Assembly: GCA_002269645.1 (NCBI GenBank)
Contig: NIVC01001743.1
Coordinates: 124,001-188,000, forward strand
Direction: 5' to 3'
DNA: 64,000 bases
Source: Macrostomum lignano
Lineage: Eukaryota
This document shows, in pieces, positions 1 to 64,000 of the stretch; position 1 is the first letter of the stretch, and every line of letters begins with the position of its first letter. The notes below the pieces were generated by a model, which did not search any database, was not told the origin of the DNA, and was given only the letters and a program-made list of their open reading frames with translations. The translations under genes and the position numbers were made by a program.

Positions 1-724
1 AGCTAAGCTAGTAGGCGCCGGTCACAGTGGACCAATGGCAAGGCAGTTCTCAGTCGACCAATCTATCAAATCAGTGAGCAAAACTGCCAGAAGTGCAGAA
101 TCGGCGCCAGAGATGTACTTTGTGCACTCTAGGGTAGCCAAGCGGCTCGGGTAAATGAATCACGCGGTCTCTGAAGTTCGAGTTAGTCTATCATCAGCGC
201 TATGAGAGGCTAGTTGGCGCGTTGAAGGCCAAAAGTACATATCTTCGTATTTAGCAATGTAATAGTACATGTAGCTACCCCATAGACTCGCCACCGCAAG
301 AATCCCCTGCACAAGTCCCCTCTGTACCTGCATGGCCAATGCGATCTAGTCCCAGCAGTGTCCCTTATCATCGGCTATGACTTCGAGATTGACAGCAAAA
401 AGACACTAGTTGGCAGGTAAGTGCAAAGCCCCTTCTAGTCGGAAGCCCGATTTCGAGAGTCCCGGTGTGGTGAGCCAGGGCGCACGGGCTGGTGGCAGCA
501 AGTTAGTTGATCTGCGGATTAGCTAATTTCTACTTTCAAAATTCTCCCTGCTCGTCTCTCGCTGTCCCTTTCTTAGCTATAGGACCTAGACTGCTCGCCA
601 CACGATCAAGCTACCATGGGGCTGACCATCTGACAGGAGTGGGGGGCCAGGTCTCTAATTGATTCATTTCTGAGCCTGAGGCCCGAAGGCTTCCCTAACA
701 AGGAGCCCGAAGGTCGAAACCCAT

Positions 725-726
725 CA

Positions 727-792
<66 letters not shown>

Positions 793-900
793 CCAATCAA
801 TTAATTGTGCACTAATCAATCAATCAAAGAACAATTAATCGACCAATCAATCAATTAATTAATCAGTTAATTAAATTAATCAATATCGATCGATCAAATC
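725..900. repeat. (ATCA)n microsatellite, degenerate after ~790
   Basis: Direct reading of aatcaatcaatc..., decaying towards 900. Confidence 0.95.
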
Positions 901-1208
901 AAGCTGCTCGACAAGCGGCTATCATAGACTTAAGGTGGACTAAAGGCCTAAGGTCTAAATGCGCTAAGGCTTAGGTCTAAGGTCTAAGGAAAAAGCCTAT
1001 AAGGTCACTGCACCATCGAGGCAATTATACTTATTAACAAATTGATGCCTTTACATGTGAATTAACAATGTGTGAGGATTACGAATAAGTAGCTATTTAC
1101 TCTTTGTATATCGCCTTTGTAAATGAGTTGTGAATTGATGACCCAACTGACTGACGGCCGGTACTAACAAGCCTAGTCTTTTTTAGTTCGATTCTCTTGA
1201 AGCGTGCC

Positions 1209-1572
1209 CACATGCAGGCGCGTCGCCACCGGGGGGGACAGGCCGGGGGACATGTCCCCCCCCCCAGTAAAAGCTATGAGGGAACATGCCAATGCTTTGT
1301 GTTCCCCCACCCTACCTTGTGACTCGTTGTGGCAATCAATAATGTGGCAATCTTTCGGGCGCCAAAATGAGTGCCTGTGGCGCTAAACTGAGTGTCTGCG
1401 GCGCCAAACTGAGTGCCTGCATGTGGCGCCAATCTGAGTACCTGCTGCGCCAAAATGAGCGCTGACAACACCGATTCTCAAAATAATGGACATGTAGGAA
1501 TTCATTCATGTACGTACATGGTGACTTCTTGCCTTTATCCCCCCACCATAAAATACATGGCGATCGCCCCTG
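1209..1572. mobile_element. Non-autonomous hAT-type (CAGG-ended) element
   Basis: Left end CAGGCGCGTCGCC (1215); right end GGCGATCGCCCCTG (to 1572), its imperfect reverse complement. AGCGTGCC occurs at 1201-1208 and 1573-1580 (8-bp TSD, offset 6 nt from the left TIR). Internal ~22-bp GCGCCAAA subrepeats at 1357-1460. Confidence 0.6.
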
Positions 1573-2286
1573 AGCGTGCCATAATATTTCCGAGCCAAGT
1601 CTCCAGGGCACAGTGGTATACATGTAGTTTAACCCTGTCTTAAGACGAGAAAGTCAGGACCGAATTGCGTAATACCCTGTGTTAATGAAGCAACTTGTAC
1701 AGTGCAAACTGTAGCATTGAAGCCCCAATTGCCACTATAGTCTCAGGCTGATAAAGCAGCAGCTATACTCAAGGAGCACATACTCTCACGCATATTTTAC
1801 ACATTTAATCATCCTTGGTGTTTAAACTACAGAACTACGCTTGTACATGTAAATGTGGGGTTAAACAATGAATTCATCCATTTAGTTATGGGATGGCTGT
1901 GCTGTTATAATCTGCTGACTCGGCCCGACCTGGTTTTTTTTTATTGGAGGCAAGGGGGTTGTGTGCACCCTGGCGCACTTTAAGCGACATAGGCACACAA
2001 CCGGCGAGAGGCATTACTGCCCATTCCGCTGACTCCCCTGAGCAGGCATACAAGCGCGCGGATACGTACGCAGGCACACACTCACACAGGAGTGTACAGC
2101 GGCCCTAACTTCATTTTTATCGTTAGGCATGTACACTTCACTGCGCCTTGGGGGGTTGGCTCTCAAGGCCGTTAATTGCACGAGCAGAGCCAAGCCGAGA
2201 TTCCAATTCAGCCCCAAATTAATGTGACTGCACTTGGAGTCGAGCCTGGGTCGCTGGCACACCAGAGCCTGCGCTAGACCGCTGGG

Positions 2287-3442
2287 CTACGGCCCCCCTT
2301 GGCCCGACCCGGTAGCTGTAGTAGTTTTGATCATTATTGCGGCGGCCGCAGCAGCGTTAGCGCGGTGTCTGCATCTCACCGCGCCACTTCCCCAGTGCCA
2401 ATCCTTCGATCCGCTCGCCCTGCAGCAACAAATCCGGTTAATCATGACTCCAAAGTGTCGACGAAACTTGGTGCCTATCAGATAGGGCAGCCAGTTCAGG
2501 GCTGGGTCCAGGTACATCAGGTGATTGAACAACACAGCTAGACGGTGGGTCGGCCGAGTGCAGTCAACCGCGCCCAGATGATCCAGCAGCTGTAGAATGC
2601 AGAAAGGAGCTTCGCAGGCAATGAATATCAGGCTTGTGACTAGAAATATTCTGGTCTGGGCAGTGGCCGCCACCTGTGTCGGTAGTTTGGCCTGGCTTTC
2701 GTCTCCACTCGACGCGATGGAGCCTCGGACGTTGCGCTGGCTGCGTCACAGGCTTGGCCAGGATGACGGCCAGGGAGGCGAGGAGAACTGCAAACATCAG
2801 CAAGCGAGCGGCGAACACCTGTACAGCCGGTAGGCCAGCTCGATCCTGGTGATCTGCAGGAACACGCATCTGGAGGCCAACACCTCCAGACTCCAGAAGG
2901 TGTTGGCCACCCGGATGCAAGGCAGGAGGCTGAGCAGCAGCAGCAGCGCCTGCCAGGCGACGATGTTCCGCCGACGCAGCAGACTGCGCTGCCGCATGGG
3001 CGCCAAGGTGACGACCAGCGAGTGCAAACAGAATCCCATGCGCAGGAAGGGGCTTCCGTGCATCAGCCCCAGGGTTGCCAGGTAGTAGGTCACGCACACC
3101 GGTTAGTTGGTTCGAGTGCGGAAGATCGGCACGCCCAGATTCCGTCCGAGCTGATGCCGGATGCCAGGTAGTGCGTGACCGACTAATTCCCCCGACCAGC
3201 AGGAGGTCCACGCAGCAGGTGGTGAGCATGCAGAGCCGCAAGGAGAACGGGAAGCACTTCGGGTGCCGCAGCAGCACCAGCAGGCAGCTGGCGTTGCCCC
3301 AGACTCCCAGCGACATCAACAACGGGAAAAGCCATGAGAAGACTCGGATATGAAACAGGCGGTAGTAATCAACCTCCTGCGATTGCGTGGGTTCCGTCAA
3401 GAACGAATTCGTCGTGACGTTCGATTCCAGCTCGCTTGGCAA
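2287..3442 (-). pseudogene. Rhodopsin-family (peptide/FMRFamide-receptor-like) GPCR, intronless, with about 3 frameshifts (pseudogene or assembly indels)
   Basis: TM1 LMSLGVWGNASCLLVLL and TM2 are in ORF 2564-3442. TM3-TM4 (CVTYYL...LVVTLAPMR) are in ORF 2797-3099, TM5 is back in the first frame, and TM6-TM7 (IFLVTSLIFIACEAP; NHLMYLDPALNWLPYLIGTKFR) are in ORF 2287-2673. Shifts lie near 3105, 2800 and 2680. No in-frame ATG upstream of the TTG at 3442. Confidence 0.8.
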
Positions 3443-4849
3443 ATCGTCGAACCCATTCGGGTTCCTGCAGTCTCAACATGACCAGCCGTTCGCTGCGCCT
3501 GCGGTTGCTTATCCCAGAGTGGAATTTTGTAAGAACTGCGATATACTTTTCCTGTGTGTATAGGACTGATGTAGACTTTGTACTGGCTCAACTCGCAGAA
3601 TTGGGGTTGGGGATGCCTTGCAATTCATTGGTCGAATCGGGCTTGCGAATCGCTACGGAATTCCCGGGAGCCATATAGATTCTGGCTGTCTGGGATAAAT
3701 TGGGAAGTTAATGAGATAGATTATGAAGCTTACTGCACTTTTTAAATATGCAGATAAAGTCAAGCACAAGAAACGAAAAGAATTTCGCGAGGAAGGAGAG
3801 AATGTATAATCCCGTTCAAGGATCAAGACGCTCGTGATGACAAATTCCATAAATTACATTAAGAGTACAAAAACCCAAAAACCGTCTTATTCGTCTACTC
3901 CAGTGGCAAAAGTGCGTAAACATGTAAGCGACCCCGACTTTCTCGTCTCTAGACAGACTTTACAGTATATGGCTCGGAAATCTTAATGCAAGCCTCAAGA
4001 GAATTGATAAGACCATCGATTCACACCAGTGATTTTGATTTTTTTTTGACAAAGTTTTGGTTCTTCTAAAGTGATTGATGTCTGCATGGTTAAAAGATGT
4101 TTTAAAAAATGTCACAGTATACCCTTTCAGAAAAGGAAAAAAAATCGAAGCTCGCACTTACGTGAAGTTTCGTGCAATTTCTGGCTCTCGGTCAAGTGTG
4201 CCCGGCACTGCACTCCCCCCCTCCCGGCCGCGTGCCTGCGCCAACCCCCCCATTCTGTCTGCGTCAACCCCCCCCCCAGTTGCACCCTCCCCACTGTCTG
4301 TTAGACCAGCCGGTTTTGGCTGGCTGCGGCTCCAGTGCGCCCCCTTGCTCGCCCTGCGATTGGCTGGTAGTCCAGCCAATCGGTTTGTATTCTTTCCCCC
4401 CTCCAATCGCGACCCCGACTTTGTAACTTTTATAAGACGATCGTAATTTTGGCTAGCTGGGCCTGGGTAGCGATACCCCAGGCCCAGCTAGCGCCAATAT
4501 ATGCAGGAGCGGCGGTAGGGGAGGCATCTGTTTTGGTTGAATTCTGCCAGACACAGCCATAAGTTCTAGTATTGCAATCAGACCCGAAGTTATACTCGGT
4601 TACTCAGAAGTTACCCAGCCAGAACTGCAAAGAGCGAAGTTGAGAGAAACCTCCCCTACTGCCTTCGCCGCTGCTTCGTGAAGATAAAAGAGTGAGTCGT
4701 GCGTTTTCTCATTTGAGGGACTGGCGGGGATTAATTCGTGCAATAGGGACGGGCTGATCAAGTCTCTTGAAGCGATCCCTCGCTCAGAGTCCGAAGTCAG
4801 TCCGGCCAGTTGACTGACGCCATCTTCGGCTCGTTCACTGAGATAATCA

Positions 4850-5952
4850 GAGTCGCGATCCGGCCTGTAGCACAACAATAACTTGGTTGGAAGCCAGCCG
4901 AAATCGTTGACGCTTTGAAGAAGGTCTATGGGGACACTGCTCCACCAGATCCGACCATTTACCGCTGGATTCAGGCTTTTAAGGAAGGCCGTGAGTCCAT
5001 GGAAGACGCCCAGCAGTCGGGAAGGCCCACAAAATCGCACACAGAGAAAAATTTGGCAGCTGTGCAGCAGGTAATTGAGCAGGATCGGCGCGTGACCATA
5101 GACAATATTGCTGACCAAGTGGGCATTGCTCATGGCAGTGCTCACTCCATTGTGACGGACTGTCTTGGTCTGAGCAAGCTGAGTGCCCGCTGGGTCCCGC
5201 GGCTGTTGCGGCCTGAACACCGGGTTCAGTGCACTGAGTGCGCCATCAACCTGCTGAACTGCTTGAATGCTGATTCAGAAAACTTTTACTAGCGCTTAGT
5301 GACCGGGGATGAGACATGAATATTTCAGTACGATCCCGAGTCCAAGGTCCAATCCAATGAGTGGCTGCCACGAGGATCAGCGGGCCCCAAGAAGTTCCGT
5401 GCGGAACGGTCTGCAGCGAAGGTCATGGCAATGATCTTCTGGGATGTTGAGGGAGTGGTGATGGTGGACTTCTTGGAAAACCAGAAGACCATCACTGCCA
5501 CTTAATATGAGTCGCTTCTGCGAAAGCTCTGCACCGAACTGGCCAAAAAGCGACCTGGCAAGCTGCACCATGGGATTCGCTTTCACCACGACGATGCAGG
5601 CCAGCTCACACTTCTCCGCTCTGCCATGAAGCCCTGCGAGATTTCCGCTGGGAAATCCTCCAGCATCCTCCATAAAGCCCTAGTTTGGCTCCTTCAGACT
5701 TTTTTGTTTCCCAAGCTGAAGAAAGCAATGATCCAAAATCCAAGATGAGGATAAAGAGGCTGCCAAAAAGGCTACTGTACTGTGGCTTGCTGCACAGCCT
5801 CCTGAGTTCTACGCGAACGGCCTGGAGAGATGGCGACACCGCATGGAGAAGTGCCTGACCCTGGAGGGGGACTATGTAGAAAAGTAGATTCTAATTTGAA
5901 GTTTGACACTCGTGAGAACAAAATTATCATTACTTTTTGACTGACCCTCGTA
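4850..5952 (+). mobile_element. Defective mariner (D,D34D) transposon with right TIR only
   Basis: HTH region KVYG...TIYRWIQAFKEG, then WVPR, TGDET, FHHDDA, LAPSDF, YVEK*. Stops near 5290, 5317 and 5503 and a frameshift near 5600. Right end ...ATTACTTTTTGACTGACCCTCG+TA at 5929-5952; no matching left TIR found. Confidence 0.9.
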
Positions 5953-7699
5953 TTCGCTGGAATCGGCCAGGTCCCACAGTCTACACCAAACTACGCCACT
6001 TACCACTTACCAAGACAAATACTGGAAGGCAAGGCCATTCGTATAATGTTCAGAGTGGATGAATTGTGAATACTATAGTTTGGATAATGCCTTAATTAGA
6101 TAATTTAATTAGCTATAAGCCTTTAGAGCAATCAGTGAATTCCAATTTAGAAATGATATATTTCCGCACGCTGACGAGTGCGTCAATGGCAAATGCACGA
6201 GTGCGCGCAGGAAAGAACAGTGTTGTTTGATCCATAGACAAAGTCATTCTTACGAGCTAGTATTTGACCCAGCGTGCAGGAATGAAGGCAGTCGTGCAGG
6301 AATTAAATAATCTATGGCCAAATCTCCACTGTTTTACACATGGACATCGTGCAGGAATGACACTCTCCGTTCCTGCACGCAAACAATTTATTTAAAATTG
6401 TACGCAAATGTATGGGGAGGAGAGAGAATGTACACAGACAGTGTGGAGGGAGGAAAGAGAGAGGGGTTCAAAATAAATCGATTTTTGTGCTTTTTTATTT
6501 CACGCCGGCATATAAAATTAACTCAGTGAAGGGGGAGAATGGCTCTAATAAGAATGAAATTCTTGAAAGCTTACGAGTGTGTCAATGGCAAAAGCACGAG
6601 TGCGCGAATCAGCGTGCATTTAACGCAGGCAGCGTGCATATAATGCATTATAGGCACGCTAAAAACGGGAGCAGATATTAAGTAAACAGAGATTGAAAGC
6701 AAGCATGCGGTCCTAAACTATAGTCAGCTCACGCGTAGTTCGATCTGATTCACTTCAGTGATTAAAAATGCAGTTGTGCAGTAAACCGTAGATGTTGTAG
6801 ATCACTGTAGGCCTGCCATTGCCAGTAGTGTTGGTCAGCGTCGTTGCGGTGGTGATATCAGTTGTTCCCCTGTGTTCAGAGACTGGCTCATCACTGCCAA
6901 TGAATCGACCATCACAACATGTTGCTCTTGATTAGGCGGCTCAACAGTGGTGTTAGTAGGCTCTTGGGCTGTAGGAGTCACGTCACTACCACGACGCAGT
7001 GCACGTTACATTCTTAGTTCTTACGCAAAGCAGGTTTCCAGTAGTTCCAGGACATTTTTTCCATCTGTAGGCCTGTAGAGCTGTAGAAATCTTGGACTCA
7101 GGGAATGCATCCTTGATCCTTGATAAATCCTTGAGGGAATGCGTCAGTAAATCTTTGATTTGATCCGTGGACATTCCAAGAAATTATTTCATTTGGAAAG
7201 TGCAGCAGGTCTATTAGTTTTCTTTTCTCGGCTAGTTCCATTCTCTTTTTGAGTCAGTAAAGCTAGCTCTGCTTTATTCTTCTCTCTCTTCTCGTCTTCA
7301 ACGTGCATCTAACGCAACTGCAACCTTTTGTCTATGATAATTCGTAGTATTATAATGTAACTAATATATAGCTATATATTAATCCTACATTCCTGCACGG
7401 ATGCTACGCAGAAGCGGCACAGCTCACAGCAAAACGGCAGAATAAAATTGGAGAGTGAGCTTAATTAATAGTTTCATAGCTTCAGAGTTGAGCCATGGCT
7501 GAAATTATTAAACTCCACCGTAGCACCTCCACTAATTGACTTCAACTACTGCTCTGTAAGCGGTTGTACAACGGACGCGCTGGCAATTGTGTCAACGGAG
7601 AGCAAGCTGGAAAGAGAGAGCGAAGAAGTGCTGGCTTTGTCGTTAAGCATGCCCAACAGTACTGATGCGGAGCTGGAGCTGGAGCGGAGCGGAGACTGG

Positions 7700-7905
7700 A
7701 GTCTCGAGTCGGTCCAGACGGTGTGTGGTACACAATGCAACCAGTCGGCGTCAACACTCTCGGGCCTCTGCTGAAAAAGATTTCTACCAATACCCAGCTC
7801 TCCAGGGTGTACACCGCCCACTGCGTACGTCCGACGGTCGTTACCACTCTTAATGAATCCGGCTTTGCAATCGAAACAATCGCGGAGGCCACAGATCATA
7901 AGATC
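7700..7905 (+). mobile_element. Crypton / DUF3504-type tyrosine recombinase fragment
   Basis: WYTMQPVGVNTLGPLLKKIS...LSRVYTAHCVRPTVVTTLNESG..I...TDHK matches the YT-x-H-x-x-R...TGH pattern of Crypton recombinases (recognised from memory). Confidence 0.7.
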
Positions 7906-7970
7906 AGCGCATTTTTCGTCCTTATTCTGCTCTAATTTTGATTCATGTCATGCATGCAATATGACTATCA

Positions 7971-8612
7971 TTACCATATATTGTTTCGTAGTCGTCCACA
8001 TCCGTGGAGCGCTACATCCGTCACGGAAAGAAGAGAGAGACAATCATCGCAGGCATGAGCGGGCAACTGACACGTGCCCTGACTGACAGAGACAACGTGC
8101 AGTTCGGTAGGAGTGAAAGTGCTTTGGCACAAGGTTTCTAATGGTAACCAGCCTGTCATCACAACAACGTCAAGCGCCACATCCCACATGAGTTGTAGCG
8201 CAATTTGAGATAGAGTTGTCCAGACCTGTAGACCCCATCCTCCTTGTTATTTTTCTAAGGACGTTAACTGATGGCAGTATTAGCGATTTGGTCTCCAGAA
8301 GCCGCTTATAAGCAGCCGGACTCACAGAAAACAGAATATAGGAAGCTGGCGGAGTTTTTATGAAATATGATGGCATGCTGGTCGTGCTGTATTGGGTGGG
8401 AACTGCATCTTCTCTTAATCTTCTTTTTACAAGATTGGCACTTTCTTCGTGTTGTTTCTTTTTCCGATATGCATTGCTGTCCTGATTCTCAGTAATAAAT
8501 CTGATTCCGTGAAGTCTCGGTTCGGAAACTTGTGAAATGAAATCCTCGCTGACCGTGTCGTTGCCGACTCGCTGCCGGACTTGCAGCCAAAAACGGCGCA
8601 TTTATTTGGCAT
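7971..8612 (-). mobile_element. THAP-domain P-element/THAP9-like transposase remnant, internally deleted
   Basis: MPNKCAVFGCKSG...SFHKFP (THAP start, ATG 8612); RLREDAVPT (THAP end); SPAAYKRL...LPSVNVLRK (P-transposase N-terminal motif); HACDDCLSLL. Pieces lie in different frames. Confidence 0.75.
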
Positions 8613-8888
8613 GCAGAGGACGCAAAACTTCCACAGAGGACGCAGACTTGGCTTCAGGAAAGTCACTCTGGCATATTAGTGCTTACAGGCTAAGACAAAA
8701 TAAGGCGAACGAAGCTGATTCTTTTTAGTGACAATGGCAATCTAAATTGATGCGGCAAACAAATCCTATGTCTGTGGCAATCGCAGTAAGCCTCATCTTG
8801 TATAAAAAAGTTCTCACCGCTATTTCAGTTCTCATTCCAGTTGCTAGATTTAAAATTCCTTGGCTGAGCCACCTTTTTAGTAGTGTTA

Positions 8889-9181
8889 CAGCACCAGGGG
8901 CGCCAGCACCAGGGGCGCCAGCAACAGGGGCGCCAGCACCAGGGGCGCCAGCACCAGGGGCGCCAGCAACAGGGGCGCCAGCAACAGGGGCGCCAGCACC
9001 AGGGGCGCCAGCACCAGGGGCGCCAGCACCAGGGGCGCCAGCACCAGGGGCGCCAGCACCAGGGGCGCCAGCACCAGGGGCGCCAGCACAAGGGGCGCCA
9101 GCACAAGGGGCGCCAGCACCAGGGGCGCCAGCACCAGGGGCGCCAGCACCAGGGGCGCCAGCACCAGGGGCGCCAGCACCA
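8889..9181. repeat. 15-bp minisatellite (GCACCAGGGGCGCCA), ~19 copies
   Basis: Direct reading. It explains the GAP/APG/QGRQH repeat ORFs at 8725-9290. Confidence 0.95.
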
Positions 9182-10394
9182 GAGGCTCGAAAACTACACC
9201 TGAGCACAAACTGAAATCATTAGATGCTAAAGTACATGATCGAATTACTTCAGAACACTTGGAATATTCAACATGGATCGTGAACAGCATCAGTTTTTCT
9301 GCATGCTGTTATGTAGCTCATACACTGTATATCCTACGTCCTGGGATCTACAGATCGCGCTGAAGATGTGTAAAGGTGAATGAAGGTTCCAAAAGCATTC
9401 AGTGTGCTCTGGAGAACGCATAGCGCAGAATGAGGTTTCACCATAGACAAATTAAGTCGAGAAAAATTATATATTAATTTATATTAATTTATAAAATTAT
9501 AAATTATATTTCTCTGGAGCATTCTTAATACCCGACAGGCATGCTTCCTCCGAGGCGACCTCGAGAGTGAACTTTGACCTTTTTGCGATCACGACAACGA
9601 CGATGCTCAGCACTTTGTCTGTCTGCCAGCCCGACCATCCCACGGCTCATCCAGTTCCTCCAGGGCGATCATCACCTCCCCGCTGTGTCTACGGACCACC
9701 CTGCAGCTAAGTCACGTTAAGACGAGCCTGCTTAAGTTAAGCTATTTTTCCAAGAATGACGAATGCTAGCGTCATTTTACTGCGGTTGGGCATGACATAA
9801 AAATCTGCCTGGCAAATTGTGACAGATAAAGGGCTTAGATGAATAACGGCTGCATGCGAGTACATTTGCGCACAATAGCGAACGCTAAGAGTTGACCTTT
9901 GCAAAGCCAGAAAGCAATGCAACTCGCCCTATTCTCAGTCAGACAATTAGCTGTTTATGGTAAAGCTAAGTATAGGCTAAGTTTCTTGGAAATAGCTGAC
10001 AGAACAGTGGCCTAAGTAATTACGGAAAAGGTACTGTGTATTCAGTTTTCGGTTTTAAAGTGGTTTATGAAAAACAATTCCACCAATGAGCTGAAAGTTG
10101 GACAAAGATTTTCCAGGAAACCGTGCGCCTCTTAAACAGTGTAAATATTACAGCATATATTCATGAGCGCACAGCCTCGCTTGTTTTCGTTTTCAACCGT
10201 TCTAGGTTGCATTTGGTACGTTGAGAATCCGCAACCACAAGTCATTAAAATCTTGCTCACTTCTTCTGATCAGGTAAAAACAGCTACAATTAAAAAAACC
10301 TTGGAAACTTGAAAGCTTTCAGTTGCAATTTAAAACTACTTGTTAGTCAATTCCATTTTTTATTATCCCTATAGCTTTCACTTTAGTGGTTTTA

Positions 10395-11203
10395 GGGGCT
10401 TTAGCACCAAGGGGCTTTAGCACCAAGGGGCTTTAGCACCAAGGGGCTTTAGCACCAAGGGGCTTTAGCACCAAGGGGCTTTAGCACCAAGGGGCTTTAG
10501 CACCAAGGGGCTTTAGCACCAAGGGGCTTTAGCACCAAGGGGCTTTAGCACCAAGGGGCTTTAGCACCAAGGGGCTTTAGCACCAAGGGGCTTTAGCACC
10601 AAGGGGCTTTAGCACCAAGGGGCTTTAGCACCAAGGGGCTTTAGCACCAAGGGGCTTTAGCACCAAGGGGCTTTAGCACCAAGGGGCTTTAGCACCAAGG
10701 GGCTTTAGCACCAAGGGGCTTTAGCACCAAGGGGCTTTAGCACCAAGGGGCTTTAGCACCAAGGGGCTTTAGCACCAAGGGGCTTTAGCACCAAGGGGCT
10801 TTAGCACCAAGGGGCTTTAGCACCAAGGGGCTTTAGCACCAAGGGGCTTTAGCACCAAGGGGCTTTAGCACCAAGGGGCTTTAGCACCAAGGGGCTTTAG
10901 CACCAAGGGGCTTTAGCACCAAGGGGCTTTAGCACCAAGGGGCTTTAGCACCAAGGGGCTTTAGCACCAAGGGGCTTTAGCACCAAGGGGCTTTAGCACC
11001 AAGGGGCTTTAGCACCAAGGGGCTTTAGCACCAAGGGGCTTTAGCACCAAGGGGCTTTAGCACCAAGGGGCTTTAGCACCAAGGGGCTTTAGCACCAAGG
11101 GGCTTTAGCACCAAGGGGCTTTAGCACCAAGGGGCTTTAGCACCAAGGGGCTTTAGCACCAAGGGGCTTTAGCACCAAGGGGCACCAGCACCAAGGGGCG
11201 GCA
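10395..11203. repeat. 16-bp minisatellite (GGGGCTTTAGCACCAA), 49 identical copies plus variant terminal units
   Basis: 10395-11178 = 784 bp = 49 x 16, followed by GGGGCACCAGCACCAA GGGGCGGCA. Confidence 0.95.
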
Positions 11204-11233
11204 TATTCTTTTATAACCCTAGCTATGCCCCTG
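11195..11233 (-). mobile_element. Probable terminus of a CAGGGGC-ended DNA transposon carrying the 16-bp array
   Basis: Reverse complement reads CAGGGGCATAGCTAGGGTTATAAAGAATATGCCGCCCC, resembling the CAGG termini at 1215/1572. Partner end not found. Confidence 0.4.
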
Positions 11234-11412
11234 GTCATTGATATATTCGACGAGTATATTATCTTTGATCATAAGGAATAGCTTAATCAATTTAATTACT
11301 TCTCAATTACTCTGCAAATAGACTATCTGCTTTCTCCAAAACAAATCGTTTCAAATAGCCTTTTTTGTCTCCCATATTTTAAGGAATTTCAGTCGACTCT
11401 GAAATTCAGCAG

Positions 11413-14400
11413 ATGGCGGAGGTCTCCGGCGGCTTGCGCCTTCGTGGCCAGTCCGAGCCGCTCACCCGGCGACTCAAGCGACTGCTCGACGAGTACTCTG
11501 ACGGTCTGGCGGTGCCCAAGGAGCTGCTGCAGAACGCTGACGACGCGGGCGCCACCGAGGTCACCCTGCTCTACGACTGCCGCGGGAACTCCGACTGGCG
11601 CGGCTCCGAGTCGCTGCTCGACCCGACGATGGCCAACTGTCAGGGACGGGCGCTGTGGGCCTTCAACAACGCCACCTTCAGCGATGAGGACTTCGACAAC
11701 ATCCTGCAGCTGAGCGGAGCCACCAAGCTGGAGAAGACGGCCAAGGTCGGTCGCTTCGGTCTGGGCTTCAACTCGGTGTACAACCTGACTGACGTGCCGC
11801 AGATCCTCAGTCGGCACCGCATGCTAATCCTTGACCCGCACGGTGAGCGCAGGGGCGAGGGCTACTTGGAGGCGGTGTACGCGAGTCATGGGGACAGGGA
11901 CACTGGAGTTGAGCTCGACTTTCAAGCACAGCCGAGTCTGCTGGATCGGTACGCCAATCAGTTTGCACCGTTCGCTGGGGTCTTAGGCTGCAATCTGCAA
12001 GCGGATGAAGGAAACTTCGCCGGCACGCTGCTGCGTCTGCCGCTGCGCACTGAGGCTCAGGCAGCGAAGTCGAAGATCTGCGATCGCGTGTACTCTGACT
12101 CGGAGATTCGTGGCTTGTTGAGACTCACTGCAGAGCAAGCCGATGCTATGCTTCTGTTCACCCAGACAGTGCGAACATTCCGGTGTCTGTTCCTGCCGTC
12201 CAATGCGACCGATCCTTCAAATCAAACTCAACTCGTGTTCTGCGTTCACAAGAGCCCTCTCAAATATTTCCAGCGACATGCCATTGCCATGCCACCACTA
12301 CCAATAGCAGAAATGTCACAGGCGGATCAAGACTTCGCTGCTCAGAGCTCCATTCTCAAGCTAGCCGAAGCTCTGATCGAATCTGCTACTCAAGGACGCC
12401 CAGGACAAAATCAAGAGCATCGCTGTCAAGCGACTGTCGAGGTTCAGTTTCAACTAGGAAATTCAGCCCATGACCAGTTCCAGATCAGCACAGGCGCCTC
12501 CACCAGAGTGTGGCTCGTGTGCGCTGCTGTCGGCACTGGGCAGTCGCTCGCTGTCGCGTTGGAGCAGCGTCGTCTCGGACTGGCGCCTGTGGGAGCCGTG
12601 GCGCTGCCCATCGAGCAGTCTCGCAGGATCGTGCCGCTGTCACGTGACACACAGCCGGCCTCGCTGCTGTTCTGCTTCCTACCGCTGCCTGTCGAAAATC
12701 CATTTCCTGTGATGCTGAACGCGAGCTTCTCCGTCACCTCGAGCCGACGCCACTTCAACGAGGTCACGGTCGACGAGAAGCAGGGCGTGTGGAGTCTCGG
12801 CGAGTGGAACCGAGTGCTGCTCACAGACGTCATTTGTCCTGCCTATATCGACGCTCTGAAGATTCTAAGTGGAATGTCTTTGGTGAATGCAGAGATTTCG
12901 CAAGAGCTGTGGCCTCGATTCGACAGAGCTACTCAGTCTGTGTGGAGGCCGCTTATTGAGAAGTTCTACGTTTCCTTGCTTGACGGTCAGGCGCCAATCT
13001 TTCACACATCAGCTGGGTGGAAGAGTTTGGGTCACACAGTGTTTCTGGATCCCAGCATCCTGTCACTGGGTGGGATTTCAGATTGTTTGAGTCGACTCGC
13101 CATGAGACTCGTGGGGCAGCACGAAGGTGTAGCATCGTTGACTGATGGAGTTCGACGAACTGTGGAGCAGCTGGGACTGACGAACAAGATTCTGCAGCGT
13201 CAGTGGTCGGGCGAGACATTACTGCTTAATTTGGTGTCGAACATGTCATGCCTGTGGCAGTCGGGCTACTCTGCGGACTGCTTCAGAGCGCTGAAATTCA
13301 TGCTGGATGTCATCAGTGGAGGTGGCAATGCAGACTGGAGCTCGGCTTCTAGAATTGTTACTCAAAACGTTGTGAATCAGTTGAAGCAGTCTTGTTGCAT
13401 TCCTAACGTTGGAAACGCCCTGTATCAGCCTCTGCAGCTTTTAGACTCCAGCTGTCCGGCTGCAAGGCTATTCGAAGTGAACGCAAGCGTGTTTCCTCAT
13501 AGTGGCCTGCAGACACCGGATCGGCTGAGAGCGCTCCGCTCAGTCGGGCTCCGTAAGGATCTCAGTTGGGCCGAGTTGCTGAGTCGCGCCAAGTCAGTTG
13601 CTGCGCTCTCCGAACCTCAGAAAACCGAGCGCACGGTGTTGCTGCTTTCGTACTTGGATTCGTTCCGTTCTCGGTTTGTAAACCAGCCGATTAATCAGCT
13701 GAGAAACGTAGCGTTTCTGCCTGCCTTGAAGAAACCTGAAAGCAGTTGCCTTGTCTGGCGAGCTGACCAGTATCAAAACACGCAACTTTTCCAGCCTTGT
13801 CAGCTATTTGATGCCAGCTGCGAAGATCTTGTATCCGCATCGCAGCTTATTTTGGACGAGACGGTGCTGCGTGATGTTACCTCATCAAGGAGACGAGATC
13901 TTTTGGCTCAAATCGGAGTTCTAAACTTGAGCCAAGTCTCCAATGAAGTGGCTTGGCAGCAGCTGGTAGCTCTAGATGGCACCCGAGCTGGCAATGAAGA
14001 AACTCTGCGAGTGAGCCGGTGCGTCTATCGACACCTCAGTGCCCAAATCTCTAACCGACGGCTCAATAGCCAAATGGTTCTTAGCATGGTGAACCAGACT
14101 CCGAACATTATTTGGTCTTCATCAGGTTTCATTAGGCCTGCTCAAGTGAGTCTGCTCAGATCTGATACGGGATTTGAGCCATATCTTTATGTATTGCCGT
14201 CGGAATTGAGCTATGATCAATACAAACTTTTTTTGACGGCAGCTGGAGTCAATGAGCGCTTCCAGGCTTGCCACTTTGCTGGTGTACTTAAACTTCTGTC
14301 ACAGCAGTACTCGTCAGAACCACTGGCATCAAGTGATTTAGAGTTAAGCCTTAAACTACTCAATCGAATTGGCAGCTGCAATGATGAAACATTGGCGCCT

Positions 14401-17400
14401 GAGAGTTTAGTAGCACCCGATCAGCGTAACATTCTGAGACCGTTCAAAAATTTGTACTTCAACAACTTGTCCTGGATGGATTCTGTGTGGCTTCTAGACG
14501 AATCCGAAAATGAAATTTACTTTTGCCATGAGGAAATTTCCCCTGGGCTGTGTCAAAGGCTTGGAATACCCGACAAGAGAGAAAGCATGCTGGCTCAGTT
14601 AATGCAGCCTCTGCCTTTCGGTCAACACGAGGACCTCACAACCAGACTGCAGAACATCATTTCCGGCTACCCGCTTGGAATCGAACTCTTCAAGGAACTC
14701 ATTCAGAATGCTGATGATGCTGGGGCATCAAAGATCAGCTTCATCATCGATCGTCGGCAACACGGAACCGAGCGCCTGCTGAGCGACAACTGGAAGGAGC
14801 TGCAGGGACCCGCGCTTCTCGTCTACAACGATTCGACATTCTCCGATGCGGACATCAAAGGTATTCAAAACCTCGGTCTCGGGTCCAAGCGAGACGATGC
14901 ATGGAAAGCTGGACAGTACGGCATCGGGTTCAACTGTGTGTACAACATCACGGATGCGCCCTCGTTTCTGTCCGATGGAAAGATTTTCTGCGTGATGGAT
15001 CCGCACTGCAGGTACATGCCTGGGGCTACTTTCCATTCTCCAGGAGGAATGTTTAAGAACGTCAACCGTTTGGAAGGAATTTTTCCCAACGTATTCGCGG
15101 GATACTCCCACGAAAACCTGCGGCACCAGGGAGGCACTGTGTTTCGACTGCCACTGAGAACGGCAGCTTTAGCAATCGTGTCAAAAATATGCAAAGAAGA
15201 AGTGACCACCGATGCCCTCAAGGCTCTATTTGATAAGTTCAAAACTGAACTAGGACGAATTGGCTTGTTTTTGTTAAATATTCGCGAGTTGCAACTAGCT
15301 GAAATATCACCTGATGGCAACCTTCAAACTGCTTTTTCTGCCAAATTTCAACCGAACTGTATCTTAGGAGATTTTGATGACTACAAGAAGAAGTGCGAGA
15401 GTGCTGGTAAACAATTGCTTATTAAAGAGACTCAGCTTAGCGACCTCGAACTAAGCTCAGTCATATACGAATTGACCATCCACTGCGAGGACCTCAACTC
15501 ACGCTCAGAACAAAAATGGCTTGTTTGCCAGCAAATTGGTGGCCCGATAGAAAGTCTGCCCTCTCCGCTGCAGCGTGAAGTGACTTCGGGCGAGTGGCGT
15601 CTGCTGTCCAAGACTGGAGTGGCCGCTTGCGTATCCGGGTTGACAAAGGAAAGAACCAAAGGTCACGTGTACTGTCTACTTCCTCTTCCATTGACCACGG
15701 AACTGCCTGTTCACATAAACGGTCACTTCATTCTAGACCCATCCCGTAGATCCCTGTGGAAAGCACATGGTGATGCAGACTTCAAAGAACAGTGGAACCA
15801 CCTGCTGGCCACTCAGCTCCTGCCCCAATGCTATGGCAGTCTTCTACAGGCAGCAAAGACATCAGTCAGTCAAGTGGACAAATTCTACAGCCTCCTTCCA
15901 GAATGTCACCGAAACGATGAGCCACTGTGGAAGGAATTGGCAAGACGTTTTTTTCAAATGGCTTATAAAAAACGCTGGGCCATATTTCCTGTGATTTTAG
16001 ACCAACTGAAGTGGCTGCCACTCGCACTGAGCTCCGAGGACATCAGTGGCACAGCTGCTTTCTTATCTCCGCACAATTTTAAAGATTGCCTGCGAAACGT
16101 ACTAATGAAGTTACAGTTTCCTCTAATAGAGCCGGATAAAGTATGGTTGGAACAATCCCTCCGTTCTAGCCAGATCGAATTCATCCCAGTCGTTGACTCA
16201 AGCACCATCTCTGCATTTCTGCGGGGACCTGTGTGCAACTCGCTGAGAGACACACTACCAATAGATGTCAGCGAGACTTTGCTTGAAAGCCCAGAGGCTG
16301 TAGCGACCCTACTGACACATCTTATCAATGAATTGGGCGTGAATGCACGAAAAATTTGTGGTACTCCGCTAAATCTGGATGCCGGCAATCGGCTTTCTGT
16401 GTTGGGCTCACAAGAGAATCCCCTGTACCTCACAGTATTCAGCGATCTGTTTGATCGAGCAACAGCAGCGACAACTGCGAGAACAATGCGTAGGAGATAT
16501 CCAGCCTACGGAAAAGCCAAGCAGCCATACGGAGTAGTGTCAGGTACTCCCTCAGGAGCTAGCAACTACACTATGCATAAAGGTAATCCAAAGTTTGAGT
16601 TTGTCCACATCAAAGTTCTATCGTCTCTTTCATCTGAAGCTAAACGCAACTTACTGCAATTCAAATTGTACCGAGAGTTCAAGCTGGAAGACTTTAGCTT
16701 GCTTTTGCACCGAGAGTACGCCTCAATCTGCAGCGATGGTTTCGTTTACCTACCGATCACACATCTCGGCTTCCCTCCAAGTTATTTCGAGAAATGGATA
16801 GCAAGAGTTTGGCAATTAATAAACGGCAAGTGTTCTGGCGAGAGTAAGGCAATGCAAGACCTTACTTCTGCCAGGCTGGGGAACGCCCATCTTGTTCCCG
16901 TCGATCCATCGAGCCTTCTAAGCATCTCAAAGGCTCCGTGTGTTTATAATCCAATCAAGAGTGGTCTTGACAACAGCAGCGAAGCACTTCAAGAGTCTCT
17001 CAAGCAGCTAAATGCTCCCTCGCTCAGCATGACAAACTTGAAGCTGGTCAGCAGTCTGTGCGGAAACGTTGGGCAGCCCGAGTCCATGCTGAGAGTGATG
17101 GAGTTCGCTCTGAATGAGAATCCTAAAAGATCCGCAATTACTGAAAAGCAGGCTGTGAGCTTTTTGGTGTACATTCAGAATCACTGGCAAGAACTAAGTA
17201 AGAGACTGGAAGAGCAGAACCTCCTTGTCAGAGTGCGTCAATTACCGGTGTTTGTCACTTCTGACGGTCGCTGCTGCGCGCTCAACTCCGACCAGGCCTG
17301 CATCTTGCCGGCATCGCTTGTGGCTGACGAGATGGACAAGTGGAAGAGCTCCAGCCAGGCCATCTTTCTGAAAGCCAATTCCAATCTCGCCCACCTGTAC

Positions 17401-20400
17401 GGAAAGCTGAAGTGTGACGAGATGGAGGAGATCGAGGTCTACGCAAGCTTCATTCTACCCGTGTTCTCAAACTTTAACAGCGATGAAACTCGATCGAAAC
17501 ACCTGGAAAGACTCCGCCTTCTAAGCTGGAGCTTTGAGGCACTTAAGCAACAAAACATGGCGCTATTTAAAAAGCTCAAGCTATCTCTTGGAAGCGCTGA
17601 GTTGATTCCTGTTCAGGGTAACTGGAGACATGTCAGTTCGTTTTTTAATGAGAAAGTCGAAGTGTTTCGCAGATTTTTGGACTCGAAATGGTTCCTACCT
17701 CAGCCTTACAATGGCGACCGCTGGAGACGGCTTATGGAAGCTTCCGGATTGGTCGTAGAGTGCTCTGCTGAAATTGTTATTTACTTTGCGAACCAGCTTC
17801 ACGCTGAAGGAGCAAATGGTATAACAGAAAAGCTGGTGGAGAAGTCTAATTTTTTGCTCGAGTATATTGATATCGATGACTTTAGAGCACAGAGAACTGA
17901 TACTGCCATTCAAAAGCTTGCTAATACTCCATTTGTCACAGCTAACAATGATGCAAGTTTGCAGAGCCTCTGCAAGTCTGAGGGCGTTCAGATGGCGCGT
18001 CTCTCGGAGTGCGTCATGTTTGACAGCCGCCTCCTCTGCTGGACTGTAGCGCCGTTCTCCCCGCCCTGCATCGCTACGGGAAGCTGCTTTGCCAAGTTTA
18101 CCAAACCAGTTACTGATGAACTCTTTCTACGTCACCTGGCAAATTTGTTTAGCGCGCCAGAGTTCGTGTCGTCAAGCTTGCAAGGCGAGGCCGCATTACT
18201 GAGAGTCAGAGTTCTGCATTCCGTCTATGAAAAGTTGAATTCAATGCTTAATAAGGGTAATTTGATTTCCTTTCTAAAGGAAGTTCCCTGTATTTTGGTT
18301 GGAGAGATGGACCAATCCTGCTTTGTCAAAGCAAACAGAATTACTTTCACTAAAGAGTCTGTGGTATTTCCGTACATTCTATTGTGTCCAAAAAAATTTT
18401 GGCAGTTTAAAAGTCTGTTCCAAGCTCTCGGAGCTACAGAGTCTGCAACAGTGGAGCAGCTACGCCTTGCAATGGAACTCACTTGGAGAGAGGAGCAAGG
18501 CTTGCTTCGAGCAGACAGGCTTTGCTCGGTGAAGCAATGTGTGTCAAGTCTAATCAAATTGTTAGAGGCAGGAGCTGAGCTTAGGTTGCAGCCCGGGACA
18601 AAGCTCTTTCTGCCAAGAAAGTGCTCTAAGGAGACAAGTGACTCCGGTGGAGTGGAAAACGCCTTCGACCTGGTGGACTGCACCCAGCTAATAATCAACG
18701 ACTCTGATGGCTACCATAAAAGACTTGAAGATACTCAAGGCGTACATTTTCTCGATCTGAGCTTCTGCGATCTGGGCAGCGACAAGCTCAAGTTTTTCTA
18801 CCATCACTTGGCAACGAAACTGGATCTAAGAAGATTAAGTGACACTACGAGCGAGAGGCTACTTTCAGACTGCAGCAAGCAGTGCAGTGACGGCGAAGAC
18901 TGCGAAGTTAGAAGTAAGCTTCAAGATAAGCTGCAACACCCTAAACTTCATCTGTGCATCGTGAGCATCATGCTTCACGAAAATAAAGATTCTTCAATCA
19001 AAGGAGATGAATTGTTGACGAAATTGACAAATCTGATATCCGACTTCTCAGTCGTGTGCCTCCCGGAGCTGCGCACTGTTCTGCTACTAGACGGTAGGGA
19101 ACAGGAAGATTCCGATGCGTCAAAGAGGTTCTATCTTGATTCTCGAAAATGTCACATTCTCATGAATCACTCTGCCGTGCCTGAGGAGGAAGCTGGGGAC
19201 CCAGCGCAGCTTTGGAAGACGGACTTCACTGACGCTGTATTGAAAATTCTCAATACCGGATTTACCCTGTCGGATAAGCAAGAAAAGTATTTGCAGCAAG
19301 TGCTTTTAATGGATGATTCGGAAAGCATGCAGACCGTATTGGACAAGCATAAAATCTCCCTGCACCAGAAAAGTGGACAGCAACAGTTTTCAGAGCCAGA
19401 CACACAAGCTGCTTCAATCCTGGGCGATCCTGTTCCAGAATTTGACAAGTGCCTGTTGAGCCAAATGCCAGACAGAGCGAAAGACTTGATCGAAAAAACT
19501 GTTGCGTATCGAACTCAGGAAGGAGAATTTGTTTACGCTCGAGTCGTCAAAAAACACACCAATGGAGGTGACAACCCATGGACTGAGGAGGTCACGATTG
19601 ACACTGGCGGCGGTTCGCTGACCAGAGTCCAAATGTCTGAACTCTACTCAGTTGAGAAGCGTTTTATCCACAACATCCCGGATTCGCCACCACCGAGCGG
19701 CGAAGAACTCAAACAAACGGTGGACCGTCTCCTGAATAGCGCCAATGCTCTGCCTAAGAAGCAGCAGGGTAGGGTCTTACAGCGAGTTATGGCTCACTGT
19801 TCCGGCAACTCGCGAGAGTCCTACGAGCAGGCGAGAATGCACGCTGCTGCCAATCATGAATGGACCAGACAGTTTGACAGCTGCCAAGACGAATGGTACG
19901 AGGAAACTGTTCGAGTGACCAGGTATCGGAAGGTTCTGATTGCCGAGGATGTAATGATCACCAGAATGACGAGACGGCGGCACGGCGGAGTTGGCCGGGG
20001 ACTCAATTTTGCTGCCGCAGCGTCGGGCAGCTCAGCAGGAGGTGACAGGTATTGCTGGCACGGCCCATCTTGCGTCCCAGTCCCAGCCACTAGAAGAGCT
20101 CCCAGATGCGCGTCGCAACCGGAGGAGGCGGCCAGGTACTTGAAGACGTCGAGAAACGACCTACTCGCGGCTGCCCAACTAGCCGAGAACGGCGAGTTCA
20201 ACAACTGGGTCTGCTACCTCAGCTGGCAGGCCGCGGAGAAGGCGCTGGTAGCCTTGCTTCTGAAGCAGGGCCAGCCTTTTGATGGCAACCAGCTCAAGTT
20301 GAGCTACCTGACCAGAGTCTCTGTAACGGGTCTGAGCAGCGACCAGCAAAAAAACCTGACTGATCAGGTGATCAAACTTGCTGGCGCCATTGTGGACGAT

Positions 20401-20529
20401 TGTCGCTACCCGAGCGACCGCGGCCGGCCGCTGATTCCATCGGAAATTTTCAGGGCTGAACAGGCGGCTGCAGCGCTGCAGGCAGCTCAGGGCGTCGAGC
20501 GGTGCGTTGCGTCTGCAATTGCCGACTGA
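11413..20529 (+). CDS. SACS: Sacsin-like protein, 3038 aa, single exon (two sacsin-repeat GHKL ATPase modules, degenerate J-domain, C-terminal HEPN)
   Basis: Uninterrupted 9.1-kb ORF. Module 1: GQSEPLT, ELLQNADDAGA, GRFGLGFNSVYNLTDVP. Module 2: PFGQHEDLT, ELIQNADDAGA, GQYGIGFNCVYNITDAP. LPVHINGHF. HEPN: ARYLKTSRNDL...WVCYLSWQAAEKALVA...CRYP. Family assignment; orthology untested. Confidence 0.95.
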   Translation: MAEVSGGLRLRGQSEPLTRRLKRLLDEYSDGLAVPKELLQNADDAGATEVTLLYDCRGNSDWRGSESLLDPTMANCQGRALWAFNNATFSDEDFDNILQLSGATKLEKTAKVGRFGLGFNSVYNLTDVPQILSRHRMLILDPHGERRGEGYLEAVYASHGDRDTGVELDFQAQPSLLDRYANQFAPFAGVLGCNLQADEGNFAGTLLRLPLRTEAQAAKSKICDRVYSDSEIRGLLRLTAEQADAMLLFTQTVRTFRCLFLPSNATDPSNQTQLVFCVHKSPLKYFQRHAIAMPPLPIAEMSQADQDFAAQSSILKLAEALIESATQGRPGQNQEHRCQATVEVQFQLGNSAHDQFQISTGASTRVWLVCAAVGTGQSLAVALEQRRLGLAPVGAVALPIEQSRRIVPLSRDTQPASLLFCFLPLPVENPFPVMLNASFSVTSSRRHFNEVTVDEKQGVWSLGEWNRVLLTDVICPAYIDALKILSGMSLVNAEISQELWPRFDRATQSVWRPLIEKFYVSLLDGQAPIFHTSAGWKSLGHTVFLDPSILSLGGISDCLSRLAMRLVGQHEGVASLTDGVRRTVEQLGLTNKILQRQWSGETLLLNLVSNMSCLWQSGYSADCFRALKFMLDVISGGGNADWSSASRIVTQNVVNQLKQSCCIPNVGNALYQPLQLLDSSCPAARLFEVNASVFPHSGLQTPDRLRALRSVGLRKDLSWAELLSRAKSVAALSEPQKTERTVLLLSYLDSFRSRFVNQPINQLRNVAFLPALKKPESSCLVWRADQYQNTQLFQPCQLFDASCEDLVSASQLILDETVLRDVTSSRRRDLLAQIGVLNLSQVSNEVAWQQLVALDGTRAGNEETLRVSRCVYRHLSAQISNRRLNSQMVLSMVNQTPNIIWSSSGFIRPAQVSLLRSDTGFEPYLYVLPSELSYDQYKLFLTAAGVNERFQACHFAGVLKLLSQQYSSEPLASSDLELSLKLLNRIGSCNDETLAPESLVAPDQRNILRPFKNLYFNNLSWMDSVWLLDESENEIYFCHEEISPGLCQRLGIPDKRESMLAQLMQPLPFGQHEDLTTRLQNIISGYPLGIELFKELIQNADDAGASKISFIIDRRQHGTERLLSDNWKELQGPALLVYNDSTFSDADIKGIQNLGLGSKRDDAWKAGQYGIGFNCVYNITDAPSFLSDGKIFCVMDPHCRYMPGATFHSPGGMFKNVNRLEGIFPNVFAGYSHENLRHQGGTVFRLPLRTAALAIVSKICKEEVTTDALKALFDKFKTELGRIGLFLLNIRELQLAEISPDGNLQTAFSAKFQPNCILGDFDDYKKKCESAGKQLLIKETQLSDLELSSVIYELTIHCEDLNSRSEQKWLVCQQIGGPIESLPSPLQREVTSGEWRLLSKTGVAACVSGLTKERTKGHVYCLLPLPLTTELPVHINGHFILDPSRRSLWKAHGDADFKEQWNHLLATQLLPQCYGSLLQAAKTSVSQVDKFYSLLPECHRNDEPLWKELARRFFQMAYKKRWAIFPVILDQLKWLPLALSSEDISGTAAFLSPHNFKDCLRNVLMKLQFPLIEPDKVWLEQSLRSSQIEFIPVVDSSTISAFLRGPVCNSLRDTLPIDVSETLLESPEAVATLLTHLINELGVNARKICGTPLNLDAGNRLSVLGSQENPLYLTVFSDLFDRATAATTARTMRRRYPAYGKAKQPYGVVSGTPSGASNYTMHKGNPKFEFVHIKVLSSLSSEAKRNLLQFKLYREFKLEDFSLLLHREYASICSDGFVYLPITHLGFPPSYFEKWIARVWQLINGKCSGESKAMQDLTSARLGNAHLVPVDPSSLLSISKAPCVYNPIKSGLDNSSEALQESLKQLNAPSLSMTNLKLVSSLCGNVGQPESMLRVMEFALNENPKRSAITEKQAVSFLVYIQNHWQELSKRLEEQNLLVRVRQLPVFVTSDGRCCALNSDQACILPASLVADEMDKWKSSSQAIFLKANSNLAHLYGKLKCDEMEEIEVYASFILPVFSNFNSDETRSKHLERLRLLSWSFEALKQQNMALFKKLKLSLGSAELIPVQGNWRHVSSFFNEKVEVFRRFLDSKWFLPQPYNGDRWRRLMEASGLVVECSAEIVIYFANQLHAEGANGITEKLVEKSNFLLEYIDIDDFRAQRTDTAIQKLANTPFVTANNDASLQSLCKSEGVQMARLSECVMFDSRLLCWTVAPFSPPCIATGSCFAKFTKPVTDELFLRHLANLFSAPEFVSSSLQGEAALLRVRVLHSVYEKLNSMLNKGNLISFLKEVPCILVGEMDQSCFVKANRITFTKESVVFPYILLCPKKFWQFKSLFQALGATESATVEQLRLAMELTWREEQGLLRADRLCSVKQCVSSLIKLLEAGAELRLQPGTKLFLPRKCSKETSDSGGVENAFDLVDCTQLIINDSDGYHKRLEDTQGVHFLDLSFCDLGSDKLKFFYHHLATKLDLRRLSDTTSERLLSDCSKQCSDGEDCEVRSKLQDKLQHPKLHLCIVSIMLHENKDSSIKGDELLTKLTNLISDFSVVCLPELRTVLLLDGREQEDSDASKRFYLDSRKCHILMNHSAVPEEEAGDPAQLWKTDFTDAVLKILNTGFTLSDKQEKYLQQVLLMDDSESMQTVLDKHKISLHQKSGQQQFSEPDTQAASILGDPVPEFDKCLLSQMPDRAKDLIEKTVAYRTQEGEFVYARVVKKHTNGGDNPWTEEVTIDTGGGSLTRVQMSELYSVEKRFIHNIPDSPPPSGEELKQTVDRLLNSANALPKKQQGRVLQRVMAHCSGNSRESYEQARMHAAANHEWTRQFDSCQDEWYEETVRVTRYRKVLIAEDVMITRMTRRRHGGVGRGLNFAAAASGSSAGGDRYCWHGPSCVPVPATRRAPRCASQPEEAARYLKTSRNDLLAAAQLAENGEFNNWVCYLSWQAAEKALVALLLKQGQPFDGNQLKLSYLTRVSVTGLSSDQQKNLTDQVIKLAGAIVDDCRYPSDRGRPLIPSEIFRAEQAAAALQAAQGVERCVASAIAD

Positions 20530-20870
20530 GTTTGAGACGATGCTGCTGCGTAGCTATTCTCCACGAGCAGTAAAATGTTTGCTATTGTTTTAAGACTTCA
20601 TACAGGCGTAGTTGTGAGTTACATGATTATACAATACGGACGCTGGTCTCTGACATCACATGTACGAAAAGTAAAGCTTCCTCTTAAAAGGTAAAACGAA
20701 TTAGAAGATGAAGAGGAGTCAACTAATGCCATAGACGAAAGCGCATAGCAATGTTTCTACTGACTATTTTTGAGTGTTAATAATGTTATTAGCACGCGAG
20801 CGCAAGCGTGGTAATGACATTAAAACTCAAAAATAGTGCAGAAGAGTAATTCATTCTAAAGAGTTTAATA

Positions 20871-21868
20871 TACGAGGGGTGTCCAAAAAGTAGTGATACT
20901 TTTAACCGTAGCTCTCGTTCTGTAGCTTCCTGTGATTTAAAATTTTATGAACTGATAGCGGAAAATCTCTTCTACAGACTGCTTTTTGAATTTTTAAAAT
21001 TGATACTAGAGAAAAAAAGTTATACCCACGAAAGTAACAGTACCTGTACCATAGAGTTACACAAATTATATCGAAATTTATAGTAGTTGACTTCTGCACT
21101 CATTCATTAAGAAGGCATCGATAAATGTCTTGTTTAAGCAATACCAAACCCCAATTGCAAAATGTTGCTCACTGTGACTGACTGAAATTTATCTATGGAC
21201 GGGATCAGGCGCAGAAAAATAAAGCATTAAATGCATTACTTTACTTGCAAACAGAGGATCGCTTGCATTTTGCGATTCGTTCATGATTTCATTGCCCATA
21301 CTCGACAACACACATGAATGTGCACTCAGTTGTTGCTCAGCAAAGTACCATCTTCACTCTTTGGGGCGCTGGCCATAGTGCCTCAGAAATTCACGCAAAA
21401 CTTTGCTCTGCGCACGGATCCTCTGCGGTCAGCAAAATGACAGTTTATCGATGGATGGAGCAGTTCAGCGAGGGAAGGATTGACTTGGCAGATCAGCATT
21501 GGACGGGGCGGCCATACGTTCATCGACCTGATGTACTGGCGGACTCCATTCTGGATCTTCTTGACGAGGACTCCCGAATGACCATTAGAGAGATCGCTGA
21601 CAGGTTGGACAAGCCGAAATCAACAATTCATCGAAGCTTACTCGGCATGGATCTCGTGAAGCTCAGCCTATAATTTGTGTAACTCTGTGGTACAGGTACT
21701 GTTACTTTTGTGGGTATAACTTTTGTTCTCTGGTATCAATTTTAAAAATTCAAAAAGCAGTCTGTAGAAGAGATTTTCCGCTATCAGTTCATAAAATTTT
21801 AAATCACAGGAAGCTACAGAACGAGAGCTACGGTTCAAAGTATCACTACTTTTTGGACACCCCTCGTA
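20871..21868 (+). mobile_element. Non-autonomous mariner derivative with ~200-bp TIRs, TA target site
   Basis: 20871-21070 and 21669-21868 are near-perfect inverted copies: TA+CGAGGGGTGTCCAAAAAGTAGTGATAC... versus ...GTATCACTACTTTTTGGACACCCCTCG+TA. Confidence 0.92.
21314..21673 (+). CDS. Mariner transposase N-terminal DNA-binding domain only (119 aa)
   Basis: SASEIHAKL...TVYRWMEQFSEG...GRP...TIREIADRL...STIHR...KLS, then a stop supplied by the right TIR just before the expected WVPH motif. Expression unknown. Confidence 0.7.
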   Translation: MNVHSVVAQQSTIFTLWGAGHSASEIHAKLCSAHGSSAVSKMTVYRWMEQFSEGRIDLADQHWTGRPYVHRPDVLADSILDLLDEDSRMTIREIADRLDKPKSTIHRSLLGMDLVKLSL

Positions 21869-22039
21869 CACCGGTAGAGCGAAGTTTAGCTAGCGCCTAT
21901 CTCGTACACGTAATAGCAGAGCCGTGCGTCCAATGGATTTATTCCACCTAAAAAATACTTTTGCTTTGATCTTTAGTTACACATTGCTTCTGCGTGTTTG
22001 TACGAGTATTTAGATGTCATAGGGAGCAAATTGGATGTG

Positions 22040-22215
22040 CGGCCCCAAAATGAGTGACTTGCGCCAAAATAAGTAACTGCGCCAAAATGGGTGTCTGTGG
22101 CGCCAAAATTAGTGTCTGCGGCGCTAAGAACAGTAGCTCAACAATTAGTCCGATTACAAAAAAAACACAGAATTTTTGTTTTGGAATCTTGGTTTAGTTC
22201 CCCCCCCAACATAAA
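22040..22215 (+). repeat. Dispersed-repeat fragment related to the interior of the 1209-1572 element
   Basis: Same GCGCCAAAA-TGAGTG subrepeats and CCCCCC(A)ACATAAAAT motif as 1357-1555. Confidence 0.55.
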
Positions 22216-22343
22216 ATATTAGACGCTCAATGTACCGAGAGTTTAGACACGAAATTTTTACATGTACACGTTTAAAGTAAAAGCATATTAAAAACTTTGT
22301 GTGACCTTCACTATAATATTAACAATATTAGTCTCGCACAGAT

Positions 22344-22750
22344 TGTCACGACTTGCTTAGTCGTTTCTTCAAGTTCATCTGCACTCGTCTCTGTGTTTCT
22401 CTCCCTCTTTATGTCCAGTTCAGTCTTGTTGTTCTTATCTCTCTCCCTGGCTGCCTTCTGATTGGCTCTTCAAACTCGACTCTTTCCACAGTCGCGCTCG
22501 CGCACTCCACCCTCCATTTCTTATTTGCAACCCCCGTAGTTTAATGTCTTAATGTTTGTTAAATTAAAAAGTCTCTTATTCTCCTGTCGCGACTGAGGAG
22601 GAGAGGCGAGGTTGAAGAGCCAATCAGAAGGCAGCGAGGGAGAGAGATAAGAATAACAAGATTGAACTGGACAGAGAGGGAGAGAAACAGAGTAAACATA
22701 CAATAGATAAGTTCAGATGAACTGAAGAAATGACTAAGAAAGTCGAGACA
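22344..22750. mobile_element. Fold-back MITE with TGT...ACA ends (Ginger-like candidate)
   Basis: 22344-22496 is an imperfect inverted copy of 22588-22750. Ends TGTCACGACT / AGTCGAGACA; GAT flanks both sides. Confidence 0.7.
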
Positions 22751-23332
22751 GATTATGCCCAACTAATAGGAAAATAATTAATATAAGGTATCATTTTTAT
22801 CTGTGTGCCTAACAGTTGATATTTATTGTCGGAAAATCAAATTTCTGTAATTGTGGTACTCTTTAACTAACCTAATAAACAAATTTTCAAACTAAATCAC
22901 AATAAAATACTATTACGAACTATAATACTACTTATTAGTAGTATTGTCTTTATCGTTAGATTATTTAAAGTCCAATCTGCAGACGTGGGATATGACTTGC
23001 ATAAACTGCTAAGAAGCTTAAATCTTTTAAAGCTACTTTCAAGTAGGTAATGCATTGTGGATTGATTTGTTGAAAGCATTATGCTCTCTGTCTCTGTGAC
23101 CCTCAAACTTTGATGATGATGAGAAAGCTATTTAGGTTCACCTGGAGATCTTAATTAACTAATAGTTTACAGTGGCTGCCGTAAGGGTTGGGTTACGCAA
23201 CCGGCCTATTCCGCTGTGTACTAAAACCGGCTAACTCTGCTTAACTTGCGATTCAGGTATATCAGAAAATATACTCAGGATAAAATAAGAAACTCAGGTA
23301 CATGTATATCAAAAAAGATGCTCAGGTATATC

Positions 23333-23388
23333 CACAGATACTATAAACATTATTATTAATACGCCTATTAATGTTTATAGTATCTGTG
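23333..23388. mobile_element. 56-bp TIR-only element with 8-bp target duplication
   Basis: CACAGATACTATAAACATTA (20 bp) + 16-nt spacer + exact reverse complement. Flanked by GGTATATC (23325-23332) and GCTATATC (23389-23396). Confidence 0.7.
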
Positions 23389-23396
23389 GCTATATC

Positions 23397-24277
23397 AGAT
23401 AAGATACTCAGGTATATCAGATAAGATACTCAGGTATGTCAGATTAGATACTCAGGTATGTCAGATAAGATACTCAGGTACATCAGATAAGATACTCAGG
23501 TATATCAGATAAGATACTCGGATACATCAGATAAGATACTCAGGTATATCAGATAAGATACTCGGGTACATCAGATAAGATACTCAGGTACATCAGATAA
23601 GATACTCAGGTACATCATAAGATAAGATACTGGGATATATCAGAAGATAAGATACTGGGATATATCAGATAAGATACTCAGGTATGTCAGATAAGATACT
23701 CGGGTACATCATATAAGATACTCAGGTATGTCAGATAAGATACTCAGGTATGTCAGATAAGATACTCGGGTACATCAGATAAGATACTCAGGTATGTCAG
23801 ATAAGATACTCAGGTATGTCAGATAAGATACTCGGGTACATCAGATAAGATACTCAGGTATATCAGATAAGATACTCGGGTACATCAGATAAGATACTCA
23901 GGTATATCAGATAAGATACTCAGGTATGTCAGATAAGATACTCAGGTATATCAGATAAGATACTCAGGTACATCAGATAAGATACTCAGGTACATCAGAT
24001 AAGATACTCAGGTATGTCAGATAAGATACTCAGGTATATCAGATAAGATACTCAGGTACATCAGATAAGATACTCAGGTATGTCAGATTAGATACTCAGG
24101 TATGTCAGATAAGATACTCGGGTACATCAGATAAGATACTCAGGTATATCAGATAAGATACTCAGGTATGTCAGATAAGATACTCAGGTATATCAGATAA
24201 GATACTCGGGTACATCAGATAAGATACTCAGGTATATCAGATAAGATACTCGGGTACATCAGATAAGATACTCAGGT
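23397..24277. repeat. 22-bp minisatellite (TCAGATAAGATACTCAGGTAYR), ~40 copies
   Basis: Direct reading. Confidence 0.95.
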
Positions 24278-24919
24278 TCAAAAAAGAAAAAACCAGTGAA
24301 CTCCACAAATATGTCAATTTCAAACTCTACTCAAGCAAAGAATCAGAACCTAAAAGCAGCAGAAGCCGCATCAGAATAGCAATTCTCATTTCCGCCACAT
24401 TAACAAGTTCCTAAAATGAAAATATAATTACTAAACACGGCACATTGACACACGGACATACATAAATTGTTACAACATGAACAAAGTCCAGCCAAATGAC
24501 AAAGCATATAAATAATACGGCCACAACACGTCCACAGGAAGCGCAAGCCAGAAAAATGTCCTAAAAATAGGAGTAAAACGCAAATCTAACTACTAAAAGA
24601 TCAACGTTGCTAATAGGACAAGACAACAGGGTTGGATTAAATGTTTAATTCAATAAATATCGATAATTTTGATCAGCAGAATTGCCACTCCGAATTCTTG
24701 GGAATTATTTGCGGCTGCGTAAATGGGTGAAAAAAAACAAACAAACTTCACTGACATAGGTGACAGACTTTAAGTGAAAAAACTAAAGCACAAACTTGCT
24801 AACAACGAGACACAAAATTCAGTCCTATTATGCCTTTGATTAATATTACTTCTTGATAGTAGTATGTGATGCCGTTTAGTAAACATTTTCAATGAAAAAT
24901 GGTTTTAAACGTCAAGAAT

Positions 24920-25560
24920 AATCCAAATCTTAAGATCCCAGATCCGAATCTTGAGATCCCAGATGCAAATCTTGAGATCCCAGATCCCAAATCTTGAGAT
25001 CCCAGATCCCAATCTTGAGATCCCAGATCCAAATCTTGAGATCCCAGATCCAAATCTTGAGATCCCAGATCCCAGATCTTGAGATCCCAGATCCAAATCT
25101 TGAGATCCCAGATCCCAATCTTGAGATCCCAGATCCAAATCTTGAGATCCCAGATCCAAATCTTGAGATCCCAGATCCAAATCTTGAGATCCCAGATCCC
25201 AAATCTTGAGATCCCAGATCCAGATCTTGAGATCCCAGATCCAAATCTTGAGATCCCAGATCCAAATCTTAGGATCCAAGATCCGAATCTTGAGATCCCA
25301 GATCCCAAATCTTGAGATCCCAGATCCAGATCTTGAGATCCCAGATCCAAATCTTGAGATCCCAGATCCAAATCTTAGGATCCCAGATCCGAATCTTAAG
25401 ATCCCAGATCCAAATCTTGAGATCCCAGATCCCAAATCTTGAGATCCCAGATCCCAATCTTGACATCCCAGATCCAAATCTTAAGATCCCAGATCCCAAA
25501 TCTTGAGATCCCAGATCCCAATCTTAAGATCCCAGCTACCAATCTCGAGATCCCAGATCT
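24920..25560. repeat. 21-22-bp minisatellite (GAGATCCCAGATCCAAATCTT)
   Basis: Direct reading. Source of the DLGSQD/LRSQI repeat ORFs. Confidence 0.95.
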
Positions 25561-25890
25561 CAGATTCTCAGATTCTCAGATTCAGAGAATTCAGATTCAA
25601 TCTCAGATTCATTTTTAGATCCCAGATCCCAATCTCATCAAAATCTTACAGTCCAAAGCATTGGAAATGATAGCACAAAATAAAACTAGCAGGAAAAGGC
25701 AAAAACCAACTAGTCTAACAACTAGCAACAACATTGCCACAAAAGATAAGACACGATATTAATCATCACTGTAAAGCAATTTAGAAAAAGCAGATTTCAA
25801 GCCGCAATTATTTGCCAACGAATGTTAATTTTTTTGCAAATTTTCCAAAACAGAAAAAACAAATCTGACTATAGAAATGTTTCTTAAACT

Positions 25891-26090
25891 TGCACGCTAC
25901 TGTCAGTAGTTTAATTTCAAGGTCGCTATTATAATAATCTTGCACACTACTGTCAGTAGTTTAATTTCAAGGTTGCTATTATAATAATCTTGCACACTAC
26001 TGTCAGTAGTTTAATTTCAAGGTTGCTATTATAATAATCTTGCACACTACTGTCAGTAGTTTGACGTCACTGGCCGCTATTATAATAATT
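25891..26090. repeat. 50-bp tandem repeat (~4 units) overlapping the PAPSS stop codon
   Basis: TGCAC(A/G)CTACTGTCAGTAGTTT... starts at 25891, 25941, 25991 and 26041. Confidence 0.9.
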
Positions 26091-26639
26091 GGCCAAAACC
26101 TTCCAAGCCGCCGGGGCCATAAATCCGTCCGGTGGCAGCTGGCCAGTTTTGGCCAGATTTCGCATCCGCGTGCCCGAGATGAAGTCGAAGTCGGACTTTC
26201 TGGCCGGGTCAAAGAAGGCCATCTGGCTGACGGACTTGTCGTAGGCGGCCACGCGGAACGGCACAATCTCCAGCTGGGCGAGGCCGGGGGCCATAGTCAG
26301 GACGGTGGCGCCGTGAGTCGGGTTGTACAGGTCCTGTCCGGGAGTGTCCGGATCGGGCAGACCGGCCGGATCCCGGCCGACAATATAGAAAGAAGCTCCG
26401 GCGTTCATGCGGGCCTTGGCGTGCCACTGCACCTCGGTGGGGCCGGCGTACAGCATGGGGGCGGGGAAGATGGCCGTGACGGTGGTGGCCGGGTCCAGCA
26501 CGCCTTCGCGTAGAACCTCCGCGTGTTGGCGCATGCGGACGTCTAGCGGGACATCGTCCGGTTTTGTCCAGCCGCCGAGGGGGTGCAGCAGAAGCACCGG
26601 GTTGCGGTAGCCGCGCTCCAGCAGGCGGCGGCGGGTGTC
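26067..26639 (-). CDS. PAPSS: PAPS synthase, last exon (ATP sulfurylase C-terminal part)
   Basis: Acceptor ...CCGTCAG|[51 protein letters not shown], stop at 26067. Phase 0. Confidence 0.95.
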
Positions 26640-26764
26640 CTGACGGTTGGCGGGGTTGGTTGGGGTGTTTATCTGGCTGGATGGAGCTTTACTGTTCAAA
26701 TAGGTCAAGTGTTTATTATGTAGGAGGCGTTTATTGGGCTGATGAGGTTTGCCAGGGCGTAATA

Positions 26765-27440
26765 GGGTAGGGTCAGGGTGTTTATAGGGCTAGGGTCAGG
26801 GTGTTTATAGGGTAGGGTCAGGGTGTTTATAGGGGTAGGGTCAGGGTGTTTATAGGGGTAGGGTCAGGGTGTTTATAGTCTATGGGTCAGGGTGTTTATA
26901 GTCTATGGGTCAGGGTGTTCATAGTCTAGGGGTCAGGGTGTTTATAGCTCGTAGTCTAGAAGTCAGGGTGTTCATAGTCTAGGGGTCAGGGTGTTTATTG
27001 CTCGTAGCTAGAAGTCAGGGTGTTCATAGTCTAGGGGTCAGGGTGTTTATTGCTCGTAGCTAGAAGTCAGGGTGTTCATAGTCTAGGGGTCAGGGTGTTT
27101 ATAGCTCGTAGTCTAGAAGTCAGGGTGTTCATATTCTAGGGGTCAGGGTGTTTATAGCTCGTAGTCTAGAAGTCAGGGTGTTCATAGTCTAGGGGTCAGG
27201 GTGTTTATAGCTCGTAGTCTAGAAGTCAGGGTGTTCATAGTCTAGGGGTCAGGGTGTTTATAGCTCGTAGTCTAGAAGTCAGGGTGTTCATAGTCTAGGG
27301 GTCAGGGTGTTTATTGCTCGTAGCTAGAAGTCAGGGTGTTTATAGTCTAGGGGTCAGGGTGTTTACAGGGTAGGGGTCAGGGTGTTTATAGCTCGTAGTC
27401 TAGAAGTCAGGGTGTTATAGTCTAGGGGTCAGGGTGTTTA
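26765..27440. repeat. Intronic minisatellite (GGGTCAGGGTGTTTATAG core; 22-30-bp units, often as a dimer)
   Basis: Fills most of PAPSS intron 26640-27463. Confidence 0.9.
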
Positions 27441-27463
27441 AACAGACAGACAGTCGCCCACAC

Positions 27464-28000
27464 CTGCATGAGCAAGGCGTGCCCGTTGTGCACGGGGTTG
27501 CGCAGCTGGAAGGCGAACACGGCATCGGCTCCCATAGCCTCAAACTTGGCCCGCAGCTGCAGCGGGGTCAGCCGGTACTCGTCCAGCCCGTCGCCCCAGC
27601 GCATCGGCTCCAGCAGGGCAATCTGGCCGCCAATCAGCCAGTCGCCACTAGCCATGATTCTCTCCACGCTGGGGTGCCCCGGCGAGGCTGTACCGAAGAT
27701 CCGGCAGCAGCGCTCCCGCTTGTTGTGCGGGAAAATCTCTGGACAGCGCAGCACGCCAATGAGCCGGCCGGAGTAGCGCAGGCCGACAACTGGCCGGCCT
27801 TCAACCGAGGCTTTGGTGGCCTCGTCGATGGCCAGCACAATTGGGACGCTCTGATTGTGCACCGGGCCGCCCAGGAAGGCATCGTCGCCTCCGCCGGGTG
27901 TCGTGTCCGCCTCCGTGATGGTGCCAAAGTGCAGGCATTGAAGGTACTGACGCTCGGTCATGAAGCCGCGCAGCGGGTGAGCCCAGCCTTCGGACAGCAC
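27464..28000 (-). CDS. PAPSS: PAPS synthase, middle exon (ATP sulfurylase N-terminal part)
   Basis: Acceptor ...AATCAG|GTG, donor CAG|[20 protein letters not shown]...[17 protein letters not shown] (HxGH motif). 537 nt, phase 0/0. Confidence 0.95.
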
Positions 28001-28204
28001 CTGATTGCATGGCGTGGGTTATGAATATGAATGAGATACAGTTTAAGCACTGAGCAACCAGAAACAACCAAATACGTATAGCGTCTAGGTCTATCAAAAA
28101 CCTCATAATTTACCCAGAAATCTTAGATAGTCTACTCTCAGAGACTTCTCAGTCTACTTCAGAAACGTATTAGTCTACTTAAAACACATAATAGTCTACT
28201 TTAG

Positions 28205-28690
28205 ACGCCTAATAGTCTGCTTAGATATCCGACAGTCTACTCAGATACCCGATAGTCTACTCAGATACCCGATAGTCTACTCAGATACCCAATAGTCTGC
28301 TCAGATATCCGACAGTCTACTCAGACACCCAATAGTCTACTCAGACACCCAATAGTCTACTCAGACACCCAATAGTCTATTCAGACACCCAATAGTCTAC
28401 TCAGACACCCAATAGTCTACTCAGACACCCAATAGTCTACTCAGACACCCAATAGTCTACTCAGACACCCAATAGTCTACTCAGATACCCGATAGTCTAC
28501 TCAGACACCCAATAGTCTACTCAGATACCCGATAGTCTACTCAGACACTAGATAGTCTACTCAGACACTAGATAGTCTACTCAGATATCTGATAGTCTAC
28601 TCAGACACCCGATAGTCTACTCAAATACCAGATAGTCTACTCAGACACCAGATAGTCTACTCAGACACCAGATTGTCTACTCAGACACCG
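28205..28690. repeat. 20-bp intronic minisatellite (AATAGTCTACTCAGACACCC)
   Basis: Direct reading. Confidence 0.93.
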
Positions 28691-29414
28691 AAACAGTCAA
28701 CTCAGTCAACTTTTAAGTCACAGAAAACCGAGTGACAACAATAGCGAAAAAAAATTCCAAAGCAAACAAGAAAGAAATTTGTTCATTATCTAGAATCCGA
28801 CGGAGGTCTGCCTGGCCCCAGGCGGAAGAGGTAGAGACAAACTCGGCACATGATGGATAAACACGGAAGCCCCAGCAGAGCACAGGAAAAAGTCAACGTC
28901 AAACATCGCCCCCCCCCCCCCCCGGAAGGAAAGACACAGCCCAGCAGCAGAGGACAGACCAACCCGAGCAAGGAGGCAGGGTCTCCCTTCACCCGTCCTT
29001 CCTTCCTCTCAGATCGCTCTCTGCATGCACTTTTCCCTGTCGCTAGGCCACGGACAGGCATAATATTCGCTGGGACCAGACCGAACTAAACCCCCCCCCT
29101 CTGGAGCAATCTGCTCAATCTCAATCTTAGCCTCAGTCAGTCTCCCATCTCCCTGAAATCCTCATCCTGACGAAGAGAATCATAAGCGAAAATCCCCTCT
29201 AGGTTCTCAGCGGAGTAATCCCATTAGTAATTTGCATCTTGGGATAACACGAGCCCCGACCCAGTTACCGGAATTCTAAGCTCTCTGATTATCCCAAAAT
29301 TAAGCTTGGCTTGGTATCGAAATTGACCCGGTTGGCAGCTAAAAGAACAGAACAAATAGATCTTTGTTTTATCTAACCTATGAGGTCTAACCGTGAAACA
29401 ATAATATTACTAAT

Positions 29415-29650
29415 GAGATCTCACCGTGAGACAATAATCTTACTAATGAGATCTCACCGTGAGACAATAATCTTACTAATGAGATCTCACCGTGAGACGA
29501 TAATCTTACCAATGAGATAGATCTCTCCGTGAGACAATTATATTAACAATGAGATCTCACCGTGAGACAATTATCTTGCCAAAGAGATCTTACTGTGAGA
29601 CAATAATCTTACCAATGAGATCTCACCGTAAGACAATAATCTTACCAATG
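29415..29650. repeat. 33-bp intronic minisatellite (AATGAGATCTCACCGTGAGACAATAATCTTACT)
   Basis: About 7 units. Confidence 0.9.
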
Positions 29651-29737
29651 AAACATCGTCGCTAAACTTAAAAAAATGCATCTATGGCATCTCAAATCCC
29701 AGCACTAGACTATAAATATCTTACCGTTGGAAGTAGA

Positions 29738-30030
29738 AAAAATCTCACCTATGAGACTATAAAAATCTCACCTATGAGACTATAAAAATCTCACCTATGA
29801 GACTACAAAAATCTCACCTATGAGACTATAAAAATCTCACCTATGAGACTATAAAAATCTCACCTATGAGACTATAAAAATCTCACCTATGAGACTACAA
29901 AAATCTCACCTATGAGACTATAAAAATCTCACCTATGAGACTATAAAAATCTCACCTATGAGACTACAAAAATCTCACCTATGAGACTAAAAATCTCACC
30001 TATGAGACTAAAAATCTCACCTATGAGACT
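29738..30030. repeat. 23-bp intronic minisatellite (TGAGACTATAAAAATCTCACCTA)
   Basis: About 12 units, ending ~35 bp from the splice donor. Confidence 0.93.
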
Positions 30031-30065
30031 CACAAAAATCGCACACAAAGCAGCACAACACCCAC

Positions 30066-30800
30066 CTGAGCCCACTGAGCATCGATGAGGTCCAGTTCAA
30101 CGCTTGGCGCAGCCTCAGCCTCGGCCCTCAGCGCGGCATCGCCATCGGACAGCAGCAGTTCGACAATGTCGGACTGGGCGGCAGCGGCCGGCAGGACCTC
30201 CTGGCTGATCAGCAGGCCAACCACAGATTGCACAGCCTGGCGGATGCTGCAGTCGGCCGTCTGCACAGCGATGTCGGGGCTCAGCGGCGCCTCGTAGGCG
30301 CTGTCGATCCCGGTGAAGCCCTTGATGAGGCCCTCCCTGGCCTTCTTGTACAGCCCCTTGACGTCGCGATCTTCGCACACTTCCAACGGCGCATCGACAA
30401 AGATTTCGAAGAATTTCAATCCGGCCTCGTCGTGCAACTGGCGAGCCCGGTCCCGGTCGTTGCGGAACGGACTGATGAAGGCGGTGATGCACACGATGCC
30501 GCCGTCAGCGAACAGCTTGGCCACCTCGCTAACCCGACGGATGTTCTCTTCGCGATCCTCCTGCGAGAAGCCGAGGTTCTTGTTCAGCCCGGTGCGCATG
30601 TTGTCTCCGTCCAGGGTGTAGGCGGGGAAGCCGGCGGACACCAGGTAGTCCTCCAGGCCGAATGCGATGGTGGACTTGCCGGCGCCCGAGAGGCCGGTCA
30701 GCCAGATGGTGCAGCCGCGGAATCCGCCGCGCTGCCCGATCACCTGGGCGCGCTTGTCGCGGGTCACGTGATGCGCCTGACGGAACACGTTGGTTGCCAT
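30066..30800 (-). CDS. PAPSS: PAPS synthase, APS-kinase exon
   Basis: [13 protein letters not shown]-loop [48 protein letters not shown]; donor CAG|GTGGG. Joined CDS 735+537+573 nt = 614 aa. An AG acceptor at 30821-22 allows an upstream exon or trans-splicing. Confidence 0.95.
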
Positions 30801-30911
30801 GACCTTTGGTAGGCGTCGGTCTGGAATTGTTTTTTCAGATAGAGAGAAAGAGAGTAGAAACTTCCGCCGTTGGAGACAACCAGCTTCTTAGGTCTCATAC
30901 TCAGACTCTAG

Positions 30912-32105
30912 TTATGAGATCTCACCCTGTTGATTAGAGTCTCATCTATGAGATCTCACCCCATTGACTAGAGTCTCATCTATGAGATCTCACTCTGTTG
31001 ACTAGAGTTTTATCTATGAGATCTCACCATGTTGACTAGAGTCTCATCTATGAGATCTCACCCTGTTGACTAGAGTCTCATCTATGAGATCTCACCCCGT
31101 TGACTAGAGTCTCATCTATGAGATCTCACTCTGTTGACTAGAGTCTCATCTATGAGATCTCACCATGTTGACTAGAGTCTCATCTATGAGATCTCACCCC
31201 GTTGACTAGAGTCTCATCTATGAGATCTCACGCTGCTTTGATTAGAGTCTCCGTCTATCGATGAAATCTCACTGTGTGGCTAGAGTATTAACTATGAGAT
31301 CTCACCCTGTTGACTAGAGCCTCATCCATGAGATAGCACGCTGTTGATTATGGTCTCAGTCTCATCTATGATATCTCACACTGTTGACTGGAGTCTCATC
31401 TATGAGATCACACCCTGTTGACTAGAATCTTATCTATGAGATCTCACCCTTTTGACTAGAATCTTATCTATGAGATCTCACCCTTTTGACTAGAGTCTTA
31501 TCTATGAGATCTCAGCCTTTTGACTAGAGTCTTATCCATGCGATCTCACCCTGTTGACTAGAGTCATCTATGAGATCTCACCCTTTCGATTAGAATCTTA
31601 TCTATGAGATCTCAGCCTTTTGACTAGAGTCTTATCCATGCGATCTCACCCTGTTGACTAGAATCTCATTCATGAGATCTCACCCTGTTGACTAGAGTCA
31701 TCTATGAGATCTCACCCTTTCGACTAGAATCTTATCTATGAGATCTCAGCCTTTTGACTAGAGTCTTATCCATGCGATCTTACCCTGTTGACTAGAATCT
31801 CAGTCATGAGATCACACCCTGTTGACTAGAGTCATCTATGAGATCTCACCCTTTCGACTAGAATCTTATCTATGAGATCTCAGCCTTTTGACTAGAGTCT
31901 TATCCATGCGATCTCACCCTGTTGACTAGAATCTCATTCATGAGATCTCACACTGTTGACTAGAGTATTATCTATGAGATCTCACCCTTTTGACTAGGGT
32001 CTGATCTATGAGATCTCACCCTGTTGACTAGGGTCTCTTATCTATGAGATCTCACTCTGTTCATTAAAGTCTCATCTACGAGATCTCAAAATGTTGACTA
32101 GAGTC
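30912..32105. repeat. ~34-bp minisatellite (TCTATGAGATCTCACCCTGTTGACTAGAGTCTCA)
   Basis: About 35 units with sub-variant blocks. Confidence 0.93.
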
Positions 32106-33099
32106 TCATATAGAAGCTCTTATCTCAAGAATATAGAATCTCTTTAGAGAGATTTCATCTCGAAATTAAGAATACATAGATCTCATCTTGAACATGAGAC
32201 TACAAGACCTCATGCCACTATGAGATCTCTCTCACACACACATGAAGTATTTAATATAATCCAAGAACCAATACCGAATGGCTACCTTAAACTCTCCAAT
32301 CTGAAATTCCACCCAGCATAAATACATAGCGCAGATAAGCGAGCCTAAAAATATGCAAATCCACCAAACCGAGACAGGCATCACGCAGCTGCCAGCTAAG
32401 ATTGAAAAAGGAAAAATGATTAAATCCTCAATCAACCAAAAAAATCGATACGAATGAAAAAATAGATTGTTGAGACAAGTCACGACCAGCATGTTACCTT
32501 TCGCAGCGAATGCCATCCCTGCTGCAGGACTGTCGGGTTTGTTGTTGTTGGACAAAAAAATTCAGAAGAAATCAATAATTTCAACGAGGCGCTTATTATT
32601 AAAATTATTGAAATTTGAACTATTTATAACAGTGGGTTGGAGATCGAAGTTCAATCCGAGGACAAGCCGTCCCCGAGTAAGGAGCACTTGAAAACCAAGT
32701 CACAGGCACACCACGATCAACGATCTGAATACGTATATTATCGTAGCCAAAAACACAGTTTAAAATGCCTGAATTATCAGATCCAGCACGCGTGCGCTAC
32801 AATCGACTCAGCTGATTAGAACAGTTATTAGGCTTTCACAAAACATCACACGAGCCGACACCCACTGACACTGGGCACTTAATAAAATTGCTTATCTCTT
32901 TGTTTATCGACAGTGTGCTCTTTCTAATCGGCTGACTCTGAGCTGCACTTGTGTGTACTTTAACTGCATGCAGGCCCACTTCCACTCCATATTTGCGTGC
33001 TAAGAGCACAGGGTCACCGTTTTGGCGCTGGTGGTGCGGGGTGCATAGCTAATAAAGTTCTCTTAGAGATTGAAACTTGATAGAGACGGCTTCATATTT

Positions 33100-33272
33100 G
33101 TCTGCGTATGTCTGTCTGACTGTCTATCTGTCTTAGTGACTGTCTGTATGTCTGTCTGAGTGTCTGTATGTCTATCTGTCTGTCTGTCTGCCTGTCTGTC
33201 TGTCTGTCTGTCTATCTGTCTTAGTGACTGTCTGTATGTCTGTCTGAGTGTCTGTATGTCTATCTGTCTGCC

Positions 33273-33325
<53 letters not shown>

Positions 33326-33432
33326 GTCTGACTGTCTATCTGTCTTAGTGACTGTCTGTATGTCTGTCTGAGTGTCTGTATGTCTGTCTGAGTGTCTGTA
33401 TGTCTATCTGTCTGCCTGTCTGTCTGTCTGCC

Positions 33433-33473
<41 letters not shown>

Positions 33474-33528
33474 GCCTGTCTGTCTGTCTGTCTTAGTGAC
33501 TGTCTGTATGTCTGTCTTAGTATCTGTA

Positions 33529-33585
<57 letters not shown>

Positions 33586-33748
33586 GCCTGCCTGTCTGTC
33601 TGTCTGTCTTAGTGACTGTCTGTATGTCTGTCTTAGTATCTGTATGTCTATCTGTCTGTCTGTCTGCCTGTCTGTCTGTCTGTCTGTCTATCTGTCTTAG
33701 TGACTGTCTGTATGTCTGTCTGAGTGTCTGTATGTCTATCTGTCTGCC

Positions 33749-33797
<49 letters not shown>

Positions 33798-33884
33798 GTC
33801 TGACTGTCTATCTGTCTTAGTGACTGTCTGTATGTCTGTCTGAGTGTCTGTATGTCTATCTGTCTGCCTGTCTGTCTGTCTGCC

Positions 33885-33945
<61 letters not shown>

Positions 33946-33952
33946 GCCTGCC

Positions 33953-33997
<45 letters not shown>

Positions 33998-34377
33998 GAC
34001 TGTCTATCTATCTGCCTGTCTGTCTGTCTTAGTGACTGTCTGTCTGTCTGTTCTAGTGTCTGCCTGCCTGCCTGTCTGTCTGTCTGTCTGTCTGTCTGTC
34101 TGCCTGTCTGTCTGTCTGTCTGTCTGCCTGCCTGTCTGTCTGTCTGTCTGTCTGTCTGCCTGCCTGTCTGTCTGTCTGTCTGTCTGTCTGTCTGCCTGTC
34201 TGTCTGTCTGTCTGTCTGTCTGCCTGTCTGTCTGTCTGCCTGCCTGTCTGTCTGTCTTAGTGTCTTAGTCACCTTAGTGACTGTCTGTATGTCTGTCTTA
34301 GTGTCTGTCCGTCCTAGTGTCTGACTGTCTGTCTGTCTGACTGTCTATCTGTCTGTCTGTCTGTCTGTCTGCCTGAC

Positions 34378-34414
<37 letters not shown>

Positions 34415-34481
34415 GCCTGTCTGTCTGTCTGTCTGTCTGTCTGCTCAAGTGTCTGTCTGTCTGTCTGTCTGCCTGCCTGCC

Positions 34482-34534
<53 letters not shown>

Positions 34535-34541
34535 GGCAGAG

Positions 34542-34600
<59 letters not shown>

Positions 34601-34680
34601 GTGTCTGTCTGTCTGTCTGCCTGTCTGTCTGTCTGTCTGCCTGCCTGCCTGTCTGTCTACTCAAGTGTCTGTCTGTCTGT
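33100..34680. repeat. Compound (GTCT)n microsatellite with recurring TGTCTTAGTGACTGTCTGTAT interruptions
   Basis: Direct reading. Source of the SVCL/TDRQ ORFs. Confidence 0.95.
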
Positions 34681-35159
34681 CCGTCAGCCCACCAGCCCCA
34701 GTTGAAATCGTGTTCAACATCAACCCACAGCAACACAAGTGGTGAGGTATCGGACAAACTCTAATTAGGAAGGAAGGTGAAATTTGACTCAATAATTATA
34801 AAATCCCAGGATGGTGTGGCTGCTTTATCTGCTTTAAACATACAGTCCGCTGTAAATAATGTTCCAGATTTAGATTTTCTATTTCTAACCCAGCCTCGAA
34901 AAATGGTTCATAGATTTATTGCAATTCCGCCATTAGGAGCTGCGCAGCAATTATTGATTTATGATTTCTATTTTGCAGCCGTTCTCCCAGCTGTGGGGAT
35001 TACTGACTAGGGCGAAGTGCTGAATTATTGAATTTCTGACTGGTTTGAAATACACTGAAAGAGCTGCTATCAGATTTCCAGTCGGGACGAAATGGATAAA
35101 AGAAATTCAATGATGGGAGGTCACTCTGGGAGAAAAGGAATATAGTGGGAGAAGGGAAT

Positions 35160-35290
35160 GAGATGGAGAGGGTGTGAGATGGAGGAAGAGGGTGTGAGAT
35201 GAGGTGAGATGGAGGAAGAGGGTGTGAGATGGGTGAGATGGAGGAAGAGGGTGTGAGATGGGTGAGAGGGTGTGAGATGGGGGAGAGATA
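35160..35290. repeat. GA-rich short tandem repeat (GAGATGGAGGAAGAGGGTGT core)
   Basis: About 4 units. Confidence 0.8.
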
Positions 35291-36044
35291 CAGTGAGTTG
35301 GTGAGCTGGATCACATAGCGACCCAGAGCTTGGGATTTGGTGATGACATGAAAATGAGACAATTGGAGTGGATCCAGGATCAGAGATTAGCACTATTACA
35401 CTGACTGCCGAAACAATACATGTACATTAGGGATCACAAGTCTCAGTTGAGACGACAAGACAGCTCAAACCCATTAAAACAGCGAACTTACCTGTTTTAT
35501 CTAGAATTAGATTTCTAATCAGCCGAGAGCGCTTCTTGGACAGGAAAGTTGAGCTCTCAGTTAGACAGCTCAAGTTTTTGTGCAGCTCCGCAGCCAGAGA
35601 AGGGTTCGCCAACCCCTGCACTCGAACTCAGCTCTCAGCCAATCAGAGGTGTCGCAGCATTGCAGCTGTGCATTCATGCTTCCATTCTGTTCAACTGTCT
35701 TCTCTTCTCTCAGAGAGACAGTCAGAGCTGGTCCATTTTACTACCGAAGCCGTCACGTCGAGTCATTGTGCCGCTGTTAGGCTGCCACCGCAAGCGCGAG
35801 ACATGCAAGAAATGTTTAAATTGTGCGCACCATGTACATGTGTATTGGGTGCGAGTGGGGCATACAATAAATTTTAGAGAACGTATTACTATACCTCCAA
35901 GGGTGCGCAACTTAACAGCCTGCCTGCTTCTCAATAATTCCACAATCTGCATCTTTTTCGCTGAAATCTATGATAACTTCTGAGTTCGGTTCGGAGTAAC
36001 TATTTCATGTCTACCAACTCTATAAACTTCATCTAGATACTGCA

Positions 36045-37045
36045 GATAAACTACCCTAAGATTTGCCCATAAACTACCCGGAGAATCGCCACCAAACTAC
36101 CCTGAGAATCGACAATAAAATACCCTAAGATTTGCCCATAAACTACCCTGAGAATCGACAATAAAATACCCTGAGAATCGCCAATAAACTACCCTGAGAA
36201 TCGCCACTAAACTACTGTGAGAATCGACACTAAACTACCCTGAGAATCCACAGTAAACTACCCTGAGAATCGACAATAAACTACTGTAAGAATCGACACT
36301 AAACTACCCTGAGAATCCACAATAAACTACTGTGAGAATCGACACTAAACTACCCTGAGAATCCACAGTAAACTACCCTGAGAATCGACAATAAACTACT
36401 GTAAGAATCGACACTAAACTACCCTGAGAATCGAAAATAAACTACCCTGAGAATCCACAATAAACTACCCTGAGAATCCACAATAAACTACCCTGAGAAT
36501 CCACAATAAACTACCCTGAGAATCGTCAATAAACTACTGTAAGAAGCGACACTAAACTACCCTGAGAATCGACACTAAACTACCCTGAGAATCGACACTA
36601 AACTACCGTGAGAATCGACACTAAACTACCGTGAGAATCGACACTAAACTACCCTGAGAATTGCCAATAAACTACCCTGAAACTACTCTGAAATTTGCCT
36701 ATAAACTACCCTGAGAATTGCCAATAAGCTACCCTGAGAATCGCTAATAAGCTACCCTGAGAATCGCTAATAAACTACCCTGAGAATCGCCAATAAACTA
36801 TCGTGAGAATCGCCACTAAAAACTACCGTGAGAATCGCCACTAAACTACCTTGAGAATCGCCAATAAACTACCATGAGAATCGCACTAAACTACTCAGAG
36901 AATCGCACCTAAACTACCCTGAGAATCGACAATGAACTACCCAGAGAATCGCACTAAACTACTCATAGAATCGCCAATAAACTACTTTGAGAATCGACAA
37001 TGAAATACCCAGAGAATCGCCACTAAACTACCTTGAGAATCGCCA
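36045..37045. repeat. 23-bp minisatellite (AATAAACTACCCTGAGAATCGMC)
   Basis: About 43 units. Confidence 0.95.
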
Positions 37046-37434
37046 AAAACCTTCAATAAAATCATATCGTTAAGGCAATCCGGTCCCTAGAGTGGCAATA
37101 TATCCGACAATTTACATTCATACATGCATACACTCACTGGCTAGCATTGCAAAGTGAAACAGCTGTGCACAGGGTACCCCGAACTCTCACTGCAAGGCCA
37201 GCCAGTCGTTGCTTCAAGCTGTGCAAAGAAATTCAGCACGTGGAAATTTTATAAATTTCATCTGCATTGCTTCTAGTTATATTAGGTCAAACTGTAACTA
37301 ATATCTTCGCAAGATCTGCTATAAAGAAAGTTTTAAAAAACCAATACGCGCTAAGTATTCAAATGTACTTTTAGAAACGCTTCGAATTAAGTAAGTGGCA
37401 ACCTTGAGGGTTTAGGGAGAATGAAGTAGGATTG

Positions 37435-38197
37435 AGGGAAACTTAGGATTAAGGGAGGATAAAGAAGGATTAAGGGAGTGCAGAAGGATTAAGGGAGAGT
37501 AAAGAAGGATTAAGGGAGAGTGAAGAAGGATTAAGGGAGAGTGAAGAAGGATTAAGGGAGAGTGAAGAAGGATTAAGGGAGTGCAGAAGGATTAAGGGAG
37601 GAGGAAGAAGGATTAAGGGAGTGCAGAAGGATTAAGGGAGAGTGAAGAAGGATTAAGGGAGTGCAGAAGGATTAAGGGAGAGTGAAGAAGCATTAAGGGA
37701 GTGCAGAAGGATTAAGGGAGGATGAAGAAGGATTAAGGGAGAGTGAAGAAGCATTAAGGGAGTGCAGAAGGATTAAGGGAGGATAAAGAAGGATTAAGGG
37801 AGAGTGAAGAAGGATTAAGGGAGAGTGAAGAAGGATTAAGGGAGAGTGAAGAAGGATTAAGGGAGAGTGAAGAAGGATTAAGGGAGAGTGAAGAAGGATT
37901 AAGGGAGAGTGAAGAAGGATTAAGGGAGTGCAGAAGGATTAAGGGAGAGTGAAGAAGGATTAAGGGAGAGTGAAGAAGGATTAAGGGAGGATGAAGAAGG
38001 ATTAAGGGAGTGCAGAAGGATTAAGGGAGAGTGAAGAAGGATTAAGGGAGAGTGAAGAAGGATTAAGGGAGAGTGAAGAAGGATTAAGGGAGAGTGAAGA
38101 AGGATTAAGGGAGAGTGAAGAAGGATTAAGGGAGAGTGAAGAAGGATTAAGGGAGAGTGAAGAAGGATTAAGGGAGAGTGAAGAAGGATTAAGGGAG
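37435..38197. repeat. 20-21-bp purine-rich minisatellite (GAAGAAGGATTAAGGGAGAGT)
   Basis: Direct reading. Confidence 0.95.
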
Positions 38198-38849
38198 AAT
38201 TAGAGAATTCTTTAGAGATTAAAAGCGAACGAAAGACAAGAAGATAAGGATAAGGATAAAAATGATTACTTTAAAATAGACCCTTTTCAAAACGCCCGAA
38301 AATGAAAATGCAACTTAAAAAATACAGCGTTGGAAGTTTCGAGAATCTATAGTATAAGTATAATAACACACAGAGCATTGAGTCAGCCAATAGCCAACCT
38401 TAACTAAGCGATATAGCCAGGAAGAAATTAGAATAAAGTTCTATAGTCTTGCTGAGTGAACTTGCAATTTAAGCGAAACATTAGAAGGGGGAACCAGGGG
38501 GGGGGCAGGGGGTGGTTGCCAGGCCGCAGCTGAATGAGAGTGATCAGCAGTATAGAATACAGCTGCACTGAAGCACGAGAGGCAGCAGGACACCCAAGTC
38601 CGCCTACAATCATGAGCCGGGGGTTCAATGAGCTCACCGGAGCCAGAGTTGCTGCTGTTTTGTGCCTTGCCTTGGACTCACCGTGGAAGCACCCGAGCTC
38701 ATGTGCGACACTATCATATATTATTCTTTATTTATTCTAGTATGTAATTTTTCATTTAGATTAGGCTGCAACACTTTCGTCTTGGTCTCATATCATTACA
38801 TCTTTTCTCTCAAATCCCGCATGCAGTGGTCCGGTCTTACTGTAACACA

Positions 38850-39560
38850 TCTAATCTCAGTGAGTCTCACTCTAACACATATAATCTCACAGTGAGTCTC
38901 ACTCTAAAACTTCTAATCTCACACTGAGTCTCACTCTAAAACATCTAATCTCACACTGAGTCTCACTCTAACACATCTAATCTCAGTGAGTCTCACTCTA
39001 ACACATCTAATCTCAGTGAGTCTCACTCTAAAACATCTTAATCTCAGTGAGTCTCACTCTAACACATCTAATCTCAGTGAGTCTCACTCTAACACATCTA
39101 ATCTCACACTGAGTCTCACTCTAAAACATCTAATCTCACACTGAGTCTCACTCTAACACATCTAATCTCAGTGAGTCTCACTCTAACACATCTAATCTCA
39201 GTGAGTCTCACTCTAAAACATCTTAATCTCAGTGAGTCTCACTCTAACACATCTAATCTCAGTGAGTCTCACTCTAACACATCTTAATCTCAGTGAGTCT
39301 CACTCTAAAACATCTAATCTCAGTGAGTCTCACTCTAAAACATCTTAATCTCCCAGCGAGTCTCACTTTAACACATCTAATCTCACACTGAGTCTCACTC
39401 TAACACAGCTAATCTCACAGTGAGTCTCACTTTAACAGAGCTAATCTCACAGTGAGTCTCACTCTAACACATCTAATCTCAGTGAGACCCATTCATACAC
39501 ATCTAATCTCACAGTGAGTCTCATTCTAACACATTTAATCTGCCTGAGTCTTACTCTAGC
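38850..39560. repeat. 30-32-bp minisatellite (TCTAATCTCAGTGAGTCTCACTCTAACACA)
   Basis: Direct reading. Confidence 0.93.
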
Positions 39561-40404
39561 ACAACTAATCTCAAAGTGGATGTCACTATAGCAAATATCA
39601 AGTCCTGAAGCTAAATCAGGGTTCTAAATCTAACTAAATCTAAATCTAAAATCCCACATTCAGTTCTACTCGAACACATCTAGTCTCACAGTGAGCCTTT
39701 TTCTAACACATCTTAAATTTGGTCTTACGCTACCAGATCTAATCTCACACTGGTTTCAGATTATCTCTATCTCAAAAAATCTCTAGTATCTCTAATACAC
39801 CATGAGGTCTAACTCACCACAAGACACCCTTTTAATCTCACAATTAGTAGCATAGAAAAACTAGAATAGACTTAGCTACAGACAAATTCACGCTACTTAT
39901 AACCCGAATTAGCTTTGGTAGATAAAAACAAAACATAACTGTGCTAAAAAAACAATTACAGAAATTTAAAGCAGTCTCACAGAGCCGAGTTCCTTCTCAA
40001 AGGCTAAAGTATATATTTTTAACAAAATAGTAAAAAATTCTTTAGCCAATATCCGACGCATACTACTATTTGTCAGTAGTTAAGAGATAGGAAAAAAGGC
40101 TTGTCCAGCAAATACAGAAAGACCTAAAAAGAAATAAAAGTTACAAAAAAGTGGTTAATTTTGACATCGACGACAAGACGACTTTGCTTAAAAATGAAAC
40201 GGTAAACGACAAGATTGTACGGATGAATGACAAAATCAAAGCGACTCTCAGGAACTTGCTAAGGCTTTATGGGATTCAAACGGCAAAATAAAAAATAGCA
40301 CGCAGACTCGATTGGTGGTTGCAGAATAGTCAGCAGCAGCTAAGGCAGAAGCGAAGTAAACCAAGAGTAAATTAATAATATACGCTAGCTTTCAATGCGG
40401 GTGA

Positions 40405-40990
40405 GAGTGAGTGTACATTAGGGATAGAGATACTTAGGGGTGTTGGATGAGAGAGAGAGTGTACATTAGGGGTAGAGATGTTTTGCGGGTTGGATGAGAG
40501 CAAGTGTACATTAGGGGTAGAGATACTTGGGGTGTTGGATGAGTGTACATTAGGGGTAGAGATACTCGGGGTGTTGGATGAGAGCAAGTGTACATTAGGG
40601 GTAGAGATGTTTTGCGGGTTGGATGAGAGCAAGTGTACATTAGGGGTAGAGATGTTTTGCGGGTTGGATGAGAGCAAGTGTACATTAGGGGTAGAGATAC
40701 TTGGGGGTGTTGGATGAGTGTACATTAGGGGTAGAGATACTCGGGGTGTTGGATGAGAGCAAGTGTACATTAGGGGTAGAGATGTTTTGGGGGTTGGATG
40801 AGAGAGTGTACATTAGGGGTAGAGATACTTGGGGGTGTTGGATGAGTGTACATTAGGGGTAGAGATACTCGGGGTGTTGGATGAGAGCAAGTGTACATTA
40901 GGGGTAGAGATGTTTTGGGGGTTGGATGAGAGAGTGTACATTAGGGGTAGAGATACTTGGGGGTGTTGGATGAGAGAGTGTACATTAAGG
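40405..40990. repeat. ~39-45-bp minisatellite (GTGTACATTAGGGGTAGAGAT core)
   Basis: About 13 units. Confidence 0.92.
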
Positions 40991-41714
40991 ATGGGGCAGA
41001 AGTGTCTGTGTACCTAGATGCAGAGCCTAGATTCTAGACTACTGGCTGATTTAGTGGATGCATAATTAGCGATGACTGAAAAGTCGTGGAATTTAGGTTC
41101 AATGTTAAAACGCTAGAGTATAAACATACTAATAAACATTGAAAAAAAACAATTGTTTCTCGTGTGCAATGAGTGCTAATTAGCATTAACATACTATATT
41201 TATCACAATAGACATACATAAAAATATCCGACAACCGAAAAATCCAACGCCAAAACCAGCTACTTAAAGTAGAGAAACCAAAAAACGCAAGCGAAATCGA
41301 AAATAAACAACTGCAACTTCAACAGCAACTTTTCAAGTGACTCGTCGATGGTTCACAGTTTACAAAGATGTGGAGTAACTCCACAAAGTTAGGAGATAAA
41401 AAGTGACATTTTAAGACTAAAAGTACCACTATATAGTATACATATACACATTATCAACAGAAACAGTAGTACATGCCAGTCAAACGAAAGTGCTAAGTGC
41501 AATGATTAATGCATAATCGATTAATGTTTCTTAAATCTCGCGCATCCTTGACTTCATTCAATCAGTAAAATGACAGCTGGTTTTTACTCAACTAAAGCGG
41601 TGCTTCCCTTTAAAAGAGCCTCTCTGAAGTTTCAAGCGGGCGAAAGTAGCACTGTAGCAAGAGTTTCCAACAATATAAAGCTTCGAACCAGCAGCCCCTA
41701 ATTCTAAGCAGGCG

Positions 41715-42134
41715 TCATACGTGTCTAATGAGAAAGTACACAAGAGACAGGCCGAACGCGGCAGCAGATGTGTAAGCCACCACGGTGCTGGCGTCTGGCA
41801 CTAGCCACTCCGACAAGCTGACTCTGGGCGGCGCTAAGCGCGCATTCTCTGCCAGGTAGCGCCGCAGACGCGCCGGTAATCGGCGCACCGGATGGCGTCG
41901 TTTCTGAGCTGGCGCCTCATCGAGCCAATCTGGCGCCAAATTCAAATAGGTCAAAAGGTCCACATCGGCTATGGTTGGCCGCGAGCCAAACAGGAAGCTG
42001 CCGCAGTCGGCAGAGCTCTGGCGCTCCTGATCGGTCAGTAGCAGGCGCGCCTCCGCCGCTGCCAGGGCGCGTGCCGCTTCGCGCGCCGGTGTGCGCGCTT
42101 CTAAGCGCGCCAAAACTGTGTGCAACTCCAATAC
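41715..42134 (-). CDS. GST-fold tail-anchored protein (GDAP1/metaxin/FAXC-like), last exon
   Basis: Acceptor ...CTCTCACCCAG|GTA. FLFGSRPTIADVDLLTYL (GST C-terminal N-capping box); hydrophobic tail VVAYTSAAAFGLSLVYFLI followed by RH and stop. Confidence 0.75.
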   Translation of the reverse strand, partial: VLELHTVLARLEARTPAREAARALAAAEARLLLTDQERQSSADCGSFLFGSRPTIADVDLLTYLNLAPDWLDEAPAQKRRHPVRRLPARLRRYLAENARLAPPRVSLSEWLVPDASTVVAYTSAAAFGLSLVYFLIRHV

Positions 42135-42214
42135 CTGGGTGAGAGTGCAAAGGCGGACGGAATTGGTAGGTCGAATTCGCTGATATGTATCGAGAACTAC
42201 TTAAATTAACCTGA

Positions 42215-42530
42215 TAAACACCCAATCTGACAAACTTTCACCCGACAAATAACCAATCTGACGAACTTTCACCTGACAAATAACCAATCTGACAAACTTT
42301 CACCTGACAAATAACCAATCTGACAAACTTTCACCTGACAAATAACCAATCTGACAAACTTTCTCCTGACAAACACCAAATCTGCAAAACACCCATTTTG
42401 ACAAGCCTTTACCTGACAAACACCAAATCTGACAGTTTCACCTGACAAAGTTTCACCTGACCCGACAAACACCAAATCTGACAAACCTTCACCTGACAAA
42501 CACCCAATCTGACAAAAATTTACCTGACAT
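42215..42530. repeat. 31-bp intronic minisatellite (ACAAATAACCAATCTGACAAACTTTCACCTG)
   Basis: Within intron 42135-42615. Confidence 0.9.
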
Positions 42531-42615
42531 ACATCGGATAGACAAATCAAGCTGACAAACATCTGAGTCATGGAATTCCCATCCAACAAGCTTTTAACTG
42601 ACAAAACAGACAAAC

Positions 42616-42906
42616 CTCTTCCGCAATATCCATGGGCAAAAGGCTTCGGCAGGATCGCTGGCCACTCCTACAGTCATAGCCGGCATTGTAAGCGCCTATG
42701 GCGATCTCCAGCAACCTATAGAACTGACTGGCACTGTAGGCCGCCCGACCGGCAAGCAGGCAGCACTCCCGACTGCCGCGACCGCTGGGCAGCCGGTGCT
42801 CCCGGACAGGTAGAGCTGAGCACAGGCCAGACAGTTGAATGGCAAGAGAAACTCTACGATAGAACAGACTCTGCTTTGATTGGTAATAAATTGTCACTTC
42901 TTCCAT
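42616..42906 (-). CDS. GST-fold protein, first coding exon (GST-N-like)
   Basis: MEEVTIYYQSKQSLFYRRVSLAIQLSGL resembles the GST-N beta1-alpha1 start. Donor GAG|GTTTG, phase 0, in frame with the next exon (236 aa total). Start codon choice uncertain. Confidence 0.6.
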
Positions 42907-45900
42907 TTCTGTCTCGCAGAGTTCCTCTTCAAATAGAAATTCGTCAACTAATGTTGGCTCAAATTGAAACTCTTCATATAATTGTGCATTGTTGTTTCTA
43001 CTGATGCTGCTGTTGTGGCTGCGGTTGCCAGGTGCAGGCCGCAGCTTGGCAACTAATGGCTGCCTGACAAACCAGTTAATGGCCTGCATGAAATGTAAGC
43101 ATATTGCATATTGTGTTAACATTGTGTTATGTACTTTTATTTTTTGATGCAATTAACTTTGATCTTGCTGTTAAGATCAAAACCTACATGTAATTCATTA
43201 AAAAATTATTCCTTTTCTTTGTTGCTTCCCCAAAGGGGGGGGGGCACAGATTACTAGTTTAGTCACTAATAAAATTAAACATCTTTGTGATAGTTTAGCT
43301 ATTCCTCTTTCAATAGCCAATGTGTCTATTGCAAAATATTTGATATCAAAGAAAAATTATTATCAATAATTTCTTATTAACTTCCTTGCCATAGAATAGT
43401 CTACTAAATACATTTATAAATTTAGAAGATATGAGAAAAAAAGGAAGCTGAAAAAGATATAAACAATGAGGATTGCTATTGTGAAGTTTGAAAAGATCTG
43501 AGCCAAATATAGGCTTTGTGGGTTAGAGTTTATTAGCCCCTAGTTTAAGTCATTAGTTTGCTTCTAATTTTTTTTTAGAAATAAAAGGTCAGAACAGTAG
43601 ATTTTTGAAAATATTTTAATAAGCCCATTATGTATTTATCATTAGAGCTATAGTCAATTTTAATATATACTGCCAATATGGCACTTGACAACCTCTGTTT
43701 TGCAGCCCAATTTGCAGCTTACAATGGTATTAATGCTATCATAATGTTGGAATAATTTTGGTCTTTGCCTTCTAGTTCTATTATACTGTCTATCTTAGAA
43801 TTATTGAGCGCCAGCTACAGAGAGGGTGCCAGCTACAAAGGGGGGCACCAGCTACAGAGAGGGACACCAGCTATAGAGGGGGTTTTGTTAGTCCTATCCC
43901 TAGTATTTTTGGGTCTTTTTTAATTCTTCATATTCCCTGGCTTGGCCTCTCCTAAGACCAAGTCCTTATCAAAGTCTTTATTAGATCATAGTCTAGACTT
44001 GAATCATAGTCTAGTTTTAACTTCTATTACCCAAGAGTCATCAAGACTATCTAAATCTATTTCTGATTGATCTAATTACAATAGACCCTAGAAAATGAAG
44101 TTTAAAAATTAGACTTACATTTTAAATCTCAATTTTATTTCATCATTGCTTTTTTTAACTTAAAGAATATTAAGGTATATAAAATATTTTCTATTTTAAT
44201 AGGATTATTATTATGTCTATCTTTTAAAGGTGCTGATTTTAAATTGCAGCTTTATTTTTATATTGCTTCAACCCAAATCCTTGTAGCTTAAAACCAACTA
44301 CAGGAACATTAGATGCAGGATATACCGGGCTTAAGCTTGTGAGATAGAAAAATTCTTTATATAGATTGATAAAGGCATGATTCTCTATTGAAGTTTTGGT
44401 ATTTTATATGATTATTGACCTCTAAGAATTACAAATATATAGGCCTAGCCATAAAGGTTAAATCTAGGCCTATTATTAAGACATAGGCAATATAACTATT
44501 TTAGAATAGGGAAATTATTTATAGGGATCATAAGCATAGTCCAAACTTCTAAGCATATAAAATATAAGCAATATTTTTTGCTTGATATATATTATATAGG
44601 GAAATAAGATAATACTTATACTATATACTGATTGGTAACAAGCCAATAAAGAAGTCTAGTAGATAGACTAAAAGAATAAGATTAAGATTATATATGTAAG
44701 GCCTAGCATAGTGGGCTCCCTAAATTATATAAATAGTGTAGGCCCCTATCTCTTTTATTACCTAGGACCTGTATTATACATAGGAATTTTTCCATAAAAG
44801 TAGCATCTTTATAAGTTATTATTGTTGTTTATAGTATATAGCTTGTACTTTTAGTACTTTATTTAATTTTAGTATATAGGATATAATAATTATCAGATAC
44901 ATAATGTTGATTAATATTGTTAATGCAAATAGCTGTGGGTATCCTTTTCTAGAAAGTTCAATAAATATCCAATACAGTATTGTACCGATATATTTATGGT
45001 TGTTAGTTAATATCACAAATATGCTAATACTTTAAGTGCCTCCCAAACTGCTCAATTTTTTATCTTGTGTATTCTTTTTGTTAAAACAGATAAAATATAC
45101 TTAATTAAAAGAAGCAAATTTCAACAATTAGGCCTATAAACCTAGAGATTAGTACTATCCACTAATTTTTAATCTATTCAGTATATTTTTATTTATCTTT
45201 TTTATGATAAGTATTGGTTTATCCATAAAGACCCTATATAGCTAAAATCAACATAAAATAAGACTATAAAAGTAACCATAAATCAAATTATATAGTAAAT
45301 TTTAGTAGAAAGCCAATAGATAGATAAAAAACTTATTATAATATAGCAACATTAATTCTCTAGCGAAAGTTTAAGGCCTAAGTATTTAAGTATTTTATGA
45401 AGAGTTATAGAACTATTATATTTGAATTTTTTCATGATTAAATAGGCATAGCCATTAAGCAAATATTAAGCAAATTATAATAGATTATGGCCTAGGCCTA
45501 GGCCTAAATATACCTAGACTCAACTAACAAGTATACTACTGTATTGTACTGATAGTGATACTACCAGGTTACCAGGTACATGTTATGGTTAATAATAATA
45601 GCCTAACTGCCTAAGCTAATATTGTAAAATTTCATAAAATACAAAAGTAAACTGTGCCTTATACTATAGTAGGCCCCCTAGGCCTAAAATTAAAAAAACA
45701 TTGTTAGGATTAGGAAATAGATTTTAGGAAAAACTAGGCCTAGGGCCCTATTGAAATTAAGGTCTATGTTATTAAAAAACAAAAAAATGATTAATGGGCC
45801 TATAGATATCAACATATCTATACTATACATATGGCGCAAATTTGTTCATCCAAATTGAGTCGGCATACAAACCAACGAGTAGCATCTTAATAGGGGCCTA

Positions 45901-45977
45901 TACACCATACGGCATGCCAAGGAAGAAGGAAGGTTCACAGCAACAAGTTCTACTATAAAAAAATAAAACTAAAATAG

Positions 45978-45981
45978 TAGT

Positions 45982-46052
<71 letters not shown>

Positions 46053-46064
46053 ATAGTAGTAGTA
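45978..46064. repeat. (TAG)n microsatellite
   Basis: Direct reading. Confidence 0.95.
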
Positions 46065-46360
46065 AATTTGGCTCAGGCTTAAGGAGCCTGTTATGCCAGT
46101 ATGATCCGATTTATTTAGTATTTATTCAAAAGGTTAAATTTTACACGATATTGTTCAAGCTGTCCGTAAAATTAAATTGCTTTGTCTTTAATGGCACAAT
46201 AGTTGAAACAAAACACATGTTGCAGCTCACTAAAAATTATGGTACTAACTTAATAAAGTCTTTCTTAATGTTTTAATAACATTCTTTTTGTCTTTTATTC
46301 TTTTTATTTCAGATTTTTTAAATTTGAGTTTAACGTTGCGGTAAGCTAGCGCGTAATCAT

Positions 46361-46695
46361 CTAGTAGTAATAATAATAATAGGATCTATCTACTAGTATG
46401 TGGGCAAGGAGTTGAGCGGTTCGGAATTCCAAGAAAAACAGCAGTATAACTATTAAACTCTGTTAATATTTGACTGCCTTAACAACCTAACTTAGCACAA
46501 TTTTTCACTTTCTTCTTGGCGATTGTCATTCAAAAATAAAAACTTTATAGCACGTATCTCCCTCTAATTATGGAGACAAAAAGTTATACTTCACAAATTG
46601 GTTCTGGTTCTGGAACCAGAGCAAGCAATATGAAAAGGCCCTAGTAGTAATAATAATGGGATCTATCTACTAGTATGTGGGCAAGGAGTTGAGCG
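46361..46695. repeat. Pair of ~55-bp direct repeats (46361-46418, 46641-46695) around ~220 bp
   Basis: CTAGTAGTAATAATAAT(A/G)GGATCTATCTACTAGTATGTGGGCAAGGAGTTGAGCG occurs twice. Confidence 0.9.
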
Positions 46696-46870
46696 TATGT
46701 GTATAAAACTATATAATGAGTATAAATATTTTTATGCAATTTTAATTTTATGATTTCTCAGTTTTGTAGCAGACGAAATTACTGTCAACCTTGCAGGGTA
46801 CAACATGAGACCTCTCCTCTGCTCTGCTCTAATACAATAGGCCTAATAGGCGTTGGCATAGGCCTACGCC

Positions 46871-47473
46871 GGTTTCCATGCATTTCGGTGCCCATGCTTT
46901 TCGGTGCCAGGCATTTCGGTGCCCCAGTTTGCTTTTCGGTGCCAAACTTGAATATGACGCCAAATCAGTAATTGATAAGTTATATTAAGATATTTTCTCT
47001 GAAATCTGAAATAGCACAAAGCAGCTGCAAATTGTTATTATAATAACTGGGTATAAGGCGTGCATAGAGGTAGTCATTTTGTTTTTGTCTCCATTTCGTT
47101 GATCAATGCCATACAAATCTACATGTACATTGGGTGCATAAGAAAAATGACAAGTAGCCTATGGGCATTCACTTAATACATTATGTACTTACTCGTCAGA
47201 GTTACTTCTGATAAAATTGGCAGATGGCACTTAAATTACTTTGTCACTGGATGCAAAGAAGTACATCTGCACTAATTCACTTAGCTGGATGTACAGAGAG
47301 GAGAGAATAAACTTGTTCAGTTATTCGTTATTGCCTTCGATTGAATCTAGAATAACATGATTGACTTTTAGCTTCATTCCATGTGTTTGTTAAGCTGGGA
47401 CCAAAAAGCAAAATGAGGCACCGAAAAGCAAACTAGGGCACCAAAATGCCTGGCACCAAAAAGCGTGGGTACC
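46871..47473. mobile_element. 603-bp MITE with GG termini and 8-bp TSD (Merlin-like candidate)
   Basis: CCTACGCC at 46863-46870 and 47474-47481. About 57 bp of imperfect inverted repeat built from TTTCGGTGCC subunits. Confidence 0.75.
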
Positions 47474-50400
47474 CCTACGCCTACCTAAGTAAGTAAGTTG
47501 GGGTCCTAAGATCAAGATTAAAGAATCCCAATGCAAAGGCAAATTTGAGAATAAAATATATAAAACCTAGCCTAACTTTTTAGTAGCATACAATTTTACA
47601 AAAGTGGGTACAGAACAGAATACCAAAGCTAGGCCTATGACCTAATTATATCTAGGCATATAGGGCCTATAATTAGGCCCCTAGTTTTTCACTTTAGAGT
47701 TCCACAAACTTGTATTCCTTGTATTGTACTGTAACCAAATTTTTCTTATATCTATAGCCTATAGGAGATATCTGTAGCCATATCCTTAAAATTTTCCCAT
47801 AGCCTAGCCTATCTGTATCGACTATAGGCCCCCTAGTTATAGGCCTACCCATTTTTGTAGCTAATAAATTTCTATAACTGTTGTATAGGCCTAACAGCTA
47901 ATGCCAAGACCTAGACCCTGATAGTGATAGATACCTTTAAGAAGCAACTAAATGTTATGCCTATATATACAATGCAACCATGCTAAAGCTGAATTGCTAC
48001 ATTGGCTTTTGGACTTAAAGTGTAGGCCTACATCAGTTGAGATAGCAAGACCAATACTAAGGCCTATACTTTACATAAGGCCATAAGGCTATCTAATCTA
48101 ATGTAGGCTTCTAACCTATTGCGCAGGCAACAACTTTGACTAGGCCTAGCCAACCATGTCATCTAGTTGGAGCCTAGAAGTTTGCCCTCTATTGCCCTAA
48201 TCCTTTATATGAAGTGCTAATGCTCAAACTATATAGACTGCATAGGCAAGGCCAAAAGCAAGTGGGCAATTCCATATAATTATGGTCGTAACATGACAGG
48301 CTATTTTTACTTATAAAATGAAATCTAATAATAGAATACACTAAACCAATATTTTAAATGAAAGATTTTTTTGTCAAGAATATTTTTATAGAGTTTCATG
48401 TAGATATCATCATTAATATAGATGCTATTAAACCTTGAATGGCACTTCTGGTCGTAACGACAGGATTTTTGACAGATAGAAACTAAAAGGTAAAAGTCTT
48501 ATAACATTTTTCATTTTTGATATTTTGCAATAAATTTTTTAAAATTCGACTAAGAACATCTTCAGAAATCATACTCTTTTTGTAGAATATATAAACTCAA
48601 AAAGGCAACAAAGATACAAAAGAAAAGGCAGCCTTATGGTCGTAACATTCTGGTCGTAACATATTTTGTTCTGTCAATTCAGTAACTTAGAGGTACCAAT
48701 ATATTAAAAATATAATTGATTATTTGTTCATCAATACTTTTATCTGATGATGCAAGTACTATACTTTTATCTATAGTTTGTTTCAACCTTCCAAAGCTTT
48801 CTATTTGTTTTTAAAAGGTTCACAAACTTAATGATGTCTTTTGCTTAAAAAACTGTCCAAATTTTTACAAAAATTACTTTTTGCCACTTGATAACATACT
48901 AATCTAACATTTTATCATTCATTTATTCTTAGATTGTAGATGTTACACATAAAAAACATTTGGTAAAAAAATTGGCTAATCAGGCAGTGGCAAGCAAAAA
49001 TATTGACTTTTTTCTATTTTCCAAATATGTCCATCTTATATGGAATGAGCCAAGTATCCTTTTTCTATGCCCTCTTCCTTTTCTTTTCTTCTTTCCTCTC
49101 TGCTGCTCTGCCCCCTTTTTTCTTTTTCTCTCCCTTCTTATTTCTCCCTTTTCCCTTCTTCTCTTTTCTTTCTTATTTCCTTTTCTTAATACTCTTTCTT
49201 TTTCTCCTCTTCCTTCTTTTTTTGTCTCCTTATTATATTGTTTGAATAACTAAAGTAATGAAATCAAAGTCTAATTCTTACTAAGATCATCTGTGAAAAC
49301 AATGGCCTATTTATTAGTTAGTTTCCAAGAAGCCTCCTTTGCAATATAGGCTTTAGTCTTTTTTGATAGTGGTAGATGCTAGGCAGCTTCTTTATTGGCT
49401 TCATTTATCTTACTTAGGCCTCTCATCATGATATCATCCTAATTACAACATGCATATGATGTCAAAAATATTGTTTTAATCCTTGACCTCAAGGACTTAA
49501 GAGCTCCTTTTATATTGGAAGTGAATACATATCTCAAGTAGGCCCTAACCCTTTGTTCCAACCTTAATGTGTATTAAGGTTGGAATATGCATTAAGGTAT
49601 AGGCCTTATTAATTAAGGTATAGTGTAAAACATTTGAGTCCCTAACCCTAGGGACTTACAAGCTCCTTTGTATTGAAAATGAAAGCATTTATCTTTTCTT
49701 AACATTAGGCCTAGCCCCTTACCACCCAACCATAATGTGCATTTGGTGTCAAAACTAGGCCTATCTATTGCTAAGTTTCCAAATCTATCTATATTTAAGG
49801 ACTTGAGATTAAGAGCTCCCCTTTGAAAATGAAAACATTCATCTCAACTAATAACTTTAGCCCTTAGCACCTAGCCACAATATGGACATGTCATTGATAA
49901 TCTATGTAGATGCTTGAGTGAGTCCTAAATTCTAGGCATTTCACTTTGAAACTAGCAATATTCAATTATTTCTATTACCCTAACCCCATCAAATCTATGG
50001 CTCCAATGGTCTTGCAATTTTTGGCTGAATGGTACTATTAGATATAAGAAAAATGTGTTCCTGTAACCATATCTATAACTTCCCATAGCTATAGATATGA
50101 TGGAATTCTAACATCTTTTGGTGTATTTTCTAACCATCTAGCTTAACCTAGGCCTAATGTTTATATTTTATTAGCATTGCCACCTTTTCCATCAATTAAT
50201 AAATTTGATATATAATATTGGCTTATGGTTTTATGAGTTTTCAGTTTCTTAAAGGTCTTGAGTTGCAGTTATTAAACTAGTATAGACAGTAACTTATTCT
50301 TTGAGCTCAGTATATGGCTAGTTTGGTTAAGAGTGACAAATATGTTCATTGACATTAGTGAGTATTTTTATATTCTATATTTTTTAACTCGGTTAATATG

Positions 50401-50527
50401 AATATGTGACCATCTGTATGAGTATGCTGTCAAGCTTGAATTTCGTTTACAGTTGATTAAATTGAATTTCTATACATTTTCAGTCTGACTGTGCCATTGT
50501 GCATCAACATTTAATTGTTTTTCCTAT

Positions 50528-50552
50528 ATGGACAAGTACTCCTCGCGAAGAG
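50528..50552 (+). CDS. DUF3715 (TASOR/TEX15-type) protein, exon 1
   Basis: ATG GAC AAG TAC TCC TCG CGA AGA G|GTAAG; phase 1 matches exon 2. Confidence 0.6.
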
Positions 50553-50643
50553 GTAAGCTGTCAGCTCATACTGACAGTATGTTTTATGTTTAATACTCAT
50601 TATGGTCAATAAATGGAAGTGTCATTCTGAAATTAAATTTTAG

Positions 50644-50802
50644 TTATTCGCGAGGCTGTCAACCTTGGATCTGACTATGCCACTCAAATTTTTCGCGGCT
50701 TTGTTGACAGCTTCTTGAATCCTCCATCAGCCACCCTAGATCAGTGGCGCCTGGTGAAACTGGAAATGCTAGAGAATGGCTACTTTGAGGAGGAGTTTTC
50801 AG
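50644..50802 (+). CDS. DUF3715 protein, exon 2
   Basis: TTTAG|TT ATT CGC... IREAVNLGSDYATQIF...KLEMLENGYFEEEFS; donor G|GTAAG; 159 nt, phase 1/1. Confidence 0.75.
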
Positions 50803-51179
50803 GTAAGATTTGACATCTCAGCAGCTCCATTCCATCTTGATCCTTGGCCTACTCTTATCCTAAATTTATGAGCCTTTGATCAGCGAGGCTAGATTCGTCT
50901 CATTGGTAGTTCCGCTTTTTTAAACTCGGGTTTACAAGTCTACATATTTTTAAGGAAATATTCGATATGCACTACTAAAAGTATCATGTAGCACAGAAAG
51001 TAAACTTGCAAAGTTGCTTATAACTATATCAATAAATGCCTTTGCGAGGGGACACTTGTGCAACATTATTTTTGTCCTTAAATATCCTTAAATGTCCGTA
51101 AAGACGGTCTCTGACTGTTTTTACCCTGGTTGCCTTCTGGCAGCTTGTCTAAGGGTTGTGCGCAATCCGATTGGCTATG

Positions 51180-52350
51180 CCAATTTCTAAGGGTCCGCCC
51201 CGGAGGGGCTGTGCCCATCTAAAAATAAACCCTATCTTTCTTAGGTGTACATTCCAATTATTTGGCCCTCGGCCTTGGTTTCGGGGGGGTGGTGCCCGGA
51301 GTGAGTAGGTTCTCTGGACTGCAGTGTGGCTAGGACGGGACTGAGCCCCCCGGTCGTACCCGCCCTGCAGGAAAGAACGACCAATTCACAAAGGTGTACG
51401 GTAGACCCAGTAGCATGCCAGCCCTGAGGCTGAGCACCCGGGCTGCAGGTCGGCAAGCTGCCTGCTTTAGGGCTATGGTGCTCCTCCCCACTGCCATTCT
51501 TTTTTTCTGGGCTGGCATCCCAGCGCGGTTTTATCCCTTGCTTTTATTTGTTTTTACCCGGCCATTAGTAGCCATCCAATCTATGGAGTTATGAGCTCTG
51601 CCCTCTGCCCGGTCCATCTTGCCCTGTCCTCGGGTCCATCTCCTGGCTCCTGCTGTAAGGTCCCTGCTTGCGTGTCTCTGGCTCTCATCCTGACAGTGGA
51701 TTGGTGTCCTGGGAAGGATGTTCGTCCCGAACCGGGGACAACCGGCTGAGTCCGGAGTCCTCTTGCCCTGGGTGCCTCTTCTCCCGACCCCTTGGCCTGG
51801 CCCCCAATGATGAGCTGGATAGGCGATGCCCTTGGGTTGGCAGCAATAGAGGTGTGCTATGCTTCTCCGCCTAGAGTCTCCCCCTCGGATACAAGCCTTC
51901 CAGACTCACTCCAAAAAAGAGCTGGGTAGTGAAAAGCCTTGAGGCTCGAGACCTACAGTTGGCCGGTGCTTAGGACTGTATAGGATCGCTCTTGGTAAAT
52001 AGCTGCCCAGACTCTCTCCAATAGTTAGCCCTTTTCCAAGACTTCTGGGTTTCCCCGCTCTTGGACGGCTTTTCAGTAATTCCAATTTCTGTTTTTTCGC
52101 GCACTCCCGAGGACCTGTCTGCTGGGGGGTGGCCTGGGTGGACTCGGTCCTAGCACCGTCCCTGATTCCACTGTTGGTTGGGCGGTGTCTTGTACCATAG
52201 ACTTGAGGTCCTTTGCCCTCTCCCAACTAAATTGGTTTGGGTATCTCGGGTTCACAGTCTTATCTGTGCCCTTGGCAGTGCCCTCTGCGGCAGAGCCCCT
52301 CCCAGGGCTGATCCGCGGGTAGCCCCGTAGCTTCCCACCCCGTTTAACAA
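51180..52350 (-). mobile_element. Unclassified GC-rich retroelement-like fragment in intron 2
   Basis: Sharp GC island with a purine-rich minus strand, broken K/R/G/P-rich ORFs, and a short (AAC)n run at the 52350 end. No diagnostic motif recognised. Confidence 0.3.
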
Positions 52351-52789
52351 CAACAACAAATATCCCAGATTCATATGATCGCATTGTTCTATCCTATTAG
52401 CTGTGCGATTTGCTGGTATATTTTGGACACAGTTCAATGTATAATTTATGTAATGCAAAATTAATGGCGATTAATATACAAATGACTGTTAGCAAATGTT
52501 TGAATTTGAAACTGTTTAACTTTTGGTTTGAAATAACTGCCTGCTCGTCAACTTGCGCAAAGCTGCTCAGATCTTCCCCTGTCCAGGAGGAATTTTCTTT
52601 GCTTTCTTAGCTTGCGCAAGGGCTTGGGTGTGGCTAGATTAATAACTTTGTTATGGGGGCATTTCGTTACATTGTGAGCAAATTTTTGGCTTAGAATTTG
52701 CTAATTGGTCATTTTTGCAACTGGAGTGTCCGAACATGCTGTTATTATGATTTTTACACATTGCTTCTACGGTTTTATCTGCCTCTCCT

Positions 52790-53600
52790 CTCCCCCTCTG
52801 TCCTTGAGAATCTGCCTCTCCACTCCCCTCTGTCCTTGAGAATCTGCCTCTCCGCCTCCCTCAGTCCTTGAGAATCTGCCTCTCCTCTCCCCCTCAGTCC
52901 TTGAGAATCTGCCTCTCCACTCCCCCTCTGTCCTTGAGAATCTGCCTCTCCGCCTCCCTCAGTCCTTGAGAATCTGCCTCTCCTCTCCCCCTCAGTCCTT
53001 GAGAATCTGCCTCTCCTCTCCCCCTCTGTCCTTGAGAATCTGCCTCTCCGCTCCCTCAGTCCTTGAGAATCTGCCTCTCCTCTCCCCCTCTGTCCTTGAG
53101 AATCTGCCTCTCCTCTCCCCCTCAGTCCTTGAGAATCTGCCTCTCCGCTCCCTCAGTCCTTGAGAATCTGCCTCTCCGCCTCCCTCAGTCCTTGAGAATC
53201 TGCCTCTCCTCTCCCCCTCAGTCCTTGAGAATCTGCCTCTCCGCCTCCCTCAGTCCTTGAGAATCTGCCTCTCCTCTCCCCCTCAGTCCTTGAGAATCTG
53301 CCTCTCCGCCTCCCTCAGTCCTTGAGAATCTGCCTCTCCTCTCCCCCTCAGTCCTTGAGAATCTGCCTCTCCTCTCCCCCTCAGTCCTTGAGAATCTGCC
53401 TCTCCACTTCCCCTCTGTCCTTGAGAATCTGCCTCTCCACTCCCCCTCTGTCCTTGAGAATCTGCCTCTCAGCTCCCCCTCTGTCCTTGAGAATCTGCCT
53501 CTCAGCTCCCCCTCTGTCCTTGAGAATCTGCCTCTCAGCTCCCCCTCTGTCCTTAAGAATCTGCCTTTCAGCCCCCCCCCTCTGTCCTTAAGAATCCGCT
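52790..53600. repeat. 31-34-bp intronic minisatellite (TCCTTGAGAATCTGCCTCTCC core)
   Basis: About 24 units. Confidence 0.93.
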
Positions 53601-53934
53601 CTTCCTCTCCGCTCCTGAGGTCGTTGTAATCACTGAATCCTCAAATTAATTCTCAGCCTACTCGTCAACTTGTTAGAAGCACAATCAATTTGCTTTTAAC
53701 AAGGGCTTGGGTAAGGCAAGAGTATGTACCGGATGCTCAGGTCTCGTTTCATCTTAATGTCAAAGATGGATCATTTGGCGTTTGAAAGATAAAATGCATC
53801 TTTCAAATTTGAGCCAAGGCCTCTTGCATCCGTACAACAAATAGTTTTTGTATCAATTTTTCTTGGAATTGTGCCCTCATTAAGTGCTTCATTCACTCAT
53901 TAAACGAAATATCAAGGGTCTATGCCGCCTTTAC

Positions 53935-54070
53935 CCAGTCAAATAAGACATCAAAGGGTTTTGCCGCTATTTTGCGACTTTTTTTTCCAATAAAATAAAG
54001 ACATCAAAGGGTTATGCCGCTATTTTGCGACGCCTTTTCCCAATAAAATAAAGACATCCAAGGGTTACGT
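53935..54070. repeat. ~53-bp tandem repeat (AAGACATCAAAGGGTT), ~2.5 units
   Basis: Direct reading. Confidence 0.75.
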
Positions 54071-54132
54071 CTCCTTTTTTTAAACTAGCCAAACATCCAT
54101 TTGTCTTGCCTCTTGCCACTATTTTTCACCAG

Positions 54133-54536
54133 AGAGGCGGGCCGAGTTCTCGCGCCAAGGCCTGGCTCAGGACGAGCTGTCCACTCACTATGGCTTCCTG
54201 GCCGCGGCTAGCGAAGAGCTGGTCGATCTAACGCTACGAGAAGGCCTCAAAGTTCGCTTCTGTCCAATTAACTCGCTTGGCTACTGCATTTCCGGTGTTC
54301 ACCTGTGCGTACACGGCGACGTCTGTCTGCAGGAGGCGGCGCTGGAGACTGGAGACGATGGCGAGCAAATTGTACTGGTTGCGTTCAAGTTCATGTTTGG
54401 CAGGACCCGGCGAGTGACCCCCGTCACGCCTAAGGATATGGCTATTATAGCGCCTAGTCCTGGGTTCAACTGCCACATTCCCGATGTCAGGCCTGGCAGG
54501 ACCGACTCTTTGTCTGACCAATACCTCAGATCATTG
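54133..54536 (+). CDS. DUF3715 protein, exon 3 (pseudo-PARP core); missed by the ORF track
   Basis: CACCAG|AG AGG. ERRAEFSRQG...ELSTHYGFL...REGLKV...LGYCISGVHL...VAFKFMFGRTRRV...PSPGFNCHI...SL; donor TTG|GTGAG; 404 nt. Confidence 0.85.
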
Positions 54537-54554
54537 GTGAGTTCTGCAGTGTCA

Positions 54555-54935
54555 GTCAGTAGGTGTCTCAGGCCATCATATCTGTGTGTCAGTCAGTAGG
54601 TGCCTCAGGCCATCATATCTGTGTGTCAGTCAGTAGGTGCCTCAGACCATCATATCTGTGTGTCAGTCAGTACAGTAGGTGCCTCAGACCATCATATCTG
54701 TGTGTCAGTCAGTAGGTGCCTCAGACCATCATATCTGTGTGTCAGTCAGTAGGTGCCTCAGGCCATCATATCTGTGTGTCAGTCAGTAGGTGCCTCAGGC
54801 CATCATATCTGTGTGTCAGTCAGTAGGTGCCTCAGGCCATCATATCTGTGTGTCAGTCAGTAGGTGTCTCAGGCCATCATATCTGTGTGTCAGTCAGTAG
54901 GTGCCTCAGGCCATCATGTCTGTGTGTCAGTCAGC
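54555..54935. repeat. 37-bp intronic minisatellite (AGTCAGTAGGTGCCTCAGGCCATCATATCTGTGTGTC)
   Basis: About 10 units filling intron 54537-54959. Confidence 0.95.
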
Positions 54936-54959
54936 CCTCATTCCCTTGTCTGTCCGCAG

Positions 54960-55853
54960 GCCTACCTGTACGAGTTCGAGAACTCTTTCTACCACCCGGT
55001 GCCCCGGCCCCGCCAGTGCAGCCCCCTGGCCGCTCTCTACCTGCGTCGCAGGCGCGGCAGCGGAGTTCCACCGAAACCGCCGCAGTTTCTGCCGACCGCC
55101 GGTCGCTTTCCCTCCGCGGCTGTCACGGCCTCGTTGGCCTCGTCTCTGTCCTCTCGGCAGCCGTCAATTCCATCCATGCCTCCGCCAGGCGTGATGATGT
55201 CGATGTCGGGTCTGATCTCAGCAGCCAGTAGTCAGGCTCAAACTGCTGCCGTTATGAGTCAGCAGCCAATGTTGCGGCTCGCCCCGGATGTGGCTAGTGC
55301 AGTTGGCAGCGTTCTGTCCGAGCTGCGGCATGCCTCATCAACGACCGCCAGTGCGCAGCGGCAGCAGCAGCAGCAGCCTCCGCCTCCGCCTCCGCCGAAA
55401 CTTGACGGTATTCGCGGCTTTTTAAAGAATGCGTCTGGCTCTGCTGCAGCAGCAAGCGGCAATGCGAGCGGCAGCAGCACTAGCAATAATAATAAAGTGC
55501 AACCGCTGATGCGGCAGCAGACTTCAGCGCCGATTGCCGCCTCTTCAACGCCTCTGTTAGCAGTTCGGCAAGCGTCGAAGCAGTTGCAGCAGCAGCAGCC
55601 GCCACCTCCGCTAGCCGAGCCGCCAAGACGAAACGCCTTCCTGACTGCTAGTGCAGCCGCCTCCTCCGCCGCTGCCACAACAGCAACTGTCGGTGCCACC
55701 AGCGCGGCTAGTTCAACTGGCGGCAATCGGTTTCATCCCTACGCCCGGCTGTATACGGCGGCCGCATCGTCCGTGTCTAACAATGGTAGCAGCAATCAGC
55801 AAAGCGCGTCAACTGTTGGTCGAAAGTCTGGCTTTGGAGTCGGTCGAAGATAG
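54960..55853 (+). CDS. DUF3715 protein, exon 4 (domain end plus low-complexity Q/P/A/S tail)
   Basis: TGTCCGCAG|GCC. AYLYEFENSFYHPVPRPRQCSPLAALYL, then a disordered tail with RFHPY near the end. Four exons give 493 aa. Confidence 0.85.
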   Translation, partial: AYLYEFENSFYHPVPRPRQCSPLAALYLRRRRGSGVPPKPPQFLPTAGRFPSAAVTASLASSLSSRQPSIPSMPPPGVMMSMSGLISAASSQAQTAAVMSQQPMLRLAPDVASAVGSVLSELRHASSTTASAQRQQQQQPPPPPPPKLDGIRGFLKNASGSAAAASGNASGSSTSNNNKVQPLMRQQTSAPIAASSTPLLAVRQASKQLQQQQPPPPLAEPPRRNAFLTASAAASSAAATTATVGATSAASSTGGNRFHPYARLYTAAASSVSNNGSSNQQSASTVGRKSGFGVGRR

Positions 55854-56159
55854 TACATAAATTTTTGTAAAAGATTTATAATGACCGAATAGATAGCCAG
55901 AGAATAGCATTTAATTGTCGTTGGTTTCATTATGCAGAACAGTATAGTACAAAATTCAATAAATTATGTACTACAATATTCGTATTCGAGATCTTAAACT
56001 AATTGGTCTTGTGGTTATACTGGTGGAATTGTTTAAAACACGATTGTTTTGTATTCTTTTGATAAAAAATCATGACACCACGTAGTTAAAAATAATTTAA
56101 ATTTAAAACTGTTATCTGATTAAGGCTTTCCACTTTTTTACCAAGTAACTTGTCAGTTT

Positions 56160-56580
56160 GGAGCAGGAGTGAGGCTTGTGTCTCAGTGGAGGTTGGGGCA
56201 GGAGTGAGGTTGGTGTCTCAGTGGGGGCTGGGGCAGGAGTGAGGTTGGTGTCTCAGTGCGGGTTGGGGCAGGAGTGAGGCTTGTGTCTCAGTGGGGGCTG
56301 GGGCAGGAGTGAGGTTGGTGTCTCAGTGGGGGCTGGGGCAGGAGTGTGGTTGGTGTCTCAGTGAAGGCTGGGGCAGGAGTGAGGTTGGTGTCTTAGTGGG
56401 GGTTGGGGCAGGAGTGAGGTTGGTGTCTCAGTGGAGGCTGGGGCAGGAGTGAGGTTGGTGTCTTAGTGGGGGTTGGGGCAGGAGTGAGGTTGGTGTCTCA
56501 GTGGGGGCTGGGGCAGGAGTGAGGTTGGTGTCTCAGTGGGGGCTGGGGCAGGAGTGAGGTTGGTGTCTCAGTGGGGGTAG
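56160..56580. repeat. 35-bp G-rich minisatellite (GGGGCAGGAGTGAGGTTGGTGTCTCAGTGGGGGCT)
   Basis: About 12 units. Confidence 0.95.
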
Positions 56581-57104
56581 GCATGTGTGATGTTGGAGAA
56601 GAAATGCTATGTTAAAAATTGATTGCCACAATTTTATCACTGGCTAATCGACAGGCAAGCGTACCTGTTTCTCTTTTAGTTCTGTATATTGCAATTACCT
56701 TCTACATATTGCACTATTATCTATGAAATATATCGTTTTGCTATTCTCAAGCCATTAAGCCATTTATACAATTCCTCATACGAGCTAAAATGCTTTTCGT
56801 GTCCTTAAGTCCTGATTTTTTTACCTTTTTAGGAATTTTTTCTAATTGGTTCCTGATAATGGGGTCAATAAATGCATATTTGTTGATACAAGTGGGAAGC
56901 TTGGCAACGCGTGTTAAATTTTTTGTCGGACGAATGCATTAGCGTGAAGTGCCTTCTATAGCTGATTACTTATGTCGTTGAAAACAATGGATCTTGCATT
57001 GCCAGTAGCTGAAGCACGCGGGACTGTGGAAACAGATGGGATTCAGTGGGCGGAGGAAAATTCCTTGTTTTCACAACTGGGTAATCGCAGAAAGTGTGCG
57101 CTGT

Positions 57105-57930
57105 TTAAATTAGGCGAAGCTATCCTAAATTAGGCGCCGCTATCCTAAATTAGGCGCCGCTGTCCTAAATTAGGTGCAGATATTCTTCTAAATTAGGCGC
57201 AGCTATCCTAAATTAGGCGAAGCTATCCTAAATTAGGCGAAGCTATCCTAAATTAGGCGCCGCTATCCTAAATTTAGCGCCGCTGTCCTAAATTAGGTGC
57301 AGATATTCTTCTAAATTAGGCGCAGCTATCCTAAATTAGGCGAAGCTATCCTAAATTAGGCGAAGCTATCCTAAATTACGCGCAGCTATCTTAAATTAGG
57401 CGAAGCTATCCTAAATTAGTCGAAGCTGTCCTAAAATAGGCAAAGCTGTCCTAAATTAGGCGAAGCTATCCTAAATTACGCGCAGCTATCTTAAATTAGG
57501 CGAAGCTATCCTAACTTAATCGAAGCTATCCTAAATTAGGCGAATCTATCCTAACTTAATCGAAGCTATCCTAAATTAGGCGAAGCTGTCCTAAATTAGG
57601 CGAAGCTATCTTAAATTAGTCGAAGCTGTCCTAAAATAGGCGAAGCTGTCCTAAATTAGGCGAAGCTATCCTAAATTAGGCGAGGCTATCCTAAATTAAG
57701 CGAAGCTATCTTAAATTAGGCGAGGCTATCCTAAATTAGGCGAGGCTATCCTAAATTAGGCGAAGCTATCCTAAATTAAGCGCCGCTGTCCTAAATTAGG
57801 CGAAGCTATCCTAAATTAGGCGAAGCTATCCTAAATTAGGCGCAGCTATCCTAAATTAGGTGAGACTATCTTAAATTAAGCGCCGCTGTCCTAAATTAGA
57901 CGCCGCTATCCTTTATTAGACGAAGCTTTT
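57105..57930. repeat. 20-bp minisatellite (CTAAATTAGGCGAAGCTATC)
   Basis: About 40 units with a near-palindromic CCTAAATTAGG core. Confidence 0.95.
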
Positions 57931-58289
57931 TTTAATTAGACGCATTGTCCTGTCTAAAACAAACACTTTAGATTTAAAGTATTATTCATAACCAAGTTGA
58001 TGAGCACCGACTCACCGTCAGGCATTTTAAGTGCGAAGTCACACCTAAAGCCTAACAGCCAAGTGACAGCTAAAGTGTTGACTCAAAAATAATGAAAATG
58101 CTTCGCTTGGCTACCAGCTGCTTTTAGAGAAGTATTTGAGCACTTGTCAATCAGCCATCAGTTCGCTCGTGCGAGTATTTGCCGGCTTGTAATTCAAGCA
58201 GCTGCTGGAATGCGACCCTCTTCAGCTGTGCACCCATTTGCATAGGCCGGACCCTCTCAACGCCCCTGTCTGCAGAAATTTTTTTCATT

Positions 58290-58593
58290 CGTCACTATCC
58301 ACGAGCTATCTATCCATTTATCTGTCTATCTCTCTATCTATTTACATGTATATATCTATCCATCCATTTATCTATCTATCTTTTCATATATCTGTCCATC
58401 TCTCTATCTATTTACATGTATATATCTATCCATCCATTTATCTATCAATCCATCCATTTATCTATCTATCTTTTCATATATCTATCCATCTATCTATCCA
58501 TCCATTTATCTATCTTTTCATATCTATCCATCCATCTATCTATCCATCTATTTATCTATCCATCTGTCTATCTATCTATCTATCCTTCCATCC

Positions 58594-58624
<31 letters not shown>

Positions 58625-58675
58625 CATCTATCTATCTATCTATCTATCTATCCATCCATCTATCTATCTATTTGT
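58290..58675. repeat. (CTAT/CCAT)n microsatellite
   Basis: Direct reading. Confidence 0.93.
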
Positions 58676-58837
58676 CAGTCCATCCTGAAGCACAGAACCT
58701 GTTTCCCAGTCAGTTAGCCGAGTTAAAGCTTGGCAGGACGGATCTCATTGGTCGTCTTGCCTAGCATTTTAGCAGCTGGAATCAGTTGGGCTTAAAAAAT
58801 ATTCTGCGAGAAAGAGAATCTCTACTCCAACAGCAGA

Positions 58838-59104
58838 ATGCACCTGATAGCTATTATTCTGGCCTACCTGCCGAACTATGTTGTCATGGCAACTGCCAAT
58901 GGCAACTGCGGTACCGGGTTCGATTCTCGATGGAGTTTTTCCAAACGCCTCATCCGAGACTGCCTGGCAACCCAGCATCAGCTACGGCTGCCCTGGCCGG
59001 GCTGCTTGCATCCCGGAGGTGCCTACGCTGGTGCATCTGAGCAGCATCTGTGGTTGATGCAGCTCTTCTGCGCCCAGGCCTGCGACGCCCGTCCTGATTG
59101 CCAG
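58838..59104 (+). CDS. Secreted PAN/apple + C-type-lectin-like protein, exon 1
   Basis: Signal-peptide-like MHLIAIILAYLPNYVVMATA; ends CAQACDARPDCQ|GTAC (PAN C-x3-C-x5-C), phase 0. Internal compensating frameshifts are possible. Confidence 0.55.
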
Positions 59105-60203
59105 GTACACTGACCACTCACTGTCTGTCATGTTCGATTCAGATTGTTAATTCAAGAAAATGGGTCTCGGGCTTGCGTAGTCAGGGCTTGCGTGTTGCAC
59201 TTTTTCAAGACGCGAAAGTCACATCGCCTACAAGATATAAGCATCCACTTTCATTAAACCTACTAGACTTCATGGCACCTTAACGCCATGTCAACCGTAA
59301 TAGAAGCGCCCTGTCAACCATAAAAGACGTAAGACCATTTTCGTCTCCGGCGTTAAAATCAATTCTTTCTGGCTTGGTTAGACTATTGGTAATGGGAGTC
59401 CATGAGAATTGCCCGCAGGAGATTTTCCCGCCGACTTTTTCCCGCCAAGATTTTGTCAGCGTTGCCTTCTAATGCTTATTAAGTCTTAATGAAGAGATTT
59501 AGGGAACAAAACGGCATGACATGCATGAACATGAATTAATAGCTCACAGATGTACCCATGGCTGTATATAGAAAGGAAAAGCTACAAAAAGAATGTGCAT
59601 TTAATATGCAGTTACCATCGAAACGTTTTGATAGGGTTTGACTGCGGGCAATTGTCGGGCTCCCGCAGCGCTCATTAGTCTTCTTCGGCTGGCTTTGACT
59701 ATCAACTGCCTCGTTTCAGTCTGCCGCCTCGCCTTTGTCTTCCGTATGGAATGGATGGCGGCTGCTACAGTTCTGTCACGAGCTGTTGCATTCCATTGTA
59801 GGCCTCTATTGTTCTATCTATTTGCTCTATCTGCTTTTTGTGCCACTTTAATACCTTAATCTGATGGCCTCGCCTCACTTTGCCGCTCCATGCAGGGCTT
59901 GGCGTCTTCTATGCGGCCCATTCTGTCGGATCTTAAAGCCCTATAAAAGAATTGCGCTGTGTCAACCATAAAAGACTCATGGCGGAATCGCTGCTGTGGA
60001 ACTTGGGGAGAATTGCTGAGATGTCTTATCTGATATCTGATAAGACATTTCAGCTGATATTTTAGGCTACATACATCATTCTTCTTAAGATATCTCGTAC
60101 TAATTAAAAAGAGACTACAAGGTAAAAAAAACCTGACATTTACGAAGTACTTTATTCCAAAATATCTTTTATTTCTTAAGCTTATTCTTAATTATTTATT
60201 TAG

Positions 60204-60736
60204 TTGGTCCAACAAGCATCAATTTGGTCCAAACGCTCGTGAGCCATTCGGCAAATTCATGCCCTCGCAACCGTCTGCATGCAGGTTGTTGCGTACCGCT
60301 GGAATGTCAGCGTCTCTACCCGTCAGTCGCTTTTCCAGAGCTCTGGCTGCCGATAGTCGAAATTTGATAGCCAACTGGAACTGTTCCTTCAACTTCTGCT
60401 GCATTTCTACACCGTCAACAAAGGGTTCGGCTCAACTGCATCGAGTAGCAGTTGGACCTGAGGCTCTAGAGCAACTTCCCTTGGCGATTGCCACCCCTTC
60501 GCAGGCGATCTCTGCCAGGAGAGTTTCAACGCACTGATGGATGCTGTAAACCATCTTTTCTTTTACATTCAGCAGCCTTGCAATGCCCTTTGGGTGTTCA
60601 CTTCTGTCGAGTGCTTCGATCACAAGCCAATGACATTCGTTTGACAGCCTGGCACATGGTCCACAATTCTAGGCTGATCTTACTCCGCAGCAGTTGCAAA
60701 TGAAGCTATGGACCAAATTGATGCTTGTTGGACCAA
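60204..60736 (-). mobile_element. Tc1-like transposase N-terminal fragment between perfect 28-bp inverted repeats
   Basis: TTGGTCCAACAAGCATCAATTTGGTCCA at 60204-60231 with its reverse complement at 60709-60736. Minus-strand IEAL...PKGIARLLNVKEKMVYSI resembles a Tc1 HTH. Confidence 0.6.
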
Positions 60737-62388
60737 GTTGAATGCCTGCTGTGCCAGCCTTGCTACCATTGCTACCATATTGCTACCAAAAGCTCCATTA
60801 CATTGGCAAACGTACTGGTATCTTGAATTAAATGCGCGCAGGCCCAAATGGTTTAACTTCCATGGCGAAAGCTATGATGAGAGAAATTAAACAAGATCAT
60901 GTTCCTCGGGGAAAATCTGAAGCTGAGTCTGTTTGAACCCTGTACGTGCTCGATATTACTTTCCAAGTGAATCCCCGTGTAGATGGTGTCTTTCTTAGCG
61001 AAACTGGTATTTTATTAAAGTGCACATTCAGAAGGGAGCAGTACATTTCTTGTATATTTCGTTGAAGACCAATTTTTGCTGCGAAATTCATCAATTGGAT
61101 AGTTATTTTAGTACAAAATTACCAATATTGGACATTAGCATTTGTTTTTTTCCAAGGTTGCAACTTATTAAATTTGTTTTTTAAACTTTTAACAAATAAA
61201 TATCTAATCGACCAGTGCAAGTTTCATGAAAATCGATTAAACCGTTTGTTTTAAATCAATAACATGCCTACTATACTATCTAGATACCTGAGGCAAATCA
61301 TTTTCAGTATACACTAAATGGACTAGCAATCTACGCCCCCATTGGGGAGGCGACAACGAAAGGAGTAGTTTTTTCAATAAACTTAATGCAGCTTTTTACC
61401 TTGACAGTCGCTATTGCTTATAGTATCTTAGAAAAAAATAAGGAAAAAAGCATCCCCTGAGAGCTTTTAACGGTAAGCAAAGCCTCTTTATCCGGCCCTC
61501 AGATCCTTTGAAATTTCCCGATAACAATTCGGCCCGCTCAAGGTTTGTGTCTCTTCTCCTCTCTCTGCTATCTTTTCTCTCGTCTCTCATCTTCTCTTCT
61601 TTCTTCTCCCCCTTCTGGCCTCTCCTTTCTCCTATTTCCTCTTCTCTCCCCCCTCTGGCCCACAGTCATTCTCTTTGTTCTTTACCTTGCTCTTAAGGCG
61701 AAACATTTGCCGGCCTCTGCTTCAAGTCATGGCATAACCCTATACTCTCTCCCTTTGATGCTTGGCCTACCAACAATTCTACCAATAATATTGACCCTTG
61801 GCATCTCAGCAACCCCCCATGAGCCACAGCATTTCAGGCAACGAATCTATGTAACCAACGAAGGCGTCGATTTAATCAGGCTTAAAATAGGCTGACGGGT
61901 GAATAACGAATTAGCCATGCAAATACGGTTGACAATTTAACAGACGACTACGTACTTTTAATGTCAATATAAGATCCATCCACCATTTTGCAGCGTTCAC
62001 AACAACTGAACACACTGGGAAAAACCCCGTCTGGTTTCATGCTGAATATCAGGGTCTGCGCAGTTGCTAAGATAATTTGTTTACAAACTCATACAAACTC
62101 TCGACAGTGTAAAGAGCTGCTACATACATAGATTTCTTGTTTGAGTTTCACAATCGGATTGAATTTCGCTCAAATAATAAAGACTCAGATTCTACAAAGT
62201 AATTAATTTAGAGAGTGGAATTTGACAAATGCAGTCGAGAAGCCTCATCTAAAAAGTACACTAAAGACACAGACCAACTGCGAAATTTTGCCGGAACTTT
62301 GCTTGACCTTGCCGGTTTTCAGTTAGACTGCAGCTTCATTCCATAACGTTTTTTTTTCAATCACTGGCCCATCGTGCTCACCACGCAG

Positions 62389-62801
62389 GGCTTCATTGCT
62401 GAGCTCGAGCTGCTCTCCTGCCGCCTGCTGCAGTTCAATGCATGCAGCCAGCCACCTTTGTAACCGCCTACATTCGACCGGACCTTTGCCTCGGCTTCCG
62501 GTTTGTGCAGCCGGCCTCTGGCAACTCTGACAATGCCATGGTGTACCTGCGCACCGAGGCGACTGGCAGCTTTGAGGAGCAGCAGGCCGCCTGCGCCTCT
62601 CTGGGATCGGCTGGCCTCAGCAGGCTGGCCCAGATTGACGGACCGCGGCCTCAGGAAGCCCTGGCTGACGCTCTGCGCTCGGTCGGCGCTCTGACTCCGG
62701 AAAGCAATTCGACCTCGATTGTGGCCGCCGAGGAGCTCTGGGTGGCTGCCAGGAAGAATGCCACGGGAACCGCCTGGGTGTGGGCCTCGTGCGGTGGAAA
62801 G
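62389..62801 (+). CDS. PAN + CTL-like protein, exon 2, with a 1-nt frameshift near 62440
   Basis: CACGCAG|GGC TTC: GFIAELELLSCRLL completes the PAN motif. After the shift: QPATFV...ACASL...LWVAARK...WVWASCGGK; donor AAG|GTGAG. Confidence 0.65.
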
Positions 62802-62905
62802 GTGAGTTCTCACGTTCATGAGTTTGTGATTGAGTTCATGATTCAATAAGCTGATAGTTGAGCAGGTTACATGTGTACACCGCACCGCACCCTGCCCGCA
62901 CTCAG

Positions 62906-63061
62906 GTGAACTCCACTCTGTGGATCTCTGACGAGCCGAACAACTCCGGGTATGCGGCCAGACTGAAGCTCAGAGGTCTGGCTGATTGGAAGGCCGGCGC
63001 CAAGCTGTGGGCCGTCTGCCAGTGCCCAAACCCGCTGCGCTGGCTACTCCTGCCTGACTGA
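62906..63061 (+). CDS. PAN + CTL-like protein, exon 3
   Basis: CTCAG|GTG. VNSTLWISDEPNN...LADW...WAVCQ, a C-type-lectin W-x3-EPN pattern, then stop. Confidence 0.7.
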   Translation: MNSTLWISDEPNNSGYAARLKLRGLADWKAGAKLWAVCQCPNPLRWLLLPD

Positions 63062-63071
63062 GGGCCGGGGA

Positions 63072-63073
63072 CG

Positions 63074-63121
<48 letters not shown>

Positions 63122-63262
63122 CTAAGACAGACACTAAGACAGACAGACAGACAGACAGACACTAAGACAGACAGACAGACAGACAGACACTAAGACAGAC
63201 AGACAGACAGACAGACACTAAGACAGACAGACAGACACTAAGACAGACAGACACTAAGACAT
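63072..63262. repeat. (GACA)n microsatellite with CACTAAGACA interruptions
   Basis: Direct reading. Confidence 0.93.
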
Positions 63263-63392
63263 TGTTTCTTCATCCATCAAAAAATTGATAATCAAATTGA
63301 TAATAACTGATAATTGATAATCAAATAATTGATAATCAAAAAATGTATCAATTTCAGACTTGTAGTCTCTTGTTTTACCCACGCATGCGCTA

Positions 63393-63520
63393 TCCTATAT
63401 ACTAAAAATGAGTTGTCTGTATGTGGGTAGGTATGCGATAGATTTCAGAAAAATTGGCTCAACCGATTTTCTTCAAACTTGCACCATTCGATCAGAAATT
63501 TTCCTGGGATGGTACATGCA
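63393..63520 (+). mobile_element. Probable 5' end of a non-autonomous Helitron-type element
   Basis: A|TC start, TCCTATATACTAAAAATGAG-TTGTCTGTATGT, then AACCGATTTTCTTCAAACTTG, as in invertebrate Helitron 5' ends (from memory). An inverted relative lies at ~61205-61255. No CTRR 3' end identified. Confidence 0.5.
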
Positions 63521-64000
63521 TCCTGGCTAAGAAATTGCTCAATTTTAAAGGGATTAAATATTCGAAAAACATGCTTTTTTGCAAAGGTCAAGCAGCTCTT
63601 TCGACCTGGAATGCATTGTAAGAATGCTAGAGAAAAAAACTGACTGGCTCGATTCCGATTGTGATAAAGATTGCATCACAACAATTTGAAAACAGTGTCG
63701 AAGAAATGCAAACCCGACTTGATTAAAATTGCGTAACCATATTGCTAACTTCAATTGAGACTGATACTGGCTGACTGAGAAATTGATTATGTCATAACTT
63801 TCTACTCCAATTGACTTGCTGTAAGAATTGAATTATAAGGGCCACAATTCACGTTCTCCAATTGAAAAGAGATAGCCAGATGCGAACAGACTGGAATGCT
63901 AATGTAGTGACCTGGGTTCGAATCTTAGTAGTGCAAAAAGATTTTTTTATTAAAACACATTAAAAACACAAAACTGCTAAACATAAAAGAGGCACAATGT

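Follow-up and report, generated by a model that had tools for sequence, protein, structure and literature searches.

A stand-alone pseudo-PARP protein of the DUF3715 family with a disordered tail in the flatworm Macrostomum lignano

Introduction

In mammals, transposon silencing directed by HUSH or by piRNAs requires the RDTS/DUF3715 domain. A short gene of the flatworm Macrostomum lignano, Mlig032307.g1, raises the question of what such a domain might do when little else is attached to it. The gene lies in a 64-kb stretch of contig NIVC01001743.1 (the window, to which all coordinates refer), and the original prediction, made from the letters of this stretch, took it for a compact TASOR/TEX15-type pseudo-PARP gene and a candidate HUSH-like silencing factor. 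As points of reference, TASOR-like proteins are defined as DUF3715-SPOC-DomI, TEX15 is vertebrate-specific, and in LINE-1 silencing TEX15 RDTS domains can stand in for those of TASOR (PMC10578480).

Gene structure and annotation

Our splice model of Mlig032307.g1 comprises four exons on the + strand with GT...AG borders, which sum to 1482 nt and encode 493 aa plus a stop. The features are as follows.

50528..50552, + strand: exon 1, with the start codon, codons 1–8 and the first base of codon 9; GT donor at 50553
50644..50802, + strand: exon 2, aa 9–61, N-terminal helices of the pseudo-PARP domain; AG/GT borders
54133..54536, + strand: exon 3, aa 62–196, core of the DUF3715/RDTS pseudo-PARP domain; key codons Leu84 (54198–54200), His118 (54300–54302) and Tyr192 (54522–54524)
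54960..55061, + strand: exon 4, first part, aa 197–230, last domain strands and the extended loop between beta8 and beta9, which by hmmalign against TASOR runs from Tyr200 to Gln215 and includes Phe202 (54975–54977), then RRRR (aa 225–228)
55062..55853, + strand: exon 4, rest, aa 231–493, a 263-aa A/S/P/Q-rich low-complexity tail; TAG stop
55958..55963, + strand: AATAAA, a possible polyadenylation signal by consensus match only, about 105 nt past the stop

The predicted arrangement of four phase-compatible GT-AG exons holds, and the spliced product is identical to the M. lignano protein PAA64525.1 (BOX15_Mlig032307g1; P0102), except that the latter carries 12 extra residues from 5' read-through. 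The N-terminus encoded by exon 1, MDKYSSRR, is common to PAA64525.1 and a second GenBank model, PAA83647.1, and the two models share one stop codon. Since an in-frame TGA sits at 50486–50488, 14 codons 5' of the ATG, the reading frame has no upstream extension within exon 1. Exon 3 takes 82 of the 111 tblastn matches obtained with DUF3715 protein queries. The statement that this core exon is missing from the list of open reading frames is essentially right; the only same-frame start-to-stop ORF is 54393–54599, which runs for 68 aa from an internal ATG, within a stop-free stretch of that frame at 54084–54596.

PAA83647.1 (P0002; 488 aa) derives from a second genomic copy, whose protein is about 97% identical and whose exon structure is the same. 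Exon identity between the copies is about 96–100% (100% for exon 1, compared with the second copy L001), and in both the reading frames are intact and all splice sites kept. Across aa 1–230 the copies differ by five synonymous and no non-synonymous changes, an outcome with a chance of about 0.0008 under neutrality, as calculated from site counts; the pseudo-PARP domain is under strong purifying selection. For the tail, dN/dS relative to the second copy is about 0.57. Intron 2 of the present copy holds an inserted retroposon.

The four-exon model of Mlig032307.g1 is correct and the gene is already catalogued, its UniProt name being "TASOR pseudo-PARP domain-containing". Because of this, and because DUF3715 proteins of invertebrates have been published (PMC10578480), the novelty implied by the original prediction was overstated. 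We found no reports on expression, localisation, partners or knock-down of Mlig032307.g1 in the literature and its supplements.

A DUF3715 domain closest to that of TASOR

The DUF3715 assignment, made from motif order in the first place, is confirmed by profile search. Pfam PF12509 matches aa 66–218 over its full length (profile positions 1–150 of 150; E=4.2e-21), far above chance, with 75.9 bits against a gathering cut-off of 28.5 bits. All of the listed motifs are present, namely FSERRAE, ELSTHYGFL, GLKV, GVHL, FKFMFG, PSPGFNCH, YLYE and RPRQCSPLA. By sequence, the sole solved relative is human TASOR (6TL1; E=2.7e-14 over aa 28–222), and the alignment with it begins at aa 28 and passes gap-free across the junction of exons 2 and 3.

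The predicted structure agrees. An AlphaFold model, built on the second copy PAA83647.1 (identical in domain sequence) from an alignment of only 16 sequences, has pLDDT mostly between 75 and 94 over aa 21–230, including 76–85 for aa 21–60, and places a strand at aa 216–226. In a Foldseek search of the PDB, 6TL1 is the best match (E=6.6e-16, target-normalised TM 0.84, rmsd 2.9 Å), followed by tankyrase and PARP10 at TM 0.62–0.75. The model thus bears out the proposed resemblance to the TASOR pseudo-PARP domain, the predicted fold being a PARP fold closest to TASOR. That the product of Mlig032307.g1 is a stand-alone pseudo-PARP is, in our judgement, nearly certain.

A degenerate NAD+ site and a retained loop

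Profile alignment pairs Leu84 with TASOR Leu184, at the position of the PARP histidine, and His118 with TASOR Tyr217 (in GVYL), at the position of the PARP tyrosine; the original prediction had likewise read a leucine at the PARP histidine from YGFL and noted GVHL in place of GVYL. By this alignment, which places the first two residues of the His-Tyr-Glu triad, the NAD+ site is degenerate, its histidine replaced by Leu84 and its tyrosine by His118. In TASOR, the L184H change has been described as 'restoring' an NAD+ residue, and Y217 is the one conserved catalytic residue, although Y217A leaves TASOR unimpaired (PMC7532188). Tyr192 is paired with Tyr295 of TASOR, the residue that serves as a plug in the nicotinamide cleft (PMC7532188).

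The long beta8-beta9 loop is kept. It spans 16 residues from Tyr200 to Gln215, as opposed to 14 in TASOR (Tyr303–His316) and five in canonical PARPs, and has an aromatic residue, Phe202, at the position of TASOR Tyr305; Y305A and deletion of residues 307–312 both cause loss of TASOR function (PMC7532188). The retained loop is thus one on which TASOR depends for its function.

A disordered tail and no further domains

Alanine, serine, glutamine, proline, glycine and threonine make up 67% of aa 231–493, where lysine and arginine together number 21, compared with 4 for aspartate and glutamate. In the AlphaFold model the tail (aa 235–488) stays below pLDDT 50 throughout and has no confident fold. 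A Pfam scan of the 493-aa protein at E up to 10 returned nothing beyond DUF3715, SPOC included. TASOR_alpha-beta (PF23314) and PIN_TASOR (PF24630) match neither this protein nor its compact relatives; both do match the fish TASOR P0088, at 1e-37 and 9e-52, respectively. The TEX15 domain (PF15326), found in the fish relative P0112, was likewise not found in the flatworm protein. The 103 DUF3715 proteins used as tblastn queries against the window, among them long sequences of TASOR and TEX15 type, hit nothing outside Mlig032307.g1, and ten downstream + strand open frames in the window have no Pfam match. The forecast of a compact design with a disordered tail and no SPOC domain therefore stands, and no DomI was found after the pseudo-PARP domain in the Pfam scan, the AlphaFold model, or the tblastn and open-frame searches of the window.

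Compact relatives in other Spiralia

Short proteins consisting of DUF3715 plus a tail are also found in annelids and nemerteans, and in one brachiopod, one rotifer and one snail. Members include those of Helobdella (XP_009021406.1), Capitella (ELU13889.1), Owenia (CAH1772610.1), Tubulanus (XP_074655125.1), Lineus (XP_064643369.1), Lingula (XP_013395306.1) and the rotifer Didymodactylos (CAF0985287.1). Like the M. lignano protein, of which they are the best matches outside Macrostomum, they have an N-terminal DUF3715 as the sole Pfam domain and a long low-complexity tail, and total 430–810 aa. The M. lignano protein groups with them in the neighbour-joining point tree of the domain sequences, a clade recovered in only 13 of 100 bootstraps; within splits of at most 12 taxa, it falls with compact spiralian proteins in about 60–65 of 100 replicates.

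The annelid, nemertean and brachiopod tails differ from that of M. lignano in having one or two copies of a motif, NPxLxxIVxxINxKP. An HMM of this motif, which scored its training members at 20–33 bits, the held-out Capitella protein at 26.6 bits and shuffled tails at 4.9 bits at most, detected no copy in the M. lignano or rotifer protein. The compact spiralian DUF3715 proteins are a grouping that we propose here, and the M. lignano protein fits it by architecture.

Discussion

How far does the likeness to TASOR and TEX15 go? With TASOR, which ranks first in the sequence and structure comparisons alike, the flatworm protein shares the DUF3715 fold, the leucine at the PARP histidine, the tyrosine at the Tyr295 plug, the extended beta8-beta9 loop and the aromatic residue at Tyr305. 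It differs in having His118 instead of Tyr217 and in its length of 493 aa; fish TASOR-like proteins of the P0088 cluster reach about 1,800 aa, and the human protein exceeds them. It also lacks the SPOC, DomI, alpha/beta and PIN domains, and therefore any HUSH-assembling region of TASOR. With TEX15 it has in common the N-terminal DUF3715 and motifs such as NFDCH and RPRQC-P-A, and a mouse TEX15 fragment (P0006) is among its best distant matches (70.9 bits, 34% identity), but it is without PF15326. HUSH assembly does not need the pseudo-PARP domain of TASOR, whose partners bind outside it (PMC7532188). Because those partner-binding regions are absent here, the label 'HUSH-like' is not supported.

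We tentatively favour, at a confidence slightly below even, the explanation that Mlig032307.g1 encodes a stand-alone pseudo-PARP with a disordered tail that acts as a non-catalytic effector of transposon repression. In this protein a single DUF3715 (RDTS) pseudo-PARP domain at the N-terminus (about aa 18–230) is followed by a 263-aa disordered, basic, A/S/P/Q-rich tail. By homology, it would not ADP-ribosylate, but may act in nuclear, transcript-directed transposon repression as the TASOR and TEX15 RDTS domains do, with the tail, rather than SPOC- or DomI-type domains, supplying contacts to partners or RNA. The silencing role in itself, for which homology is the sole ground, we regard as possible, though somewhat doubtful. 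Speaking for the whole explanation are, besides the results above on gene model, domain, structure, key residues and selection, the conservation of compact proteins across Spiralia and the interchangeability of TEX15 and TASOR RDTS domains (PMC10578480). Speaking against it are the missing HUSH-assembling regions, the failure to detect the paired tail motif that marks the relatives from annelids, nemerteans and the brachiopod, the histidine in place of the one catalytic residue that TASOR retains (harmless as that change's counterpart Y217A is in TASOR; PMC7532188), and the alignment of only 16 sequences behind the structure model.

An unlikely but still substantial competitor is a pseudo-PARP adaptor that works outside transposon silencing, either as an RCD1-like transcription-factor hub or as a ZAP/PARP13-like RNA-binding/decay cofactor, with the tail mediating assemblies. 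ZAP/PARP13 and plant RCD1 are likewise non-catalytic PARP folds that serve as interaction modules, and the TASOR domain binds ssRNA weakly (PMC7532188). Every TASOR/TEX15 feature beyond the domain is missing from the flatworm protein, and the basic, low-complexity tail would suit such a role. However, the domain is specifically DUF3715 by sequence and fold; ZAP/PARP13 and RCD1 are only distantly related to it and absent from the top structural matches, and both characterised DUF3715 lineages silence transposons with domains that can replace each other (PMC10578480). Catalysis, in the form of an active mono-ADP-ribosyltransferase, is scarcely credible. The PARP fold and a polar residue, His118, in the former NAD+ site would allow for it, but the NAD+-binding histidine and the tyrosine are both replaced, Tyr192 aligns with the cleft-plugging tyrosine, and TASOR, the closest structure, does not bind NAD+ analogues (PMC7532188).

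The two remaining alternatives, both very improbable, concern the gene itself. Were it an ordinary TASOR orthologue, SPOC, DomI and PIN exons would have been missed, either because an alternative splice leads to them from exon 4 or because they lie farther downstream, and of the DNA beyond the gene the window does cover only about 8 kb. Yet two independent GenBank models stop at the same codon, the tblastn and open-frame searches gave nothing further in the window, PF23314 and PF24630 recognise the fish TASOR and not the flatworm protein, and proteins of other phyla show the same compact design. If the gene were instead a duplicate without function, decaying since the recent genome duplication, this would account for two copies so alike in their exons, and the fast tail and the retroposon in intron 2 would fit; against this, both copies retain intact frames and all splice sites, and the domain has accumulated synonymous changes only.

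Beyond M. lignano, stand-alone RDTS proteins might form an old, Spiralia-wide family apart from TASOR-like proteins and TEX15, a minimal, tail-recruited effector of nuclear transcript-directed (piRNA- or HUSH-like) silencing; we consider this broader reading rather unlikely at present. A 493-aa protein with little beyond the RDTS domain is in any case a simpler object of study than TASOR/TEX15 (relatives found: about 3,000 aa or more). Further merits are the purifying selection, the two near-identical copies, the counterparts across Spiralia and the organism, a flatworm amenable to RNAi by soaking and to transgenesis. If the Spiralia-wide reading is true, M. lignano would be the simplest setting in which to learn how the RDTS domain acts at the molecular level; if there proves to be no effect on transposons, the domain would be shown to have uses beyond genome defence.

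Gene model and public annotation

The gene, in a window from the flatworm Macrostomum lignano, consists of four exons with GT...AG borders:

50528-50552, + strand, exon 1 of the DUF3715 gene
50644-50802, + strand, exon 2
54133-54536, + strand, exon 3
54960-55853, + strand, exon 4, ending in a TAG stop

Spliced, the exons amount to 1482 nt that read openly to 493 aa and then TAG. Thus, the border check and the uninterrupted translation bear out the original prediction of four GT-AG exons. Within exon 1 the start cannot shift upstream, because an in-frame TGA (50486-50488) sits 14 codons before the ATG. The claim that the core exon is absent from the ORF track was essentially right. In the frame of exon 3, which is stop-free over 54084-54596, the start-to-stop listing gives just 54393-54599 (68 aa), leaving the exon mostly unseen since the first ATG/GTG/TTG of this frame is internal.

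The gene and its domain assignment are already public; three database entries cover the sequence. The window protein is PAA64525.1 (BOX15_Mlig032307g1) at every residue, the GenBank entry being marked 'partial' and carrying 12 additional residues from the 5' leader. PAA83647.1 (BOX15_Mlig000758g2, 488 aa), named 'TASOR pseudo-PARP domain-containing protein' in UniProt, differs at 11 positions and by one 5-residue indel; the two models share the same stop codon. The third entry, UniProt A0A1I8FKM2, shares the core sequence and is frame-shifted on either side of it, before Arg69 and after His208-Pro209 when compared with window 50760-55230; its last ~75 residues are exon 4 read out of frame, as ORF 54827-55231. 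Judged from its sequence, it is a frame-shifted prediction, from another source, of the window gene or a near-identical copy, and probably an artefact of an earlier error-prone assembly; no encoding contig is on record for it. The locus tags of both copies found no mention in the literature, neither they nor DUF3715 were found in the supplements of three M. lignano papers, and no publication on TASOR from flatworms or from other spiralians turned up. The gene is already catalogued, and its product is an uncharacterised DUF3715 protein.

A TASOR-type pseudo-PARP fold

The Pfam profile of DUF3715 (PF12509) matches aa 66-218 over its full length (1-150 of 150; E=4.2e-21), scoring 75.9 bits with a gathering score of 28.5 bits, which confirms the proposed domain identity. 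When all PDB sequences were searched, the sole real match was the human TASOR pseudo-PARP structure 6TL1 (E=2.7e-14, aa 28-222). This alignment crosses the exon 2/3 and 3/4 junctions without a gap and hence supports both independently.

For the representative-protein search and structure prediction, A0A1I8FKM2 (identical over exon 3) and PAA83647.1 (identical over the whole domain) served as stand-ins for the window protein. The AlphaFold2 model was built on PAA83647.1 with a shallow 16-sequence alignment and has pLDDT values mostly of 75-94 for aa 21-230; from aa 235 on, the values stay below 50. A model from a 3-sequence alignment (pLDDT 31.6) was discarded; the 16-sequence alignment alone gave a usable domain model. 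Foldseek against the PDB placed 6TL1 at the top (E=6.6e-16, target-normalised TM 0.84, rmsd 2.9 Å, 25% identity), followed by the catalytic domains of tankyrase and PARP10 (TM 0.62-0.75, 10-13% identity). The predicted structure therefore agrees with the TASOR-type fold that had been anticipated. With the same truncated HMMER query, a mouse TEX15 fragment scored 70.9 bits versus 38 bits for a fish TASOR; on these scores, the domain is no further from TEX15 than from TASOR.

Key residues were mapped by profile alignment and read against the TASOR structure paper (PMC7532188). The alignment upholds the earlier reading of the YGFL and GVHL motifs, the latter in place of GVYL. Leu84 equals TASOR Leu184 at the PARP histidine position, where L184H has been described as a mutation that 'restores' an NAD+ residue, and His118 equals Tyr217, the only catalytic residue kept by TASOR, whose Y217A mutation is tolerated (PMC7532188). 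Tyr192 corresponds to Tyr295, which plugs the nicotinamide cleft in TASOR, and Tyr200-Glu201-Phe202 to Tyr303-Glu304-Tyr305, where the beta8-beta9 loop begins. In the same alignment, this loop runs from Tyr200 to Gln215 and has 16 residues; the TASOR loop has 14, and that of canonical PARPs has 5. TASOR silencing is abolished by Y305A or by deletion of 307-312 (PMC7532188). The aromatic residue at the Tyr305 position is retained as Phe202, as it is in the aligned fish TASOR-like proteins.

Architecture and compact relatives

The original prediction described a minimal protein, DUF3715 plus a disordered tail with no SPOC domain visible, and Pfam, tblastn and the AlphaFold2 model all agree with it. 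Beyond DUF3715, a Pfam scan of the window protein at E up to 10 returned just spurious low-complexity matches in the tail. TASOR_alpha-beta and PIN_TASOR had no match in the window protein or its compact relatives; in a fish TASOR they gave 1e-37 and 9e-52. In the tail (aa 231-493), 67% of residues are A, S, Q, P, G or T, K+R outnumber D+E by 21 to 4, and the model shows no confident fold. Furthermore, tblastn with 103 DUF3715 proteins, including TASOR- and TEX15-like proteins of 2,000-4,000 aa, found no match in the 64-kb window outside the gene, and ten + strand open frames downstream have no Pfam match. Two possible import signals are seen by pattern match only: RFHPY (aa 453-457), which agrees with the R-x2-5-PY core typical of PY-type nuclear import, and RRRR (aa 225-228).

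Searched exhaustively with HMMER, 1.84 billion representative proteins gave 101 matches at E up to 1e-3. After Macrostomum, the best were short proteins of the same layout:

Compact DUF3715 proteins
Helobdella, 532 aa
Owenia, 661 aa
Tubulanus, 578 aa
Lineus, 539 aa
Lingula, 622 aa
Capitella, 556 aa
Didymodactylos (rotifer), 768-812 aa
Pomacea 'TASOR-like', 450-493 aa

DUF3715 was the sole Pfam domain in all seven scanned (Helobdella, Owenia, Tubulanus, Lineus, Lingula, Didymodactylos and database protein P0007); longer DUF3715 proteins are also present in Lingula and Owenia. The annelid, nemertean and brachiopod compact proteins have 1-2 copies of a tail motif, NPxLxxIVxxINxKP (carriers, none in the window: database proteins P0004, P0005, P0007, P0015, P0019, P0023 and P0118), of which we know of no description. 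The first copy lies 25-60 residues past the domain, except in Lingula, where the single copy is much further downstream. A motif HMM recovered it in Capitella, kept out of training, at 26.6 bits, and detected no copy in the M. lignano or rotifer protein. Two supposed degenerate copies picked out by eye in the M. lignano tail (PDVASAVGSVLSE and PKLDGIRGFLKNA) had no match to this HMM and were rejected.

In a poorly resolved, domain-only neighbour-joining tree, the window protein grouped with its compact relatives; the exact clade had a bootstrap of 13/100, and in ~60-65 of 100 replicates the protein fell in a small split including compact proteins. A compact spiralian family is thus a reasonable but unproven grouping.

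A second copy and the surroundings

The second genomic copy, L001 (NIVC01000412.1), which encodes PAA83647.1, is collinear with the window over exons, introns and flanks (~90-96% identity), retains all six splice sites, and has a dS of ~0.03 to the window copy. Over the exons of the domain, identity reaches 99-100%.

Coding changes between window and L001
aa 1-230 (domain): 5 synonymous, 0 non-synonymous, dN/dS 0
aa 231-493 (tail): 7 synonymous, 11 non-synonymous, dN/dS about 0.57

With 24% of domain sites synonymous, the neutral chance of five synonymous changes out of five is ~0.0008. The 5:0 and 7:11 ratios indicate constraint on the domain and far less of it on the tail.

The window further contains:

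11413-20529, + strand, sacsin-like protein (Pfam), one uninterrupted 3038-aa ORF
26070-26708 and 30033-30800, - strand, PAPS synthase exons (Pfam)
33852-34265, + strand, ORF with a weak C_tripleX cysteine-rich repeat match (E=1.7e-6)
52777-53610, minisatellite, 33 bp x 25.5
54549-54934, minisatellite, 37 bp x 10.3
56159-56577, minisatellite, 35 bp x 12
57106-57927, minisatellite, 20 bp x 41

The sacsin-like ORF carries two SACS domains (E=1.8e-141), with HEPN at the C-terminus; so long a gene with no introns is unusual for this intron-containing genome. The PAPS synthase exons match ATP-sulfurylase (E=1.4e-51) and APS kinase (E=4.2e-71). Intron 2 holds a GC-rich 1270-bp insertion (51088-52357), absent from L001, with duplicated AAATATCC on both sides and a (CAA)n tail at its end; no second copy was found in the window or L001, and it looks like a retroposon that entered after the two copies diverged. 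The 37-bp array occupies almost all of intron 3 (54537-54959), and its repeat number probably differs in L001, whose intron 3 is longer (669 bp). The 6 kb 5' of the gene (44000-50000) are very AT-rich (GC 0.27-0.36), with poly-serine/poly-leucine-type simple repeats near 45900-46270, and the 2-kb block with exons 3-4 has a GC of 0.545.

Discussion

The window protein consists of a conserved, non-catalytic TASOR/TEX15-type PARP fold, standing alone, and of a disordered basic tail behind it. It agrees with the DUF3715/RDTS family in every defining feature that could be tested, and has neither the DUF3715-SPOC-DomI layout of TASOR-like proteins, nor the TEX15 domain, nor the hallmarks of active PARPs. 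It was originally proposed as a HUSH-like TASOR/TEX15-type factor. The pseudo-PARP type stands, through DUF3715 and 6TL1, but, lacking the partner-binding regions, the protein is ruled out as a HUSH scaffold of the TASOR kind.

TASOR can do without its pseudo-PARP domain for assembling HUSH and for targeting chromatin, but needs it to deposit H3K9me3 and to repress LINE-1 (PMC7532188), and the corresponding domain of TEX15 can substitute for it (PMC10578480). By analogy, the flatworm protein might supply the same effector activity in nuclear, transcript-directed silencing, with the contacts of TASOR's SPOC and DomI made instead by its disordered tail; we hold this proposal tentatively, at a little short of an even chance. 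The protein may instead be an adaptor of the pseudo-PARP kind that serves another function, as ZAP or RCD1 do, a reading that we regard as somewhat less likely. If the model were a fragment of a complete TASOR, longer transcripts that add SPOC would be called for; these are unlikely given no Pfam trace in the protein or in ten downstream frames, no tblastn trace in the window and the stop shared by the GenBank models, and this reading is very improbable. Duplication is evident and the tail has diverged, yet a decaying duplicate is also highly improbable, with the domain constrained and all splice sites retained. An active ADP-ribosyltransferase, the function of the next Foldseek matches, is extremely unlikely with leucine at the PARP histidine position.

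Invertebrate DUF3715 proteins with and without SPOC-DomI have already been reported (PMC10578480). The present one is of practical value as a minimal RDTS protein whose host, M. lignano, is amenable to RNAi and transgenesis.
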